Source of the DNA: Candidatus Brocadiia bacterium
GTDB lineage: Bacteria; Planctomycetota; MHYJ01; WSZJ01
Direction of reading: 5' to 3'
DNA length: 39,376 bases
NCBI GenBank assembly: GCA_013360825.1
Contig: JABWAY010000002.1
Coordinates: 1 to 39,376, forward strand
Shown: positions 1 through 39,376 of the stretch, piece by piece
How the letters are laid out: every line of letters begins with the position of its first letter
Numbering within the stretch: the stretch's first letter is position 1
The notes under the pieces: generated by a model
Told to the model about the DNA's origin: nothing
What the model saw: only the letters and a program-made list of their open reading frames with translations
Databases searched by the model: none
Made by a program: the position numbers and the translations under genes

Positions 1-535
1 ACACCATCGAGTTGTTGTACCAGCTTCCGCCGCGCACGGTCCGCTGCGTTGAGCCCGAAACCACCCAGGCCGAGCCGTCCACCGGCGGCGCCATCCCCTC
101 CAGCTCCAGCCGCTGCGAGCCCGTCAACGAGACCTTTACCGTCTGCGGCGCCGGCCTGACCGCCCCGCCGGCGTCCACGACGTCCGCCACCGGACGCGAC
201 CGCTCCACGATCTCGAACGCGATCCGCTCCGGCGTCACGTTCGACGCGGAACACTTCGGACAGATCACCTTCTGCCCCACCGCAAGCCCCGCGACGTTCA
301 GCTTGTAGCAGCAGCGCGTGCAGAAGACCACGCGCCGCCCCTGCTTCTTGTTCAGCTCCGAGACCTGCGCCTCGGTCAGAAACCCCATCTGGAGCATCAC
401 GCGGTCCAGCGTCGTCTGCTTCGCGTCCCGCTCGATCTCCTCCATGTACTGGATCGCCTCGGTCAGCTTCTCCCACGTCACCAGCTTCTCGCGCAGCGCG
501 AGCTGGCCGAACTCCACGTCCCCCTTGCTGGGCAT
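1..535 (-). CDS. Hypothetical regulatory-type protein, partial (C-terminus lies beyond the window edge): N-terminal T2SSE_N/MshEN-like helical domain followed by a CxxC...CxxC zinc ribbon
   Basis: Reverse-strand ATG at 535-533. The frame stays open to base 2, and it is absent from the ORF track presumably because it has no stop in the window. Third codon positions are almost all G/C. Translation: MPSKGDVEFGQLALREKLVTWEKLTEAIQYMEEIERDAKQTTLDRVMLQMGFLTEAQVSELNKKQ..FCTRCCYKLN..VICPKCSASN..RGGSWYNNSMV. Confidence 0.6.
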   Translation of the reverse strand, partial: MPSKGDVEFGQLALREKLVTWEKLTEAIQYMEEIERDAKQTTLDRVMLQMGFLTEAQVSELNKKQGRRVVFCTRCCYKLNVAGLAVGQKVICPKCSASNVTPERIAFEIVERSRPVADVVDAGGAVRPAPQTVKVSLTGSQRLELEGMAPPVDGSAWVVSGSTQRTVRGGSWYNNSMV

Positions 536-564
536 CGCCCCTCCTCTCCGTTCCGGACCGCCAT

Positions 565-593
565 TTTACGCCCCGACGGGCGCGTGCTACAGT
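565..593 (+). promoter_or_regulatory. Weak sigma70-like promoter candidate for the nuclease gene (-35 TTTACG, 17-nt spacer, -10 TACAGT)
   Basis: Hexamers at 565-570 and 588-593 lie in the 97-nt divergent intergenic region. A GGAGG Shine-Dalgarno sits at 621-625 ahead of the GTG at 633. This is a pattern match only. Confidence 0.25.
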
Positions 594-632
594 ACCACTC
601 ATCGGCCGTGCCGCGTCACAGGAGGTGCCCGC

Positions 633-1025
633 GTGATCCCGATGGAACTGACCCGGATCGTCATCTGCGAGACGAATGACGAACAGGTCATCGTCCTCAA
701 GGAAAAGGACGGCGACCGCCAGTTCCCCATCCAGATCGGGATCTTCGAGGCCGCCGCCATCGACCGCAAAATCCGCGGGATGCGGACCCCCAGGCCCCTC
801 ACCCACGACCTCCTCGACTCCTGCATCCGCAGCCTCGGCGCCTCCCTCACCCGCGTCGTCGTCTGCGACCTCTCCGACGGGACCTTCTTCGCGAAACTCC
901 ACCTGGAACGCGAAGGAAAAACCACCGAAGTCGACGCCCGCCCCAGCGATGCCATCGCCCTCGCCATCGCCACGCAGTCGCCGATTTTCGTCGAAGAGAA
1001 AGTCTTCGAGACGATGGCCGGCTGA
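633..1025 (+). CDS. Bifunctional nuclease family protein (BFN / DUF151)
   Basis: This is the C-terminal 131 codons of track ORF 318..1025. GTG at 633 lies 7 nt after GGAGG; ATG 642 is an alternative start. The sequence VIPMELTRIVICETNDEQVIVLKEKDGDRQFPIQIGIFEAAAIDRKIRGMRTPRPLTHDLL...ARPSDAIALA is typical of the family. The upstream part of the track ORF is antisense to the gene at 1..535. Confidence 0.85.
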   Translation: MIPMELTRIVICETNDEQVIVLKEKDGDRQFPIQIGIFEAAAIDRKIRGMRTPRPLTHDLLDSCIRSLGASLTRVVVCDLSDGTFFAKLHLEREGKTTEVDARPSDAIALAIATQSPIFVEEKVFETMAG

Positions 1026-1064
1026 ACGGGCCTCCCCCCGCCGCCGCAGCCCCCCAGTCCGCAC

Positions 1065-1092
1065 TTCTCACCCAGCCCCCCGCCGCTATACT
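1065..1092 (+). promoter_or_regulatory. Sigma70-like promoter candidate for the ferritin-like gene (-35 TTCTCA, 16-nt spacer, -10 TATACT)
   Basis: Hexamers at 1065-1070 and 1087-1092. A GGGGGA ribosome-binding site lies just upstream of ATG 1121. This is a pattern match only. Confidence 0.3.
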
Positions 1093-1120
1093 GCCCGGTC
1101 TTCCCGAACGGGGGATCCGA

Positions 1121-1564
1121 ATGAAGCGCACGGTGACGAAGGCGAAGCTGATCGAGCATCTGGACGCGGACCTTTCGCGCGAGCTGAAGGCGATCCTGCT
1201 GTACATGTGGTGCCACTCGATGGCGTTCGGGATCCGCGGGCACGAGCTCCGCGAGATTCTGGCGCCGGAGATCCACGACGAGATCAAGCATGTCCAGTTC
1301 CTCGCCGACAAGATCATCGCCCTGGGCGGAACGCCGAGGTTCGTGGTCCCCGAGTTCAAGCGGCCGACGGCGATCCGGGAGATGCTGGAGTACGCGCTCT
1401 CGATCGAGCGGGAAGCCGTGCAGGCCTACGCCGAGCGCGTGGACGAAGCCAGCGACCTCGGGGAAACGGCGCTCCAGGTCAAACTCGAGGAGCTGATCAC
1501 GGAGGAAACGGAACACCTCGAACTCCTCCAGCGCCTGGTCAAGGGACTCTCGCCGGAGCAGTAG
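1121..1564 (+). CDS. Ferritin-like (bacterioferritin/Dps superfamily) di-iron four-helix-bundle protein
   Basis: 147 aa. Paired E...ExxH motifs are present (EIHDEIKH, EREAVQAY, EETEHLELL). GC3 is high. The 3' end overlaps the convergent kinase gene by 26 nt (1539-1564). Confidence 0.8.
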   Translation: MKRTVTKAKLIEHLDADLSRELKAILLYMWCHSMAFGIRGHELREILAPEIHDEIKHVQFLADKIIALGGTPRFVVPEFKRPTAIREMLEYALSIEREAVQAYAERVDEASDLGETALQVKLEELITEETEHLELLQRLVKGLSPEQ

Positions 1565-4484
1565 GCCAGGCCTCGGAGTCGATCACGAGGCGGAAGCCGG
1601 TGCTCCAGGAGGTCCGCGACGGCGGGTTTCCGACCCGGTACCCGGCGCGCCCCATCGACGGCGCCGTCGACCAGGCGCCGCCGCGCATGGCGCGCCAGTC
1701 CCGGTACGGGACCGGGCCGCCGTTCAGGCACAGGCTCGCCACGCCGCCGGAAACGTCCCGGATCCCGTACGGGGACTCGTCGATCGGGAACGATCCCACG
1801 GGAAGCGGGGTGATGCGGCCCTGGAGCGAGCCGTTGACGTGCGCGAAAGTCCCGTCCGCCTGGTCGCCGAAGGAGAACAGCCGCGCGTCCACCCCCCGGA
1901 TCGCCTTCTCCATTTCTTCCTCGTGCGGCAGGCGGTAGACCCGTCCGTCCCGGGTGGACGCCCACGCGCAATAGGCGATCGCGTCGAACCACGAGATCGC
2001 GAAGACGGGCCAGTCCGGCTCCCAGGCCAGCCGCGGGTTCTCCTCCGGACGCGGCATCCGGATCTTCCCGCCCTCCTCGATCCAGTAGAGCTTCTCGTTC
2101 TCCCGTGGGACCCTCAAGCGCGCTTCCTCGATCGGAATCGATGCGAGGAACTCGAGGTATTCGCGGCAGGTGACCGGAAACCGCGCCATGAAGATGTCCC
2201 GCGTCACGATCGTTTCGGGTTCGCCCAGGCCGCCGGCCCAGACGCCGCCGAACTGGAACGGTCCCCCGGGCACCGGGAGGAACCCTTCGGGAACTTCTGC
2301 GGCCCGGTAGACATGGACGCCCTGCTCCCATGTCCCCTCCCGCGTGATGCGGAACGGGACGGGAACCGGTGGACCGTCGGACGGGCGGAGCAGGCAGCGC
2401 CAGGATCCCTGGCAGAGCGCGAGAGCGACCACCGGCGTCACTCCCCGGTGCCGGACTTCGCCGAGCTGGAGCCGCTTTTCCTTCAGTTCGTAAGGCGCGA
2501 TTTCCCACGGAATCCCGGGGACCTCGACCGTCGGGCAGTCGGGGGAGTGCCCGAACACGACCCCGGGCGGATGAAGGCGGATCGCCGGGACGGCGCGGTG
2601 GGCATCGGACAGCGGCACGTCGGGCCGGGGGCGGGAGTCGATCCAGGGGACGTCCGACTCTTTCCCGAAGTCCACCCTCCAGCCGCGGTCCGTCCGGCGC
2701 AGCAGGCAGTCGCAGCGGCGGCGGAACGCGCGGAGCGTCAGCGTCCCCGGTGCGTCGAGCTTCCGGAGGAACTCCCCGCCCCGGTCCTGCGCCGCCAGCG
2801 TCTTCCGCGCCAGGAGCTGCTGCGCCCGGTCCCGCGTCTGGTCGGCCTCGAGGCACCGGTCAAACAGCAGCTCGCAGGTTCCCCTCGAGGCCTCGTCGTT
2901 CTCCGGATCGGCCTGGAGCGCCTGTCCGAACGCGGCGAGGGCCCGCGTGTAGCTCTCGACCCGCGCCTCCTCCAGCCCGGCCAGCTTCTCTTCCTCCGCC
3001 CACAGCGGCCGTTTCCGCTCGATCGACTCCCAGGACTGGATCTCGTCCGTCAGCCGGTTGACCACCTCCCGCTGTGCCTCGACATCCCGCCCGAGCGTGC
3101 GGAACCGCCCCTGCGCTTCTATTCCTTCCTCCAGGCGCATGCGGGAGGCGCGCTGGCGCCGTTCGCGCTCCGCGACGCCCTCGAGGAACAGCCGGATGTC
3201 GTCGTGCAGCGCGCGGACCGTCGGATACCGGTCTTCCCGCCGCCGGGCGAGGGCCTTCATGCAGATCGCCTCGAGCTCGCGGGGAATCAGGTGACCTGCC
3301 TGCAACGGAGGCGGCGGGATTCCGCCGGGGCGTGTCCCAGGGGCCGGCGCGCCGGCGGAGGGGGGGGAAATCCGGCCGGCGCGGACGTTCTCGAGAACCT
3401 CCGATGCCGTCTCCCCCTCGTACGGCGGACGCTGAGTGAGAATCGCGTACAGGATGCCCCCCAGCGCAAACACATCCGTGCGCTCGTCCACCAGATCGGT
3501 CCGCCCCTCAGCCTGCTCGGGAGCCATGTACGCCGGCGTCCCGACCACGTCGCCGTACCACGTGATCGAGGAACCGTCCCCCTGCGCCGGCGAAGAGCCC
3601 GCAGGCGGCCTCTTCTCGTCCGCCCGCAGATCCCGGGCGAGCCCCCAGTCCACGACGTAGACCTCGCCGAAGTCTCCGACCATGATGTTCGAGGGCTTGA
3701 GGTCCCGATGAACGATCTTCCGGGAGTGCGCATAGGCCACCCCCAGGCACGCCCCTTCGAAGATGCCGAGCAGCCGCGCCCGCGTCCAGCGCTCGACGAC
3801 CGCCGGTGTCCCGGCCGCCACCGCCTCCAGGATCCGCCCCAGATCGGTCCCGATGACGCGTTTCATGCACAGGAAGAGCCTCGGGTGGCCCGACTCGCCG
3901 GGAATGGACCCGAAATCGTGCACCGGAACGACGTTCGGGTGGTCGAGCCGCGCACTGATGCGCGCTTCCCGCTCGAACCGTTCCGCCGCATCCGCGGACA
4001 GGTCGTCGTGGAGGACCTTGATGGCCACCTCGCGGTCGAGATCCCGGTCGCGCGCCTCGATCACGCGCCCGAGCCCGCCGCGCCCCAGTTCCCGGCCGAG
4101 TTCGTACCGCGACCCGCGCGGTGCCGCGGAGTGCACCGAGCGGCGGCGCTCCCCGAGCCCGATCAGCCACTGCCGGATTTCCACCGGGGGGCGGAGTGCG
4201 AGAAGCGATTCGCGCACGCTGGGGTCGACCGTGAGCGAGGCGCCGCCGCCGCTGTCGCTCCCCGTCGGCGAGACATGGGCGTCCAGGGCCTCCTGGACCT
4301 GCTCCTGGTCTTCCGGCTGGAGGTGCCCCAGGTCGCCGAGCAGACTCGGAATCCCGCGCGACGGATCGTCAAGCCAGAGGTTCGCGGCCTCCAGCAGCTG
4401 TTCGCGCGTGATGAGGTTCATCTGCTGCGCGAGCAGTCCGTACACCAGGTCGCGTCGGAGATGCCGAGCAGGGGCCCCGTCCAT
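1539..4484 (-). CDS. Ser/Thr protein kinase with N-terminal T2SSE_N-like domain, central coiled-coil region and C-terminal FGE-sulfatase (SUMF1-like) domain
   Basis: 981 aa. Hanks kinase motifs are present: GRGGLGRV, AIKVL, HRDLKPSNIMV, DFGLA, APE. The C-terminus PVFAISWFDAIAYCAW...RLPHEEEMEKAIRG...RGGAWS...GFRLV matches the FGE-sulfatase domain. Confidence 0.9.
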   Translation of the reverse strand: MDGAPARHLRRDLVYGLLAQQMNLITREQLLEAANLWLDDPSRGIPSLLGDLGHLQPEDQEQVQEALDAHVSPTGSDSGGGASLTVDPSVRESLLALRPPVEIRQWLIGLGERRRSVHSAAPRGSRYELGRELGRGGLGRVIEARDRDLDREVAIKVLHDDLSADAAERFEREARISARLDHPNVVPVHDFGSIPGESGHPRLFLCMKRVIGTDLGRILEAVAAGTPAVVERWTRARLLGIFEGACLGVAYAHSRKIVHRDLKPSNIMVGDFGEVYVVDWGLARDLRADEKRPPAGSSPAQGDGSSITWYGDVVGTPAYMAPEQAEGRTDLVDERTDVFALGGILYAILTQRPPYEGETASEVLENVRAGRISPPSAGAPAPGTRPGGIPPPPLQAGHLIPRELEAICMKALARRREDRYPTVRALHDDIRLFLEGVAERERRQRASRMRLEEGIEAQGRFRTLGRDVEAQREVVNRLTDEIQSWESIERKRPLWAEEEKLAGLEEARVESYTRALAAFGQALQADPENDEASRGTCELLFDRCLEADQTRDRAQQLLARKTLAAQDRGGEFLRKLDAPGTLTLRAFRRRCDCLLRRTDRGWRVDFGKESDVPWIDSRPRPDVPLSDAHRAVPAIRLHPPGVVFGHSPDCPTVEVPGIPWEIAPYELKEKRLQLGEVRHRGVTPVVALALCQGSWRCLLRPSDGPPVPVPFRITREGTWEQGVHVYRAAEVPEGFLPVPGGPFQFGGVWAGGLGEPETIVTRDIFMARFPVTCREYLEFLASIPIEEARLRVPRENEKLYWIEEGGKIRMPRPEENPRLAWEPDWPVFAISWFDAIAYCAWASTRDGRVYRLPHEEEMEKAIRGVDARLFSFGDQADGTFAHVNGSLQGRITPLPVGSFPIDESPYGIRDVSGGVASLCLNGGPVPYRDWRAMRGGAWSTAPSMGRAGYRVGNPPSRTSWSTGFRLVIDSEAWPTAPARVP

Positions 4485-4523
4485 GGCGCGGGATTGTACC
4501 CGTCCCGACAGCCCTGCGCTCCG

Positions 4524-5315
4524 TCAGGCGGTGACCTGCCGTGCGTCGGGCGATTTTCCGTCCGCGGCAACTCCCAGAACTTCGCGCGCCAGCGCCATGT
4601 AGTCCTGGGCGCCGTTCGACTCCGGCGCGTAGTCGATCACCGGTTTCCCGAACGACGGCGACTCCGCAAGACGCACGTTCGTCCGGATCTTCGCGTTGAA
4701 GACCTTGCTTCCGAAGTGTTTGCGGATCTCCTCCAGCACCTCGCGGGAGAGCGTGGTCCGGGCGTCGTACATGCACGCCAGCACGCCGGCGATCGTCAGG
4801 CGCGGGTTCACGCGCTTCTGCACCATCTCGATCGTCTTGAGAAGCAGCGAGACCCCCTGGAGCGCGAAGAACTGGCACTGCATCGGGATGATGACCTCGT
4901 CGACGAAGACGAGGACGTTGACGTTGATCAGCCCGAGCGTCGGCGGGCAGTCGACGATGATGTAGTCGTAGTCGGTCAGCCCGGCCAGCGCCTGCTTGAG
5001 CGCCTGCCCGCGCGAGGCCAGCGGCGACTTTTCCGCCTCCCCGCCCGCGAGGTCCGGGGTGGCGGGAATGACATGCAGGAGGTCGCTGTACCGGACGATG
5101 GCGTCTTCGGCGCGGGCTTCGCCGGTGAAGAGGTCATAGACGGTTGTTTCGAGCCGGCCGGCGTTGAGGCCGAAGGAGAGGGTGCCGTTGGACTGGGCGT
5201 CGCAGTCGATGAAGAGGACGCGCTGGCCGAGGCGGGCGAGGGAAGCCGAGAGGTTGACGGCGGTGGTTGTCTTGCCCACGCCGCCCTTCTGATTCGTCAG
5301 AGCGATGGTGCGCAC
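4524..5315 (-). CDS. ParA/Soj/MinD-family P-loop ATPase (orphan; no parB in the window)
   Basis: GTG start at 5315 is preceded by GGAGGGG. The sequence VRTIALTNQKGGVGKTTTAVNLSASLA carries the deviant Walker A KGGVGKT. It is 263 aa. The rest of track ORF 4524..6476 is an Arg/Gly-rich antisense extension. Confidence 0.9.
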   Translation of the reverse strand: MRTIALTNQKGGVGKTTTAVNLSASLARLGQRVLFIDCDAQSNGTLSFGLNAGRLETTVYDLFTGEARAEDAIVRYSDLLHVIPATPDLAGGEAEKSPLASRGQALKQALAGLTDYDYIIVDCPPTLGLINVNVLVFVDEVIIPMQCQFFALQGVSLLLKTIEMVQKRVNPRLTIAGVLACMYDARTTLSREVLEEIRKHFGSKVFNAKIRTNVRLAESPSFGKPVIDYAPESNGAQDYMALAREVLGVAADGKSPDARQVTA

Positions 5316-5349
5316 GGTTCCCCTCCGGAGTGCGACTGATGTCCGGTGG

Positions 5350-5377
5350 ATTTTAGCACATATGAAAGTTAAGTCAA
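5350..5377 (-). promoter_or_regulatory. Near-consensus sigma70 promoter for the ParA-like gene (-35 TTGACT, 16-nt spacer, -10 TAAAAT)
   Basis: The minus strand reads TTGACT (5377-5372), taactttcatatgtgc, TAAAAT (5355-5350). It lies inside a conspicuous AT-rich island in an otherwise ~70% GC window, about 35 nt upstream of the GTG start. Confidence 0.45.
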
Positions 5378-5438
5378 GTTCACGGCTGCCGGAAGCCGAT
5401 GTTTCTTCAGGAGTTACAACCGCAGAGGGAGTCTGTCC

Positions 5439-6140
5439 ATGAACAATGTCCTCGTGATCGACCGCGAACGGACTTCCGGTTACCTCGTCAAGTCCATCCT
5501 CCTCGGGCGGGGGTGCCGCGTCTCCCTCAGCCCCACCGTCAAGGACGCCCGCCTCAAGGCCCACACCGGTCTCTTCGACGCCCTCGTCGTCGATGTCGGC
5601 GAGCCCGAGATCGAGATGCCCCTGATCGCGGAAATCCAGTCCCTCCTCCCCGGTTTCCCCGTCATCGCCATCTTCCGCGACGAGGTCCCCTCGGGCCCCT
5701 GGATCGCACTCAAGAAGCCGATCCGGATCGCCTCCATGGCCGACGCCGTCCGCCACGCGCTCGGGCGCTCCCAGGGAACATGGAACCGGCATGACCTCGA
5801 CGTCGCCGCAACCGTCCAGGTCGGCGCCGAATTCACCGAGTGCCGCGTCTCCGCCCTCAGCCGCCAGGGCGTCCTCCTCACGCCGAAAGCCGACTTCGAG
5901 TCCCTCCGCCGCTTCCATGAGTTCTTCCACGCACGGGTCGACCGGGGGTTCGAAGGGCGGATCGCATTCCCCGGCGGCGAGGAAGAGTTCCACGGGCACG
6001 CCGCGTACGCGGAGATGGCCCCGGACAGCAAGGTGCGGCAGGTGGCGCTGGCGTTCGACGCGGACCACGACTGGTTCTCGCTGCTGGCTCCTCCCGCAGC
6101 GGAGACCCCCGCGGAGCCCGCCCCCGCGCCGGGTGTCTGA
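5439..6140 (+). CDS. Response-regulator receiver-like domain fused to a degenerate PilZ-like domain
   Basis: 233 aa with GAGGGAG upstream of the ATG. The REC-like region has VLVIDRE, ALVVDVGEP and KKP. The C-terminal beta-barrel-like region has CRVSALSRQGVLL where PilZ has DxSxxG, and there is no clean RxxxR. Confidence 0.6.
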   Translation: MNNVLVIDRERTSGYLVKSILLGRGCRVSLSPTVKDARLKAHTGLFDALVVDVGEPEIEMPLIAEIQSLLPGFPVIAIFRDEVPSGPWIALKKPIRIASMADAVRHALGRSQGTWNRHDLDVAATVQVGAEFTECRVSALSRQGVLLTPKADFESLRRFHEFFHARVDRGFEGRIAFPGGEEEFHGHAAYAEMAPDSKVRQVALAFDADHDWFSLLAPPAAETPAEPAPAPGV

Positions 6141-6206
6141 ATCCGCTCCCAGCTTTCTGCCTCCGCACCCTCGGACGCTTGGTAAAATCGCGCCCGGAGG
6201 CACCCC

Positions 6207-6383
6207 GTGGCGCACACAACCCCTGAGATCGAAGACCTGGAAAAGGCGAAAGCCGCGCTGATCGCGCGCTACCTGGAACTCCAGGAGCAGGTCGATCGCG
6301 CCAATGACCGGATCTACGCGGTCACGATCGAGATCGAACAGCTCAACCTCAGGATCCAGCAGGCCCGCGCCGCCTCGCGATGA
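6207..6383 (+). CDS. Small (58 aa) coiled-coil protein, translationally coupled to the HEAT-repeat gene
   Basis: GTG at 6207 lies 6 nt after GGAGG (6196-6200), and an in-frame TAA sits at 6183. Its TGA (6381-6383) overlaps ATG 6380 of the next gene (ATGA). GC3 is high. Heptad-like sequence: VAHTTPEIEDLEKAKAALIARYLELQEQVDRANDRIYAVTIEIEQLNLRIQQARAASR. It is not listed in the track (which shows no ORF shorter than 60 aa). Confidence 0.5.
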   Translation: MAHTTPEIEDLEKAKAALIARYLELQEQVDRANDRIYAVTIEIEQLNLRIQQARAASR

Positions 6384-8494
6384 AACAGCGATTTCCCAGG
6401 GGCACCCGCCCGCTCGTCGGCGTCGCCGTCCTCTTCTTCGCCGCCTCCGCGGTCGCCGCCCTTCGGCACGTCGCACGCAACTGGGCCCGCCTCCACTCCG
6501 GCCTCGCCGTCCTCCAGGTCACCGTGGGCGCGGATGAGAAGGTGCGCGGGGAGGCGCTCGACCGCCTGAGGGCCCTCGGCCCCCTGGCGGTGCCGTCGAT
6601 CGCGACCCGGGGGCGGGAGAAAGGACTGCCGGACGACCTGTTCGCGATCCTGGCTCTCCACGCCGGCCCCGCCGAACTGGATCTTCTGGCCGCAAGCGTC
6701 GTCGGCACCGACGAGCCGCGGCGCCTCGCGGCGGTCGAGGCGCTCGGGAGAATCCGGACGGCCGAGGCGGCCCTGGCGGCTGCCCCGGCACTGACCGATC
6801 CTTCCCCCGCCGTTCACCTTGCGGGTCGCCGGGCGGTCAGGGGACAGAGCGCGGAGACGTTCGCGGCGATCCTGACCGTGTGCCTGGGAAGCGCCGGCGC
6901 CGTCCCGGAGGGGATCGCGCGGATGATCGTGGAGGAAGGCGCGGGCCTCTCCGCGATCGGGCCGGTCGCGGAGGCGATCGCCTCCACCGAACCGATCCGG
7001 CTCTGGAACGGGCTGCATGTGGGGCTGATCCTGTTCCGTGACCACCCTCCCGGCCGCGATCACGAGCGCCCCCTGATCGACGCCCTCGCCGGGGCGCTTC
7101 CCCGCGCGGAAGCCGGGGCGCAGGCGGTGGTGGTGGCGATACTGGCGGGGATGAACGACCCCGGGCGGTATGTGGTGCTGCGGGGAGTGGCGGAGTCGAA
7201 CAGGTTTTCCTGGGAGCTGCGGACGGAGGCGATCCGGGCTCTCGGGGCGGTTCCGCACCCCGAGGCGGTGCGGACGCTGGAATCGCTGGTGCGCGCCGGT
7301 CCCGGGGCGGTCCGGTTTCCCGCGGCGGAGGCGCTGGGGGGGATCGGTTCGCCGGAAGACGCGGCGCGCTGGCTCGGCGTGATCGAGTCGGGCGTGAGGG
7401 AGCACGACGCCCGCGAAGGACTGGTCCGGGCGATCGGGCTGTGCGGCCGCGCGGACCTCGTCCCCCGGCTGCTCGCGCGCTTCCGGATCCAGGATTCCCC
7501 GGGTCTCGCGTCTGCGCTCCGGCTGGTGGCGCTCCGGGATCCCGTCGGCGCGGCACCGGCGCTGATTGAGGGGCTGAAGGTCGCGGAGCCCGCGCATCTG
7601 GGGCTCCTCAACGTGCTCCTGTCGGACGTGACCTGGCACCGTGCGGTCTGGAACGGGGACGCACGGACGGCGGCGGAGTTCGCCCGGGCGCGGGAGCAGA
7701 GCGCGGCGGACTGGGACGCGTGGTGGCGGAAGAACGGAAAGAAGTCGCTGGCCGAGTGGCAGACCGCGGGACTGCAGGAGACGGAGACCGATCTCCGGGA
7801 CCGTGCGGTGCAGGTCCGGTTTCACGCGGTCGCGCGCCTGGTGGCGCTGAAGCCCGCCGACCTCGACACGCGGCTGGCGAGCCTGGTCGCGGATCCGGAG
7901 GACCTGATCTGGGGACGCGCCTGGGCCGAACTCTCGCAGATGATCGCCCCGGGATCCCTGAGCGTGCTGCGCGAGACGCTGGCCCGGGGGGAGGGACGTC
8001 CGGCGATCCGTGCGGCGCGCGCGCTCGGACACACGCGGGACAGGGATTCCGCAGGCGTCCTTCTCGAGGCGCTCTCGCGCCCCGACCCGGAACTGCGCAC
8101 CGCCGCCGCGCTGGCCCTCGGACAGCTGGAACACGCCCCCGCGGCGCGGACCCTGGCGGCCTGCCTCCGGGACGAGGTCCACACCGTCCGCCTCGCCGCC
8201 CGCGACGCCCTCGAACTCATCGCCAGCCCCACGATCGAACGCGAACTCATCGGCGGCCTGGCCGACCCGAGCGAAGAACACCGCGCCAGTTGCGCCTGGC
8301 TCCTCGGCGTCTGCGGGACCGAGTCCTCCATCCGCCCCCTCGCCGCACTCTTCCAGGACCGCAATGAACTCGTCTCCCGCGCGGCGCTCCGAAGCGTTCA
8401 GCTGCTGACGGGGCGGATGCCCGTGATCCGGCCCGCGGAGCACGAGCTCGCGCGCTGGGAAGAGCTCGCCAGAAGAAAGCGGCGGGACCCCTGA
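6380..8494 (+). CDS. HEAT-repeat (PBS-lyase HEAT-like) protein with N-terminal signal-anchor
   Basis: 704 aa. It has an N-terminal hydrophobic helix (LVGVAVLFFAASAVAAL) and repeated A/L-rich HEAT-like units, e.g. ELRTAAALALGQLEHAPAARTLAACLRDEVHTVRLAARDALELIAS. Confidence 0.8.
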   Translation: MKQRFPRGTRPLVGVAVLFFAASAVAALRHVARNWARLHSGLAVLQVTVGADEKVRGEALDRLRALGPLAVPSIATRGREKGLPDDLFAILALHAGPAELDLLAASVVGTDEPRRLAAVEALGRIRTAEAALAAAPALTDPSPAVHLAGRRAVRGQSAETFAAILTVCLGSAGAVPEGIARMIVEEGAGLSAIGPVAEAIASTEPIRLWNGLHVGLILFRDHPPGRDHERPLIDALAGALPRAEAGAQAVVVAILAGMNDPGRYVVLRGVAESNRFSWELRTEAIRALGAVPHPEAVRTLESLVRAGPGAVRFPAAEALGGIGSPEDAARWLGVIESGVREHDAREGLVRAIGLCGRADLVPRLLARFRIQDSPGLASALRLVALRDPVGAAPALIEGLKVAEPAHLGLLNVLLSDVTWHRAVWNGDARTAAEFARAREQSAADWDAWWRKNGKKSLAEWQTAGLQETETDLRDRAVQVRFHAVARLVALKPADLDTRLASLVADPEDLIWGRAWAELSQMIAPGSLSVLRETLARGEGRPAIRAARALGHTRDRDSAGVLLEALSRPDPELRTAAALALGQLEHAPAARTLAACLRDEVHTVRLAARDALELIASPTIERELIGGLADPSEEHRASCAWLLGVCGTESSIRPLAALFQDRNELVSRAALRSVQLLTGRMPVIRPAEHELARWEELARRKRRDP

Positions 8495-8562
8495 TCCGGC
8501 TCGCTCTCCTCTGGCACCAGCACCAGCCGTGCTACCTCGATCTGCGGAGGGGCGAGGCCGTA

Positions 8563-10656
8563 ATGCCGTGGGTCCGGCTGCACGGGGTGAAGGACTACTA
8601 CGGGATGCCCGCGATCCTGCGCGAGTTCCCGGGAGTCCGGGCGCATGTCAACCTGGTCCCGGGGCTGATCGTCCAGATCGAGGCGGCCGCGGCGGGTGTG
8701 GGGGACCCCTGGCTCCGTCTCGCCCTGGTTCCGGCGGAGGATCTGCGCGCCGAAGAAAAGCGGGCGATTCTCGAGACGTTCTTCATGGCTCACGAAGCCA
8801 ACATGATCCGGGGTCACGCGCGCTATGCGGACCTGCACGCCCGGGCCCGCGCGGCGGGCTCTCCGGACGCGGTCCGGTTCGACACCGCCGACTGGCGGGA
8901 CCTTCAGGTCTGGCAGACGCTGGCCTGGTTTCATCCCCTCCTGCGGGCGTCGGAGCCCGCGGTCCGCGCCCTGTTCGCAAAGGGCCGGGAGTTCACGGAG
9001 TCCGACAAGCACGCCCTGTTCCGGGTCCAGCGCGAGGTGCTCGCGGGGATCGTCCCGGCGCACAGGGCGATGCAGGACGCCGGCCAGATCGAGGTCACGA
9101 CGACCCCGTTCTGGCACCCCATCCTCCCGCTTCTCTGCAGCATGGAATCCGCGCGCATCGCGATGCCCGGCGTGCGCCTTCCCGCCGGCCCGGGACTCGA
9201 CATGCTCGACGACGCGCGCACGCAGCTCGCGCGGGCCGTGGCGCTCTACCGCGACCGTTTCGGACGCGCTCCGCGCGGGCTGTGGCCGAGCGAGGGGAGT
9301 GTGTCGCCGGGGATGCTGGCGCTGGTGGAGGAGGCGGGGTTCCGGTGGCTGGCGACGGACGAGGGGGTTCTCGAGTCCTCCCTGGGGTCGGATTTCCGGC
9401 GGGGTGTGGACGGCGTGCCGGCGCGCGCGGCGGAACTGTACGCGGCGTGGCGGGTGTCGGCCCGGGTCTCGGCGATCTTCCGCGACCATGCGCTTTCGGA
9501 CCTGGTGGGGTTCGACTACAAGCACGCGGAGGCGGGGGCGGCGGCGGACGACCTGATCGCTCGGATCCGTCGAGCGGGTCAGGCCGGGGGCGAGAATGCG
9601 CTGGTCACGCTCGCCCTGGACGGGGAGAACGCCTGGGAACACTACGCCGGGCTCGGCGTGCCGTTTCTGAGGGCATTCTATGGCCGGCTGCAGGACGCAT
9701 CGGACATCCGGACGGTGCTGATGGAGGAGGAGCTGGCCGCCGATCCACCGGCGCGCACGGTCGGGACGCTCTGGTCGGGGTCCTGGATCGACCGCAACTT
9801 CAGGATCTGGGTCGGGCACCCGGAGGACAACGCGGCCTGGGAACTGCTCGGGCGCGCTCGGGAGACCCTGCTGGAGGCGACGCGCGCGGCCGGACGGGAC
9901 CCGCGCCACGGGCCGGCGCCCGCGCTGCCGTGGAGGGCGGGAGAAGCGCGCACGGGGGCCGACCTGGACCTGGCCTGGGAATCGCTCCTGGCTGCGGAGG
10001 GATCCGACTGGTTCTGGTGGTACGGCGAGGATCATTTCACACCGCTGGCGGGGACCTTCGACGCGGCGTTCCGCGCCCACCTCGCCAACGTCTACTCATT
10101 CGCCGGGAAGCCGGTGCCGGGTTCCCTTTCGAAGCCGATCAAGAGCCGGAGCGTGCAGGCGCGGGCGTGGACGGAGCCGTGGGCGCAGCTCGAGATCCGC
10201 ATCGACGGGCGGCGATCGGATTACTATGAGTGGATCAGCGCGGGTCACTACCACGCGGCCGGGGACCTGGACGTCATGGACCGGACGGGCACGTGGGTCC
10301 GCGACGTCTGGTTCGGATTCGGCCGCGAGGATCTGTTCGTGCGGGTCGACACGAACGGCCCGGCCTCCGCGGGCCTCGCCTCGCGGCAGCTGGCGATCGT
10401 CTTCGTCCACCGCGACGGCTGTGCCGTCACCGTCGGCGCCGGCGGCGCGGTGACCGGGTGCCGGGCCCGCGCGGCCGCGGCCGACATCGTCGAAGTCGCG
10501 ATCCCGCTCCGGGAGATCTCCGATCATCCCGGAGAACTCCTCCAGTTCTACGTCGATGCCGTGGCCGGCCCGGCCGTGCAGCGTGTGCCTGCCCGGCTTC
10601 CGTTTTCCCTCACGGTTCCTCACGACGGGGATGCCCTCGTCAGGTGGATCGTGTGA
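8563..10656 (+). CDS. Glycoside hydrolase family 57 protein (alpha-amylase/4-alpha-glucanotransferase-type); the true N-terminus probably lies upstream, near 8491
   Basis: MPWVRLHGVKDYYGM..NLVPGLIVQ and the downstream regions are GH57-like. The 24 in-frame codons upstream (8491-8562) encode LIRLALLWHQHQPCYLDLRRGEAV, i.e. the conserved GH57 HQHQP block. No ATG/GTG/TTG occurs between the in-frame TGA at 8365 and 8563. Confidence 0.85.
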   Translation: MPWVRLHGVKDYYGMPAILREFPGVRAHVNLVPGLIVQIEAAAAGVGDPWLRLALVPAEDLRAEEKRAILETFFMAHEANMIRGHARYADLHARARAAGSPDAVRFDTADWRDLQVWQTLAWFHPLLRASEPAVRALFAKGREFTESDKHALFRVQREVLAGIVPAHRAMQDAGQIEVTTTPFWHPILPLLCSMESARIAMPGVRLPAGPGLDMLDDARTQLARAVALYRDRFGRAPRGLWPSEGSVSPGMLALVEEAGFRWLATDEGVLESSLGSDFRRGVDGVPARAAELYAAWRVSARVSAIFRDHALSDLVGFDYKHAEAGAAADDLIARIRRAGQAGGENALVTLALDGENAWEHYAGLGVPFLRAFYGRLQDASDIRTVLMEEELAADPPARTVGTLWSGSWIDRNFRIWVGHPEDNAAWELLGRARETLLEATRAAGRDPRHGPAPALPWRAGEARTGADLDLAWESLLAAEGSDWFWWYGEDHFTPLAGTFDAAFRAHLANVYSFAGKPVPGSLSKPIKSRSVQARAWTEPWAQLEIRIDGRRSDYYEWISAGHYHAAGDLDVMDRTGTWVRDVWFGFGREDLFVRVDTNGPASAGLASRQLAIVFVHRDGCAVTVGAGGAVTGCRARAAAADIVEVAIPLREISDHPGELLQFYVDAVAGPAVQRVPARLPFSLTVPHDGDALVRWIV

Positions 10657-10670
10657 TTCCGGGGGTCCGT

Positions 10671-11861
10671 ATGCTCACGCGCGTCTCCATCCTGGCCGTC
10701 CTCCTCGTCCTGTCGATCGCCTGCGAGTCCCGCAGCCAGGGGATCGACCACGACGCCCTTCGCAGGAACCCCCCGGCCGGCGGCGATCCCCTCCCGGATC
10801 TCCGCCTCGCCCCCGCCTGGCCGAACCTCCGCATCGAACGCCCGGTCGCCGTGGTCGAGGCGCCGGACGGGAAGCGGCAGCTGTACGCCGTCTCGCAGGA
10901 AGGCACGATCGTGATGCTGCCCCAGGACTCGGCCGCCCGCGACGCCGCCATCTTCCTCGACATCTCCCGCCGCGTCCTGCGGGACCACAACGAGGAGGGC
11001 CTCCTCTCGCTCGCCTTCCACCCGGACTTCGCGAAGAACGGGCAGTTCTATGTCTGGTACTCCGCGTCCGGACCGCGGCGCCATGTCCTCGCACGATTCA
11101 CGTGCGCGAAGGGCGCGCCGAAGGCGGATCCGTCCTCGGAAAAGGTCCTGATCGAGATCCCCAAGGTCCACGGAAATCACAACGGCTCCACGCTGCTGTT
11201 CGGAGCGGACGGATTTCTCTACTTCAGCGTCGGGGACGGCGGGGCCGCCAACGATCCCCAGAAGCACGGCCAGAATCTCAACTCCTGGTTCGGGAAGATC
11301 CACCGCATCGACGTGAACCGCGAGGAAGGCGGGAAACCGTACGCGGTGCCGAAGGACAACCCGTTCGTCGGGCGCGCGGGAGTGCGGACCGAGATCTGGG
11401 CCTGGGGACTCCGCAACGTCTGGCGGATGTCGTTCGACCGCGAGACCGGCGACCTCTGGGCGGGTGATGTGGGACAGAACGCCTGGGAAGAGATCGACGT
11501 CATCGTGAAGGGGGGGAACTACGGGTGGCGGGTCCGCGAGGGAACCCGCACATTCTCGCGCGACGCGGATCCCGGCGGCCTCATCGGCCCGGTGGTGGAG
11601 TACGGACGGGACGACGGCATGAGCATCACCGGCGGCCACGTCTACCGGGGAAAAGGGATCCCCGCGCTCACCGGCGCCTATCTCTACGCCGATTACGTCA
11701 CCGGGACCGTCTGGGCGATCCGCACCGAAAAAGGGAAGCTGACCGCCTGGAAGGAATGCCTGAAACAGCCGAAGAACATCGCCTCGTTCGGCGAAGACCC
11801 GGACGGCGAGATCCTGGTCTGCTGCTTCGACGGCAGGATCTACCGCCTCGCCGCCCGGTAG
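10671..11861 (+). CDS. PQQ-dependent sugar dehydrogenase (soluble glucose/sorbosone dehydrogenase, GSDH family), secreted
   Basis: ATG at 10671 is residue 148 of track ORF 10230..11861. Signal peptide MLTRVSILAVLLVLSIAC. Family blocks: GLLSLAFHPDF, HNGSTLLFGADGFLYFSVGDGG, GKIHRID, WAWGLRNVWRMSFD, GDVGQNAWEEID. Confidence 0.85.
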   Translation: MLTRVSILAVLLVLSIACESRSQGIDHDALRRNPPAGGDPLPDLRLAPAWPNLRIERPVAVVEAPDGKRQLYAVSQEGTIVMLPQDSAARDAAIFLDISRRVLRDHNEEGLLSLAFHPDFAKNGQFYVWYSASGPRRHVLARFTCAKGAPKADPSSEKVLIEIPKVHGNHNGSTLLFGADGFLYFSVGDGGAANDPQKHGQNLNSWFGKIHRIDVNREEGGKPYAVPKDNPFVGRAGVRTEIWAWGLRNVWRMSFDRETGDLWAGDVGQNAWEEIDVIVKGGNYGWRVREGTRTFSRDADPGGLIGPVVEYGRDDGMSITGGHVYRGKGIPALTGAYLYADYVTGTVWAIRTEKGKLTAWKECLKQPKNIASFGEDPDGEILVCCFDGRIYRLAAR

Positions 11862-11929
11862 TCCCCGTCACCCCCGGCCCGGAAACCGGTGGTACCATTC
11901 CCGCTCTCACCTTTGGACGCACACCCTGA

Positions 11930-12931
11930 ATGCCCGAACTCCGCAAAGACCCCGTCGTCGGCCGCTGGGTGATCATCGCCGCCGAACGCGCCCAGCGCCC
12001 CAATGACTTCAACCCCTCGGTACCCGCGGCCCGCAGCGGCCCCTGCGCATTCTGCGAGGGACACGAGGACGCCACGCCTCCCGAAATCCTCGCCGTCCGC
12101 CCGCCGGGCGGTCCCCCGAACGGCCGCGGATGGAAGGCCCGCGTCGTCCCGAACAAGTTCCCCGCCCTCCGCATCGAGGGCGATCTCGCCAAGCGCGGCC
12201 ACGGACCCTACGACGCCATGAACGGCATCGGAGCGCACGAGGTCGTCATCGAGGGCCCGCAGCATTTCACGAATCTCACCGAACTCCCCGTCTCCGGCAT
12301 CCGCAACGTCCTCTGGCTCTGCCGCGAACGCCTGAGCGATCTCAAGCGGGACACCCGCTTCGCCAGCGCCATCGTCTTCAAGAACCACGGCGCCGCCGCG
12401 GGGGCCACGATGGAACACTCCCACTCCCAGATCATCGCCATGCCGATCGTCCCCCTCCTGGTCGCGGAGGAAATGCGGGGGGCAAAACGCCACTGGGAGT
12501 ACCACGACCGCTGCCTGTTCTGCGACATCGTCGACAACGAACGCCAGATGAAGGAACGCCTCGTCATCGACGATCCCGAATTCGTCGCCCTCGAGCCCTT
12601 CGCCAGCCGCTTCGCCTTCGAAACCTGGATCCTCCCGCGCCGCCACTCCGAACGCTTCGAGGAAATCCCCGACGTCCGCCTGGGAGAACTCGCCCAGATC
12701 CTGAGGGGGACGCTCCGCCGGATCGAGAGCGCTCTGTCGCAGCCGGCGTACAACCTCGTCATTCACACGACGCCCTTCGACACGAAAGAGGCGCCGTGGT
12801 ATCACTGGCATATCGAGATCATTCCGCGGGTGACCAAAGTTGCCGGGTTCGAATGGGGAAGCGGGTTCTACATCAATACCGTGCCCCCGGAAGAGGCCGC
12901 GCGGTACCTGCGGGAAGTCGGGGAGGCGTGA
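11930..12931 (+). CDS. galT: Galactose-1-phosphate uridylyltransferase-family (class I GalT / HIT) nucleotidyltransferase; possibly ADP/UDP-glucose phosphorylase-like
   Basis: 333 aa. It has the CAFCEGHE zinc site and the HSHSQ (HxHxQ) catalytic motif, plus PELRKDPVVGRWVIIA and NKFPAL blocks typical of GalT. Confidence 0.85.
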   Translation: MPELRKDPVVGRWVIIAAERAQRPNDFNPSVPAARSGPCAFCEGHEDATPPEILAVRPPGGPPNGRGWKARVVPNKFPALRIEGDLAKRGHGPYDAMNGIGAHEVVIEGPQHFTNLTELPVSGIRNVLWLCRERLSDLKRDTRFASAIVFKNHGAAAGATMEHSHSQIIAMPIVPLLVAEEMRGAKRHWEYHDRCLFCDIVDNERQMKERLVIDDPEFVALEPFASRFAFETWILPRRHSERFEEIPDVRLGELAQILRGTLRRIESALSQPAYNLVIHTTPFDTKEAPWYHWHIEIIPRVTKVAGFEWGSGFYINTVPPEEAARYLREVGEA

Positions 12932-12963
12932 TCCGTCCCTGAGCCGGCGACCGGGAGAGATCC

Positions 12964-14394
12964 GTGTTTGTGCTGCAGGCCTCATCGGAAGTCCACCCGT
13001 TCGCCCGCACCGGCGGGCTGGGGGACGTCGTGGGCAGCATTCTCCGCCCGCTGGCGAAGCTGGGGCACCGGGTCGCGGCGGCGATGCCGTACTACCGTGC
13101 GATCCGGGCGGCGCACCCGGATCTGAAGCAGGTCGCGGCCTTCGAAATTCCCTGCGGGGAAACGCGGCGCCGCGTCGCCGTCCGGCGGCTCGAGCTCCCG
13201 GCGCCGGCCGTCACCGTCTACTGCATCGACGAACCCGGTCTGTTCGACCGCGATGGACTGTACGGCTCCGGCCGCGGCGACTACGCCGACAATGCCGAGC
13301 GCTTTTCGCTGTTCAGCCGCGCCGTCCTGGAGCTGATCGTCGCCCTGAAGCTCCCCGTCGACGTGATCCACGCGCACGACTGGCAGGCGGCCCTGATCCC
13401 GGTCTACCTGAAGGCCGGCGCCGGCGCGCGCCCCGAACTCGCGCGGATCCGGACGCTCCTGACCATCCACAACATCGCCTACCAGGGAGTCTTCCCGTCG
13501 CACTTCATGAATGTCGCCGGGCTCGACTGGTCGCTGTTCAACTGGAAGGCGATCGAGTACTGGGGGCAGATGAACTTCCTCAAGGGCGGGCTGGTGTTCG
13601 CGGACCGCCTGACGACGGTCTCCCCGCAGTACGCGAAGGAGATCCAGACCCAGGAGTTCGGATCCGGTCTGGAAGGTGTGCTGCAGGACCGCGCACGGGA
13701 CCTCAGCGGCATCCTGAACGGCGTGGACATGGAGGAGTGGAACCCGGCGAAGGACCGGCGGATTCCGGCGCGCTACTCCGCGTCCAGTCTGAAGGGAAAG
13801 GCGGCCTGCCGCGCCGGGCTGCGCCGGAAGCTCGGTCTGGCGGAGACGCAGGCGCCGCTGTTCGGGATCGTCTCGCGGCTGGTGGAGCAGAAGGGGATCG
13901 ACCTGCTGGCGGCGCTGATCGGGGACCTGGTCGCGACCGAGTCGCAGCTGGTCGTCCTGGGGCAGGGGGAGGACTGGATCCAGCGCACGCTGGTGGACGC
14001 CGCGCGGCGCTGGCCCTCTCACGTCGCGGTGCGGACGGCGTTTGACGACACGCTGGCGCACGAGATCGTCGCCGGTTCCGATGCGACGGTCATGCCGAGC
14101 CGGTGGGAGCCGTGCGGGCTGTCGCAGCTCTACTCGCAGCTGTACGGGACGGTTCCGGTCGTCCGGCGGACCGGAGGGCTCGCGGACACGGTCCGGGACG
14201 GCGTCACCGGCTTCGTGTTCGACGCGGCCACCCCGGGCGGGCTGTTCGGGGCGCTGCGGCGGGCGATTGAGACTTTCCGGAAGCCGGAACTCTGGAGCTC
14301 TCTCGTCCAGGCGTGCATGAAGCTGGACTGGTCCTGGGACCGCAGCGCGCGGGACTACGCCGCGCTCTACGATTCGCTTCAGGCCACGCGATGA
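12964..14394 (+). CDS. glgA: Glycogen/starch synthase (GT5)
   Basis: GTG start lies after GGGAGAG. SEVHPFARTGGLGDVVGSI carries the K/R-TGGL motif. Length (476 aa) and C-terminal blocks (PSRWEPCGLSQLYSQLYGTVPVVRRTGGLADTV) are typical of GlgA. Confidence 0.9.
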   Translation: MFVLQASSEVHPFARTGGLGDVVGSILRPLAKLGHRVAAAMPYYRAIRAAHPDLKQVAAFEIPCGETRRRVAVRRLELPAPAVTVYCIDEPGLFDRDGLYGSGRGDYADNAERFSLFSRAVLELIVALKLPVDVIHAHDWQAALIPVYLKAGAGARPELARIRTLLTIHNIAYQGVFPSHFMNVAGLDWSLFNWKAIEYWGQMNFLKGGLVFADRLTTVSPQYAKEIQTQEFGSGLEGVLQDRARDLSGILNGVDMEEWNPAKDRRIPARYSASSLKGKAACRAGLRRKLGLAETQAPLFGIVSRLVEQKGIDLLAALIGDLVATESQLVVLGQGEDWIQRTLVDAARRWPSHVAVRTAFDDTLAHEIVAGSDATVMPSRWEPCGLSQLYSQLYGTVPVVRRTGGLADTVRDGVTGFVFDAATPGGLFGALRRAIETFRKPELWSSLVQACMKLDWSWDRSARDYAALYDSLQATR

Positions 14395-15002
14395 ACTCCT
14401 CAGACCTCCCCGCCGGTTTTCCGGAGGGCCAGGAACCTGCCCACGAGGAACGGCGGCTTCCCGGGCCGGCACAGCCTGCCGGGATCTGGCTCGACTGGGG
14501 TCCGCCGCTCCCGTCCGGATACGGGCAGGACCGCTGCACGCTGATGATCCGCGATCCCTGGTGTCTTTTCGCCTACTGGGAACTCCTCGGGCCGCACGGC
14601 TCCTCCCTTCCCGCGCTGTACGGACCGGGCGTCTTCGAGGAGTCGCAGTGGAGGCTCCGCGTCTTCGCGGGGGACGTCCTGCGCGAGGATGTTCCGGCCG
14701 CCCATCCCGCCGGTACCCGCTACGTTGCGGTCCATCCGGGGGAGACCTGCCGTGCCGAGATCGGCCTCCTGGGTCCCGGCGACCGCTGGGTCGTCGTCGC
14801 CTCCTCCGCGACCGTCCGCACCCCGCGCACGTCGCCCGCGCCGGTGGTCGACGACGGGTGGACGGTGTCCGAGAGCGCGATGTTCGCGCAACTCGGCCTG
14901 TCGCCGGAGGACGCCGCGCGGCGGCTCGGGCAGCTGCCGGCCGGCGGCCGCCCCGGTTACGAACCGCCCCGGCCCGGGGAAAGTTCGCCGTCCGCGGGAT
15001 AG
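14391..15002 (+). CDS. DUF4912-like protein (glycogen-cluster associated)
   Basis: ATG 14391 overlaps the glgA stop (ATGA). LMIRDPWCLFAYWEL resembles the DUF4912 signature, and the family is commonly found next to GH57/glgA genes. Confidence 0.65.
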   Translation: MNSSDLPAGFPEGQEPAHEERRLPGPAQPAGIWLDWGPPLPSGYGQDRCTLMIRDPWCLFAYWELLGPHGSSLPALYGPGVFEESQWRLRVFAGDVLREDVPAAHPAGTRYVAVHPGETCRAEIGLLGPGDRWVVVASSATVRTPRTSPAPVVDDGWTVSESAMFAQLGLSPEDAARRLGQLPAGGRPGYEPPRPGESSPSAG

Positions 15003-15057
15003 CGCGGGGACCCGATTTCCCCTCGCAGCCCCGCGGAGTTCCCCGTAGGCTGGCCCC

Positions 15058-16089
15058 ATGCGATCCCTCCTCCTCCTGGCCGCCCTCGCGGTCTGCCCCG
15101 GATGCCTGATCAACCGCTGGTCGGCCTCCGCCGACGGTCGCCTCCTGGCCGCATTCACCAGGACCGCCGTGGTCGTCACCGGCCCGGATCTGGACCGGCT
15201 CGAGCACTGGCCGGCGGCGGAACGGCCGGCGATCGTGGAAATCTCCCCGAACGGCCGCTGGATCGTCTACAACACCGACAAGGCCTCGGGCCTGTGGCTG
15301 ATCGACAGAGAAAAGAAAACATCGGTCCAGGTCGGAACCGGGGCTGACTTCACGCTCCATACCCCCTGGTCCCCCGATTCGACCCGCTTCGCCTTCTGCG
15401 AACACCGCGAGACCGACCCGGGACAGTTCGGGCGCCTCCGCATCCACAACGTCCTCACCGGGGAAACCCTCACCGCGCTCGAGTGCGGCGCCCCCATGAC
15501 ATCCTGGTCCCCCTCCGGCCAGTCCCTCTTCACCCTCGCTCCCGATCTCGGCCCCGCCGCACGCGAACACGTCACCGGCACCCTCGTCCGGTGGACCGGC
15601 GACGGCGTCGACAAGCTCGCCTCCGTCGCCCTCGTCTCCTTCCTCCATGCCCTCGACGACTCGCAGGCCCTCTTCACGACCGCCACCCTCACCATCCCGT
15701 TCGCCTTCGAGGAGGACACCCTCAAGAAGGCCCGCTACGCCCTCTTCCGCGCCTCCGTCCGGGGCACCAGCGTCACCCGCCTCGCCGACGGCGTCGGCTG
15801 GTTTTCGATGTCCCCGGATGGAAAGCGCCTCATCGCCTGGGTCCTGGAAAAGGACGGCGAGGACCCGCCGATCCGGCTGGAACTCTTCGACCGCGACGGA
15901 ACCTCTCTCCGCGTGCTCCTCCCCTCCGCCGGATATCACCCCCGCGAGGCCCTCGTCCCGCTCTGGCAGGATTCGAAACGCGTCCTCGTCCCGATCGGTC
16001 CCCCGGACCGGCCGGAGCTGAAGCGGATCGACGTGGAGACGGGGACATCCGAGGATCTCTCCGCGAAGGAGGCCGCGTGGTCGCGCTAG
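15058..16089 (+). CDS. Secreted TolB-like/WD40-like (PD40) beta-propeller protein
   Basis: Signal peptide MRSLLLLAALAVCPGC. Repeated PD40-type units are present: SPNGRWIVY, WSPDSTRFAF, WSPSGQSLF, MSPDGKRLIAW. Confidence 0.7.
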   Translation: MRSLLLLAALAVCPGCLINRWSASADGRLLAAFTRTAVVVTGPDLDRLEHWPAAERPAIVEISPNGRWIVYNTDKASGLWLIDREKKTSVQVGTGADFTLHTPWSPDSTRFAFCEHRETDPGQFGRLRIHNVLTGETLTALECGAPMTSWSPSGQSLFTLAPDLGPAAREHVTGTLVRWTGDGVDKLASVALVSFLHALDDSQALFTTATLTIPFAFEEDTLKKARYALFRASVRGTSVTRLADGVGWFSMSPDGKRLIAWVLEKDGEDPPIRLELFDRDGTSLRVLLPSAGYHPREALVPLWQDSKRVLVPIGPPDRPELKRIDVETGTSEDLSAKEAAWSR

Positions 16090-16120
16090 CCGGGGCCGGA
16101 AGCAGCCGGGAGCCCGCCTC

Positions 16121-16624
16121 GTGCCCTGGCTGATCGCCGCCGCGGCGGCACTCCTCTGGGGACTCTGGACGCTGGCGCCCTGGTTCCGGCGCGGCGCCGC
16201 GACCGATCACAGGGAACGCCACGGGTCCTCCGTCGTCTCGATCCAGGAGATCACTCTCGGCAACGCCCCGCCGAATCTCGCCGAGCGCTACTTCCGCCGC
16301 CTGCCGCGCTTCGGCGGCTGGCTCCTGTGGCAGACGCGCTGGAAGGAGTCCGGGCCGTCGGTCGTCTTCTTCGGGATCCCGCTCATCCGGTTCGGCGCGC
16401 TGCGCCGCGACGCCGACCGGGAGACGCTGACGGTCGCGCGCGCCGCGTTCTCGCGCCACGGGGGAACGCTGTCCTTCGTCCGCGCCGGCGGACGGGTCCG
16501 GATCGAGCTCCGCGGTTTCCGTCCCAGGCTGTTCATGCCCCTCTACTGGCACCTTCAGCTTCCCGTTCACGCGGCGATGAGCCGCGCGTTCCTGTGCTGG
16601 CTCTCGAGGAGACCCGCGTCATGA
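16121..16624 (+). CDS. Hypothetical protein with N-terminal membrane anchor
   Basis: GTG-initiated track ORF of 167 aa with high GC3. Its stop overlaps the next ATG (ATGA at 16621-16624). I recognise no family. Confidence 0.5.
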   Translation: MPWLIAAAAALLWGLWTLAPWFRRGAATDHRERHGSSVVSIQEITLGNAPPNLAERYFRRLPRFGGWLLWQTRWKESGPSVVFFGIPLIRFGALRRDADRETLTVARAAFSRHGGTLSFVRAGGRVRIELRGFRPRLFMPLYWHLQLPVHAAMSRAFLCWLSRRPAS

Positions 16625-17031
16625 CGGACAGCACCGCGGAGTACGCCCGACTGGTCCCGTTTCTACCCGTGACGGATGTGGCGTCGGCGCTGAGTTTCTA
16701 CGAAGCGGTCTTCGGGCTGTCCCGGACGAATCTGAACACGCAGGACGGGAGGATCGTGCACGCCGAGCTGCGGGACGGGGAAAGGGTCGTGCTCATGCTG
16801 GCGCCCGAAGGAATCCATTCGCCGGCCAGCCGCGCCCCCGCCGCGGGCGGCGGCGTGTCCCCGACGGAGATCCAGATCCGGGTCGACGATGCCGGGCGGG
16901 CCTGGGATACGGCCCTCTCACACGGCGCCAGAGGAGAGCGACCGCCGCGTGACGTCCCCTGGGGGGAGCGGCATGCGCACATCATCGATCCCGACGGGCA
17001 CCGCTGGCTTCTCTCCCAGGTCCTGCGCTGA
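16621..17031 (+). CDS. VOC-family (glyoxalase/bleomycin-resistance/dioxygenase) protein
   Basis: ATG at 16621 is residue 99 of track ORF 16327..17031. LVPFLPVTDVASALSFYEAVFG...HAEL...WGERHAHIIDPDGHRWLL shows typical VOC blocks. Confidence 0.8.
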   Translation: MTDSTAEYARLVPFLPVTDVASALSFYEAVFGLSRTNLNTQDGRIVHAELRDGERVVLMLAPEGIHSPASRAPAAGGGVSPTEIQIRVDDAGRAWDTALSHGARGERPPRDVPWGERHAHIIDPDGHRWLLSQVLR

Positions 17032-17048
17032 CGCCCGCCGCCCCCGGA

Positions 17049-17717
17049 TCAGACCGCGGGCGGCCCTCCTTCGCCGTCGTCACCGCAGGCGCCGCACGCC
17101 ATTTCGTCCGAGCTCTCGATCCCGTCGAGTTCATCCTCCGTCAGCCTGCGGCCGCCGACGAGCGCCAGCAGCCGCTCGGCCAGGGTCGTCCACGCGTCCA
17201 CCGGACACGCCGCCAGACGGGTGGCCATCCCCCCCGCGACGACCGACAGGTGGTCCTCGAAGAACTTCTCCCGCGCGGCGCGGGTGATCCCCGCGGCGTC
17301 CCCATCCCCGCGCGCCAGCGCGTAGGCCTCCTTCAGCCACAGGTACGCCGCGAAACCCGTCTCCGAGGCGACATGATCCGGCGGCTCCCCGGACACAGGC
17401 CGGAACCCGAACGCTTCGTACAGGTGCCCCGCCTCCGCCATCGCCCGCGCGGGGTCGCGGCGGCCGATGTAGGCCGCCTCCCGCGGGGATGCCGGTCCCC
17501 CCGGCCCGAACAGCGAGTCGTAGTCGGGAGATTCGATCGCCAGCAGCGTCCCGGCGGTCTTCCGGAGTTCCGGGACGCCGCTCTCCGCGACCAGCGCCGC
17601 ACCGTGCCGGCTTCGCGACTCCGAGGGGCGCTCGAAAAGCAGGCCGATGAGGCGGAATTCGGCCGCCTGCTGCAGAGCCGCCCGCGTCGCGGCGTCCTCC
17701 AGGATGTCCGTGCTCAT
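17049..17717 (-). CDS. TorD/NarJ/DmsD-family redox-enzyme maturation chaperone (delta subunit of the molybdoenzyme)
   Basis: ATG at 17717 overlaps the stop of the gamma gene (ATGA). It is 222 aa, with the AAEFRLIGLLFERP...LFGPGG...PREAAY..LYEAFGF pattern of TorD-like chaperones. It is the last gene of the operon. Confidence 0.8.
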   Translation of the reverse strand: MSTDILEDAATRAALQQAAEFRLIGLLFERPSESRSRHGAALVAESGVPELRKTAGTLLAIESPDYDSLFGPGGPASPREAAYIGRRDPARAMAEAGHLYEAFGFRPVSGEPPDHVASETGFAAYLWLKEAYALARGDGDAAGITRAAREKFFEDHLSVVAGGMATRLAACPVDAWTTLAERLLALVGGRRLTEDELDGIESSDEMACGACGDDGEGGPPAV

Positions 17718-18598
17718 GGTTTTTTCGCTCCCGTCAGGGTGAGGGGAATCCAGACCGTCCGCATCTTCCGTCCCCCGACGTCCCCGTCGGAGCCGTTCCA
17801 GACGGCGAAGGCCACGAGCGACGTGCCCCCGGGCGCAAGGCCGGACGGAAGCGGCCTCGTGATGACGACCGCCCATCCGGCGCCGGTCCGGCGTCCCAGC
17901 CCGGTGGAACTCTGGGACGGAGCGGGCCTCATCGTCCCAGGGCCGTCCGCCATCAGGTCCTGCACCGACTTCTTCGGCGACGGACTGACGATGTTCCCCA
18001 GCGACTTCGCCGGAGCGTACTGCTTCGCCATCTCCTCGGCCTTGCCCGGCGTCTTCTCCAGCCCCGGAGCCTCGAAGGGATAGTGATCGATGTTCGCGTT
18101 CGGATGCAGCGACTTGAGATCATCCGGCCGCCCGTCGATGAACGCCTGCGCGGTCGCGGTCCAGAACGCGATCTCCACGGGGCGCCCCGGCTCGCCCATC
18201 TGCGGGGCAGGCGTGTCCGGGCCGGAATTCGACGGCAGCTGCACCGCGCAGGCATCGGTGAACCGTGCGGCGTCCCGGACCGAGTCCTCCGTCGCGTCCG
18301 CCCATTCCAGCCGGAAGGCGATGGACTTCCCGTCCGTCAGCGCTCTCACCGTGACCTCGGTCGCCCCCGCCACCATCTTGCGGGGCTCCACCATGTCCTG
18401 GAGGATCAGCGGAGCCCTGAAGGCCTCCCCTGAACCCCACTGCGCATCCTCCGGCGTCGACGGCAGAGCGGCGACCTGCACCGCGCGAACCTCCGTCACC
18501 GGCGCCGGCGGAACAGGCCTGCTGCACCCCCACAGCCCTGCCGCCAGCACACCCGCCGCCGCCATCCACGTCCGACGTCCCAGTCGTCCGTATGCCAT
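17714..18598 (-). CDS. Haem-b gamma subunit of a type II DMSO-reductase-family enzyme (EB_dh / EbdC-DdhC-NxrC-like domain)
   Basis: ATG at 18598 is preceded by GAGGTG; the earlier ATG at 18619 lacks an RBS. Signal MAYGRLGRRTWMAAAGVLAAGLWGC. VRALTDGKSIAFRLEWADATED...FTDACAVQLP...PQMGEPGRPVEIAFW matches the ethylbenzene-dehydrogenase gamma-type haem-binding domain. Confidence 0.8.
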   Translation of the reverse strand: MAYGRLGRRTWMAAAGVLAAGLWGCSRPVPPAPVTEVRAVQVAALPSTPEDAQWGSGEAFRAPLILQDMVEPRKMVAGATEVTVRALTDGKSIAFRLEWADATEDSVRDAARFTDACAVQLPSNSGPDTPAPQMGEPGRPVEIAFWTATAQAFIDGRPDDLKSLHPNANIDHYPFEAPGLEKTPGKAEEMAKQYAPAKSLGNIVSPSPKKSVQDLMADGPGTMRPAPSQSSTGLGRRTGAGWAVVITRPLPSGLAPGGTSLVAFAVWNGSDGDVGGRKMRTVWIPLTLTGAKKP

Positions 18599-18608
18599 GG
18601 CATCACCT

Positions 18609-19736
18609 CTAGGGAACATTGGTCAGGAGAACGCCCCGGGCCGCATCCACCGCCATCCGGATGTACTTCGGCTCCTGGATCGGGACCCGGATCAGCTCCG
18701 TCCCGTCCTCGTCCAGACCGAGCATCTCCCCGCCCACCCGCCGGAACCTTGGGATGATCTGCTCCGTCGATCCGAACAGCGCCAGCAGACCCATCAGGTC
18801 CGGATCGTTCGGCGCGTTCAGGTACGCCTTCGTCGCCTCCTCGACCCCGGGCCCGAAAATCTGCGTCAGGAACGCCGCCGGGGCATGCAGCGGCGGCACG
18901 TAGTACACGTTCGGCTCCAGTCCGAACTGCGGGAAGAGCGGCAGCGCGATCTTCTTGACGTGGATCAGGTAGTCGATCGGATTGTCCTCGCGCATCTGGT
19001 CGGGCTTCGAGATCGACCCCGCCATCCGGATCTTCCCGATGCAGTTCGAGAAACACTGCGGCGCCAGCCCCTGCTCCTGCTTCGGATAGCACCCGATGCA
19101 CTTCTCCGACGTCCCCGTCATCGGATTGAAGAACACCTTCTTGTACGGGCACGCCTTCACGCACTCCTGGTACCCGCGGCACTTCCCCTGGTCGACCAGC
19201 ACGATCCCGTCCTCCGGCCGCTTGTAGATCGACCCCCGCGGACACGCCGCCAGACATCCCGGGTACGTGCAGTGATTGCAGATCCGCGCGAGATAGAAGA
19301 ACCAGTTCATATGAGGAAGCGTCATGTGGGCGCCCTTGGTGATGTCGCCGGCGCAGTCGTCTTCCCCGACGTTCGGGTATGCGTAGTCCCTGGAATCCGG
19401 GCGCCAGCCCAGCACGCGCTCCCCGGCGGGGGCCGACTCGAAGATCGTCTTCCCCTGGTACGTCTTCCCCTTCCAGTCCTGCGCGCCCAGCATGTCCAGG
19501 AGCTTCACATCCCACCCGAGCGGGTAGAACCCGTACGGCTTGCTCTCGACGTTGTTCCAGAGCATCGACTCCTGCCCCTTGCCGCTGGTCCATGTCGTCT
19601 TGCACGCGAGAGTGCATGTCTGGCAGGCGATGCACTTGTTCACGTCGAAAATCGCTCCGAACTGCTTCTTCGCCCGGACTTCGGGATACCAGTACGACAT
19701 CTCCCGGCCGAGCTGCCAGTTGTAGACACGGGGCAT
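18609..19736 (-). CDS. Fe-S beta subunit (NarH/NxrB/EbdB-like, four-cluster ferredoxin) of the molybdoenzyme
   Basis: 375 aa. Cys clusters: [44 protein letters not shown]...C. The N-terminus [11 protein letters not shown]...[12 protein letters not shown] resembles NarH/NxrB. Confidence 0.9.
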
Positions 19737-22700
19737 CAGCGTTTCTCCTCACCGGAGCCGTCGGGTTTGCGGACGAAACCGCCCTTCAGGAAGGTCTTCA
19801 TGGCGGCATTCTCATAGCGGGGACGGAAGCCCAGGTCCGCGGGTCGCCAGAGGCCCTTGCCCTCCAGCCCGCCGGGCTCCGCCTTCGTGATCTTCACGAT
19901 CGCTTCCCGCGGCGCGCCGACCGGGCAGTGGACATCGGGCATGAAGCCCTTGCCGATCACCTGGCCGAAGATGTCCTTGCGGACGAGGGAGTCGGTCATG
20001 TGGGTGGGCTTGAGCCAGCCGCGCGTGGCGGACTGGTGCGAACCTGAACGGAACATGGCCTGGTAGTTGGTGCGGGGGTTGCGGGCGAGCCCGTCGGCCC
20101 GGCTGGCCTGGCCCTGGACGGACCCGGGGGTCGCGCCGTACATGTTGAACCACATCCGGGTGACGCCCCGGGGGGTCCCCGGGTAGTACCGCGCCCGGCA
20201 CATCAGCCGCGCGACCTTGTAGTTCTCCTTGTCCTTCTCCCAGCCGCGGAACGGGCGGTCCTCGGGGTCGGCATCGATCCAGACGTAGTCGCCGTCTTCG
20301 ACGCCGACCGACTTGGCGTCGTCCGGGTGGATGTCCACGTACCCTTCGGTCGTGAACGGCATCCGTTTGTCGGTCCGGTAGATGTCTCCGAACGGGCCGA
20401 ACAGCATGGCGTTGATGTCGGTGTCGATCGGCGTCGTGTGCGAACCGTGGCGGTACTTGGGGGTGTGGAAGATGAACCCGTACCCGTCCTTCGCGAGCGG
20501 ATGAACGGTCGCCTTCGTCTCCGCCCAGGTCTTCACCACGTTCCGGCCCTGCCGGACTTCGCACGACAGGTCCTTCGGGTCCAGGCCGTAACTCTCCGGT
20601 CCCTTCACGCGGATCGCCTCGTGCGGCGGGGCGACGATCACGTTCGGCTCGTAAAACGTCGAGTCGATCGGCTCACGGTGCACGGCGAGGTTCTCGCCCG
20701 CATCGATGAACTCGTTCTCCTCCCGGTAGAACTCCAGACGCCCGGTCTTCGTGTACCACGGACGGGAGTCCTCCACCTGCTCGTACCCCACCGCCTTCGG
20801 GTACGTCCGGTTCATCATCAGGGCCGGGATCCCCTCCTTCGCCTTCGCCTCGAGGTCGGCGATCCGGTACCCCTTGCCGCAGCTGCTGAAGTCCAGGATG
20901 CGCTGCAGGTAGGTGTGAACCTGCCCCTGGTCGATGAAGTGCCACATCTTCGCGAACCTGTCGTCTCCGGTGTGTTTCGCGAGCGCGTGGCCGACCAGAG
21001 AGAGGATTTCGTGGTCGCCGCGCGTCTCGAAGGTCCGCGGGAGCGGGGTTCTGGGAAAGACGCAGAGGAAGGAGTTGGTGACCGAGGCGGTCATGTCCGG
21101 GAACTTGTGTTCGTGCCAGGCGTCCGCGGCGAACACGATGTCCGCCCATTCGCACGACGCCGTCCACCACCACTCGTTGACCGCGATCATCTCCATGCGC
21201 GGCAGAACGTTGACCACGGTGTTGTAGTGCCACTTGACGTTCCCCAGGATCGAGTTCGCGTTCGCGAACCACATCGACTTCGTCGGGCAGGGCATGTGCG
21301 ACTGCCCCGTGATCATCGTCTTCCCCATCTTGAGCGGGTGATCCTCGTGGTTGTAGTAGTGCGCCGACTCCGCCCGCCAGTACTGCTTCGGGCGCGCGGG
21401 CTTCGCCGGGTCGAGTTCCAGGTCGAACGGGTTCTCGTTGATGTACTGCGGGGAGCCGTTGAACAGCGCGACCCGGTAGTTCCCCGCGTACGAGCCGATG
21501 TTCCCGCCGATGCGCCCCGTGTTTCCCGTGAGGGCCGCGAGCAGGAACAGCGAACGGTCCTTGTTGTCGCTGTTGAAGAACTGATTGGGACCCATGCCGA
21601 CCGCGAACAGCGTCGTTCCGGGCTGGGCCGCAAAGTGCTTCGCCAGCGACTCCACGGCGGGTGCGGGCGCCCAGGTGAGCTCCTCCGTGGTCTTCGGATC
21701 GAAGTGGGCGACATACTCCCAGGTCAGGTCCCAGACCGTGCGGCAGCGGACCTTCGTGCCGTCCTGGAGCGTGACTTCGACCGACCCGGAGAGCCTCGGA
21801 TCGCCGACGGGGGAGTGGGCGCCGACCTGGTCGCGGGAGATCGCCTTCGGCGTCCCCGAGACCGCGTCCCACCACACGTAGTCGCCCCACTCGTTCCGCA
21901 TGTCCTCGCTCACGTACATCGTCTTCTGCATCCCCGGAGGCGGCGCCTTCTCGCCCGCCTTCAGGACCGTGATCTGGTTGGTCAGCGTCGCCGGCGTGCC
22001 TCCGAACACCTCCGCGGCACGCAGCATCTTCAGCGTGTCCATCCGGACCAGGAGCGGCAGGTCGGTGAACTTCTTCACGTAGTCCGCGTCGTAGAGCTTG
22101 TCCCTCATGATCACGTGCGCAAACCCGGTCGCCAGCGCGCCGGTCGTCCCCGGCCGCACGACCAGCGCCTCGTCGGCCTTGCTCGACGTCGCGGAATACT
22201 CGCAGGCGATGACGACCACCTTCGTCCCGTTCGCGCGGGCCTCCGTCAGCCAGTGCGAGTCCGGCATCTTCGTCGTGATCCAGTTCATCCCCCAGATCAC
22301 CACGGTCTTCGAGTGCTCCACCGCGTTCAGGTCCCACTCGACCGTCTGCTGCCCCGTCACCATCGGATGCCCGGGAGGCAGGTCGGTGTGCCAGGAGTAG
22401 TTGTCGAACCCCCGCCCGCCCAGCGCGGCGTCCGGCCCGACCCCGCGGACCTTCGAGTCGAGCAGGGCCATCGAGTTCGCCATCCGGTACAGCCCGAAGA
22501 CCCGCGTGATCCCCAGCAGCGGCATCCCGCCGCGGAACTTCAGCGTCTGCGTCCCGGCTCCCTTCATCGCCGCGATCGTCTCCGGATAGTAGTGCTGCTT
22601 CTCCAGCAGCGCCGCCCCCTTCTCCCCCGAATACGTCGTCGCAATGTTGATCAGAACCCGCGCCGCAATGTCCGCCGCCTCCTCGTGCGTGACGCGAACC

Positions 22701-23200
22701 CAGTTGTCCCGCGCCCGGTTGAAGTACTCCTTCGGCGGCAGTCCGTCCTCACCGCGCGGGAAACCCAGGTCCACCCACTTCTTGTACCCCTCGCGCACCA
22801 TGCAGTGCCTCAGCCGCCGGTCGCCGTAGAACCGCCGCGTCAGCGCCAGACCCTTCTGGCAGATCCGCGGATCCCAGCGGTGTGAGGTGATCCGCTTTCC
22901 GTCGGCGTCCTCCGCAAGGCCGTACTTCATGCTCGGCCCGATCCGGGTGACGATCCCGTTCTTCACGAAGGCGCGGAGAATGCAGTTGTGCGTGTCGTTC
23001 GGCGCGCACGTAAACGTGAACGTGGAGTCGTACGCCCAGAGATCCCGGTAGGTCTTCTCCCAGTCCCGGTTCGGGTACTTCTCGAGCGGGTTGCCGACCG
23101 GCTCGTCCGCCCCCCAGCTCTCCGACGCCGACATGGCCAGCGCCCCGAAGCCGAGGGAACTGAGGTTCTGCATGAAGTTGCGGCGTGTGATCCGGTTCAT
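19736..23200 (-). CDS. Tat-exported molybdopterin (Mo-bisPGD) catalytic alpha subunit, type II DMSO-reductase family, NarG/NxrA-like
   Basis: 1154 aa. Twin-arginine signal [13 protein letters not shown]...AMSASES. FS0 region [10 protein letters not shown]..x40..C. WHTDLPP aligns with NarG WYCD(222)LPP, the Asp Mo ligand. The start overlaps the cytochrome c stop (ATGA), and the stop shares one base with the beta start (TGATG). Confidence 0.9.
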
Positions 23201-24885
23201 TTCTTCACCTCCCAGGTGCGCAGAAACGCGACGATCGCTTCAATCTCCCCGGCAGACAGGGCCTGCCGCGCGGGAGACCCGCTTGCGAACGACGGCATGG
23301 TCGTGCCGGACCTGCCGCGCCGGATGGACTCGAACAGGTAGGTGTCCGTCGCGGCCTTCAGGAACGCCGTGTTGTTCAGGGCGACGCCTTCCGCTCCCTC
23401 GCCGTCCTTCCCGTGGCAGGTCGCGCAGTGCGCCGCGAAGAGCTGTGCGCCGGCCCCCGGCTCGTCCTTCGCCCAGCGGGCAGGCTTCGTGTCCTTCTCC
23501 GGTCCGATCCCCCCGGCCGTGGACCGCAGATACGCCACGATCGCGTCGATCTCACGGGGCCGGAGCCCTCCTTCCTTTTCACCCCATGCCGGCATCCGCC
23601 GCCCCGGCCGGCCGTGGAGGATCGACTGCTTCAGGAAATCGTCGGTGGCGACGGCCAGGAAATCCCGGTTGCCGACGGCGGGGAAGGGCTGTGCTCCGGC
23701 GAAGCGCATTCCTTCGCCGGAGGTGCCGTGGCAGCTGGCGCAGAACGTGGCGTAGAGCGTCGAACCGTCCGTCGAGAACTCCCGTTCGCCGAGCCGCAGG
23801 GCCCGGGCGCGGTCAGGCGGCCAGAGAGCCTCGGGGGCGTCGGTCCGCCGGAGGGACAGGAGATAGGTCACCAGGGAGTCGACCTGGGCGTCCGTCAGTC
23901 CGAAGTCCGGCATCGCGGAGCCGGGGACGATCGTCGCAGGGGACTTGAGGTGCTGCGCGTGCCAGTTGGCGATCGTGTGCTCGCCCGTGACGCGGGAAAA
24001 GTTCGTCAGCGCCGGGTCGCGTTCGCCGGCGCGCGAGAGGTCGGGGCCGTCGTCGCCGCCGACACCGTTCACCTTGTGGCATCCGCGGCAGCCGAGCGAG
24101 TTGAAGAGCGACTTGCCGTGCGCGAGGGCGGGAACGCCGATGCGCGAGCTCAGATACCCCTCCATGACGGTCCGGTCCCGCTCGGGGATCTCCCCGAACG
24201 ACGCCTTCCACGGAAAGGCATCCGGCGGCTTCCCCGCCTCCGCAAGCCGGCGATTCCCCAGGTGTCCTTCGTACCAGTCGCCCGGAATGCCCTTCGCCCC
24301 GATCGCGGACAGGTCGGGTCCTTCGCCGCCTCCCGCACCGCCGGGCCGGAAGGTCCCTCCCTTGCCGTCGATTCTGTGGCAGGAGAGGCAGTCATAGCGG
24401 TCGACGAGGTCCCGGCCGCGGTCGAGCATGGCGAGGTTGGGGACGTGGACATGGGAGTGGCAGCTCCCGCACCCGGCCTGGACGTGTTTCAGCGGGATCA
24501 TCGGCTGGGGCCAGTGCGGGGCGGTCCCATGCGCGCCGGCCTTCGTCGTGGCGCGTCCCTGCCCGGCGTGACAGGTGGTGCAGCCGATCTCGGCCGGCTC
24601 GTGGTGGACCGGGGGGTGCTTCCCATAGATGCGGTCCCCCGCGATCCCCGTCTCCCCGGGAGCCATCCCGACGTGGCAGCTCACGCACCGGTCGGTCGCC
24701 TTCAGCGCCGGGACGACGATCTGCCGGAGCTGGATCTCGAACTCCGTCCCCGGGGGCAGGTGGGCCGCCACGTGGGCCTGCGCCTGGCGCCACTCGCTCA
24801 GGACGTGCTCGGAGTACGCCGCCCACAGGAGCACGAGCAGCGTTCCCGTGCTGGCCCACAACAGCAGGTGTTTGTTCCGGTTCAT
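23197..24885 (-). CDS. Membrane-anchored heptahaem cytochrome c
   Basis: 562 aa with an N-terminal TM helix ([18 protein letters not shown]). Seven CxxCH motifs: CVSCH, CTTCH, CGSCH, CLSCH, CRGCH, CASCH, CATCH. The last three sit in class-I-like domains with MPDF/MPAW/MPSF distal Met contexts. Confidence 0.85.
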
Positions 24886-24886
24886 G

Positions 24887-26449
24887 TTAGTGCCCCGGCC
24901 ACTGAGAGGGAGACCAGTAGAAGTCCCAGTTCGGACCGCGGAACCAGGTCCCGATCACGGTGAGGACGAGGAAGCCCATCAGAAAACAGGTGAAGAGCCC
25001 CAGGGCTCCTGCCCGCATCGAATTGAAGCGACGGACGATGTAGACCGAGTAGAGGCCGTAGATCAGCGTCAGCACCGTCCCGGGGTTGATCGCGGTGATC
25101 AGCAGCTGCGGTGTCCCCGGGAACCACTGGCGGAGCCATCCGAAACGGATGGCGATCGCCTCCAGGGCCAGGACCGTGCCCAGTCCGAAGACCGCCGACC
25201 AGGCGACGAGCTTCCCGCCCCCCGGCCCGCCGAACCACTCGCCGGTTCCCTTCTTCTCGCGGTCGAGGTAGGGGATCAGCCCGAGACCGACGATGATGAT
25301 TCCGGGGATCAGGACTCCCCCCGCGAACGCGGAGTGGGCGACCAGTTCCTGGAGGCCGAGGAAGTACCACGGAGCCTTGGCGGGGTTCTCCGGGACGTTC
25401 GGGTTGGCGAGTTCCTTCAGCGGCGCGTCGGAGACGATGCTGAGCAGAACGCAGACAAGAAACGTCAGCATGAACACCGCCGCCTCCGCGTAGAACAGGT
25501 GCGGCATCGACGGCACCGTGTTCTCAGCCCCGGCACCGACCGCGGGTGTGCGGCCGCGGACGACGGCCGCCAGGGACCAGGTCTTTCTCGGCGCCGCCGT
25601 CCACGCCGGCACCGCCTCCGGGTCCGGGCCGCCGAGTCTCCGGTCCGCGTCCTCCGGTTTCGCCAGGCCGCCGTCCTTCCGGATGCGCCAGAAGTGAATG
25701 CCGAGCAGCCCGCAGAGCGCGATCGGGAGAATCATGACGTGCAGCAGGTAGAACCGGATCAGCGCTTCGGCCCCGACCTCATCGGACCCGAGAAGGAGGA
25801 GTTTCTGGAGTCCGCCCGGGTCGAAGTGAGGCGTCAGGCCGATCGGATCTGTGACCTCGCGCGGGGACTGGGCGATGTTGGCGCCGATGGTGATGGCCCA
25901 GTAGGCGAGCTGGTCCCAGGGAAGGAGATACCCGGTGAAGCTGAGACCGAGCGTGACGACGAGGAGGAACATCCCGGTCGCCCAGTTGAACTCCCTGGGT
26001 TTCCGGTACGACGCGGTGTAGAAGACCCGCGCCATGTGAATCAGCACCGAGAAGACCATGACGTTGGCGGACCAGCGGTGAATGTTGCGCAGGAACCGGC
26101 CGGTCGGGACGACGAAGTGGATGTCCTTGATCGACTGGTAGGCCGCCTCCGGGTAGGGCTTGTAATAGAACATGAGGAGGATGCCGGTCACGGTGGCGAT
26201 GAGGAAGGAGCTCAGGGCAACCATCCCGAGGCCCCAGGTCGTGGACCAGCGCAGGCTCCAGCGGTGCGTGCGCACGCTCTGGACATGGAGGAAAAAGTTC
26301 GAGAAAACGAAGTCGTTGCGGCTCCGGTCGCTGTCCGGCCTGCCGGTCCGGAACATCGACTCGATGAACCTCCGCGGCACTTTTCGCAGGTTGTCCGCAA
26401 AGGTCCCGAGACCTGTGCGTTCCTCCTGCCCGTGGCCGGGGGTGTTCAT
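24887..26449 (-). CDS. Cytochrome b of a Rieske/cytochrome b complex (fused b6 + subunit IV-like, 520 aa)
   Basis: Haem-ligand pairs are H-x13-H (HRWSANVMVFSVLIH) and H-x14-H (HVMILPIALCGLLGIH). GYLLPWDQLAYW is a block typical of cytochrome b. The subunit IV-like part contains APWYFLGLQE. ATG 26449 overlaps the Rieske stop (ATGA). Confidence 0.9.
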   Translation of the reverse strand: MNTPGHGQEERTGLGTFADNLRKVPRRFIESMFRTGRPDSDRSRNDFVFSNFFLHVQSVRTHRWSLRWSTTWGLGMVALSSFLIATVTGILLMFYYKPYPEAAYQSIKDIHFVVPTGRFLRNIHRWSANVMVFSVLIHMARVFYTASYRKPREFNWATGMFLLVVTLGLSFTGYLLPWDQLAYWAITIGANIAQSPREVTDPIGLTPHFDPGGLQKLLLLGSDEVGAEALIRFYLLHVMILPIALCGLLGIHFWRIRKDGGLAKPEDADRRLGGPDPEAVPAWTAAPRKTWSLAAVVRGRTPAVGAGAENTVPSMPHLFYAEAAVFMLTFLVCVLLSIVSDAPLKELANPNVPENPAKAPWYFLGLQELVAHSAFAGGVLIPGIIIVGLGLIPYLDREKKGTGEWFGGPGGGKLVAWSAVFGLGTVLALEAIAIRFGWLRQWFPGTPQLLITAINPGTVLTLIYGLYSVYIVRRFNSMRAGALGLFTCFLMGFLVLTVIGTWFRGPNWDFYWSPSQWPGH

Positions 26450-26943
26450 ACGGTCTCCTTCGTGCCGGGCGGCACGACCGTCCCCTCATCGATCAGAATC
26501 GCCCCTCCGCCGGCGGACCGGACGGACAGCCACGGGAGCCCCTTCGGCGCGGGCCCGCGGAGCACGGTCCCGTCCGGCGCGAACTGCGACCCGTGGCAGG
26601 GGCAGTCGAAGCCCATGGCCGCGGGTTTCACGATGCAGCCGAGGTGCGTGCAGACGGTGGACATGGCGAAGACCCTGTCGCCGTCCTTGAACACCACGAC
26701 CGACCGGCCCTCCGGGAAGAAGGGTGTTCCGGACGGGAGGCTCTCCGGAAGCGTTACCTTGAATTTCTTCGCCGCCGACGGCAGCACGGCGGCCTTCGGC
26801 AGCTTTGCCGCGCCCAGCGCGGCGAAACCGCAGGCGCCCGCGGCCATCGAGGCCGCGGCAATGCCGAGGAAGTCCCGGCGCGGCATGGCCTCGGGATCCA
26901 GGCGGGAAGGCTTCCCGGGGGACGGCTCCGAATGCGTGCTCAT
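26446..26943 (-). CDS. Rieske [2Fe-2S] protein with twin-arginine signal
   Basis: 165 aa, the C-terminal part of track ORF 26446..28200. It has RRDFLGIAAA, CTHLGC and CPCHGS. ATG 26943 overlaps the stop of the upstream gene (ATGA). Confidence 0.9.
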   Translation of the reverse strand: MSTHSEPSPGKPSRLDPEAMPRRDFLGIAAASMAAGACGFAALGAAKLPKAAVLPSAAKKFKVTLPESLPSGTPFFPEGRSVVVFKDGDRVFAMSTVCTHLGCIVKPAAMGFDCPCHGSQFAPDGTVLRGPAPKGLPWLSVRSAGGGAILIDEGTVVPPGTKETV

Positions 26944-28865
26944 GCGATCCTCCAGTCCACGGTGAACTGCACCCGATCCATCGCGATCGCCTCCACCGGG
27001 CACCTCCGGGCACAGAGAGCGCACCGGATGCACCGGTCCTCGTCCTTCAGAATGGCGGAGTTCCCTTCTGCGTCCGCCCCGCCGCCGAGGGCGTCCTCGA
27101 CCGCCGCCTCGAGCCACTCCGACGGACCCATCGCCGACAGCGGCACCAGCTTCAGGCAGAGTGTCGGGCAGACGTCCGCGCATCCGCCGCAGAGCACGCA
27201 GCGGGATCCGTCGAAGACCGGCGTCACGCCGCAGTCGAGGCATCGCGACGCTTCCCGGCGCGCCTGCTCCTCCGTGTATCCCTTCTCCACCGGCACGTCC
27301 ACGCCGCCCATCCGTTCGTGCGGGTCCGCCGTCGGGATCTCCACCCGCCGGATCGACTCGTACCCGTGCTCGCGGGTGTACCGTTCCTGCGTCACGAAGT
27401 CCGTCCGGACCTCGACCTCGAGGCGGCGGCCGGTCAGGTGCGAGTAGATGGAGCGCGCGGCCTTTTTCCCGGAGGCGACGGCGTCGATGAGGAGCCGCGG
27501 GCCGTGCGCCAGGTCGCCCGCCACGAAAACGCCGGCGGCGGTCGACTGCAGCGTCTCGCGATCGACCGTCGGCCACCCCGGGCGCGCCTGCTGGACATCC
27601 GTCCCGCCGTCCTGGAGGAACGACAGGTCCGCGGCCTGACCTGTCGCGAGCAGCACGGTGTCGCAGGCGACCGTCTGCCGGCGCGCCTCGTCGTACACGG
27701 GCGCGAACTTCCGGTCCGCGTCGAAGACCCGAAGACACTTCCGGAAGGTCACTCCCGTGATTCTCCCGTCCGCCCCGCGGAGAATTTCCACGGGGCCCCA
27801 CCCGTTCAGCCGCTCGACCCCTTCCTCGTCTCCCTCCCGGATCTCGACCGTGTCCGCGGGCATTTCCTCCAGCGTTTCGAGGGATGCGAGGCGGACTTTC
27901 CGGGTTCCCGGCAGCCGGATCGCCGTGCGCGCCGCGTCGGTCGCCAGGTTGCGCAGCACGGTCCGCGCGACGTCGTAGGCGACGTTGCCGCCGCCGATGA
28001 CGAGCACATCGGAGCCGATCGCCAGCGGTTCCCCGACGGAGACGGCCCGCAGGAAGTCCACCCCCCCGAACACGCCGGGGCCGGCCTCGCCAGGCAGACC
28101 GAGCCCCCGCGAACGTTTCGCCCCCACGCACAGCAGGATCGCCCGGTGGCGCCGGCGGAGTTCGGCGAAACTGACGTCCTTTCCGACCGTCACCCCGCAC
28201 CGGATCTCGACGCCCAGCGCCTGGATCACGGCGATTTCCCGCTGGATCAGCGCGCGCGGCAGGCGGTAGGCGGGGATCCCGACGGCCAGCATCCCCCCGG
28301 GCACCTTCTCGATGTCGTACACGACGGGCTTGAACCCCATCAGCGCCAGGTCATGGGCCGCGGACAGCCCCGCCGGACCTCCTCCGATGATGCCGACCGA
28401 GTCCCCGTTTACCTTCGGGATCCGTCCGGCAAAGGCCCGAAGCGTCGCCGCCATCTCCTCCGCATCCGAGCAGGTCTCCGGCGTATGGGCCTGAAGCGCC
28501 TTCCACACGTCTCCGGGATCGCGCACATCCGGGCCGGCCTGCTCGCAGGCGAACCGTTTCAGCGCCCGGATCGAGACCGGGCGGTCGAGCGCCACGAATC
28601 TGCCGTCGGCGTCCGTGCGCGGGATCTTCCCGCGGCGGCAGGCGGTCTCACAGGGGGCCCCGCAGACCCGGCCGCAGATGGAGGCGAACGGATTCGGGCC
28701 GCGGGCGATCAGGTAGGCCTCCTCGAACCTGCCGGCGGCGACCGCCCGGACGTAGCCGCGGGCGTCCGTGTGGACCGGGCAGGCCGCCTGGCAGGCGACC
28801 AGTTCCCGATGGTGGGACTCACCCGGGACGGAGACGTTGAGCCGCGGGGAGGCGGTGTCGTTCAT
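26940..28865 (-). CDS. GltD-like (glutamate synthase small-subunit family) FAD/NAD(P)H oxidoreductase with N-terminal Fe-S sites and a C-terminal 2x[4Fe-4S] ferredoxin domain; cytoplasmic
   Basis: ATG 28865 is residue 86 of track ORF 26940..29120 and lies 5 nt after GGAG. 641 aa with no signal peptide. Motifs: CQAACPVH..CGRVCGAPCETAC, GIIGGGPAGLSAAHDL, VLVIGGGNVAYDVA, CLDCG..CVLCGGCADVCP..CIRCALCARRCP. Confidence 0.85.
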   Translation of the reverse strand: MNDTASPRLNVSVPGESHHRELVACQAACPVHTDARGYVRAVAAGRFEEAYLIARGPNPFASICGRVCGAPCETACRRGKIPRTDADGRFVALDRPVSIRALKRFACEQAGPDVRDPGDVWKALQAHTPETCSDAEEMAATLRAFAGRIPKVNGDSVGIIGGGPAGLSAAHDLALMGFKPVVYDIEKVPGGMLAVGIPAYRLPRALIQREIAVIQALGVEIRCGVTVGKDVSFAELRRRHRAILLCVGAKRSRGLGLPGEAGPGVFGGVDFLRAVSVGEPLAIGSDVLVIGGGNVAYDVARTVLRNLATDAARTAIRLPGTRKVRLASLETLEEMPADTVEIREGDEEGVERLNGWGPVEILRGADGRITGVTFRKCLRVFDADRKFAPVYDEARRQTVACDTVLLATGQAADLSFLQDGGTDVQQARPGWPTVDRETLQSTAAGVFVAGDLAHGPRLLIDAVASGKKAARSIYSHLTGRRLEVEVRTDFVTQERYTREHGYESIRRVEIPTADPHERMGGVDVPVEKGYTEEQARREASRCLDCGVTPVFDGSRCVLCGGCADVCPTLCLKLVPLSAMGPSEWLEAAVEDALGGGADAEGNSAILKDEDRCIRCALCARRCPVEAIAMDRVQFTVDWRIA

Positions 28866-29108
28866 GCCCGCTCCGCCGCCGCGCCTGCTGCCCTGCGGGG
28901 CGAATCGCCTGCGGAACCGGGGGGCCGGAAGGGGGACGCGGGAAGTGCGCAGGGCACCGGTGCTGTCGGGTGCGGGGTCATGGTGGGTCTCTCTTCTCAG
29001 CTCGGTGTGGGTGACCGGTCTGCTGGGGCAGGGGATCAGATTGCGAAAAGCGGGCCTCGGAAAAGAAGCGTGGCGCACGCGGATTGGGGGCGCTGGGGCC
29101 TGGGCACT

Positions 29109-29134
29109 GCGTGAAATCACGCTTCCGTGCGTGA
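29109..29134. promoter_or_regulatory. Three TCACGC/GCGTGA half-sites (candidate operator or alternative hairpins) in the leader of the respiratory operon
   Basis: The plus strand reads GCGTGA-aa-TCACGC-ttccgt-GCGTGA (29109-29114, 29117-29122, 29129-29134). It lies in a locally AT-richer patch about 245-270 nt upstream of ATG 28865. The sequence observation is certain; any function is unknown. Confidence 0.3.
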
Positions 29135-29278
29135 ATTGCCGCTATTGTCAGCGAACTCCCGCGCCGCACCCGCCGCCCCGCGCGGAACCGAGCCGGAGGC
29201 CACCCAGCCGGTGCGCAGAATCCTGCGAATTGGCGGCGACGTCCCTACTCCGGTGTCCCTTCCGCTGAAAACAACTCA

Positions 29279-29339
29279 CCCCACCCCGCAACCCCACCCA
29301 ACACCCGGATCCGCCCCTCCACCCGCCTCCCCCGCCCCC
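29279..29339 (-). repeat. Strand-asymmetric G-run tract (nine runs of 3-5 G on the coding strand) immediately 3' of the REC-PilZ stop codon
   Basis: The plus strand shows C-runs at 29279-82, 29284-87, 29292-95, 29297-99, 29304-06, 29314-17, 29322-24, 29329-33 and 29335-39. The minus-strand transcript would read GGGGGCGGGGGAGGCGGGTGGAGGGGCGGATCCGGGTGTTGGGTGGGGTTGCGGGGTGGGG. Confidence 0.6.
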
Positions 29340-30100
29340 TACAGCCCGGGCTTCATCACATTCGTCCCGCGCTCCATCAGCCGGCGCGTGAACGCCTTCA
29401 ACCGCTCCTTCTCCGCCTGCGCCAACTCCACGAAATTCAGCCCGACATCAAATCGCTTCAGGTCCACCAGAGGCTCGACCCGGATCGCCTGCATCTTCGC
29501 CTTGAGCGGCGCCTCACCGGGAAGGTCGAGCTCGATGTTCAGCACCGCCCCCTTCGCAAGCTTCTCCTCCGTCTGGATCGAAATCCCCGTCTCGCTCAGA
29601 TCCGTCGTCATCGCCTCGCGCTTCTTCGTGAAGAAGCCGTCGTTCACGTTCTTGTAGCTCATCAGCAGCGCCTTCTTCAGCTTCACCCCCATCTGCCCCG
29701 CGCCGCCCACCCCGTCCTGCCCCGTGGCCAGCTTCGTGAACGCTTCCAGGACCTTGTCCCGCTGAAGCGGCTTCCGCACGCGGACCCCGTTGGAGAGGGA
29801 GATCGCGCCCATCACGAGATGCACCGTCTCCCCGGAGTGCAGGATGAGGACCTTGAGCTTCGGATACTTGTCGGCGATCTTCTTGACCAGGCTGTTGCCG
29901 CCGTCGCCGGGCTTGTTGGCGTGCCCGGGAAGGAGCAGATCGATCGCGATCGCCCAGGGCTTGAGCAGGTCGATCGCTTCGAACAGCGCGTCCCCATCCG
30001 TGGCCTCCCCGACGACCTCGTAGGGCGTCCCCGACAGCAGTCCGGAGAAGGCTTTGCGGACTTCGGCACTCTTGTCGGCGACGATGATGGTCGTTCGCAT
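29339..30100 (-). CDS. Response regulator: receiver (REC) domain fused to a PilZ domain
   Basis: ATG 30100 is residue 61 of track ORF 29339..30280. The REC part has IIVADKS, AIAIDLLLPG, VLILHSG and VRKP. The PilZ part has TTDLSETGISI (DxSxxG) and a C-terminal beta-barrel pattern. The usual RxxxR is replaced by KLKK. Confidence 0.8.
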   Translation of the reverse strand: MRTTIIVADKSAEVRKAFSGLLSGTPYEVVGEATDGDALFEAIDLLKPWAIAIDLLLPGHANKPGDGGNSLVKKIADKYPKLKVLILHSGETVHLVMGAISLSNGVRVRKPLQRDKVLEAFTKLATGQDGVGGAGQMGVKLKKALLMSYKNVNDGFFTKKREAMTTDLSETGISIQTEEKLAKGAVLNIELDLPGEAPLKAKMQAIRVEPLVDLKRFDVGLNFVELAQAEKERLKAFTRRLMERGTNVMKPGL

Positions 30101-30278
30101 GGAATCCCCCGAGAAATCGGTTCGTCCGGATTCAGGCCTCGGATGGATGATGCGGTCTCGGGAGGGGCTGAAGGAAGCACAAAACGCGGCAATCTGCGAT
30201 CTGTGAGAACGGGAGGAGAGCCGGCCGGCCGGCTCCGGCCCCCCCCGGCGGCACGGCCGGCCGTACAATGCCCCGCCC

Positions 30279-31565
30279 ATGCCCTCCCTTCCGTTCTACT
30301 CGCGCTACACGCGCGGGCTCCACCTGCGCGCCGAGCTGCTGAACAACGTCTTCACCGCCGTCGTCGGCCTCGCCATCACCATCGCCCGCAAGACGCTCGG
30401 CGCCTCCGACGACTGGATCACGATCCTCACCACCGCCGGCCCCGCCGCGAACCTGACCGCCATCTTCTGGGCGAACGCCATGGAGGGACGGGCCAAGCGG
30501 CCGTTCATCCTGGGCGCCGCCGTCCTCGGCCGGCTCTCCCTCGCCTTCATGGCCTTCGCCGTGGAGCCCCCGCTCTTTGTCCTTCTCTGCTGCCTCTACT
30601 TCCTCTCGGAGCCCGCCTTCATCCCCGCCCAGAATGCGCTCCTCCAGGCCAACTACCTGCCGTCGATCCGGGGAAGGGTCTTCGGGGGGATCACGGGCGT
30701 GGCGCGGATCGCGTACCTGGTGACGGCGCTGGCGGCGGGATGGGTTCTGGACCATGACGGCGACGCCTACCGGTGGATGTTGCCGGTGGCCGGGGTGATC
30801 GGAACCGCCGCGTATTTCCAGTACGCCCGGATCCGGGTCCGGCGATGGGATGCGCCGGAGACGGTGAAGGAGCGCGGCGTGGTCGACGCGCTCCGGGGGT
30901 TCCTGAGAATCCTGCGGGAGGACCGGGAGTTCGACCGGTTCGAGCGGAACTTCATGCTCTACGGGATCGCGTTCATGATGGTGATGCCGATTCACATCTA
31001 CCTGCTGATCGACGTGCTGGAGATGTCGTACACGCAGGTGACCTGGTGCTCGATGATCCTGCTGCAGGTGGTGATCGTGATCGGGAGCCGGACTGCTGGG
31101 CGGCTCCTGGACCGCCTCGGGCCGTGCCGGCTGGCGGCGATCGCATTCGCCGCGCTGGTCGGCTACCTCGGACTGCTCGCCTGCGCGGCGGTCACGCGCA
31201 GCGTGCCGCTGGCGTTCGCGGGATTCGGGATGTTCGGGATCGGCATGGCGGGGGTGAACTCCGCCTGGTCGCTCGGCGCGATGCGCTTCGCCGGCGACCG
31301 GGATGCTTCGGGCTACATGGGCGCCCACGTCGCCTGCGTCGGCGTCCGCGGGTTGTTCGGTCCGGCCATCGGAAACGCGATCTTCCTCGCGGTGGAAGGA
31401 CCCTGGCTCGGCCTCCCGGGGTACGGAATGATGACGGTGTATGTCGTCGCGGCGATCCTGATGGCCGCGGCGGCGATCGAGATGTTCCGGCAGGGGAGAA
31501 GGACGGAGGGGACGCCCGCCGCGGGATCCGCGGCGCAGGAGCCTGCCGCGCTGGCCCGGGGGTGA
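30279..31565 (+). CDS. MFS-type transporter
   Basis: 428 aa with about 12 hydrophobic segments and an overall MFS-like architecture. Substrate is unknown. Confidence 0.75.
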   Translation: MPSLPFYSRYTRGLHLRAELLNNVFTAVVGLAITIARKTLGASDDWITILTTAGPAANLTAIFWANAMEGRAKRPFILGAAVLGRLSLAFMAFAVEPPLFVLLCCLYFLSEPAFIPAQNALLQANYLPSIRGRVFGGITGVARIAYLVTALAAGWVLDHDGDAYRWMLPVAGVIGTAAYFQYARIRVRRWDAPETVKERGVVDALRGFLRILREDREFDRFERNFMLYGIAFMMVMPIHIYLLIDVLEMSYTQVTWCSMILLQVVIVIGSRTAGRLLDRLGPCRLAAIAFAALVGYLGLLACAAVTRSVPLAFAGFGMFGIGMAGVNSAWSLGAMRFAGDRDASGYMGAHVACVGVRGLFGPAIGNAIFLAVEGPWLGLPGYGMMTVYVVAAILMAAAAIEMFRQGRRTEGTPAAGSAAQEPAALARG

Positions 31566-31574
31566 CCGCCCGCG

Positions 31575-32441
31575 TCAGCTTCCCCGGAGCCACCGCCCCA
31601 GCAGCCAGGTCGGCGCCAGGAACCCGAGGACGACCAGCCCAGGCTCCGCGGCGTCGAGCGTCCCGAGCAGGATCGCCGCACCGAACGGGATGATCGACCT
31701 CACCCCGGTGCGGATCACGAGCGGGAGAAACCGGTCCGGATCGCGCCGCACCGCCTGCACCCCGACCAGCAGGACCGATCCCGCCGCCAGAAGCGCCGGC
31801 CCCGCCGCGCGCACCGGCATCCGGACATAGAGCAGCGGCGCCGCGAGCGCCCCCGCCGCGACGACCACGAGCCCCGCCAGGAGGCCTTTCGGCCGTCGCC
31901 CCTCCTCAAACGTGCTGAGCAGCGTCAGCACCGCCACGAAGGCGGCGAGATTCGCGGCGGGGAGAAGCGTCCCGGGGTCGTGAAACAGGGCGCCTCCCGC
32001 CGCCATCCCCAGGGCGAAGTTCAGGCCGCGGAGCAGCCCCATGCAGAGCGGCCCCGCGACCCGTGACGTCTTGCCGAACGCGTCGTACGCGACGATGAAG
32101 ATCGCGATCTGCACGGCGGCCGCCGCCGCCCGCGGCCCGAACCGGGTCGCGAGGAGGATTCCCGCGGCGAGGAGCACCGCCGCGATCGAGAACGCCGCGG
32201 TGACCGGGATCGCACCGCTCGGGATCGGCCGCTCGGGGTGAAGCGTGCGGTCGCGCTTCGCGTCGCAGACGTCGTTGAGCGCCATGCCGCCGGAGTACAG
32301 GCAGGCCGACGCGCCGGCCGCGAGCCCGACCTGCCCCCAGTCCCACTGGCCCCCGGTCCACCCGAACCCGGCACAGGCGTCCGCCGCCGCCGTGAACACG
32401 TTCTGCAGCCGGAGAAGGCGGGGGACCGCGGACAGGCGCAT
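31575..32441 (-). CDS. UbiA-family aromatic/polyprenyl prenyltransferase
   Basis: 288 aa polytopic protein. It has the first Asp-rich motif LNDVCDAKRD (NDxxDxxxD) followed by RPIPSG. It begins 22 nt downstream of the preceding small ORF. Confidence 0.8.
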   Translation of the reverse strand: MRLSAVPRLLRLQNVFTAAADACAGFGWTGGQWDWGQVGLAAGASACLYSGGMALNDVCDAKRDRTLHPERPIPSGAIPVTAAFSIAAVLLAAGILLATRFGPRAAAAAVQIAIFIVAYDAFGKTSRVAGPLCMGLLRGLNFALGMAAGGALFHDPGTLLPAANLAAFVAVLTLLSTFEEGRRPKGLLAGLVVVAAGALAAPLLYVRMPVRAAGPALLAAGSVLLVGVQAVRRDPDRFLPLVIRTGVRSIIPFGAAILLGTLDAAEPGLVVLGFLAPTWLLGRWLRGS

Positions 32442-32463
32442 TCTGGTCTCCCGGGCGGCGCCC

Positions 32464-32742
32464 CTAGTATTCGACGACGTCCGCCAGCTTCGACACGCAG
32501 ATGACCGTCTCCACGCGCACCGTGACGGCCTTCCGGTTCATCCGGATCCCGGACTTCTTCGCCTCCATCACATACTGCTCCTTCGTGCTCCGGCTCTCGC
32601 CGCCGTCATGCACATCCACGTCCTTCAGCGTCATCGTGTGATCCGAAACCTCCGCCAGCATCCCGATGAACACGTACGGCGTCGATGTGTCCACCACCAC
32701 CTCGTGCCCCACGAACGGCTTCCAGGCGTCTGCGGCACTCAC
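32464..32742 (-). CDS. Small hypothetical protein (92 aa) translationally coupled to rseP
   Basis: GTG 32742-32740 overlaps the rseP TGA 32741-32739 (GTGA). GC3 is high. Sequence: VSAADAWKPFVGHEVVVDTSTPYVFIGMLAEVSDHTMTLKDVDVHDGG... The upstream part of track ORF 32464..33096 is out of frame within rseP. Confidence 0.45.
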   Translation of the reverse strand: MSAADAWKPFVGHEVVVDTSTPYVFIGMLAEVSDHTMTLKDVDVHDGGESRSTKEQYVMEAKKSGIRMNRKAVTVRVETVICVSKLADVVEY

Positions 32743-34574
32743 AGGAAGAATCGCCGGATGTCCTGGAACGTCGTGAACAGCAGGAGCGACAGGATCACCG
32801 CGGCCCCGATGTAGTTCGCCGGCACCATGATCCGGTCCGAGACCGGCTTGCCGCGGAGCTTTTCGAAGAAGAGGAACACCATGTGCCCGCCGTCGAGAAG
32901 CGGGATCGGGAGGATGTTGATCACGGCCAGGTTGATGCTGATCAGCCCCATGAGCCAGAGCAGGTTCCCCAGCCCGTCCTTCGCGCTCTTGTAGGAGGCC
33001 GACAGGATCCCGATCGGGCCGGAAAGATTCGACGCCTCCTCCTCGCGCACCACGAGCTTCTGCAGCATCTGCATCGTGAGCACGAACACGTCCCACGTCT
33101 CGGCCGCCCCCCGCTTCATCGCCTCCCCGAATCCAGGCTGCAGGAACAGCGTCTTGTGCTGGAGCTGGACGCCGAGGTCGCCGTCACCGAGCCGCAGGGG
33201 CGTCACCCTGACCTTGAGCGAGTCCTCCCCGCGCTTGATTCCGAGTTCCACGTCCTTCCCGTCGCCGGCGCGGACGGCGTTCTCGAGCTGTCCGAGCGAC
33301 AGGAAAAGCTCTCCCTTGCCCGCCGCCCTGATCTCGTCCTGCGACGGCGCCGACACGGAGCGCAGGTCCCGGCCGTCGATCGTGAGCACCCGGTCGCCCG
33401 GCTTCAGCCCCGCCTTCTCGAGCGCACTCCCCGCGGGAACAGAGGCGAGCACGCCGCTCGACTCCGGCATCACGCCGATGAACCCGCGGCCGCCCTGGCT
33501 CCCGACCGTCAGCGGCCCGCTCTTCGCCTCCCCGCCGCGCGTCCACTCCACGGTCACCGTCTGCCCGGCACGGGGGCGGAGCGCCTGGGTCACGGAGAAG
33601 AAGTCCGACACGGCCACGCCGTCGATCGAGGTGATCACATCGCCCGGCTTGAGACCGGCCCGGTCGGCCGGAGACCCCGGGCGGACGATCCCGACCGCAG
33701 ACGGCATCGTCTCCGCGCCGATCCCCAGCGTCGGCCGCGGCTCGCCCAGCTTCGGCGTCAGTTTCACCTCGCGCGAGGCCCCGTCCTTCGAGCGCATCGT
33801 CAGCGTCATCTCGCGCCCCGCGGCACGGTCGATCAGCCCCGAAATCTCCCCCGCGTCGAAAACCGCGACCCCGTCGATCGCCGCGATCTCCTCGCCGGGC
33901 TTCAGCCCCGCCGCCTCCGCCGTTCCCCCCGGCACCACCGCCGCAATCACCGTCGAGGCCGGCGAAATCCCGATCTGCCGCGCCGATCCCACGGTCACCG
34001 TCGTCTTCCGGATCTCCCCGTTCCGCCGCAGCTCCACCTCCAGCTGCTCACCCTTCCGGCGGCGCACGATCTCCCGGATGTAGTCCTCATACGCGGACAC
34101 CTTCGAGCCGCCGATCGACAGCAGCTCGTCCCCGACCTGCAGGTCGCTCGTCCACTCGCTCGTGTCCGGCCGCACGTCCCCCACGATCGGCGCCGCCGCC
34201 TCCTTCCCGACCATGAACGCCAGCATCATGATCGGAACCGCGGTCACGGTGTTCATGAGGATGCCGGCCATGAAGATCTGAAAGCGCGCCCAGACCCCCT
34301 TGCTCATCAGCTCGTCCGTCGCCCCGGACCTCTCCGGCGACATCGGTTCTCCGGCCATCGACACGAATCCGCCGAGCGGCAGCCAGGAAATCCGGTACTC
34401 CGTCCCCCGCCACTTGAACCCCCACAGCTTCGGGCCCCACCCGAATGAAAACACGGGACACCGAACGCCGTGCCACTTGGCGAACACGAAATGCCCCAGC
34501 TCGTGCACAAAGATAATGAAGCCGACCCCGAGCAGCACCTCGATGGCGGCCAGCAGCGTCTTCAGATAGCCCAT
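32739..34574 (-). CDS. rseP: RIP site-2 metalloprotease RseP with four tandem PDZ domains
   Basis: 611 aa. It has HELGH (HExxH) in TM1 and the NILPIPLLDGGH second motif. Four GLKPGD/E-type PDZ units are present: LQVGDELLSIGG, GLKPGEEIAAIDG, GLKPGDVITSIDG, GLKPGDRVLTIDG. Confidence 0.9.
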   Translation of the reverse strand: MGYLKTLLAAIEVLLGVGFIIFVHELGHFVFAKWHGVRCPVFSFGWGPKLWGFKWRGTEYRISWLPLGGFVSMAGEPMSPERSGATDELMSKGVWARFQIFMAGILMNTVTAVPIMMLAFMVGKEAAAPIVGDVRPDTSEWTSDLQVGDELLSIGGSKVSAYEDYIREIVRRRKGEQLEVELRRNGEIRKTTVTVGSARQIGISPASTVIAAVVPGGTAEAAGLKPGEEIAAIDGVAVFDAGEISGLIDRAAGREMTLTMRSKDGASREVKLTPKLGEPRPTLGIGAETMPSAVGIVRPGSPADRAGLKPGDVITSIDGVAVSDFFSVTQALRPRAGQTVTVEWTRGGEAKSGPLTVGSQGGRGFIGVMPESSGVLASVPAGSALEKAGLKPGDRVLTIDGRDLRSVSAPSQDEIRAAGKGELFLSLGQLENAVRAGDGKDVELGIKRGEDSLKVRVTPLRLGDGDLGVQLQHKTLFLQPGFGEAMKRGAAETWDVFVLTMQMLQKLVVREEEASNLSGPIGILSASYKSAKDGLGNLLWLMGLISINLAVINILPIPLLDGGHMVFLFFEKLRGKPVSDRIMVPANYIGAAVILSLLLFTTFQDIRRFFL

Positions 34575-34607
34575 GAATTCTCCGGTTGTCCGCGGAAGCG
34601 GCCCATC

Positions 34608-36920
34608 CTACCCGACCCGCGCTTCCCGCGCGACGAAGGTCCGGGCCCAGGTGTCGGTCTCCAGCAGGGCGTCGAGACCCGGGGAGGGGGTGAACGGATG
34701 CTCGGCCAGCGCCCGGGCGTTGAGGGCGGCGATGGCGGGGAAGGGGATTCTTCCCTCGAGGAAGAGCGCGACGGAGGCCTCGTTGGCGCCGTTGAGGGCC
34801 GCCCCGGCGGTTCCGCCCCGGCCCGCGGCGTCGAACCCGAGGGCCAGCGCGGGAAATCGCCCCGGGTCCGGGGGGAGCAGGTCCAGACGGTGGGGTTTCG
34901 CCAGGTCGAGAAACCCGGCCGCCGTGCGCGCCCGGGCCGGAAATGTCAGCGCGTACCGGATGGGGACGGCCATGTCGGGATAGCCGAGCTGCGCGATGGT
35001 CGACGCGTCGTGGAATTCGACCAGCGAGTGGATGATCGACTGGGGATGGATCGCGACGGCGATCCGGGAAACGGGGAGGTTGAAGAGCCACCGTGCCTCG
35101 ATGACCTCCAGCGCCTTGTTCATCATCGTCGCGGAGTCGATCGTGATTTTCGGCCCCATCTGCCAGGTCGGGTGCTTCAGCGCCTGCTCCGGCGTCGCCG
35201 CCGCGATCTGCGCCGCGGTCCAGTCGCGGAACGGGCCGCCGCTCGCCGTCAGGATGATCCGGTGGACCTCCTCGGGGCGGCCGGAGCGGAGCGCCTGGAA
35301 GATCGCGGAGTGCTCGCTGTCCACGGGGATGATGGAGGCGCCGGTCTCGACCGCGCCGGCCGTGAGCAGCGGCCCCGCCATGACCAGGGCTTCCTTGTTG
35401 GCGAGCGCGAGGCGCTTTCCGGCGGAGACGGCACGGACGGCGGAGGGAAGCCCGGCGGCGCCCGTGATGGCCGCGAGGACGATGTCGGTCTCCCGCCCGG
35501 GGACGACGACGAGGTCCGCTTCGACCACCGGTTCGTCGCGCCCGAACAGCACGGACACGCGATACGAACCCGCGATCACCCAGGGGTGAGCCGCGACGCC
35601 GTCCGCCCCGGCGATCAGGTCGTACGAGCGCACGGTGCCCTCGATGACGACTCGGGCGTCGCGCAGGGGGAGCCGCGACGGCAACTCGACCCGCACTCGC
35701 ACCTTGCCGAGGAAGTCCGACGGAATCCGCAGGTGGAGGACTCCGGACGACCCTGCGGCCCGGGCGGCTGCGACCGAGAACTCGCGGTACGCTTCGCCGA
35801 ATCCGACGCGGAGCCTCGCCTCGTCGAGCGCGCCGCCGTCGCACCACAGGCGTGCCGTGCCGTCCGCCCCGAGTTCCGCGCCGTCGACCTGGCGCACGCG
35901 CCCGTCGCGGCCACCGAGGGTCGGCGTAAACAGCGCGACGTGGAGGTCGCGCGAGGTGACGGGATTGCCGATGAGGAGGTGGTCGTCGAAGGCGGGGCCC
36001 CAGACGCCGCGGTCGAGGTAGACGATGCCGGCGATGCCGGTGGAGCCGTGGGTGTGCTCGATCATGCCCGGGCCGTAACCGAGGCCGTCGTGGGGTTTGC
36101 CGAAGGAGGGATACGAGGCGCCGTGGAGGAGCTGGTAGACGGGGGCGCTGTGGCAGTCGGCGCTGTAGAGATTCCCCCGGCGGTCGAAGGCGAGTCCGAA
36201 GGGATTGACCTGGCCGCGGGACCAGATCTCGACGCGGGTGCCGTCGGGCCGGAAGCGGAAGACGTTCCCGGAATGCATCTCGAGGGTGCTGCCGTCGCGG
36301 GCGCGGACGAGGCTGGTGTTGTTGAAGCCGTGGGTGGCGTAGATCCAGCCATCGGGCCCGGGGCGGAGGCTGGAGATCATGCCGTGGGTGTCTTTCTCAT
36401 ACCCGAGGGGGCCGAAGAGGACTTCGCGGAGGTCGGCGCGCCCGTCGCCGTCGGTGTCGGCGAAGTACCAGAGGTTCGGGATGCTCCAGGCGATGCAGCC
36501 GTCGTGATGACCGGGCCGGTGCCAGGGGAGGACGCCGGTGGGGATGTTCAACCCGTCGGCGAAGTCGGTGACGCGGTCGGCGCGGCCGTCGTGGTCGGTG
36601 TCCTCGAGGATCTTGATGGCATCGCGGCTGCCCTCGACGCGGGCGCCCCGCGGATCGGACCACCGCACTTTCGGGGCGGCATAAGGATACTCGACGGTGG
36701 AGGAAACCCAGACCCGCCCGCGCGAATCGACGGCGAGGTTGATGGGTTTGTTGATCATGGGCTCGGCGGCGAAGAGGCGCGCCTCGAAGCCTTCCGCGAC
36801 GGTGAAGGCGGCGAGTTCCTCCTCGGGGGAACGAGCCTCGGTCTCGCGCACGAGGTGGTCCTGGCCGATCGCGGGCAGGGCGCAGAGCAGGAGCGGCAGG
36901 AAACGCGTCGGGAGCTTCAT
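34608..36920 (-). CDS. dxr: Chimeric ORF: signal peptide + PVC-type 'membrane-bound dehydrogenase' (TIGR02604-like) domain + CarboxypepD_reg-like beta-sandwich, fused in frame to 1-deoxy-D-xylulose-5-phosphate reductoisomerase lacking its first ~93 residues
   Basis: ATG 36920 begins MKLPTRFLPLLLCALPAIG. SPEEELAAFTVAEGFEARLFAAEP...ILEDTDHDGRAD...DTDGDGRAD matches the PVC dehydrogenase domain. From codon D at 35486 to the stop at 34608 (292 aa), DIVLAAITGAAGL..LANKEALV..PVDSEHSAIFQ..SGGPF..DSATMMNKALEVIEARWLF..IHPQSIIHS aligns with E. coli Dxr from about residue 94 to the end. No GSTGSIG NADPH motif occurs in any frame. Confidence 0.7.
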   Translation of the reverse strand: MKLPTRFLPLLLCALPAIGQDHLVRETEARSPEEELAAFTVAEGFEARLFAAEPMINKPINLAVDSRGRVWVSSTVEYPYAAPKVRWSDPRGARVEGSRDAIKILEDTDHDGRADRVTDFADGLNIPTGVLPWHRPGHHDGCIAWSIPNLWYFADTDGDGRADLREVLFGPLGYEKDTHGMISSLRPGPDGWIYATHGFNNTSLVRARDGSTLEMHSGNVFRFRPDGTRVEIWSRGQVNPFGLAFDRRGNLYSADCHSAPVYQLLHGASYPSFGKPHDGLGYGPGMIEHTHGSTGIAGIVYLDRGVWGPAFDDHLLIGNPVTSRDLHVALFTPTLGGRDGRVRQVDGAELGADGTARLWCDGGALDEARLRVGFGEAYREFSVAAARAAGSSGVLHLRIPSDFLGKVRVRVELPSRLPLRDARVVIEGTVRSYDLIAGADGVAAHPWVIAGSYRVSVLFGRDEPVVEADLVVVPGRETDIVLAAITGAAGLPSAVRAVSAGKRLALANKEALVMAGPLLTAGAVETGASIIPVDSEHSAIFQALRSGRPEEVHRIILTASGGPFRDWTAAQIAAATPEQALKHPTWQMGPKITIDSATMMNKALEVIEARWLFNLPVSRIAVAIHPQSIIHSLVEFHDASTIAQLGYPDMAVPIRYALTFPARARTAAGFLDLAKPHRLDLLPPDPGRFPALALGFDAAGRGGTAGAALNGANEASVALFLEGRIPFPAIAALNARALAEHPFTPSPGLDALLETDTWARTFVAREARVG

Positions 36921-37110
36921 GAAGCGTCCATGCTGCCAGAATCGTGCGCGGCTGTCTCCCGCGTCTTCAAGGGAGGCGACGATCCGGTTTTCCCGTTGCC
37001 TCGCCGCGGCAGGGGCCGGGCCGGCGGGAAGGAAGGGCAGGAATCGCGCCAAATTTTGCGTTTCCATTTTCGGGCGGGCTTGCTAGGCTCCTCGTTCCCA
37101 AAAAACGCCC

Positions 37111-39057
<1,947 letters not shown>

Positions 39058-39062
39058 GGGGG

Positions 39063-39089
39063 CTCCGCGCGGGACGCGAATGCGCGGAG
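39063..39089 (+). terminator. GC-rich hairpin downstream of acs (possible terminator without a U-tract)
   Basis: CTCCGCGC (39063-39070) pairs perfectly with GCGCGGAG (39082-39089) across an 11-nt loop, 6 nt after the acs TGA. No T-run follows, so terminator function is uncertain. Confidence 0.25.
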
Positions 39090-39257
39090 TCCGCGCAAGC
39101 GCGTCCGACGCATCCGGCCTCGCGACCGTTTCTCCGCTCCCAGGCCATGACCGCCCCTCCCTCGCCGTCTCCCGAAACGGAATCGGGATTTGTTCGAACC
39201 GTCGGACGCCTGCTTCGCCACGGGCGGAGCGATCCTCCTCACCTCTCGAAAGATCCG

Positions 39258-39376
39258 ATGAAGAGACTCCTCCCCCTGCTCGTCTCCGTTGTCCTCGGTG
39301 CCCTCGGTGGTTTTCCTCTCCACGCCGCCACCTTCGAGGCGGATGTCTGCGTGTTCGGGGGCACCAGTGGCGGAGT
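39258..39376 (+). CDS. Secreted FAD-dependent oxidoreductase, partial (N-terminal 39 codons only)
   Basis: MKRLLPLLVSVVLGALGGFPLHAATFEADVCVFGGTSGG combines a signal peptide with a GxGxxG dinucleotide-binding start. GC3 is high from 39258 onward. The ORF runs off the window. Confidence 0.5.
   Translation, partial: MKRLLPLLVSVVLGALGGFPLHAATFEADVCVFGGTSGG

What the first reader, a model, noticed from the sequence alone, without database searches (positions are those of the whole stretch)
17049..28865. Eight-gene translationally coupled operon joining an NAD(P)H/FAD-FeS module, a Rieske/cytochrome b complex, a heptahaem cytochrome c and a periplasmic NXR/Nar-type molybdoenzyme
Seen: eight minus-strand genes run head to tail from 28865 to 17049. 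The junctions are ATGA (26940-26943), ATGA (26446-26449), a 1-nt spacer (24886), ATGA (23197-23200), TGATG sharing one base (19736), a 10-nt spacer (18599-18608) lying within a GAGGTG Shine-Dalgarno, and ATGA (17714-17717). The gene order is: cytoplasmic GltD-like FAD/NAD(P)H + Fe-S protein, Tat-Rieske, fused cytochrome b6/subunit IV, membrane-anchored heptahaem c, Tat-exported Mo-bisPGD alpha (1154 aa), four-cluster beta, haem-b EB_dh-type gamma, TorD/NarJ-type chaperone.

Established: Rieske/cyt b complexes with an extra NAD(P)-oxidoreductase-like FAD subunit and multihaem cytochromes have been described for anammox planctomycetes (Kuenenia). There they are encoded separately from the NXR gene cluster. 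Periplasmic type II molybdoenzymes such as selenate or chlorate reductase receive electrons from bc1 via separately encoded cytochromes c.

Inference: here the whole chain (NAD(P)(H), quinone pool, Rieske/b, multihaem c, periplasmic molybdoenzyme) is one expression unit, which suggests a dedicated supercomplex. Two modes are plausible. (a) Q-cycle-coupled periplasmic oxyanion reduction (nitrate/chlorate/selenate-type). (b) Reverse or bifurcating operation, using electrons from periplasmic nitrite (or other substrate) oxidation to reduce quinone and NAD(P)+. I do not know of this complete arrangement being characterised, but I cannot search databases.
Basis: partly seen in the sequence, partly recalled or inferred. 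Interest (0 to 1): 0.9.

Follow-up and report, generated by a model that had tools for sequence, protein, structure and literature searches.

The report
Nitrate-reductase operon with built-in bc complex
Eight tightly packed genes join an anammox-type Rieske/cytochrome b complex, including its NADH-linked flavoprotein, to a periplasmic nitrite-oxidoreductase-like molybdoenzyme; this same cassette occurs in over 100 bacterial species, including three cultured planctomycetes, and most likely respires nitrate.

Summary
Eight minus-strand genes (28865 to 17049) have exactly the reported junctions.

The arrangement is not peculiar to this genome. Of 106 species-level loci with enough upstream sequence, 105 carry the same four Rieske/b genes directly upstream of the molybdoenzyme. 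Hosts include Acidobacteriota, Planctomycetota, Binatia, Eisenbacteria, Zixibacteria, Desulfobacterota, Myxococcota and Acidimicrobiia.

Three cultured planctomycetes carry the full cluster. One is Thermogutta terrifontis, which grows anaerobically with nitrate. A 2017 paper noted its "complex III" genes beside "narGHI" but treated the enzyme as cytoplasmic and did not mention the flavoprotein.

- The Rieske protein is closest to the two Kuenenia Rieske/b proteins.
- The cytochrome b is a b6-subunit IV fusion without the haem cn cysteine.
- The flavoprotein is Nfn/Stn-like and has an NADH-type pocket.
- The gamma subunit is a lipoprotein.
- Frequent neighbours are Rrf2, RIC, Crp/Fnr and Moco genes.

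Best reading: a mobile quinol:nitrate oxidoreductase module whose low-potential branch is wired to NAD+/NADH. Direction and bifurcation are inferred, not shown.

I class it as a new variant of known kinds: haloarchaeal pNar with Rieske/b, and the anammox Rieske/b complexes. It is interesting because it makes the anammox NAD(P)-linked bc question testable in culturable heterotrophs.

The parts
26940..28865 (-). A: cytoplasmic FAD/NAD(H) iron-sulfur flavoprotein, 641 aa, GltD/NfnB/StnC-like, with an extra C-terminal 2x[4Fe-4S] domain
   Evidence: Pfam Fer4_20, Pyr_redox_2 and Fer4. The best PDB relatives are 9bov, 8oh5, 9n5u and 4ylf, with E-values from 2e-80 to 7e-55. 20 Cys are at least 95% conserved. 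The NADPH motif YRR is replaced by S328-L329-E330, with E330 99% conserved. There is no TM helix.
26446..26943 (-). B: Tat-exported, membrane-anchored Rieske [2Fe-2S] protein, 165 aa
   Evidence: Pfam Rieske. RR of the Tat motif is 99% conserved. The cluster motifs are CTHLGC and CPCHGSxF. The best PDB hits, 9rk4_A and 9rk3_A, are Kuenenia-type Rieske proteins ranked ahead of b6f PetC.
24887..26449 (-). C: fused cytochrome b6 + subunit IV-like protein, 520 aa
   Evidence: Pfam Cytochrome_B; NCBIfam ExtP and ExtQ halves. The best PDB hits are cytochromes b6 (E=4e-37). H124/H138 and H237/H252 (x14 spacing) are invariant. Gly73 replaces the haem cn Cys. H55 and H62 before helix A are invariant. 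The Qo motif APWY is invariant. There are at least 7, probably 9, TM helices.
23197..24885 (-). D: membrane-anchored heptahaem cytochrome c, 562 aa: an N-terminal TM helix, a 4-haem part and three class I cytochrome c domains
   Evidence: CXXCH motifs at residues 67, 102, 139, 166, 266, 382 and 487. 107 of 111 homologues have 7 motifs. Pfam Cytochrom_C x3; CcoP/QcrC-like. TM helix at 7-25.
19736..23200 (-). E: Tat-exported Mo-bisPGD catalytic subunit, 1154 aa, NXR/pNAR-type
   Evidence: Full-length match to Kuenenia NxrA 7b04_B (E=7e-253), with 39.9% identity over 857 aligned residues. R6, R7, the FS0 residues C65, D69, H71, C73 and the presumed Mo-ligand D273 are 100% conserved.
18609..19736 (-). 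F: iron-sulfur beta subunit, 375 aa, 3x[4Fe-4S] + [3Fe-4S] pattern
   Evidence: TIGR03478 DMSO_red_II_bet, 259 bits. 16 Cys are 99-100% conserved. Group III reads C186-x5-C192-x3-C196. There is no signal peptide, so export by Tat hitch-hiking with E is inferred.
17714..18598 (-). G: haem-b gamma subunit (EB_dh fold), 294 aa, lipoprotein
   Evidence: Pfam EB_dh. The best PDB hit is Kuenenia NxrC 7b04_C. The haem ligands M134 and K278 are conserved and align with EbdC. The lipobox Cys25 is conserved in 99 of 111 homologues.
17049..17717 (-). H: NarJ/TorD-type assembly chaperone, 222 aa
   Evidence: Pfam Nitrate_red_del; TIGR03482. Present downstream in more than 95% of loci.
28866..29338 (-). 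473-nt upstream intergenic region, the presumed promoter and regulatory region
   Evidence: This is the only long non-coding gap in the unit. It holds a tandem 20-nt repeat at 29108-29147. In 45 of 89 other loci an Rrf2 regulator gene occupies this position.

Best explanation
The eight genes encode one self-contained, horizontally transferred respiratory module that reduces nitrate in the periplasm at the expense of membrane quinol.

Proposed electron path (all steps inferred):
1. Quinol is oxidised at the Qo site of a b6-type cytochrome b fused to subunit IV (C).
2. The high-potential electron goes to the Tat-Rieske protein (B).
3. It then runs along the membrane-anchored heptahaem cytochrome c (D).
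4. It reaches the haem b of the lipoprotein gamma subunit (G), passes the four Fe-S clusters of beta (F), and arrives at the Mo-bisPGD site of alpha (E). There nitrate is reduced to nitrite.
5. The low-potential electron crosses the membrane through the two b haems. An extra haem held by the invariant His55/His62 may also take part.
6. It is then exchanged with the cytoplasmic flavoprotein A (at least 4 Fe-S clusters, FAD, NADH-type pocket).

The preferred variant is the scheme proposed for the Kuenenia complexes. Quinol oxidation is bifurcated, nitrate reduction (+0.42 V) pulls the reaction, and NAD+ is reduced. The alternative is that A feeds NADH electrons to the n-side quinone site, making the whole unit an NADH:nitrate oxidoreductase with a Q cycle. 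H matures the molybdoenzyme.

Shown here: gene content, cofactor ligands, topology signals, conservation of the unit, and its presence in nitrate-respiring isolates.
Inferred: the direction of catalysis, physical association of the parts, and bifurcation.
For: 1. The unit is conserved. 105 of 106 loci have ABCD upstream and 112 of 116 have FGH downstream. Median gaps at all seven junctions are under 10 nt. Cross-module Mantel r of 0.77-0.80 equals the within-module values.
2. Cultured carriers exist. T. terrifontis, Thermostilla marina and Thermopirellula anaerolimosa carry Rrf2+ABCDEFGH, with proteins 34-74% identical to the window's (alpha about 70%). The T. terrifontis paper names these genes as the organism's Nar and discusses anaerobic growth with nitrate (PMC5673643).
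3. The neighbouring genes are typical of nitrate/NO respiration. An Rrf2 gene sits directly upstream in 45 of 89 loci, RIC (above the curated cut-off) in 28 loci, Crp/Fnr in 22 and MoaA in 11. A NorB gene lies next to the cluster in T. anaerolimosa.
4. E, F and G are the closest relatives of Kuenenia NxrA and NxrC among solved structures, and all ligands are conserved.
5. A-D match the architecture of the anammox NAD(P)-linked Rieske/b complexes, and the Rieske protein is closest to their Rieske proteins. It carries the Ser/Phe signature of Kustd1480, measured at +335 mV (PMC12954380).
6. There is precedent. Haloarchaeal pNar has Rieske and cytochrome b genes in the same cluster, and its nitrate reduction is antimycin-sensitive (cited in PMC4683180).
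7. A's nearest solved relatives are the bifurcating Nfn/Stn modules.
Against: - No experiment links this cluster to nitrate reduction. The T. terrifontis assignment is genomic.
- Alpha is an NXR homologue and Kuenenia NXR is bidirectional. One paper read Planctomycetota homologues as putative nitrite oxidisers (PMC10732223).
- If bifurcation runs alongside complex I, my own estimate gives about 10 charges moved per 2 e- to nitrate. That is near the thermodynamic limit, and a need for NADH made from quinol is not obvious in heterotrophs.
- The haem cn cysteine present in the Kuenenia cytochromes b is absent here, so the n-side chemistry may differ.
- L002 shows that the molybdoenzyme can be encoded without the bc module nearby.
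- In T. terrifontis this is the only annotated complex III, so it may not be dedicated to nitrate.
- The sequence relationship of A, C and D to the Kuenenia subunits was not tested directly.
Confidence: 0.6

Rival explanations
1. Nitrite-oxidising mode. The molybdoenzyme works as a true NXR. Electrons from periplasmic nitrite enter the heptahaem c and are pushed uphill through a reversed Rieske/b complex to quinone and NAD+, or pass from D to a terminal oxidase. The carriers would then be unrecognised nitrite oxidisers.
For: - Alpha's only close solved relative is Kuenenia NxrA, and the match is full length.
- NXR is reversible, and homologues in Planctomycetota MAGs were proposed as novel nitrite oxidisers (PMC10732223).
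- The C-terminal domains of D resemble CcoP and QcrC, which dock to oxidases.
Against: - Reversed bifurcation at Qo would consume NADH rather than produce it, so A has no productive role (inference).
- The cultured carriers are chemoorganotrophic facultative anaerobes and nitrate respirers, not nitrifiers (PMC5673643, PMC6995999).
- The gene neighbours (Rrf2, RIC, Crp/Fnr, NorB) fit anaerobic N-oxide respiration.
- Alpha is only about 40% identical to Kuenenia NxrA and forms its own clade, with at least 67% identity inside it.
Confidence: 0.12
2. Operon economy without a dedicated complex. A-D are simply the organism's general complex III, whose cytochrome c subunit serves several acceptors such as aa3 oxidase and nitrite reductase. 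The periplasmic nitrate reductase is co-transcribed but receives electrons by collision, not as a fixed supercomplex.
For: - In T. terrifontis, THTE_1510-1512 are the only complex III genes listed, and the organism also respires O2 with an aa3 oxidase (PMC5673643, Table S6).
- L002 carries EFGH without ABCD nearby.
- D ends in three mobile-looking class I cytochrome c domains.
Against: - Linkage in 105 of 106 loci across about ten phyla, with D/E overlapping or only a few nt apart, is much tighter than is usual for a general complex III and one of its acceptors.
- The cluster moves as a block; it is flanked by IS elements in T. marina.
- Both partners are membrane-tethered, D by a TM helix and G by a lipid anchor.
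Confidence: 0.18
3. Different substrate. The molybdoenzyme reduces another high-potential oxyanion, such as chlorate, perchlorate or selenate, or oxidises another substrate. The similarity to NXR would reflect ancestry only.
For: Type II DMSO-reductase enzymes switch substrates often. PcrA-type proteins are the second-best solved matches (E=4e-48). NCBIfam scores are below every equivalog cut-off.
Against: - The full-length match to NxrA is far stronger, 845 bits against 167.
- The neighbours relate to nitrate and NO, not to chlorite dismutase or selenium handling.
- T. terrifontis, which grows anaerobically with nitrate, has this as its annotated Nar (PMC5673643).
Confidence: 0.06

Closest known systems
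Kuenenia stuttgartiensis Rieske/cytochrome b complexes Kuste4569-4574 and Kustd1480-1485 (Kartal 2013; de Almeida 2016; Hauser et al. 2025, PMC12954380)
   Same: - b6-type cytochrome b plus an enlarged subunit IV.
- A Tat-Rieske protein with a high-potential signature; the window's Rieske protein is closest to these two in the PDB.
- A membrane-anchored multihaem cytochrome c in place of cytochrome f or c1.
- A cytoplasmic FAD/NAD(P) flavoprotein with about four Fe-S clusters.
- Invariant His residues N-terminal to helix A, where the AlphaFold3 models place an extra b haem.
   Different: - Here cytochrome b and subunit IV are fused.
- The haem cn Cys is replaced by Gly.
- There are seven haems rather than six or eight.
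- The flavoprotein has an NADH-type pocket (SLE).
- The terminal enzyme encoded in the same operon is an NXR-type molybdoenzyme rather than an HAO-like octahaem protein or nothing.
- The hosts are heterotrophs from many phyla, not anammox bacteria.
- Sequence relatedness of A, C and D to the Kuenenia subunits was not tested directly.
Haloarchaeal periplasm-facing nitrate reductase (pNar) clusters with narB (Rieske) and narC (cytochrome b) (Martinez-Espinosa 2007; Yoshimatsu 2007; cited in PMC4683180 and PMC8400030)
   Same: - A Tat-exported NarG/NxrA-type enzyme active outside the membrane.
- It is encoded together with a Rieske protein and a cytochrome b.
- The proposed coupling of nitrate reduction to a Q cycle.
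   Different: - Those clusters are archaeal.
- They have no NAD(P)-linked flavoprotein and no heptahaem cytochrome c.
- Alpha belongs to a different clade.
Kuenenia / Nitrospira / Nitrospina periplasmic nitrite oxidoreductase NxrABC (PDB 7b04)
   Same: - Full-length homology of alpha, and of gamma.
- The same FS0 motif (CxPNDTHxC), the Asp Mo ligand, and an EB_dh haem-b gamma subunit with Met/Lys ligands.
   Different: - Alpha is only about 40% identical.
- Gamma is a lipoprotein.
- No tubule-forming NXR-T was seen.
- The enzyme is genetically fused to a bc complex.
- The likely physiological direction is nitrate reduction.
Thermogutta terrifontis THTE_1506-1513 (Elcheninov et al. 2017, PMC5673643)
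   Same: It is the same cluster in the same order, with an Rrf2 gene upstream. Its proteins are 37-70% identical to the window's.
   Different: The paper described it as a cytoplasmic NarGHI plus a canonical bc1 'in close vicinity'. It did not mention the flavoprotein, the periplasmic orientation, the NXR affinity or the wide distribution.
Nfn / Stn flavin-based electron-bifurcating transhydrogenases (PDB 4ylf, 5jca, 8oh5, 9bov, 9n5u)
   Same: The core of A (two N-terminal [4Fe-4S] clusters, FAD and a nucleotide domain) is most similar to their bifurcating NADPH module.
   Different: - A lacks the YRR NADPH motif.
- A has an extra C-terminal di-cluster domain.
- A is encoded with a membrane bc complex rather than with NfnA or StnAB.
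Actinobacterial bcc-aa3 supercomplex (QcrABC + CtaCDEF)
   Same: A multi-domain cytochrome c subunit hard-wires a Rieske/b complex to its terminal enzyme without a soluble carrier. D gives a QcrC hit of 81 bits.
   Different: The terminal enzyme there is an oxidase, and there is no flavoprotein. The analogy is by function only.

Membership tests
Periplasmic NXR/pNAR clade of type II DMSO-reductase enzymes | Twin-arginine signal on the catalytic subunit | tested here: met
   The N-terminus reads [12 protein letters not shown]6 and R7 are 100% conserved in 125 homologues.
Periplasmic NXR/pNAR clade of type II DMSO-reductase enzymes | N-terminal FS0 cluster motif and an Asp ligand to Mo, aligned with NxrA/NarG | tested here: met
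   C65-x3-D69-x-H71-x-C73 aligns with the Kuenenia CSPNDTHAC motif. D273 in WHTD aligns with WHGD. All are 100% conserved. The ligand roles come from established knowledge of NarG and NxrA.
Periplasmic NXR/pNAR clade of type II DMSO-reductase enzymes | Beta subunit with four Cys groups, gamma subunit of the EB_dh haem-b type, and a NarJ/TorD chaperone | tested here: met
   TIGR03478, TIGR03477 and TIGR03482 hits. 16 Cys are conserved. M134 and K278 are conserved.
Periplasmic NXR/pNAR clade of type II DMSO-reductase enzymes | Nitrate/nitrite as substrate | not testable with these tools
   There is only indirect support: nitrate-respiring isolates and NO/nitrate-type gene neighbours.
Anammox-type NAD(P)-linked Rieske/cytochrome b complexes | b6-type four-helix cytochrome b with two His pairs, plus an enlarged subunit IV carrying the Qo motif | tested here: met
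   H124/H138 and H237/H252 with x14 spacing. The best PDB hits are cytochromes b6. The C-terminal half is ExtQ/subunit IV-like, has 4-5 hydrophobic helices and an invariant APWY motif. Here the two parts are fused into one protein.
Anammox-type NAD(P)-linked Rieske/cytochrome b complexes | Covalent haem cn (CxGG motif) | tested here: not met
   The position aligned to b6 Cys35 is Gly73, 100% conserved in this family. The Kuenenia models contain haem cN (PMC12954380).
Anammox-type NAD(P)-linked Rieske/cytochrome b complexes | Rieske protein related to Kuste4569/Kustd1480, with a high-potential Ser next to the cluster | tested here: met
   9rk4_A and 9rk3_A are the top PDB hits (E=2e-16 and 2e-15). 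CPCHGSxF is conserved, with the Ser present and Tyr replaced by Phe as in Kustd1480. The potential itself was not measured.
Anammox-type NAD(P)-linked Rieske/cytochrome b complexes | Cytoplasmic FAD/NAD(P) subunit with several Fe-S clusters, encoded in the operon | tested here: met
   A has Fer4_20 + Pyr_redox_2 + 2x4Fe-4S and 20 conserved Cys. It is present in 105 of 106 loci.
Anammox-type NAD(P)-linked Rieske/cytochrome b complexes | Membrane-anchored multihaem cytochrome c subunit | tested here: met
   D has a TM helix at 7-25 and 7 CXXCH motifs, conserved in 107 of 111 homologues.
Anammox-type NAD(P)-linked Rieske/cytochrome b complexes | Extra b haem bound by an N-terminal His at the dimer interface (an AlphaFold3 prediction for Kuenenia) | tested here: inconclusive
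   H55 and H62 before helix A are 100% conserved.
Anammox-type NAD(P)-linked Rieske/cytochrome b complexes | Direct sequence relatedness of A, C and D to the Kuenenia subunits; co-migration as one complex | not tested
   No Kuenenia sequences other than the two Rieske fragments could be reached. No biochemistry was possible.
Haloarchaeal pNar with NarB/NarC | Rieske and cytochrome b genes in the same cluster as a Tat-NarG-type enzyme | tested here: met
   This is a likeness in organisation, not homology of the whole cluster. The haloarchaeal sequences were not compared.
Haloarchaeal pNar with NarB/NarC | Antimycin-sensitive nitrate reduction | not testable with these tools
   This is an experimental feature.
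Nfn/Stn-type bifurcating GltD-like module (for subunit A) | NADPH pocket with the YRR motif after strand beta2 | tested here: not met
   Aligned to 9bov, 8oh5 and 9n5u, the YRR is S328-L329-E330 (95-99% conserved). An acidic residue at this position is the classical NADH signature (established Rossmann-fold rule; the specificity is an inference).

The most novel reading that the evidence does not exclude
The cassette is a quinone-based electron-bifurcating machine. Periplasmic nitrate reduction pulls one electron of menaquinol downhill, and the other is driven uphill through the b haems and an Fe-S wire to reduce NAD+ in the cytoplasm. This would be reverse electron transport without spending proton-motive force.

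It would be the missing 'favourable half-reaction' partner for the anammox-type NAD(P)-linked Rieske/b complexes. It would operate in hundreds of soil, sediment and wastewater species, including dominant Acidobacteriota, and could be tested genetically and biochemically in Thermogutta or Thermostilla.
Probability: 0.3. Interest if true: 0.88.

Novelty: new variant of a known kind. Interest (0 to 1): 0.7.

Why it matters
1. These alpha subunits are routinely scored as 'nxrA' or 'narG' in metagenomes. One study read them as novel nitrite oxidisers. If they are bc-coupled periplasmic nitrate reductases, nitrogen-cycle inventories need re-labelling for soils, aquifers and reactors where Bryobacterales, Solibacteraceae, Blastocatellia, Binatia and Planctomycetota are abundant.
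2. The function of Rieske/b complexes with an NAD(P) oxidoreductase subunit has been open since about 2011-2013, and in 2025 it still rested on models. This cassette links such a complex genetically to a defined high-potential reaction. It also occurs in pure-culture heterotrophs, so the bifurcation hypothesis becomes directly testable.
3. The cassette moves between phyla as one block. It is an example of a complete plug-in respiratory chain segment.

Tried and rejected
- **Literature.** Ten full-text searches combined NXR/nxrA, Rieske, cytochrome b, Acidobacteria/Planctomycetota, pNar and the Kuenenia locus tags. None found a paper describing the full eight-gene unit. Hits on Margulisbacteria/Melainabacteria (PMC6349859), Chloroflexi (PMC3971608), peatland Acidobacteria (10.1101/197269) and Microflora Danica were irrelevant.
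- **T. terrifontis locus.** It was found through a protein search seeded with a Thermogutta MAG sequence.
- **Cultured Acidobacteria.** A fourth scan seeded with a Paludibaculum MAG found only MAGs.
- **Regulatory sites.** No FNR-box lies in the upstream region. The Rrf2 regulators could not be assigned to NsrR, IscR or RirA.
- **Promoter and terminator scan.** It was uninformative at 70% G+C.
- **Dibrova 2017 'clade G-prime'.** I could not verify that it is this family, because the figures and supplements are not held.
- **Rejected readings.** Assembly artefact is excluded by six independent assemblies and 105 species. A cytoplasmic NarGHI reading is excluded by the Tat signal, the EB_dh gamma subunit and the absence of NarI.
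- **Not run.** I did not run structure prediction. Only single chains can be modelled, and the homologues taken from loci may not be submitted.

Full report
**1. Observation**

The window is contig JAPKGT010000012.1 of MAG GCA_026647635.1, at about 70% G+C. Its nearest alpha homologues are from Planctomycetota MAGs.

Eight minus-strand ORFs run from 28865 to 17049. All start with ATG and have no internal stop.
- ATGA overlaps at A/B, B/C, D/E and G/H.
- A 1-nt spacer at C/D.
- TGATG at E/F.
- A 10-nt spacer within GAGGTG at F/G.

Recognisable Shine-Dalgarno sequences precede six of the seven downstream genes; the one before D is weak. There is no promoter-like site inside the cluster, and terminator-like hairpins do not exceed chance.

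Pfam and NCBIfam confirm each assignment. The same DNA was assembled independently six times.

**2. Conservation**

Between 560 and 579 of the matched stretches encoded relatives of alpha.

From the loci fetched I obtained 138 distinct alpha genes.
- Of 106 with at least 6 kb upstream, 105 have A, B, C and D directly upstream in the same order.
- Of 116 with at least 3 kb downstream, 112 have F, G and H.
- Median distances at all seven junctions are below 10 nt. For the module boundary D/E the median is 5 nt and the 90th percentile is 47 nt.

Pairwise distances of bc-module proteins correlate with those of the molybdoenzyme as strongly as proteins within one module do. Mantel r is 0.77-0.80 across modules and 0.78-0.80 within them, with p = 0.001. 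The eight genes are therefore inherited together.

Hosts named in the records include:
- many Acidobacteriota (Bryobacterales, Solibacteraceae, Blastocatellia, Pyrinomonadaceae, Vicinamibacterales, Thermoanaerobaculia);
- Planctomycetota (Pirellulales, Thermoguttaceae, Phycisphaerae);
- Binatia, Eisenbacteria, Zixibacteria, Desulfarculaceae, Myxococcales and Acidimicrobiia.

Identities do not follow taxonomy. A Thermoguttaceae alpha is 81-82% identical to acidobacterial ones but about 71% identical to the window's. In Thermostilla marina the cluster lies between transposase genes. This points to transfer of the block as a whole.

The single exception is L002. It has an Rrf2 gene followed by EFGH, with no ABCD within 10 kb.

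**3. Cultured carriers**

A protein search seeded with a Thermogutta MAG sequence returned the 'respiratory nitrate reductase alpha chain' of Thermogutta terrifontis (94% identical to the seed). It also returned homologues from Thermopirellula anaerolimosa and Thermostilla marina.

All three genomes carry Rrf2 + ABCDEFGH. Their proteins are 34-74% identical to the window's, with alpha about 70%.

Elcheninov et al. 2017 (PMC5673643) list:
- THTE_1506 as TorD, THTE_1507 as 'NarI', THTE_1508 as NarH and THTE_1509 as NarG ('deep lineage');
- THTE_1510-1512 as cytochrome c1, cytochrome b and Rieske protein.

[quoted passage not shown] They treated the enzyme as cytoplasmic and did not mention the flavoprotein gene.

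Thermoguttaceae are described as facultatively anaerobic chemoorganotrophs that use external electron acceptors (PMC6995999).

**4. Anatomy of the molybdoenzyme module**

Alpha:
- It matches Kuenenia NxrA (7b04_B) over its full length (E = 7e-253), at 39.9% identity over 857 aligned residues. Identity inside its own clade is 67-84%.
- The twin arginines, the FS0 motif C65/D69/H71/C73 and Asp273 are invariant. Asp273 aligns with the Asp of the Kuenenia WHGD motif, the expected Mo ligand.

Beta has 16 conserved Cys in the pattern for 3x[4Fe-4S] + [3Fe-4S].

Gamma:
- Its best solved relative is Kuenenia NxrC.
- It keeps the Met and Lys that align with the EbdC haem-b ligands.
- Its N-terminus is a lipoprotein signal whose Cys is conserved in 99 of 111 homologues. 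The enzyme is therefore probably tethered to the membrane.
- The public gene call starting at 18481 is too short.

**5. Anatomy of the Rieske/b module**

Rieske protein (B):
- Its two best PDB matches are 9rk4_A and 9rk3_A, ranked ahead of all b6f and bc1 Rieske proteins.
- From their motifs (CPCHGSKY and CPCHGSGF) and molecule names, these are the Kuenenia proteins Kuste4569 and Kustd1480 of Hauser et al. 2025.
- The family-wide motif CPCHGSxF keeps the Ser that raises the potential and has Phe instead of Tyr. Kustd1480 has the same pattern and was measured at +335 mV (PMC12954380).

Cytochrome b (C):
- It is closest to cytochromes b6 (E = 4e-37) rather than bc1 cytochromes b (1e-25). It has the b6-type x14 His spacing in helix D.
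- It is fused to a subunit IV-like half with an invariant Qo motif APWY, and probably has nine TM helices.
- The Cys that binds haem cn in b6 is an invariant Gly here. This fits the remark of Dibrova et al. 2017 that loss of haem cn goes with fusion of cytochrome b and subunit IV (PMC5600118).
- Two invariant His residues (55 and 62) lie in the roughly 70-residue n-side extension before helix A. In the Kuenenia AlphaFold3 models, an N-terminal His of each monomer binds an extra b haem that bridges to the flavoprotein. I could not align the two.

Heptahaem cytochrome c (D): it has one N-terminal TM helix, four closely spaced haem sites and three class I domains. 107 of 111 homologues have seven sites.

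Flavoprotein (A):
- It has no TM helix and 20 conserved Cys, enough for at least four clusters.
- Its best solved relatives are the NADPH-binding, flavin-bifurcating modules of Nfn/Stn-type enzymes: 9bov, 8oh5, 9n5u and 4ylf.
- Where those proteins have YRR after strand beta2, A has Ser-Leu-Glu, with the Glu 99% conserved. By the usual Rossmann-fold rule this indicates NADH rather than NADPH. This is an inference.

**6. Neighbourhood**

In the window the flanks are housekeeping genes. A PilZ-receiver gene and an MFS gene lie upstream.

Across the other loci the recurrent neighbours are:
- an Rrf2-family regulator on the same strand within 1 kb upstream of A, in 45 of 89 loci;
- the di-iron Fe-S repair protein RIC, above NCBIfam's cut-off, in 28 loci;
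- a Crp/Fnr regulator, in 22 loci;
- an alginate-export-type porin, in 18 loci;
- YwiC, in 16 loci;
- MoaA, in 11 loci.

T. anaerolimosa also has a NorB gene and a full Moco biosynthesis set next to the cluster. These neighbours are what one sees around anaerobic nitrate/NO respiration genes. That is an inference from established knowledge.

**7. Mechanism**

Two schemes give every subunit a role, and both reduce nitrate.

(i) The Kartal/Hauser bifurcation scheme. Menaquinol (about -0.07 V) gives one electron to the high-potential chain, which ends in nitrate/nitrite (+0.42 V). It gives the other, through the b haems and the Fe-S wire, to NAD+ (-0.32 V). The sum is favourable. The published arithmetic for nitrite in place of nitrate is in PMC12954380.

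(ii) NADH input. A delivers NADH electrons to the n-side quinone site, and the complex runs a Q cycle towards nitrate.

I prefer (i), with modest confidence, for three reasons. A Rieske protein with a high-potential signature is paired with what are, from my own knowledge, menaquinone-using hosts. The flavoprotein is Nfn-like. The haem cn site is absent.

Against (i): by my own rough accounting, (i) combined with complex I would approach the thermodynamic limit. A nitrite-oxidising mode leaves A without a productive role and has no support from cultures.

**8. Comparison with what is known, and novelty**

The parts are known:
- anammox-type NAD(P)-linked Rieske/b complexes;
- periplasmic NXR/pNAR enzymes;
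- co-clustering of pNar with Rieske and cytochrome b genes in haloarchaea;
- adjacency of 'complex III' and 'Nar' in T. terrifontis;
- NxrA-like genes in Planctomycetota MAGs (PMC12954380, PMC4683180, PMC5673643, PMC10732223).

In ten searches I did not find any description of the complete unit including the flavoprotein. Nor did I find its periplasmic, lipoprotein-anchored nature, its NADH-type pocket, or its conservation as a mobile block across about ten phyla.

Dibrova et al. mention a clade of long cytochromes b 'in large conserved operons ... of an unknown function'. This may be the same family. I could not check it.

I therefore class the finding as a new variant of a known kind. The value lies in re-labelling widespread 'nxrA' genes, and in offering culturable organisms in which the NAD(P)-linked bc hypothesis can be tested.

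Noticed in passing
window 18481-18598 (minus strand): Public gene calls start the gamma subunit at GTG 18481, giving 255 aa with no signal peptide. The ATG at 18598 adds a lipoprotein signal whose lipobox Cys is conserved in 99 of 111 homologues, so the deposited annotation is probably truncated.
   Followed up: yes
L190 (Thermostilla marina BAAHYR010000001.1), 1-23456: The Rrf2+ABCDEFGH cluster and a split alginate-export porin gene lie between IS3-type and DDE transposase genes. Two 545-aa alpha-L-fucosidase genes flank the whole stretch. It looks like an inserted island.
   Followed up: partly
L191 (Thermopirellula anaerolimosa), 152-3530 and 16177-21034: A qNOR-like NorB gene and an Rrf2-hemerythrin fusion lie just upstream of the cluster. 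A complete Moco biosynthesis set (MoaA, MoaD, MoaE, MoeA, MoaC/B, MobA) lies just downstream.
   Followed up: no
L002 (Planctomycetia SJ466), 9337-16165: This is the only locus where the molybdoenzyme genes, preceded by an Rrf2 gene, lack the Rieske/b genes within 10 kb. Its alpha is 83% identical to the window's.
   Followed up: partly
window 29108-29147: A tandem 20-nt direct repeat (TGCGTGAAATCACGCTTCCG / TGCGTGAATTGCCGCTATTG) lies about 250 nt upstream of gene A. It may be a regulator binding site. No FNR box is present in this region.
   Followed up: no
window 29339-30100 (minus strand): A receiver-PilZ protein (253 aa) is encoded just upstream of the cluster, where about half of the other loci have an Rrf2 regulator. 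The window has no Rrf2 homologue at all.
   Followed up: partly
window 34608-37082 (minus strand) and 1539-4523 (minus strand): A stop-to-stop ORF joins a DUF7133 domain to the DXP reductoisomerase domains. This may be two genes in one frame or a real fusion. Another ORF combines a Ser/Thr kinase with an FGE-sulfatase domain.
   Followed up: no
several loci, e.g. L011, L013, L015, L051 (E/F, F/G and G/H junctions): In about 10% of loci the gaps after alpha, or around gamma, are 400-1100 nt. That is enough room for an extra small gene or an insertion. The content was not examined.
   Followed up: no
window 26940-28865, residues 542-570 of protein A: Three further conserved Cys (C542, C545, C570) lie beside the two CxxCxxCxxxCP motifs, and C377 and C401 are also conserved. 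Subunit A may bind a fifth metal centre.
   Followed up: no

Follow-up and report, generated by a model that had tools for sequence, protein, structure and literature searches.

The window, that is, the whole 39,376-nt stretch of DNA that was analysed, holds an operon of eight genes, all on the reverse strand. They run in the order NAD(P)/FeS flavoprotein, Rieske protein, cytochrome b, heptahaem cytochrome c, alpha, beta, haem-b lipoprotein gamma and chaperone:

26940..28865, (-): GltD/NfnB-like NAD(P)-binding FAD/Fe-S flavoprotein, opening the operon
26446..26943, (-): Rieske [2Fe-2S] protein, 165 aa, cluster motifs CTHLGC...CPCHGS
24887..26449, (-): cytochrome b of 520 aa, a fusion of a b6-like N-terminal region and a subunit-IV-like region
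23197..24885, (-): heptahaem c-type cytochrome, 562 aa, hydrophobic N-terminus
19736..23200, (-): alpha subunit (NxrA/NarG-like), 1154 aa, fifth gene of the operon
18609..19736, (-): beta subunit (NxrB/NarH-like), 375 aa, four-cluster Fe-S protein
17714..18619, (-): gamma subunit (NxrC/EbdC-like haem b protein), alternative start ATG at 18598
17049..17717, (-): NarJ/TorD-like chaperone (delta), 222 aa, a length also given by the gene caller

The eight genes are translationally coupled, their seven junctions being ATGA, TGATG or near-abutting: ATGA start/stop overlaps flank the Rieske gene on both sides, join the heptahaem cytochrome stop to the alpha start and join the gamma stop to the chaperone ATG. 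The same sequence recurs, at 100% identity, in a contig of MAG GCA_026647635.1, whose accession series includes MAGs named 'PDA_C'. The operon is flanked by housekeeping genes (GH57, glycogen synthase, GalT-like, GSDH, Acs, Dxr and RseP) and no nitrifier or anammox marker was present within the 39,376 nt, in line with the earlier view that nothing obvious marks the host as a nitrifier or an anammox organism.

The initial annotation was confined to the alpha gene and overlooked the conserved eight-gene operon with its Rieske/cytochrome b complex; the features it gave for alpha (RRNFM, FS0, WHTDLPP) were all found where it had placed them. The TAT motif RRNFM spans aa 6–10 (23171–23185). The FS0 ligands C65 (23006–23008), D69 (22994–22996), C73 (22982–22984) and C114 (22859–22861) are spaced C65-x3-D69-x3-C73 at 22982–23008, with C114 40 residues past C73. 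Asn68 is encoded at 22997–22999, the Mo ligand Asp273 (22382–22384) lies inside WHTD273LPP, and the clade-specific Gln540 (21581–21583) occupies the position of NarG His546. In the alignment to 7B04_B, the four FS0 positions fall on C67/D71/C75/C115 of Kuenenia stuttgartiensis NXR-A (KsNXR-A), the crystallographic 3Cys/1Asp ligands (Chicano 2021); in E. coli NarG they correspond to H49/C53/C57/C92. Moreover, N68 corresponds to the Asn proposed to bind substrate (Asn70 in Ks, Asn52 in NarG), and D273 to the Mo ligands Asp275 (Ks) and Asp222 (NarG). Both alignments agree with the earlier assignment to the Asp-ligated, TAT-exported type II DMSO-reductase family with a 3Cys/1Asp FS0. The best match was Kuenenia NXR-A (PDB 7B04; end-to-end, E = 7e-253, 38% identity), with weaker PDB matches to PcrA (4e-48), NarG (1e-36) and EbdA (9e-32) chains; the lengths of these chains (PcrA 899, EbdA 976, NarG 1244–1247 and KsNXR-A 1148 aa) agree with those given in the initial annotation. 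Judged from its sequence, alpha is the catalytic subunit of a periplasm-facing nitrate/nitrite molybdoenzyme.

The partner subunits gave a similar picture. Beta (Pfam Fer4_11; NCBIfam DMSO_red_II_bet, 4e-77), with a first cluster motif C35-x2-C38-x2-C41-x3-C45, matched NXR-B (7b04_A, 2e-112) better than PcrB (1e-67), EbdB (5e-64) or NarH (2e-50). Gamma (Pfam EB_dh; PDB 7b04_C 7e-17, EbdC 5e-13) has a probable lipoprotein signal ...AAGLWGC32 (Cys codon 18524–18526), signals of the lipobox type recur in many of its homologues, and no transmembrane helix appeared in a hydropathy scan. Its predicted haem ligands Met141 (18197–18199) and Lys285 (17765–17767) align on Met155 and Lys305 of KsNXR-C. 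The chaperone belongs to Pfam Nitrate_red_del (NCBIfam DMSO_red_II_cha, 2e-9). The full-length match of alpha, beta and gamma to Kuenenia NXR-ABC, with every predicted cofactor ligand kept, counts for the identity of the enzyme. As in that complex (PDB 7B04; Chicano et al. 2021), there are three subunits, alpha chains of 1154 (window) and 1148 aa, a TAT signal, a 3Cys/1Asp FS0 with Asn beside the Asp, an Asp Mo ligand, a beta with four clusters and an EB_dh-family gamma with Met/Lys haem ligands. In contrast, the window alpha shares only 38% identity with NXR-A, belongs to another sub-lineage and has Gln540 where Kuenenia has His531; gamma is a probable lipoprotein, whereas that of Kuenenia is soluble; NXR-T and a tubule context are missing; and the operon, unlike the anammox NXR cluster, is joined to a Rieske/cytochrome b complex.

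The flavoprotein probably starts at the ATG at 28865, giving 641 aa as also called on the identical contig, while its longest reading frame opens with a GTG at 29120; as it has no signal peptide, it is presumably cytoplasmic. It carries Fer4_20, Pyr_redox_2 and two Fer4 domains, its best NCBIfam hit is PRK12771 NAD(P)-binding protein (1e-112), and its best PDB matches are the NfnB-like modules 9bov, 8oh5 and 9n5u. The Rieske protein, with a TAT-like RRDFL and one hydrophobic helix at its N-terminus, is closest in the PDB to the Rieskes of the Kuenenia R/b complexes (9rk4, 2e-16; 9rk3, 2e-15), followed by b6f Rieskes. Cytochrome b (Pfam Cytochrome_B and Cytochrom_B_N_2; NCBIfam best ExtP, 3e-71, and ExtQ) has at least seven hydrophobic segments by hydropathy, and a motif scan of its 520 aa found no CxGG (haem cn) motif. 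The heptahaem cytochrome (Pfam Cytochrom_C three times and Cytochrome_CBB3) has CxxCH motifs at aa 67, 102, 139, 166, 266, 382 and 487, and its N-terminus is a probable signal anchor.

What stands out most is the fixed arrangement of the eight genes. The genes are collinear in nearly all of 80 related loci with enough contig, spread over many phyla, while the flanking genes differ among them. Identities across these loci are 67–77% for cytochrome b and 43–70% for the heptahaem cytochrome; the flavoprotein is collinear in about 60 of them, at 60–78%. Recurrent neighbours encode regulators of the Rrf2 (23–33 loci) and Crp/Fnr (9) types and proteins with a hemerythrin domain (13), as is typical for the anaerobic respiration of N-oxides; in the window itself, no Rrf2 or Crp regulator adjoins the operon. 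No terminal oxidase was found among the conserved neighbours of the related loci, nor cld or another pathway gene in the window or among recurrent neighbours. In the isolate Thermopirellula anaerolimosa, described as an obligate anaerobe, the full module adjoins norB, two Rrf2 regulators and Moco biosynthesis genes.

In trees built by neighbour-joining (NJ) rather than maximum likelihood, alpha falls in a lineage sister to the Nitrospira/Nitrospina/anammox NXR, which also holds the Nitrotoga NXR and the periplasmic NAR of Hydrogenobacter/Hydrogenobaculum. Alpha lay outside the Pcr, Clr, Ser and Ebd clades, membership in which had been named as ground for refuting the candidate. Membership in the Nitrospira/Nitrospina/anammox NxrA lineage, known only as NXR, was likewise rejected: the window clade separates from Kuenenia, Nitrospira and Nitrospina at 92% in the full-length and 97–98% in the N-terminal tree. 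It joins the Nitrotoga-type lineage at 97% NJ bootstrap (N-terminal), and its alpha is 49% identical to Nitrotoga and 54% to Hydrogenobaculum over the N-terminal thirds despite reading errors; the Nitrotoga, Hydrogenobaculum, Nitrospira and Nitrospina sequences, of about 270–330 N-terminal residues, were machine-read from a PDF alignment and contain errors. The initial proposal of a periplasmic NXR/NAR-like candidate thus stands insofar as alpha is much closer to periplasmic NXR than to PcrA, NarG or EbdA, and falls short in that alpha lies outside the Nitrospira/Nitrospina/anammox lineage. The FS0 Asp and the length of ~1150 aa, taken earlier as hallmarks of periplasmic NXR, mark the whole periplasmic NXR/NAR super-clade instead and do not indicate nitrite oxidation, because alpha's lineage holds enzymes of both kinds. 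Indeed, Nitrotoga shows that nitrite oxidation occurs within it (Kitzinger 2018), and the H. thermophilus periplasmic NAR of the same lineage is reported as biochemically characterised (Kameya 2017).

Around alpha lies a tight clade of 70–84% identity, with at least 579 species-level genomes, nearly all MAGs, from Planctomycetota, Acidobacteriota, Binatia, Zixibacteria and others. CAPNDTHNC and WHTDLPP occur in 221 of the 221 full-length close homologues and an N-terminal RR motif in 218, so the motifs are not due to chance. Common to all 221 are also [16 protein letters not shown] and the Gln that replaces the His of NarG and every proven NXR; the machine-read Hydrogenobaculum sequence has Gln as well. 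The clade has already been noticed, uncharacterised, in non-nitrifying bacteria, and alpha is one more member; metagenomic studies routinely score it as nxrA and propose novel nitrite oxidisers. With the Nitrotoga-type lineage (Ca. Nitrotoga fabula NXR, Hydrogenobacter thermophilus NAR; Kitzinger 2018) it shares [12 protein letters not shown][DE]PRIC, WHTDL(P/A)P, a gamma without transmembrane helix and the order alpha-beta-gamma-chaperone. Yet the window clade forms a very tight sub-clade of its own, Nitrotoga retains the His at the NarG-H546 position, and its loci are described as nxrABC plus chaperone only (Kitzinger 2018). A Gaiellaceae relative of the His type also differs from the window, having no R/b genes.

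The cofactor ligands, subunit set, export signals, operon coupling, conservation and phylogenetic position can all be read at the sequence level. They are best explained, with a probability of about 0.6, by a quinol-dependent, membrane-tethered periplasmic nitrate reductase supercomplex of the Hydrogenobacter/Thermogutta type, encoded in one operon with its own quinol oxidase; its direction (nitrate reduction), its physical assembly and the role of the flavoprotein are what we infer. The chaperone would load Mo-bisMGD into alpha in the cytoplasm, and Tat would export the alpha-beta pair to dock on the lipoprotein haem-b gamma. Quinol would be oxidised at the Qo site of a Rieske/cytochrome b complex dedicated to the enzyme. 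From the Rieske cluster, the high-potential electron would move to the heptahaem c, next to the Met/Lys-ligated haem b of gamma, then along the four Fe-S clusters in beta and the 3Cys/1Asp FS0, and finally reach Mo (Asp273). Asn68 would hold nitrate, and its reduction to nitrite outside the cytoplasm would make a nitrate transporter unnecessary. The low-potential electron would cross the membrane via the b haems, either to re-reduce quinone in a proton-motive Q cycle or to be exchanged with the cytoplasmic flavoprotein.

Comparable arrangements have been described. The Thermogutta terrifontis R1 nar locus THTE_1506-1512 (complex III genes, NarG, NarH, 'NarI' and TorD; Elcheninov et al. 2017) corresponds by description to window genes 2–8 and is the only Nar of this planctomycete isolate, which grows anaerobically with nitrate; its authors annotated a cytoplasmic Nar, however, and mention no flavoprotein gene. 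Its NarG was reported as a deep Nar-DMSO lineage and, in another study, placed in the pNXR clade, and Thermoguttaceae MAGs carry the module at 71–74% alpha identity. As Thermogutta and Hydrogenobacter were compared through published descriptions rather than sequences, their homology and membership in the tight clade are taken from those descriptions. The haloarchaeal pNar, encoded with a Rieske/cytochrome b complex (NarB and NarC; Martinez-Espinosa 2007) and antimycin-sensitive, and the Methanoperedens Nar, proposed to work alike, offer a precedent: they combine TAT-exported, periplasm-facing NarGH and an EbdC/Orf7-like haem b subunit with genetic or proposed functional coupling to such a complex, so that a nitrate reductase facing outward is served by a proton-motive Q cycle. 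They differ in lacking the NAD(P) flavoprotein and the heptahaem cytochrome, and their alpha belongs to a different clade: Halorussus P0140, 36% identical and outside the Asp-type clade, has Cys at the FS0 Asp position.

An unlikely variant keeps nitrate reduction but assigns it to a self-contained electron-bifurcating machine, as proposed for the anammox R/b complexes (Kustd1480-85 and Kuste4569-74; cytochrome b 'subfamily G' of Dibrova et al.). [quoted passage not shown] The subunit set is that of Kustd1480-85 and Kuste4569-73, namely a Rieske protein, a b6-like cytochrome b with a subunit-IV part, a multihaem cytochrome c replacing cytochrome f and a large cytoplasmic NAD(P)-binding Fe-S flavoprotein (NAD(P) oxidoreductase). 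Moreover, the window Rieske is most similar to the Rieskes of those two complexes, translational coupling links the genes for flavoprotein and Rieske protein, the former being conserved in the roughly 60 loci mentioned above, and, while no high-potential partner reaction is known for Kustd1480-85, the operon here also encodes a molybdoenzyme that could serve as electron sink. However, the mechanism is a proposal even for anammox bacteria, the CxGG motif of the Kuenenia cytochromes b is absent, and the flavoprotein might just as well deliver electrons from NAD(P)H to the complex; the window complex also differs in having cytochrome b and subunit IV as one polypeptide and seven haems in its cytochrome.

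Still less probable is a true nitrite oxidoreductase that passes electrons from periplasmic nitrite oxidation via gamma and heptahaem c to a terminal oxidase, some being driven in reverse through the Rieske/cytochrome b complex; its hosts would then be (facultative) nitrite oxidisers that have gone unrecognised, or would need the enzyme for detoxifying nitrite. NXR/NAR enzymes are reversible in vitro (Chicano 2021), which counts against the main reading, and nitrite oxidation would fit the conserved high-potential Met/Lys haem b and the 3Cys/1Asp FS0 just as well. Nitrotoga NXR in the same lineage, an NXR as nearest solved structure and the habitual nxrA scoring point the same way. Yet alpha lies outside the lineage known only as NXR, the fixed operon partners of the enzyme are a quinol oxidase plus an NAD(P) flavoprotein and not a terminal oxidase, a kind of gene that did not turn up among the conserved neighbours, and a bifurcating Qo site run in reverse should, on thermodynamic grounds, use up NAD(P)H rather than make it. 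Nitrate reduction is favoured by this operon logic, by the Crp/Fnr and Rrf2 regulators of the relatives, by the anaerobic isolate Thermopirellula with its norB and Rrf2 neighbours, by the Thermogutta literature, and by the loss of a His conserved in all proven NXRs, a change shared with Hydrogenobaculum.

Alternatively, though improbably, the change from His to Gln would reflect an altered specificity, for chlorate/perchlorate, selenate or another periplasmic acceptor: Gln540 in 221/221 members against His in NarG and KsNXR, cld genes that some soil contigs carry next to pNxr-like genes, the likeness of the cytochromes b and c to those of the Geobacter selenite/tellurite ext operon, and a Zixibacteria RBG-1 homologue without three of five conserved substrate-site residues, suggested to be a new enzyme type (Castelle 2013), are outweighed by the lack of cld or other pathway genes in the window and among the recurrent neighbours, by the retained Asn68 (Ile in EbdA), by the machine-read Gln of Hydrogenobaculum, from a nitrate-reducing group, and by Thermogutta, which respires nitrate apparently with this module as its only Nar.

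The alpha gene, which encodes an NxrA/NarG-like catalytic subunit, is the fifth of an eight-gene operon that the initial annotation had missed and that was found by ORF, domain and junction analysis. Upstream of alpha on the same strand lie the genes for a flavoprotein, a Rieske protein, a cytochrome b and a heptahaem cytochrome c, and downstream follow the beta and gamma subunits and a NarJ/TorD-like chaperone. The upstream part of this module and alpha itself are:

26940-28865, minus strand, GltD/NfnB-like NAD(P)-binding Fe-S flavoprotein
26446-26943, minus strand, Rieske protein, found by translating all three frames
24887-26449, minus strand, cytochrome b of 520 aa
23197-24885, minus strand, heptahaem c-type cytochrome with seven CxxCH motifs
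19736-23200, minus strand, alpha subunit of 1154 aa

The Rieske gene escaped the list of ORFs of at least 100 aa, since translation starts within the flavoprotein gene upstream of it (an ATGA overlap); spurious high-GC ORFs cover the region 26446-26943. The operon has four junctions with ATGA overlaps and one with TGATG, the rest abutting or overlapping by a few bases, so that the genes are translationally coupled. The evidence on the host genome comes from the window of 39.4 kb (approximately 69% G+C), which is 100% identical to contig JAPKGT010000012.1 of MAG assembly GCA_026647635.1. An assembly or ORF artefact was ruled out by the GC3 of 0.92 and by the presence of the identical protein on 7 independent contigs.

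A tblastn search with the eight proteins recovered the same gene order in essentially every one of 80 related loci, wherever the contig reaches. The sole clear exception is the Planctomycetia MAG SJ466 (JADLHC010000114.1), the second-closest alpha relative with 83% identity, in which alpha, beta, gamma and the chaperone are present, while the flavoprotein, Rieske, cytochrome b and cytochrome c genes are absent within 10 kb upstream. An Rrf2/hemerythrin gene is also found at that locus. None of the genes flanking the module in the window recurs beside it in the closest related loci, and the fixed gene order combined with unshared flanks indicates that the module was inherited or transferred as a unit. 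In comparison with the eight genes of the window, a Gaiellaceae relative of the His type has only alpha, beta, gamma and the chaperone, and the Nitrotoga loci are described likewise (Kitzinger et al., 2018). The genes of P0124 and P0125, which represent other sub-lineages, sit at contig ends and so gave no information on gene context. No description of the invariant eight-gene architecture was found in the literature consulted.

The motifs read earlier in alpha were confirmed. The twin-arginine signal RRNFM occupies residues 6-10, the FS0 motif is C65-x3-D69-x3-C73-x40-C114 (22982-23008 and 22859-22861), and WHTD273LPP contains the Asp molybdenum ligand (codon 22382-22384), aligning with Asp275 of Kuenenia stuttgartiensis NXR-A (PDB 7B04) and Asp222 of NarG. 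The four FS0 ligands align with C67/D71/C75/C115 of the Kuenenia protein and H49/C53/C57/C92 of E. coli NarG, and Asn68 of alpha corresponds to the proposed substrate-binding Asn70 (Kuenenia) and Asn52 (NarG). The subunit lengths quoted earlier agreed with the PDB chains (PcrA 899, EbdA 976, NarG about 1246 and Kuenenia NXR-A 1148 aa), and the assignment to the Asp-ligated type II group stood, given the matches to PF00384 (1e-20) and TIGR03479 (DMSO_red_II_alp; 1e-87, under the curated cutoff) and the D273/NarG D222 alignment. Beta matched TIGR03478 (4e-77), gamma matched TIGR03477 (2e-36) and EB_dh, and the chaperone TIGR03482 (2e-9). The type II DMSO reductase set is thus present, with the four-ligand FS0 motif, a four-cluster beta, a haem b gamma and a NarJ/TorD-like chaperone. 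None of the subunits reached the cutoff of a curated NCBIfam family, so a family name is not simply transferable.

Among solved structures, alpha aligned over residues 3-1144 with Kuenenia NXR-A (E=6.8e-253), and the next matches were much weaker: PcrA (4ydd; 4e-48 over a partial region), NarG (1e-36) and EbdA (2ivf; 9e-32). Beta and gamma matched the corresponding NXR-B (2e-112) and NXR-C (7e-17), and gamma retains the haem b ligands as Met141 and Lys285 (Kuenenia Met155 and Lys305). There is no transmembrane helix in gamma; a lipobox-like signal (AAGLWGC32), with clear lipoprotein signals common in its homologues, suggests that the enzyme would be membrane-tethered. A Pcr/Clr/Ser/Ebd-type enzyme was ruled out by the scores (the NCBIfam EbdA model gave 123 bits against a cutoff of 2000) and by the trees, from which the individual ClrA, SerA, DdhA and C25DH reference sequences were absent. 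Scores, trees and alignments alike therefore leave alpha outside the characterized non-NXR clades, and the motif assignments, whose failure was the other outcome that the initial annotation had named as fatal to its reading, are sound. Three features rule out a cytoplasmic NarG: the TAT signal, an FS0 of the Asp type and the lack of NarI. In beta (18609-19736, minus strand), the first Fe-S motif (aa 35-45) is all-Cys, C35-x2-C38-x2-C41-x3-C45. Kitzinger et al. reported Cys in Nitrotoga NxrB where N. defluvii NxrB has Asp45, and by this unaligned comparison the window beta appears to be Nitrotoga-patterned.

With its TAT signal, Asp as the second FS0 ligand, Asn before that Asp and a length of approximately 1150 aa, alpha has all the features of the periplasmic NXR/NAR super-clade. 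Two periplasmic lineages are distinguished in the literature, one of Nitrospira, Nitrospina and anammox bacteria, with enzymes known only as NXR, and a sister lineage (Kitzinger et al., 2018). The sister lineage holds the Nitrotoga NXR, the biochemically characterized periplasmic nitrate reductase of Hydrogenobacter thermophilus and putative NarG of known nitrate reducers. The identity of alpha to Kuenenia NXR-A was 38% over 965 residues, whereas P0306 and P0124, anonymous representatives of the Kuenenia/Nitrospira type, were 56-59% identical to it. For Nitrotoga, Hydrogenobaculum, Nitrospira and Nitrospina, the references were N-terminal fragments obtained by machine reading of the alignment in the supplement of Chicano et al., and they contain errors; only these fragments and two short active-site strings were used, since the machine reading was unreliable, with duplicated or invented rows from about residue 268. 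Against these error-prone fragments, the N-terminal part of alpha was 49% identical to Nitrotoga, 54% to Hydrogenobaculum and 40-43% to Nitrospira and Nitrospina. Alpha, Nitrotoga and Hydrogenobaculum have in common the strings [12 protein letters not shown][DE]PRIC and WHTDLPP/WHTDL, where the Kuenenia/Nitrospira type instead reads SPNDTHAC, NWNPRMC and WHGDQAP.

Neighbor-joining trees with 100 bootstraps were built for a full-length set and an N-terminal set (about 340 columns). In the full-length tree, the clade with Asp-type FS0 separated from the Cys-type relatives and NarG with 100% support, relatives with Cys/His-type FS0 forming the outgroups, and Kuenenia, P0306 and P0124 were split from the window clade, Gaiellaceae, P0125 and SAR202 with 92%. 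In the N-terminal tree, some references of which were machine-read, Nitrospira, Nitrospina, Kuenenia, P0306 and P0124 grouped together (98%), and the machine-read Nitrotoga and Hydrogenobaculum joined the window clade (97%). Alpha is thus placed across the 92% and 97-98% splits from the Nitrospira/Nitrospina/anammox NxrA in these neighbor-joining trees, with some references machine-read. The placements of Thermogutta and Hydrogenobacter follow published descriptions. Judged by its sequence, alpha is a member of the periplasmic NXR/NAR super-clade in its Nitrotoga/Hydrogenobacter-type lineage. Of the earlier label "periplasmic-NXR-like," the super-clade part was upheld and membership in the Nitrospira/Nitrospina/anammox NxrA lineage was not, as judged by identities and neighbor-joining trees; both indicate that the Asp in FS0 and a size of about 1150 aa mark the whole super-clade and not nitrite oxidation. 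A two-sequence profile of the machine-read Nitrotoga and Hydrogenobaculum fragments, an averaged profile being a poor query, retrieved no named reference from a collection of 5.8 billion proteins, only short metagenomic fragments of up to 558 aa. The search of representatives at 50% identity gave useful diversity; named nitrite-oxidizer sequences were hidden inside the clusters, and cluster look-ups returned MAG taxa only.

One active-site position divides these enzymes. Gln540 of alpha aligns with His546 of NarG, which we take to be a conserved residue of the NarG substrate pocket. His occupies this position in Kuenenia NXR-A (His531) and the representatives of that type, as it does in a haloarchaeal pNarG and in the relative from Gaiellaceae, whereas the window alpha and 221 of 221 clade members have Gln and so lack the His of the NxrA lineage. 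In the machine-read alignment, His is found in Nitrospira, Nitrospina and Nitrotoga, all proven NXRs, and Gln in Hydrogenobaculum (GVNQYFH), which also has the adjacent string [10 protein letters not shown] in common with the window clade. This partly machine-read correlation points to the nitrate-reducing Aquificales enzymes as the probable nearest functional relatives. The invariant His-to-Gln exchange, of which we found no description in the literature consulted, is a candidate marker for separating NAR-type from NXR-type periplasmic enzymes, an open practical problem.

Relatives of alpha are numerous and form a tight clade in non-nitrifying bacteria. The protein search gave more than 120 clusters with 73-84% identity, all of about 1150 aa, from MAGs labelled Planctomycetes, Kryptonia, Eisenbacteria, Deltaproteobacteria, Latescibacterota, Zixibacteria, Binatia, Anaeromyxobacter and Thermoanaerobaculia, and when one genome per GTDB species was scanned, at least 579 stretches proved to encode a relative. 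Among the best 80 of these (70-84% identity, all MAGs), Acidobacteriota (Bryobacterales, Solibacteraceae and others), Planctomycetota and Binatia predominated; the closest relative among the matches listed was a groundwater Planctomycetota MAG, with 84%. The strings [16 protein letters not shown] and G-P-N-Q-[FY]-F were present in all 221 full-length clade members collected. Groundwater, floodplain, tunnel-biofilm and national-scale surveys score such genes as nxrA or "periplasmic NxrA/NarG." The window clade is already noticed in the literature, without an assigned function; alpha itself is therefore a known kind of protein, and the parts worth following are the eight-gene architecture and the His-to-Gln marker.

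The other half of the module resembles the Rieske/cytochrome b (R/b) complexes of anammox bacteria, as a Rieske protein, a cytochrome b with a subunit-IV part, a multihaem cytochrome c and an NAD(P) Fe-S flavoprotein are encoded together. The best matches of the Rieske protein among solved structures were the two Kuenenia R/b-complex Rieskes, 9rk4 and 9rk3, and the flavoprotein matches NfnB-like NAD(P)H modules. The same subunit set occurs in Kuenenia Kustd1480-85 and Kuste4569-73: Rieske, b6-like cytochrome b plus subunit IV, a multihaem c replacing cytochrome f, and an NAD(P) oxidoreductase. Unlike those complexes, the window cytochrome b is a single polypeptide lacking the CxGG haem-cn motif (no C.GG in its 520 aa), a motif reported for the Planctomycetes subfamily G cytochrome b. 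From its sequence, the flavoprotein would either accept electrons from the R/b complex or deliver NAD(P)H electrons into it.

The evidence on direction consists of precedent, a cultured carrier, Thermogutta, recurrent neighbors and the shared Gln. The haloarchaeal outward-facing Nar is encoded with an R/b complex and is antimycin-sensitive, and in Methanoperedens Nar is thought to be fed through an unusual R/b complex. The isolate Thermopirellula anaerolimosa (L082, 152-4351; BAAHYX010000006.1) has the complete module, with an alpha 70% identical to that of the window, directly beside a norB-type NO reductase and a pair of Rrf2 regulators, of which one is a fusion to hemerythrin, and flanked also by a cluster for Moco biosynthesis. 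Thermogutta terrifontis grows anaerobically with nitrate, and its only Nar (NarG, NarH, "NarI" and TorD, THTE_1509-1506) directly adjoins the complex III genes THTE_1510-1512 (Elcheninov et al., 2017); in another study, this NarG fell within the pNXR clade. The module is also present in MAGs of Thermoguttaceae, and from these descriptions we infer that the Thermogutta nar locus is of the same kind. In the Thermoguttaceae-profile search, T. terrifontis was absent from the best 120 matches, and the isolate T. anaerolimosa surfaced. Near the module, Rrf2 regulators occur in 23-33 related loci, hemerythrin-domain proteins in 13 and Crp/Fnr regulators in 9, and molybdopterin genes also recur. In about 16 loci (e.g., 2420-3940, plus strand, of locus L005), the module is adjoined up- or downstream by a porin-like protein of the outer membrane (about 500 aa; Pfam Alginate_exp), through which the anionic substrate could pass. 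Neither a terminal oxidase nor genes for CO2 fixation were seen among the recurrent neighbors.

Taken as a comparison of sequences and gene contexts, this suggests that the enzyme is probably a quinol-dependent periplasmic nitrate reductase (probability roughly 0.6). A further variant, overlapping with this reading, would make the module one supercomplex, with an R/b quinol oxidase wired on the outside to the nitrate reductase and on the inside to the NAD(P)-reducing flavoprotein. In that case, the energy for the uphill reduction of NAD(P)+ from quinol, by electron bifurcation at the Qo site, would come from nitrate reduction (+430 mV). For the Kuenenia R/b complexes, such a bifurcation, in which quinol drives NAD(P)+ reduction, has been proposed, Kustd1480-85 having no known high-potential partner reaction, and nitrate reduction is a plausible partner for an R/b complex encoded in the same operon. 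The two possible directions of electron flow through the flavoprotein and the divergent cytochrome b keep this variant doubtful. Counting against nitrate reduction as the direction, NXR is reversible in vitro (Chicano et al., 2021), and Nitrotoga proves members of this lineage able to oxidize nitrite (Kitzinger et al., 2018); a genuine nitrite oxidase is nevertheless improbable, considering the Gln540 of the whole clade and the recurrent neighbors. That the enzyme acts on another substrate is quite improbable, although Castelle et al. (2013) noted that the "putative NXR" of Zixibacteria RBG-1 lacks 3 of 5 conserved substrate-site residues and is maybe a nitrate reductase or a new enzyme type.

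Metagenomic surveys routinely score the window clade, present in at least 579 species-level genomes, as nxrA, i.e., as nitrification potential. If this clade consists of nitrate reductases, such surveys overcount nitrite oxidizers and miss a widespread nitrate-to-nitrite route that needs no nitrate transporter and, being periplasmic, may be oxygen-tolerant. By way of a Q cycle, the fixed R/b linkage would let a nitrate reductase that faces outward still conserve energy. With the NAD(P) flavoprotein encoded alongside, the bifurcation hypothesis for the anammox R/b complexes becomes testable in bacteria that can be cultivated and are not anammox organisms (Thermogutta and Thermopirellula). Should the supercomplex exist, it would be the first NAD(P)H-generating anammox-type R/b complex with an identified high-potential partner reaction, it would occur in hundreds of lineages from soil, sediment and groundwater, the cultivable Thermoguttaceae among them, and a large share of environmental "nxrA" counts would be nitrate reductases.

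In T. anaerolimosa, a full set of clustered genes for molybdopterin biosynthesis (moaA, moaD/E, moeA, moaC-mog and mobA) comes after the module, and module, norB, Rrf2 and molybdopterin genes form a compact N-oxide respiration island. The Thermoguttaceae MAG AnMBR.bin305 contains two complete eight-gene modules, on contigs bin305_23 (L013) and bin305_44 (L066), whose alphas are each 84-89% identical to that of another Thermoguttaceae MAG (L039), which suggests either a duplication or a mixed bin. The JAPKGT contig identical to the window shares its accession series with the Phycisphaerae MAG PDA_C_MAG.97 (JAPKGY010000086.1); going by names only, PDA_C may point to a partial-denitrification/anammox reactor, a habitat selecting for nitrate-to-nitrite reducers.

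In contrast to many related loci, no Rrf2 or Crp/Fnr regulator adjoins the module in the window. The local regulator may therefore be a receiver-domain/PilZ protein (29339-30280, minus strand), encoded 219 nt upstream of the operon, a distance that becomes about 470 nt with the flavoprotein start at 28865. Next to it lies a divergent MFS transporter gene (30279-31565, plus strand), whose identification as NarK found no support. A 981-aa protein with a Ser/Thr protein kinase domain and a C-terminal FGE-sulfatase (formylglycine-generating-enzyme-like) domain is encoded at 1539-4484 (minus strand) and has one weak relative among the related loci (L029). At 34608-37067 (minus strand), an 819-aa ORF combines DUF7133 (aa 80-310) with a match to Dxr that is without most of the N-terminal NADPH-binding domain; this may reflect a genuine fusion, or else two genes that the ORF listing ran together.

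Follow-up and report, generated by a model that had tools for sequence, protein, structure and literature searches.

The question raised by this locus is what a GltD-like flavo-iron-sulfur protein does as the product of the first structural gene of an eight-gene cassette that otherwise encodes a Rieske/cytochrome b pair and an enzyme of the nitrite oxidoreductase (NXR) type. In the window, by which we mean the whole stretch of 39,376 nucleotides that was analysed, the cassette is tightly packed and runs in the order GltD-like protein, Rieske protein, fused cytochrome b, heptahaem cytochrome c, NxrA, NxrB, NxrC and NarJ-like chaperone (Table 1). Because the flavoprotein is always encoded together with Rieske/cytochrome b and a periplasmic NXR, it most likely links cytoplasmic NAD(H) to the membrane complex and serves on the n-side as the NAD(H) module of a respiratory quinol:nitrate complex.

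Table 1. Cassette genes and flavoprotein features, with positions in the window.
Feature	Positions	Strand	Basis
GltD/NfnA-like flavo-iron-sulfur protein, cytoplasmic	26940..28865	-	ORF and translation, Pfam, solved relatives by sequence and fold
N-terminal Fe-S domain (C25, C29, C64, C68, C72, C76)	28638..28793	-	alignment to the Fe-S domain of NfnA
FAD-binding GxGxxG fold (G158-L173)	28347..28394	-	sequence; inside Pyr_redox_2 and NAD_binding_8; pLDDT ~87-89
NAD(H)-binding Rossmann fold (V287-A300), with Leu329-Glu330 ending strand beta-2	27876..28007	-	conservation in family loci
C542-LD-C545 motif after the flavin domains	27231..27242	-	invariant in the family and anammox homologues; CxxC also in NfnA, StnC
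C-terminal 2x[4Fe-4S] ferredoxin domain	26997..27200	-	Pfam Fer4, Fer4_10, Fer4_7; all 8 Cys invariant
ATGA stop/start overlap, flavoprotein TGA with Rieske ATG	26940..26943	-	sequence
Rieske [2Fe-2S] protein, Tat-type N-terminus, box II CPCHGSQF (S-F type)	26446..26943	-	Pfam Rieske
Fused cytochrome b, 520 aa, b6-like and subunit IV-like parts, ~8 TM	24887..26449	-	Pfam, NCBIfam, alignments
Membrane-anchored heptahaem cytochrome c, 7 CxxCH	23197..24885	-	Pfam, motif count, N-terminal hydrophobic helix
NxrA-type molybdopterin subunit, Tat signal (RRNFMQ at N-terminus)	19736..23200	-	match to 7b04_B
NxrB-type Fe-S subunit	18609..19736	-	Pfam Fer4_11; TIGR03478, DMSO reductase type II beta subunit
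NxrC-type haem b subunit (EB_dh family)	17714..18619	-	Pfam EB_dh; TIGR03477
NarJ/TorD-like chaperone	17049..17876	-	Pfam Nitrate_red_del
Non-coding gap upstream of the cassette	28866..29338	-	no Rrf2 gene

The reading frame of the flavoprotein (641 aa) extends from the ATG at 28865-28863 to the TGA at 26942-26940. A longer frame is possible from a GTG at 29120; we favour the ATG because the homologues begin about 8 residues ahead of the conserved L-x-V-x-V-P-G-E. The stop/start overlap with the Rieske gene, which the original prediction had described, is present as ATGA, the same arrangement is common to 49 of 79 related loci, and in 76/79 the two genes overlap or abut. The description of the flavoprotein gene as the first gene holds for the structural genes of the cassette and has to be qualified otherwise: in about 40 of 80 related loci it is directly preceded, on the same strand, by a gene for an Rrf2-family regulator. 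The window has no homologue of the Rrf2 genes of loci L001-L003 or L147; the upstream neighbour here is a response-regulator/PilZ gene at a distance of 473 nt, and no sigma-70-like promoter was found in the gap. In many related loci the cassette is preceded by genes for Rrf2 (NsrR-like) regulators or hemerythrins. The RNA signal was flat across genes and intergenic DNA.

Pfam profiles detect in the flavoprotein a Fer4_20 domain (PF14691, residues 24-110, E=2e-17; 63 bits against a cut-off of 25.8), a Pyr_redox_2 domain (residues 157-466, E=1e-16) and two Fer4 motifs (about 549-568 and 605-627). The N-terminal Cys motifs read C25-QAA-C29-P-V-H and C64-GRV-C68-GAP-C72-ETA-C76, the FAD fold motif G158-IIGGGPAGLSAAHDL and the NAD fold motif V287-LVIGGGNVAYDVA. 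The two ferredoxin motifs, C556-P567 (C556-VL-C-GG-C-ADV-C-P) and C612-P623 (C612-IR-C-AL-C-ARR-C-P), have a variable insert of about 35 aa between them. The Cys clusters, the FAD and NAD(P)H folds and the two C-terminal ferredoxin motifs claimed earlier are thus all present. So is the predicted lack of a signal peptide: the N-terminus contains neither a hydrophobic stretch nor a twin-arginine motif, whereas the Rieske protein (RRDFL) and NxrA (RRNFM) have such a motif. In general, every part of the earlier interpretation that could be tested was supported.

The match to Fer4_20 spans only profile positions 31-108, and the first two canonical Cys of this domain are missing. Presumably C542 and C545 stand in for them; with the six N-terminal Cys they would add up to eight, enough for two clusters. 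Altogether 16 Cys are invariant in the alignment of 80 family loci and 49 anammox homologues, a number that, judged from the sequence, is sufficient for four [4Fe-4S] clusters. The AlphaFold2 monomer model gives high confidence for the NAD domain and is weak in all Fe-S regions (mean pLDDT 66), and because of this weakness we infer the assignment of Cys residues to individual clusters.

Sites for NAD are classically told apart from those for NADP by an acidic residue at the end of strand beta-2. At the nucleotide site the window protein and 80/80 family members have Ser-Leu-Glu, with L329 and E330 invariant in all 80 loci, and lack the NADPH-type Tyr-Arg-Arg, which occupies the same position in 43 of the 49 anammox homologues and also in NfnA/StnC. 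The site appears to be of the NADH type instead of the NADPH type. The GGGNVAYD and EEMPA motifs of the NAD domain are invariant in the family, and the domain carries a 12-aa insertion.

By both sequence and fold, the best solved relatives of the flavoprotein are NfnA (9bov/9n5u) and StnC (8oh5), followed by NfnB, GltD and DPD; the Foldseek probability was 1.00 for NfnA, NfnB, GltD and DPD. The similarity to NfnA/StnC (9bov, 9bp5, 9n5u, 8oh5; E=2e-80 to 5e-68, query-normalised TM-score 0.63) is limited to their GltD-like module. Both have the CxxxCP and CxxxCxxxC arrangement of N-terminal Cys and a CxxC past the flavin domains, but the Bfu-type NfnA/StnC proteins are much longer (950-1180 aa), contain extra Fe-S and molybdopterin-like domains, and operate with HydB/C-like subunits in a soluble complex, whereas the neighbours in the window are Rieske and cytochrome b. 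NfnB, GltD and the N-terminal (PreT-like) half of DPD are built from the same Fer4_20, FAD and NAD(P) Rossmann domains, and none of the partners GltB, NfnA and PreA accompanies the flavoprotein. Like DPD, the flavoprotein has in addition a C-terminal 2x[4Fe-4S] ferredoxin domain, through which the flavin would be wired to a partner by four clusters in all. A true glutamate synthase small subunit was considered and rejected, with scores of 209 against a cut-off of 472 for TIGR01316 (gltA) and 157 against 448 for TIGR01317 (GOGAT_sm_gam); the GltD, YgfK and AegA models of NCBIfam all stayed far under their cut-offs. No GltB, NfnA-partner or Fdh genes were found near the flavoprotein gene in the window and the related loci.

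Genomic linkage was assessed in two samples, 80 loci fetched via the flavoprotein and 70 assessable loci fetched via the cytochrome c. In the first sample the Rieske gene was immediately downstream of the flavoprotein gene in 80/80 loci, and cytochrome b, cytochrome c and NxrA followed in the same order wherever the contigs of the relatives were long enough. In the second, the flavoprotein and NxrABC-NarJ were present in 70/70. Homologues of the flavoprotein, whose co-occurrence with Rieske/cytochrome b genes the original prediction proposed to search for, were thus tied to these genes in every locus of both samples, the opposite of the refuting outcome named there (homologues that are never linked), and synteny was kept in 150/150 assessable loci from at least 10 phyla. 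The linkage also held at a locus (L154) with only 47% identity; among shorter relatives (26-37% identity, 15/17 without the ferredoxin domain) it was 0/17. The hosts, from sludge, soil and groundwater, include Planctomycetota, Acidobacteriota, Myxococcota, Binatia, Methylomirabilota and others, with the first three making up the majority.

The original prediction also mentioned an analogous subunit of anammox Rieske/cytochrome b (R/b) complexes, and here the relationship turned out to be closer, one of homology. Kuste4570 and Kustd1483, the NAD(P) oxidoreductase subunits of Kuenenia stuttgartiensis R/b-3 and R/b-2, are 33-37% identical to window residues 20-640, with the same domain order and 16/16 Cys kept. 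The flavoprotein is thus a full-length homologue of this anammox subunit; in the window family its gene always accompanies, mostly with translational coupling, those for Rieske, cytochrome b, the heptahaem cytochrome c and the NXR-type molybdoenzyme. The partner proteins are related as well: no solved protein is closer to the window Rieske than the Kuenenia R/b Rieske proteins (9rk4 and 9rk3), the APWY Qo motif is common to the partner cytochromes b, and His43 and Arg247 of Kuste4571, contact residues in the anammox model, correspond to His55 and Arg257 of the window cytochrome b. Since the R/b clusters of the anammox homologues had no NXR gene within the fetched 10-kb flanks, the tie of the flavoprotein is to R/b and not to NXR.

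There are also clear differences between the two groups. The anammox gene sits between Rieske and cytochrome b6, whereas the window gene precedes Rieske; the window family carries insertions at about residues 80-92 and at about 110-150, a further pair of invariant Cys (C107 and C570) and Leu-Glu in place of Tyr-Arg-Arg; its cytochrome b is fused, while that of anammox bacteria is of the split b6 type with CxGG; NXR takes the place of an HAO-like octahaem protein as the operon's high-potential partner; and the hosts of the window family are not anammox bacteria.

The cytochrome b of the window has four haem-b His (124, 138, 237, 252) and the APWY motif at 359-362. The CxGG cysteine that binds haem c_n is absent, with Gly73 in its place in 72/72 family sequences, and because of this absence the n-side electron path has to differ from that of the anammox model. 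His55 and Arg257 are invariant in the same 72 sequences. The cytoplasmic (n-side) segments are strongly conserved in the family, the invariant residues including His62 and His317 beside helices A and E. The Rieske protein is of the S-F type in 73/79 family loci. NxrA matches subunit A of the Kuenenia nitrite oxidoreductase (7b04_B) over its full length (E=7e-253). The true start of the NarJ-like chaperone, the gene with which the conserved cassette ends in other phyla, is probably near 17717. Three observations go beyond the original prediction: the NXR genes downstream, which identify the high-potential partner, the NADH-type site and the loss of the haem c_n cysteine.

It is useful to compare the cassette with known systems in which Rieske/cytochrome b is genetically coupled to a Tat-exported nitrate enzyme of the type II DMSO reductase family. 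In the cultured nitrate reducer Thermogutta terrifontis, THTE_1506-1512 encode Rieske, cytochrome b, cytochrome c, NarG, NarH, a gamma subunit and a chaperone, and this is the sole respiratory nitrate reductase (PMC5673643); its NarG was placed in the Kuenenia/Nitrospira NXR clade (PMC10732223). The periplasmic Nar of haloarchaea (NarB/NarC-NarGH) is likewise encoded with Rieske/cytochrome b and is antimycin-sensitive (PMC4683180). An NAD-linked flavoprotein is not described in either system. According to work cited in PMC5600118, ferredoxin:NADP+ reductase on cytochrome b6f is an NAD(P)-linked flavoprotein at the n-side of a b6-type Rieske/cytochrome b complex; it differs from the window flavoprotein in having an unrelated fold and no Fe-S wire, and in not being encoded with the complex.

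We consider it quite probable that the flavoprotein is an n-side subunit of the Rieske/cytochrome b membrane complex, wired through Fe-S clusters to haem b_N. The subunits of the anammox complex co-migrate, as judged from complexome profiling cited in PMC12954380, and an AlphaFold3 model puts the anammox subunit on the n-side, with a path from haem through four Fe-S clusters to FAD (PMC12954380). Cytochrome b of subfamily G co-occurs with such oxidoreductases (PMC5600118). The cytoplasmic location of the window protein, the retention of the two contact residues as His55 and Arg257 and the strong conservation of the n-side segments of cytochrome b also support this placement. Because Arg511 of Kuste4570 falls inside the first ferredoxin motif, homology with the Kuenenia model identifies this motif as the membrane-proximal cluster (PMC12954380). 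In the window complex the first ferredoxin-type cluster would face the cytochrome b dimer on its cytoplasmic side, where an additional haem b may be held by the conserved His55 and Arg257, and electrons would pass between haem b_N and FAD/NAD(H) via the four Fe-S clusters.

As to the direction of electron flow, our preference for bifurcation of menaquinol to nitrate and NAD+ is a tentative one; for the explanation as a whole, docking and bifurcation together, we put the chances slightly below even. Menaquinol would be oxidised at the APWY Qo site, and its first electron would travel through the high-potential S-F type Rieske centre, the heptahaem cytochrome c, NxrC, NxrB and NxrA to periplasmic nitrate. 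The energy of this branch would drive the second electron across b haems of very low potential and along the Fe-S chain as far as FAD, where NAD+ would be reduced, a case of quinone-based electron bifurcation. Nitrate as the acceptor is supported by the match of NxrA to the Kuenenia enzyme and its Tat signal, by the regulator or hemerythrin genes upstream in many loci, and by the T. terrifontis and haloarchaeal systems. The potentials of the anammox Rieske centres, +303 and +335 mV, imply such very low-potential b haems (PMC12954380). Compared with the anammox proposal, nitrate would be the high-potential acceptor, and NADH, not NADPH, the product. It must be noted that quinone-based bifurcation is a proposal, unproven even in anammox bacteria. 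Further points against the preferred direction are that the hosts are mostly presumed heterotrophs without an obvious need for quinol-driven NADH formation, that the Leu-Glu site suits a catabolic donor role equally well, and that the APWY motif has been associated with reverse operation (PMC4122944).

With the same docking, electrons could flow the other way, from NADH as donor to FAD, along the four Fe-S clusters, into the n-side haem(s) and on to menaquinone at Qn; quinol would be oxidised at Qo, an ordinary Q cycle would feed periplasmic nitrate, and the cassette would be a self-contained NADH:nitrate chain. The family-wide Leu329-Glu330 in place of Tyr-Arg-Arg is consistent with this, the predominant host phyla presumably draw on NADH as their main catabolic donor, and the invariant n-side residues such as His62 and His317 could make a rebuilt Qn site. 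Moreover, the complex of T. terrifontis is the sole annotated complex III of this organism and is thought to serve aerobic respiration too, which needs quinol:cytochrome c function (PMC5673643). However, a simple NDH-2 would suffice for the purpose, and a wire of four clusters seems costly. The authors of PMC12954380 argue that much energy is wasted when such a complex carries electrons from NAD(P)H to quinone, and the presumably high-potential S-F Rieske centre combined with menaquinol would give very low-potential b haems, better suited to the reduction of NAD+ (PMC12954380). On balance we regard NADH as the donor as rather unlikely.

It is improbable that the hosts are unrecognised nitrite oxidisers, in which electrons would go from NXR through cytochrome c to Rieske and the complex would run in reverse, with the flavoprotein contributing to uphill electron transfer to NAD+ or to confurcation with NADH. 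NxrA has the bidirectional Kuenenia NXR as its closest match, APWY was proposed as a marker of complexes fed from the high-potential side (PMC4122944), and reverse electron transport was raised in the original prediction. Electrons from nitrite (+430 mV) would, however, need a large pmf input to reach NAD+ via the flavoprotein module, and confurcation with NADH would, by thermodynamic estimate, bring no evident benefit. In addition, the single cultured organism that shares the core gene order is a nitrate reducer (PMC5673643), and the upstream NsrR-like regulators fit nitrate/nitrite respiration.

Just as improbable, in our view, is a docked flavoprotein that does not use NAD(P)(H), either because its nucleotide site is inactive or because it exchanges electrons with ferredoxin, earlier suggested as an acceptor, or with another cytoplasmic carrier via its ferredoxin domain. 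The missing Tyr-Arg-Arg and the 12-aa insertion could be read in this way, but the invariant GGGNVAYD and EEMPA motifs and the confidently modelled NAD domain speak against it, and a ferredoxin domain facing the membrane, if arranged as in the anammox model, would not be free for a soluble partner (PMC12954380). That the protein is a soluble stand-alone enzyme beside the Rieske gene (a GltD-type subunit, part of an Nfn-like transhydrogenase, a formate dehydrogenase beta subunit or an NXR maturation factor) is suggested by its automatic names ('glutamate synthase beta subunit-like', 'formate dehydrogenase beta subunit') and its lack of a membrane segment, but is very improbable given the low NCBIfam scores, the missing partner genes and the anammox homologues in R/b clusters without nearby NXR, and is largely refuted by the conserved synteny and the stop/start overlaps.

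Whether R/b complexes can deliver a low-potential electron to NAD(P)+ rather than to the quinone pool has been a question of bioenergetics since the anammox proposal. Anammox bacteria are slow-growing and genetically intractable; hosts of the cassette could offer tractable tests. A cassette far more widespread than anammox has the homologous flavoprotein as an obligatory component, and the cassette itself names the high-potential partner, an NXR-type nitrate/nitrite enzyme. It is possible, though doubtful, that the cassette encodes one respiratory supercomplex that bifurcates menaquinol to nitrate (through NXR) and NAD+ (through the flavoprotein), and that horizontal gene transfer has taken the cassette into over 500 species-level genomes from at least 10 phyla. 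If NADH were the donor, the result would be a compact NADH:nitrate chain, likewise new. If bifurcation is true, the cassette would represent the general form, outside anammox bacteria, of the mechanism that Kartal and co-workers proposed, testable in ordinary heterotrophs and possibly in the cultured T. terrifontis; nitrate respiration in these common environmental bacteria would have a different energy yield and NADH balance, and counts of 'nxr' genes in metagenomes as markers of nitrite oxidation would need to be re-read.

The flavoprotein gene of the window is followed on the same strand by seven genes, all overlapping or nearly abutting, which together with it form an eight-gene cassette (Table). 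Over its whole length the molybdopterin subunit aligns with the A subunit of the nitrite oxidoreductase of Kuenenia (NXR; PDB 7b04; E=7e-253), and based on this match the molybdoenzyme is predicted to be a periplasmic NXR-type enzyme, whose subunits we call NxrA, NxrB and NxrC. In the cytochrome c the membrane anchor comes first, then four close-set CxxCH motifs and finally three cytochrome c domains of class I. As listed, the NarJ-like ORF overlaps the NxrC gene by ~160 nt; its true start is probably an internal Met (MSTDILE) near 17717, since this would give the usual short overlap. Genes called on long contigs of related loci place the end of the cassette at the chaperone gene. In the window, no Pfam match was found for the two long ORFs just past the cassette.

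Table. Features of the cassette and its surroundings
Feature	Position	Strand	Remarks
Response-regulator/PilZ gene	after gap 28866-29338		upstream of flavoprotein; gap of 473 nt
Flavoprotein ORF	26940-28865	(-)	ATG at 28865, TGA 26942-26940, 641 codons
Fer4_20, GltD/DPD-family Fe-S domain	residues 24-110		Pfam
Pyridine-nucleotide-disulfide-type FAD/NAD(P) double Rossmann unit	residues 157-466		Pfam
Two ferredoxin-type 4Fe-4S motifs	residues ~549-568 and 605-627		Pfam
Rieske	26446-26943	(-)	
Cytochrome b, fused b6 + subunit IV	24887-26449	(-)	520 aa
Membrane-anchored cytochrome c	23197-24885	(-)	seven CxxCH
Molybdopterin subunit (NxrA)	19736-23200	(-)	1154 aa
Fe-S subunit of molybdoenzyme (NxrB)	18609-19736	(-)	
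EB_dh-type haem b subunit of molybdoenzyme (NxrC)	17714-18619	(-)	
NarJ-like chaperone	17049-17876	(-)	
Long ORF past cassette	15830-16570	(-)	246 aa
Long ORF past cassette	12982-15939	(-)	985 aa
Rrf2-family regulator gene, locus L001	6507-7004		
Rrf2-family regulator gene, locus L147	9522-10004		

A scan with the flavoprotein, taking one genome per species, gave 398 relatives, and we examined the best 80 of these (65-81% identity; labelled Planctomycetota, Acidobacteriota, Myxococcota/'Deltaproteobacteria', Binatia, Verrucomicrobiota, Eisenbacteria and others). In all 80 the Rieske gene lies directly downstream, and wherever the contig is long enough cytochrome b, cytochrome c and NxrA follow in constant order. 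The flavoprotein and Rieske genes share a four-base stop/start overlap in 49 of 79 loci, and overlap or abut in 76 of 79. The reverse scan, started from the cytochrome c, found relatives in more than 551 species-level genomes; 70 of the best 80 had enough upstream sequence, and all 70 have the flavoprotein before the Rieske gene and NxrABC with the chaperone behind. This set adds the labels Methylomirabilis, Zixibacteria, Limnocylindria, Desulfarculaceae, Anaeromyxobacter and Thermoguttaceae. As a control of specificity we took 17 more distant relatives (26-37% identity; Bacteroides, Firestonebacteria, Oscillospiraceae, Syntrophus and others). Fifteen of them match no further than about residue 545, so these proteins are without the ferredoxin domain, and neither Rieske nor cytochrome b is encoded within 3 kb in any of the 17. 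A relative with 47% identity has both genes nearby. The linkage seen from both ends of the comparison, together with the empty control, therefore shows that the flavoprotein is an obligatory part of the cassette, and the linkage of homologues to Rieske/cytochrome b genes, on which the original prediction depended, was found throughout both sets. It is less likely that the flavoprotein works as a stand-alone enzyme.

The cassette proteins (window 17049-28865; loci L001-L080 and L172-L250) are 65-85% identical between genomes labelled as different phyla, and one Thermoguttaceae flavoprotein has its best matches (~80% identity) in Methylomirabilota. These similarities suggest that the cassette has been passed on horizontally more than once as a whole, and that purifying selection on it is strong. 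A cultured host was also sought: a Paludibaculum-type query gave MAGs and outgroups only, and Thermogutta terrifontis was not among the matches listed for a Thermoguttaceae protein query.

The sequence motifs by which the flavoprotein had originally been described were all found in their places, and its TGA does overlap the Rieske ATG, the junction reading ATGA. As had been claimed, there is no signal peptide: the N-terminus is free of a hydrophobic segment and of a twin-arginine motif, and for this reason the flavoprotein is predicted to be cytoplasmic, unlike its exported or membrane-bound neighbours, among which the Rieske protein (RRDFL) and the molybdoenzyme (RRNFMQ) carry twin-arginine motifs. 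Sixteen cysteines (C25, C29, C64, C68, C72, C76, C542, C545, C556, C559, C562, C566, C612, C615, C618 and C622) are invariant in the family and in the anammox homologues. They would be enough for four [4Fe-4S] clusters, the number in the published Kuenenia model. Every member of the window family has two further cysteines, C107 and C570, where all anammox homologues have Thr and Ala; that both change together suggests a shared role, e.g. as an extra ligand or in a contact between the N-terminal and ferredoxin domains.

The top sequence matches of the flavoprotein are the GltD-like modules of NfnA (9bov, 9n5u) and StnC (8oh5), followed by NfnB, GltD and DPD, and a fold search gave an identical ranking. 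The AlphaFold2 model, built on a 29-sequence alignment, was of moderate quality (mean pLDDT 66, every Fe-S region below 50) and served for the fold search alone; the assignment of cysteines to clusters is putative. Automatic annotation gives names such as 'glutamate synthase beta subunit-like' and 'formate dehydrogenase beta subunit'. All curated equivalog models (glutamate synthase, YgfK, AegA and others) scored far under their cut-offs, therefore these pipeline names are not functional assignments. Glutamate synthase, formate dehydrogenase beta subunit, YgfK and AegA were rejected as identities on the sub-threshold scores and the missing partner genes.

It is instructive to compare the cassette with the Rieske/cytochrome b (R/b) complexes of anammox bacteria. 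The closest solved relatives of the window Rieske protein are the two Kuenenia R/b Rieske proteins, 9rk4 and 9rk3. The 9rk4 sequence as query yielded 66 loci, almost all of which bear anammox or Planctomycetota MAG labels, and 48 were tabulated. In these the flavoprotein gene comes after Rieske and before cytochrome b6 and subunit IV, except in seven loci without a flavoprotein match: two contig ends, one locus in which a gap of ~270 nt separates Rieske from cytochrome b, and four distant deltaproteobacterial/Thermodesulfobacteriota loci. The anammox flavoproteins are 33-37% identical to window residues 20-640. The anammox R/b subunits co-migrate, and in an AlphaFold3 model the NAD(P) oxidoreductase sits at the cytoplasmic face, with a new haem b predicted between the two cytochrome b monomers; its ligand would be Kuste4571 (cytochrome b) His43, and Kuste4571 Arg247 and Kuste4570 (oxidoreductase) Arg511 would be near its propionates (PMC12954380). 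The numbering of a Kuenenia locus reproduced these three residues. The counterparts of His43 and Arg247 in the window cytochrome b, His55 and Arg257, do not vary among the 72 family sequences. Arg511 falls inside the first ferredoxin motif, where the window family has an invariant Gly; the residue preceding the first Cys of the motif is an invariant Arg in the window family and Glu or Asp in anammox: the charge has shifted within the motif. In cytochrome b the cytoplasmic segments show roughly the same degree of conservation as the helices (21 of 51 positions invariant in residues 25-75, 26 of 66 in the linker 255-320), and with the contact residues they fit a putative docking surface. The second His of the conserved H-x-H motif (His55-x-His57) occurs in 70 of 72 family sequences and in all 48 anammox sequences; the window and its closest relative, L001, have Gln instead. 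The Qo motif APWY and the box II serine hydrogen-bond donor of the Rieske protein are common to both groups. Titration put the Kuenenia Rieske centres at +303 and +335 mV, values compatible with b haems of very low potential (PMC12954380). In 73 of 79 loci of the window family the Rieske protein is of the S-F type, as in Kustd1480 (+335 mV), whereas the fetched anammox loci have the S-Y type of Kuste4569 (PMC12954380, PMC4122944).

The two groups differ in the nucleotide site. Tyr-Arg-Arg, the 2'-phosphate site for NADPH, follows strand beta-2 of the NAD domain in NfnA, in StnC and in 43 of 49 anammox homologues. The window protein and 80/80 relatives have Ser-Leu-Glu in this position, with Leu329-Glu330 as its last two residues; the Leu-Glu form is shared by six Scalindua-type anammox proteins. 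An acidic residue here, according to the usual rule for Rossmann folds, favours NAD(H), and the site of the window family is predicted to be of the NADH type; a partner other than NAD is less likely. The window-family flavoprotein also differs by two insertions, besides C107 and C570. The window cytochrome b is fused and has Gly in place of the CxGG cysteine, whereas b6-type proteins bind haem c_n via CxGG. Its His62 and His317, located where helices A and E end on the cytoplasmic side, near the place of haem c_n in b6f, are invariant in 72/72 family sequences and absent from the anammox homologues; possible roles are as ligands of an additional haem or as part of a rebuilt Qn site. The high-potential partner is NXR in the cassette and an HAO-like octahaem protein in the Kuenenia R/b-3 cluster.

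Flavoproteins of this kind are known with the anammox complexes (PMC12954380), and comparative genomics noted their association with cytochrome b subfamily G, the long cytochromes b of clade G' lying in 'large conserved operons ... of an unknown function' (PMC5600118). These operons may be the cassette described here. In the literature we found no description of the eight-gene cassette outside anammox or of its invariance, nor of the NXR partner together with the flavoprotein or the NADH-type site.

Identical sequence was found in activated-sludge, bioreactor and groundwater metagenomes, and four metatranscriptome runs (bioreactor, activated sludge) contain window 15500-31000 at low, even depth. 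The metatranscriptome contigs (X16, X25, X26, X29) cover genes and intergenic DNA flatly, and DNA carry-over may contribute, so they do not define operon or transcript boundaries; a few short-anchored joints (~20 nt) look like assembly artefacts. A promoter scan of the window upstream region found none, and terminator-like hits were no more frequent than expected by chance. In about 40 of the 80 loci, the closest relatives of the window among them, the gene immediately upstream of the flavoprotein encodes an Rrf2-family (NsrR/IscR-like, three-Cys) regulator; window 28866-29338 has no Rrf2 gene, and the response-regulator/PilZ gene lies upstream of it instead. Some other loci have a hemerythrin gene upstream of the cassette.

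We consider it likely that the flavoprotein is the n-side subunit of the Rieske/cytochrome b complex, in which four Fe-S clusters would join the b-haem chain to FAD and NAD(H). A clue to the direction of electron flow, without counterpart in the anammox clusters, is the predicted periplasmic NXR-type enzyme. Thermogutta terrifontis, a cultured nitrate-reducing planctomycete, encodes its sole respiratory nitrate reductase in the order Rieske, cytochrome b, cytochrome c, NarG, NarH, gamma subunit, chaperone (PMC5673643), and its NarG groups with the Kuenenia/Nitrospira NXR clade (PMC10732223). The periplasmic Nar of haloarchaea is encoded with Rieske/cytochrome b and is antimycin-sensitive (PMC4683180). 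These precedents, as well as the NsrR-like regulator and hemerythrin genes, point to nitrate reduction as the physiological reaction; oxidative operation of the NXR-type enzyme, in hidden nitrite oxidisers, is less likely.

Menaquinol (~-75 mV) could then be the donor, with one electron passing to nitrate (nitrate/nitrite, +430 mV) and the second to NAD+ (-320 mV), which we estimate from these standard potentials to be exergonic overall. For this reason quinone-based bifurcation to NADH is the direction we prefer, if tentatively and at somewhat less than even confidence. The same architecture could run in reverse, NADH feeding a rebuilt Qn site and an ordinary Q cycle then delivering electrons to nitrate; the NADH-type nucleotide site and the presumed heterotrophic hosts speak for such a scheme, the main rival, which we think somewhat less likely than bifurcation. 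Bifurcation to NADH and electron donation by NADH predict opposite results that are easy to measure.
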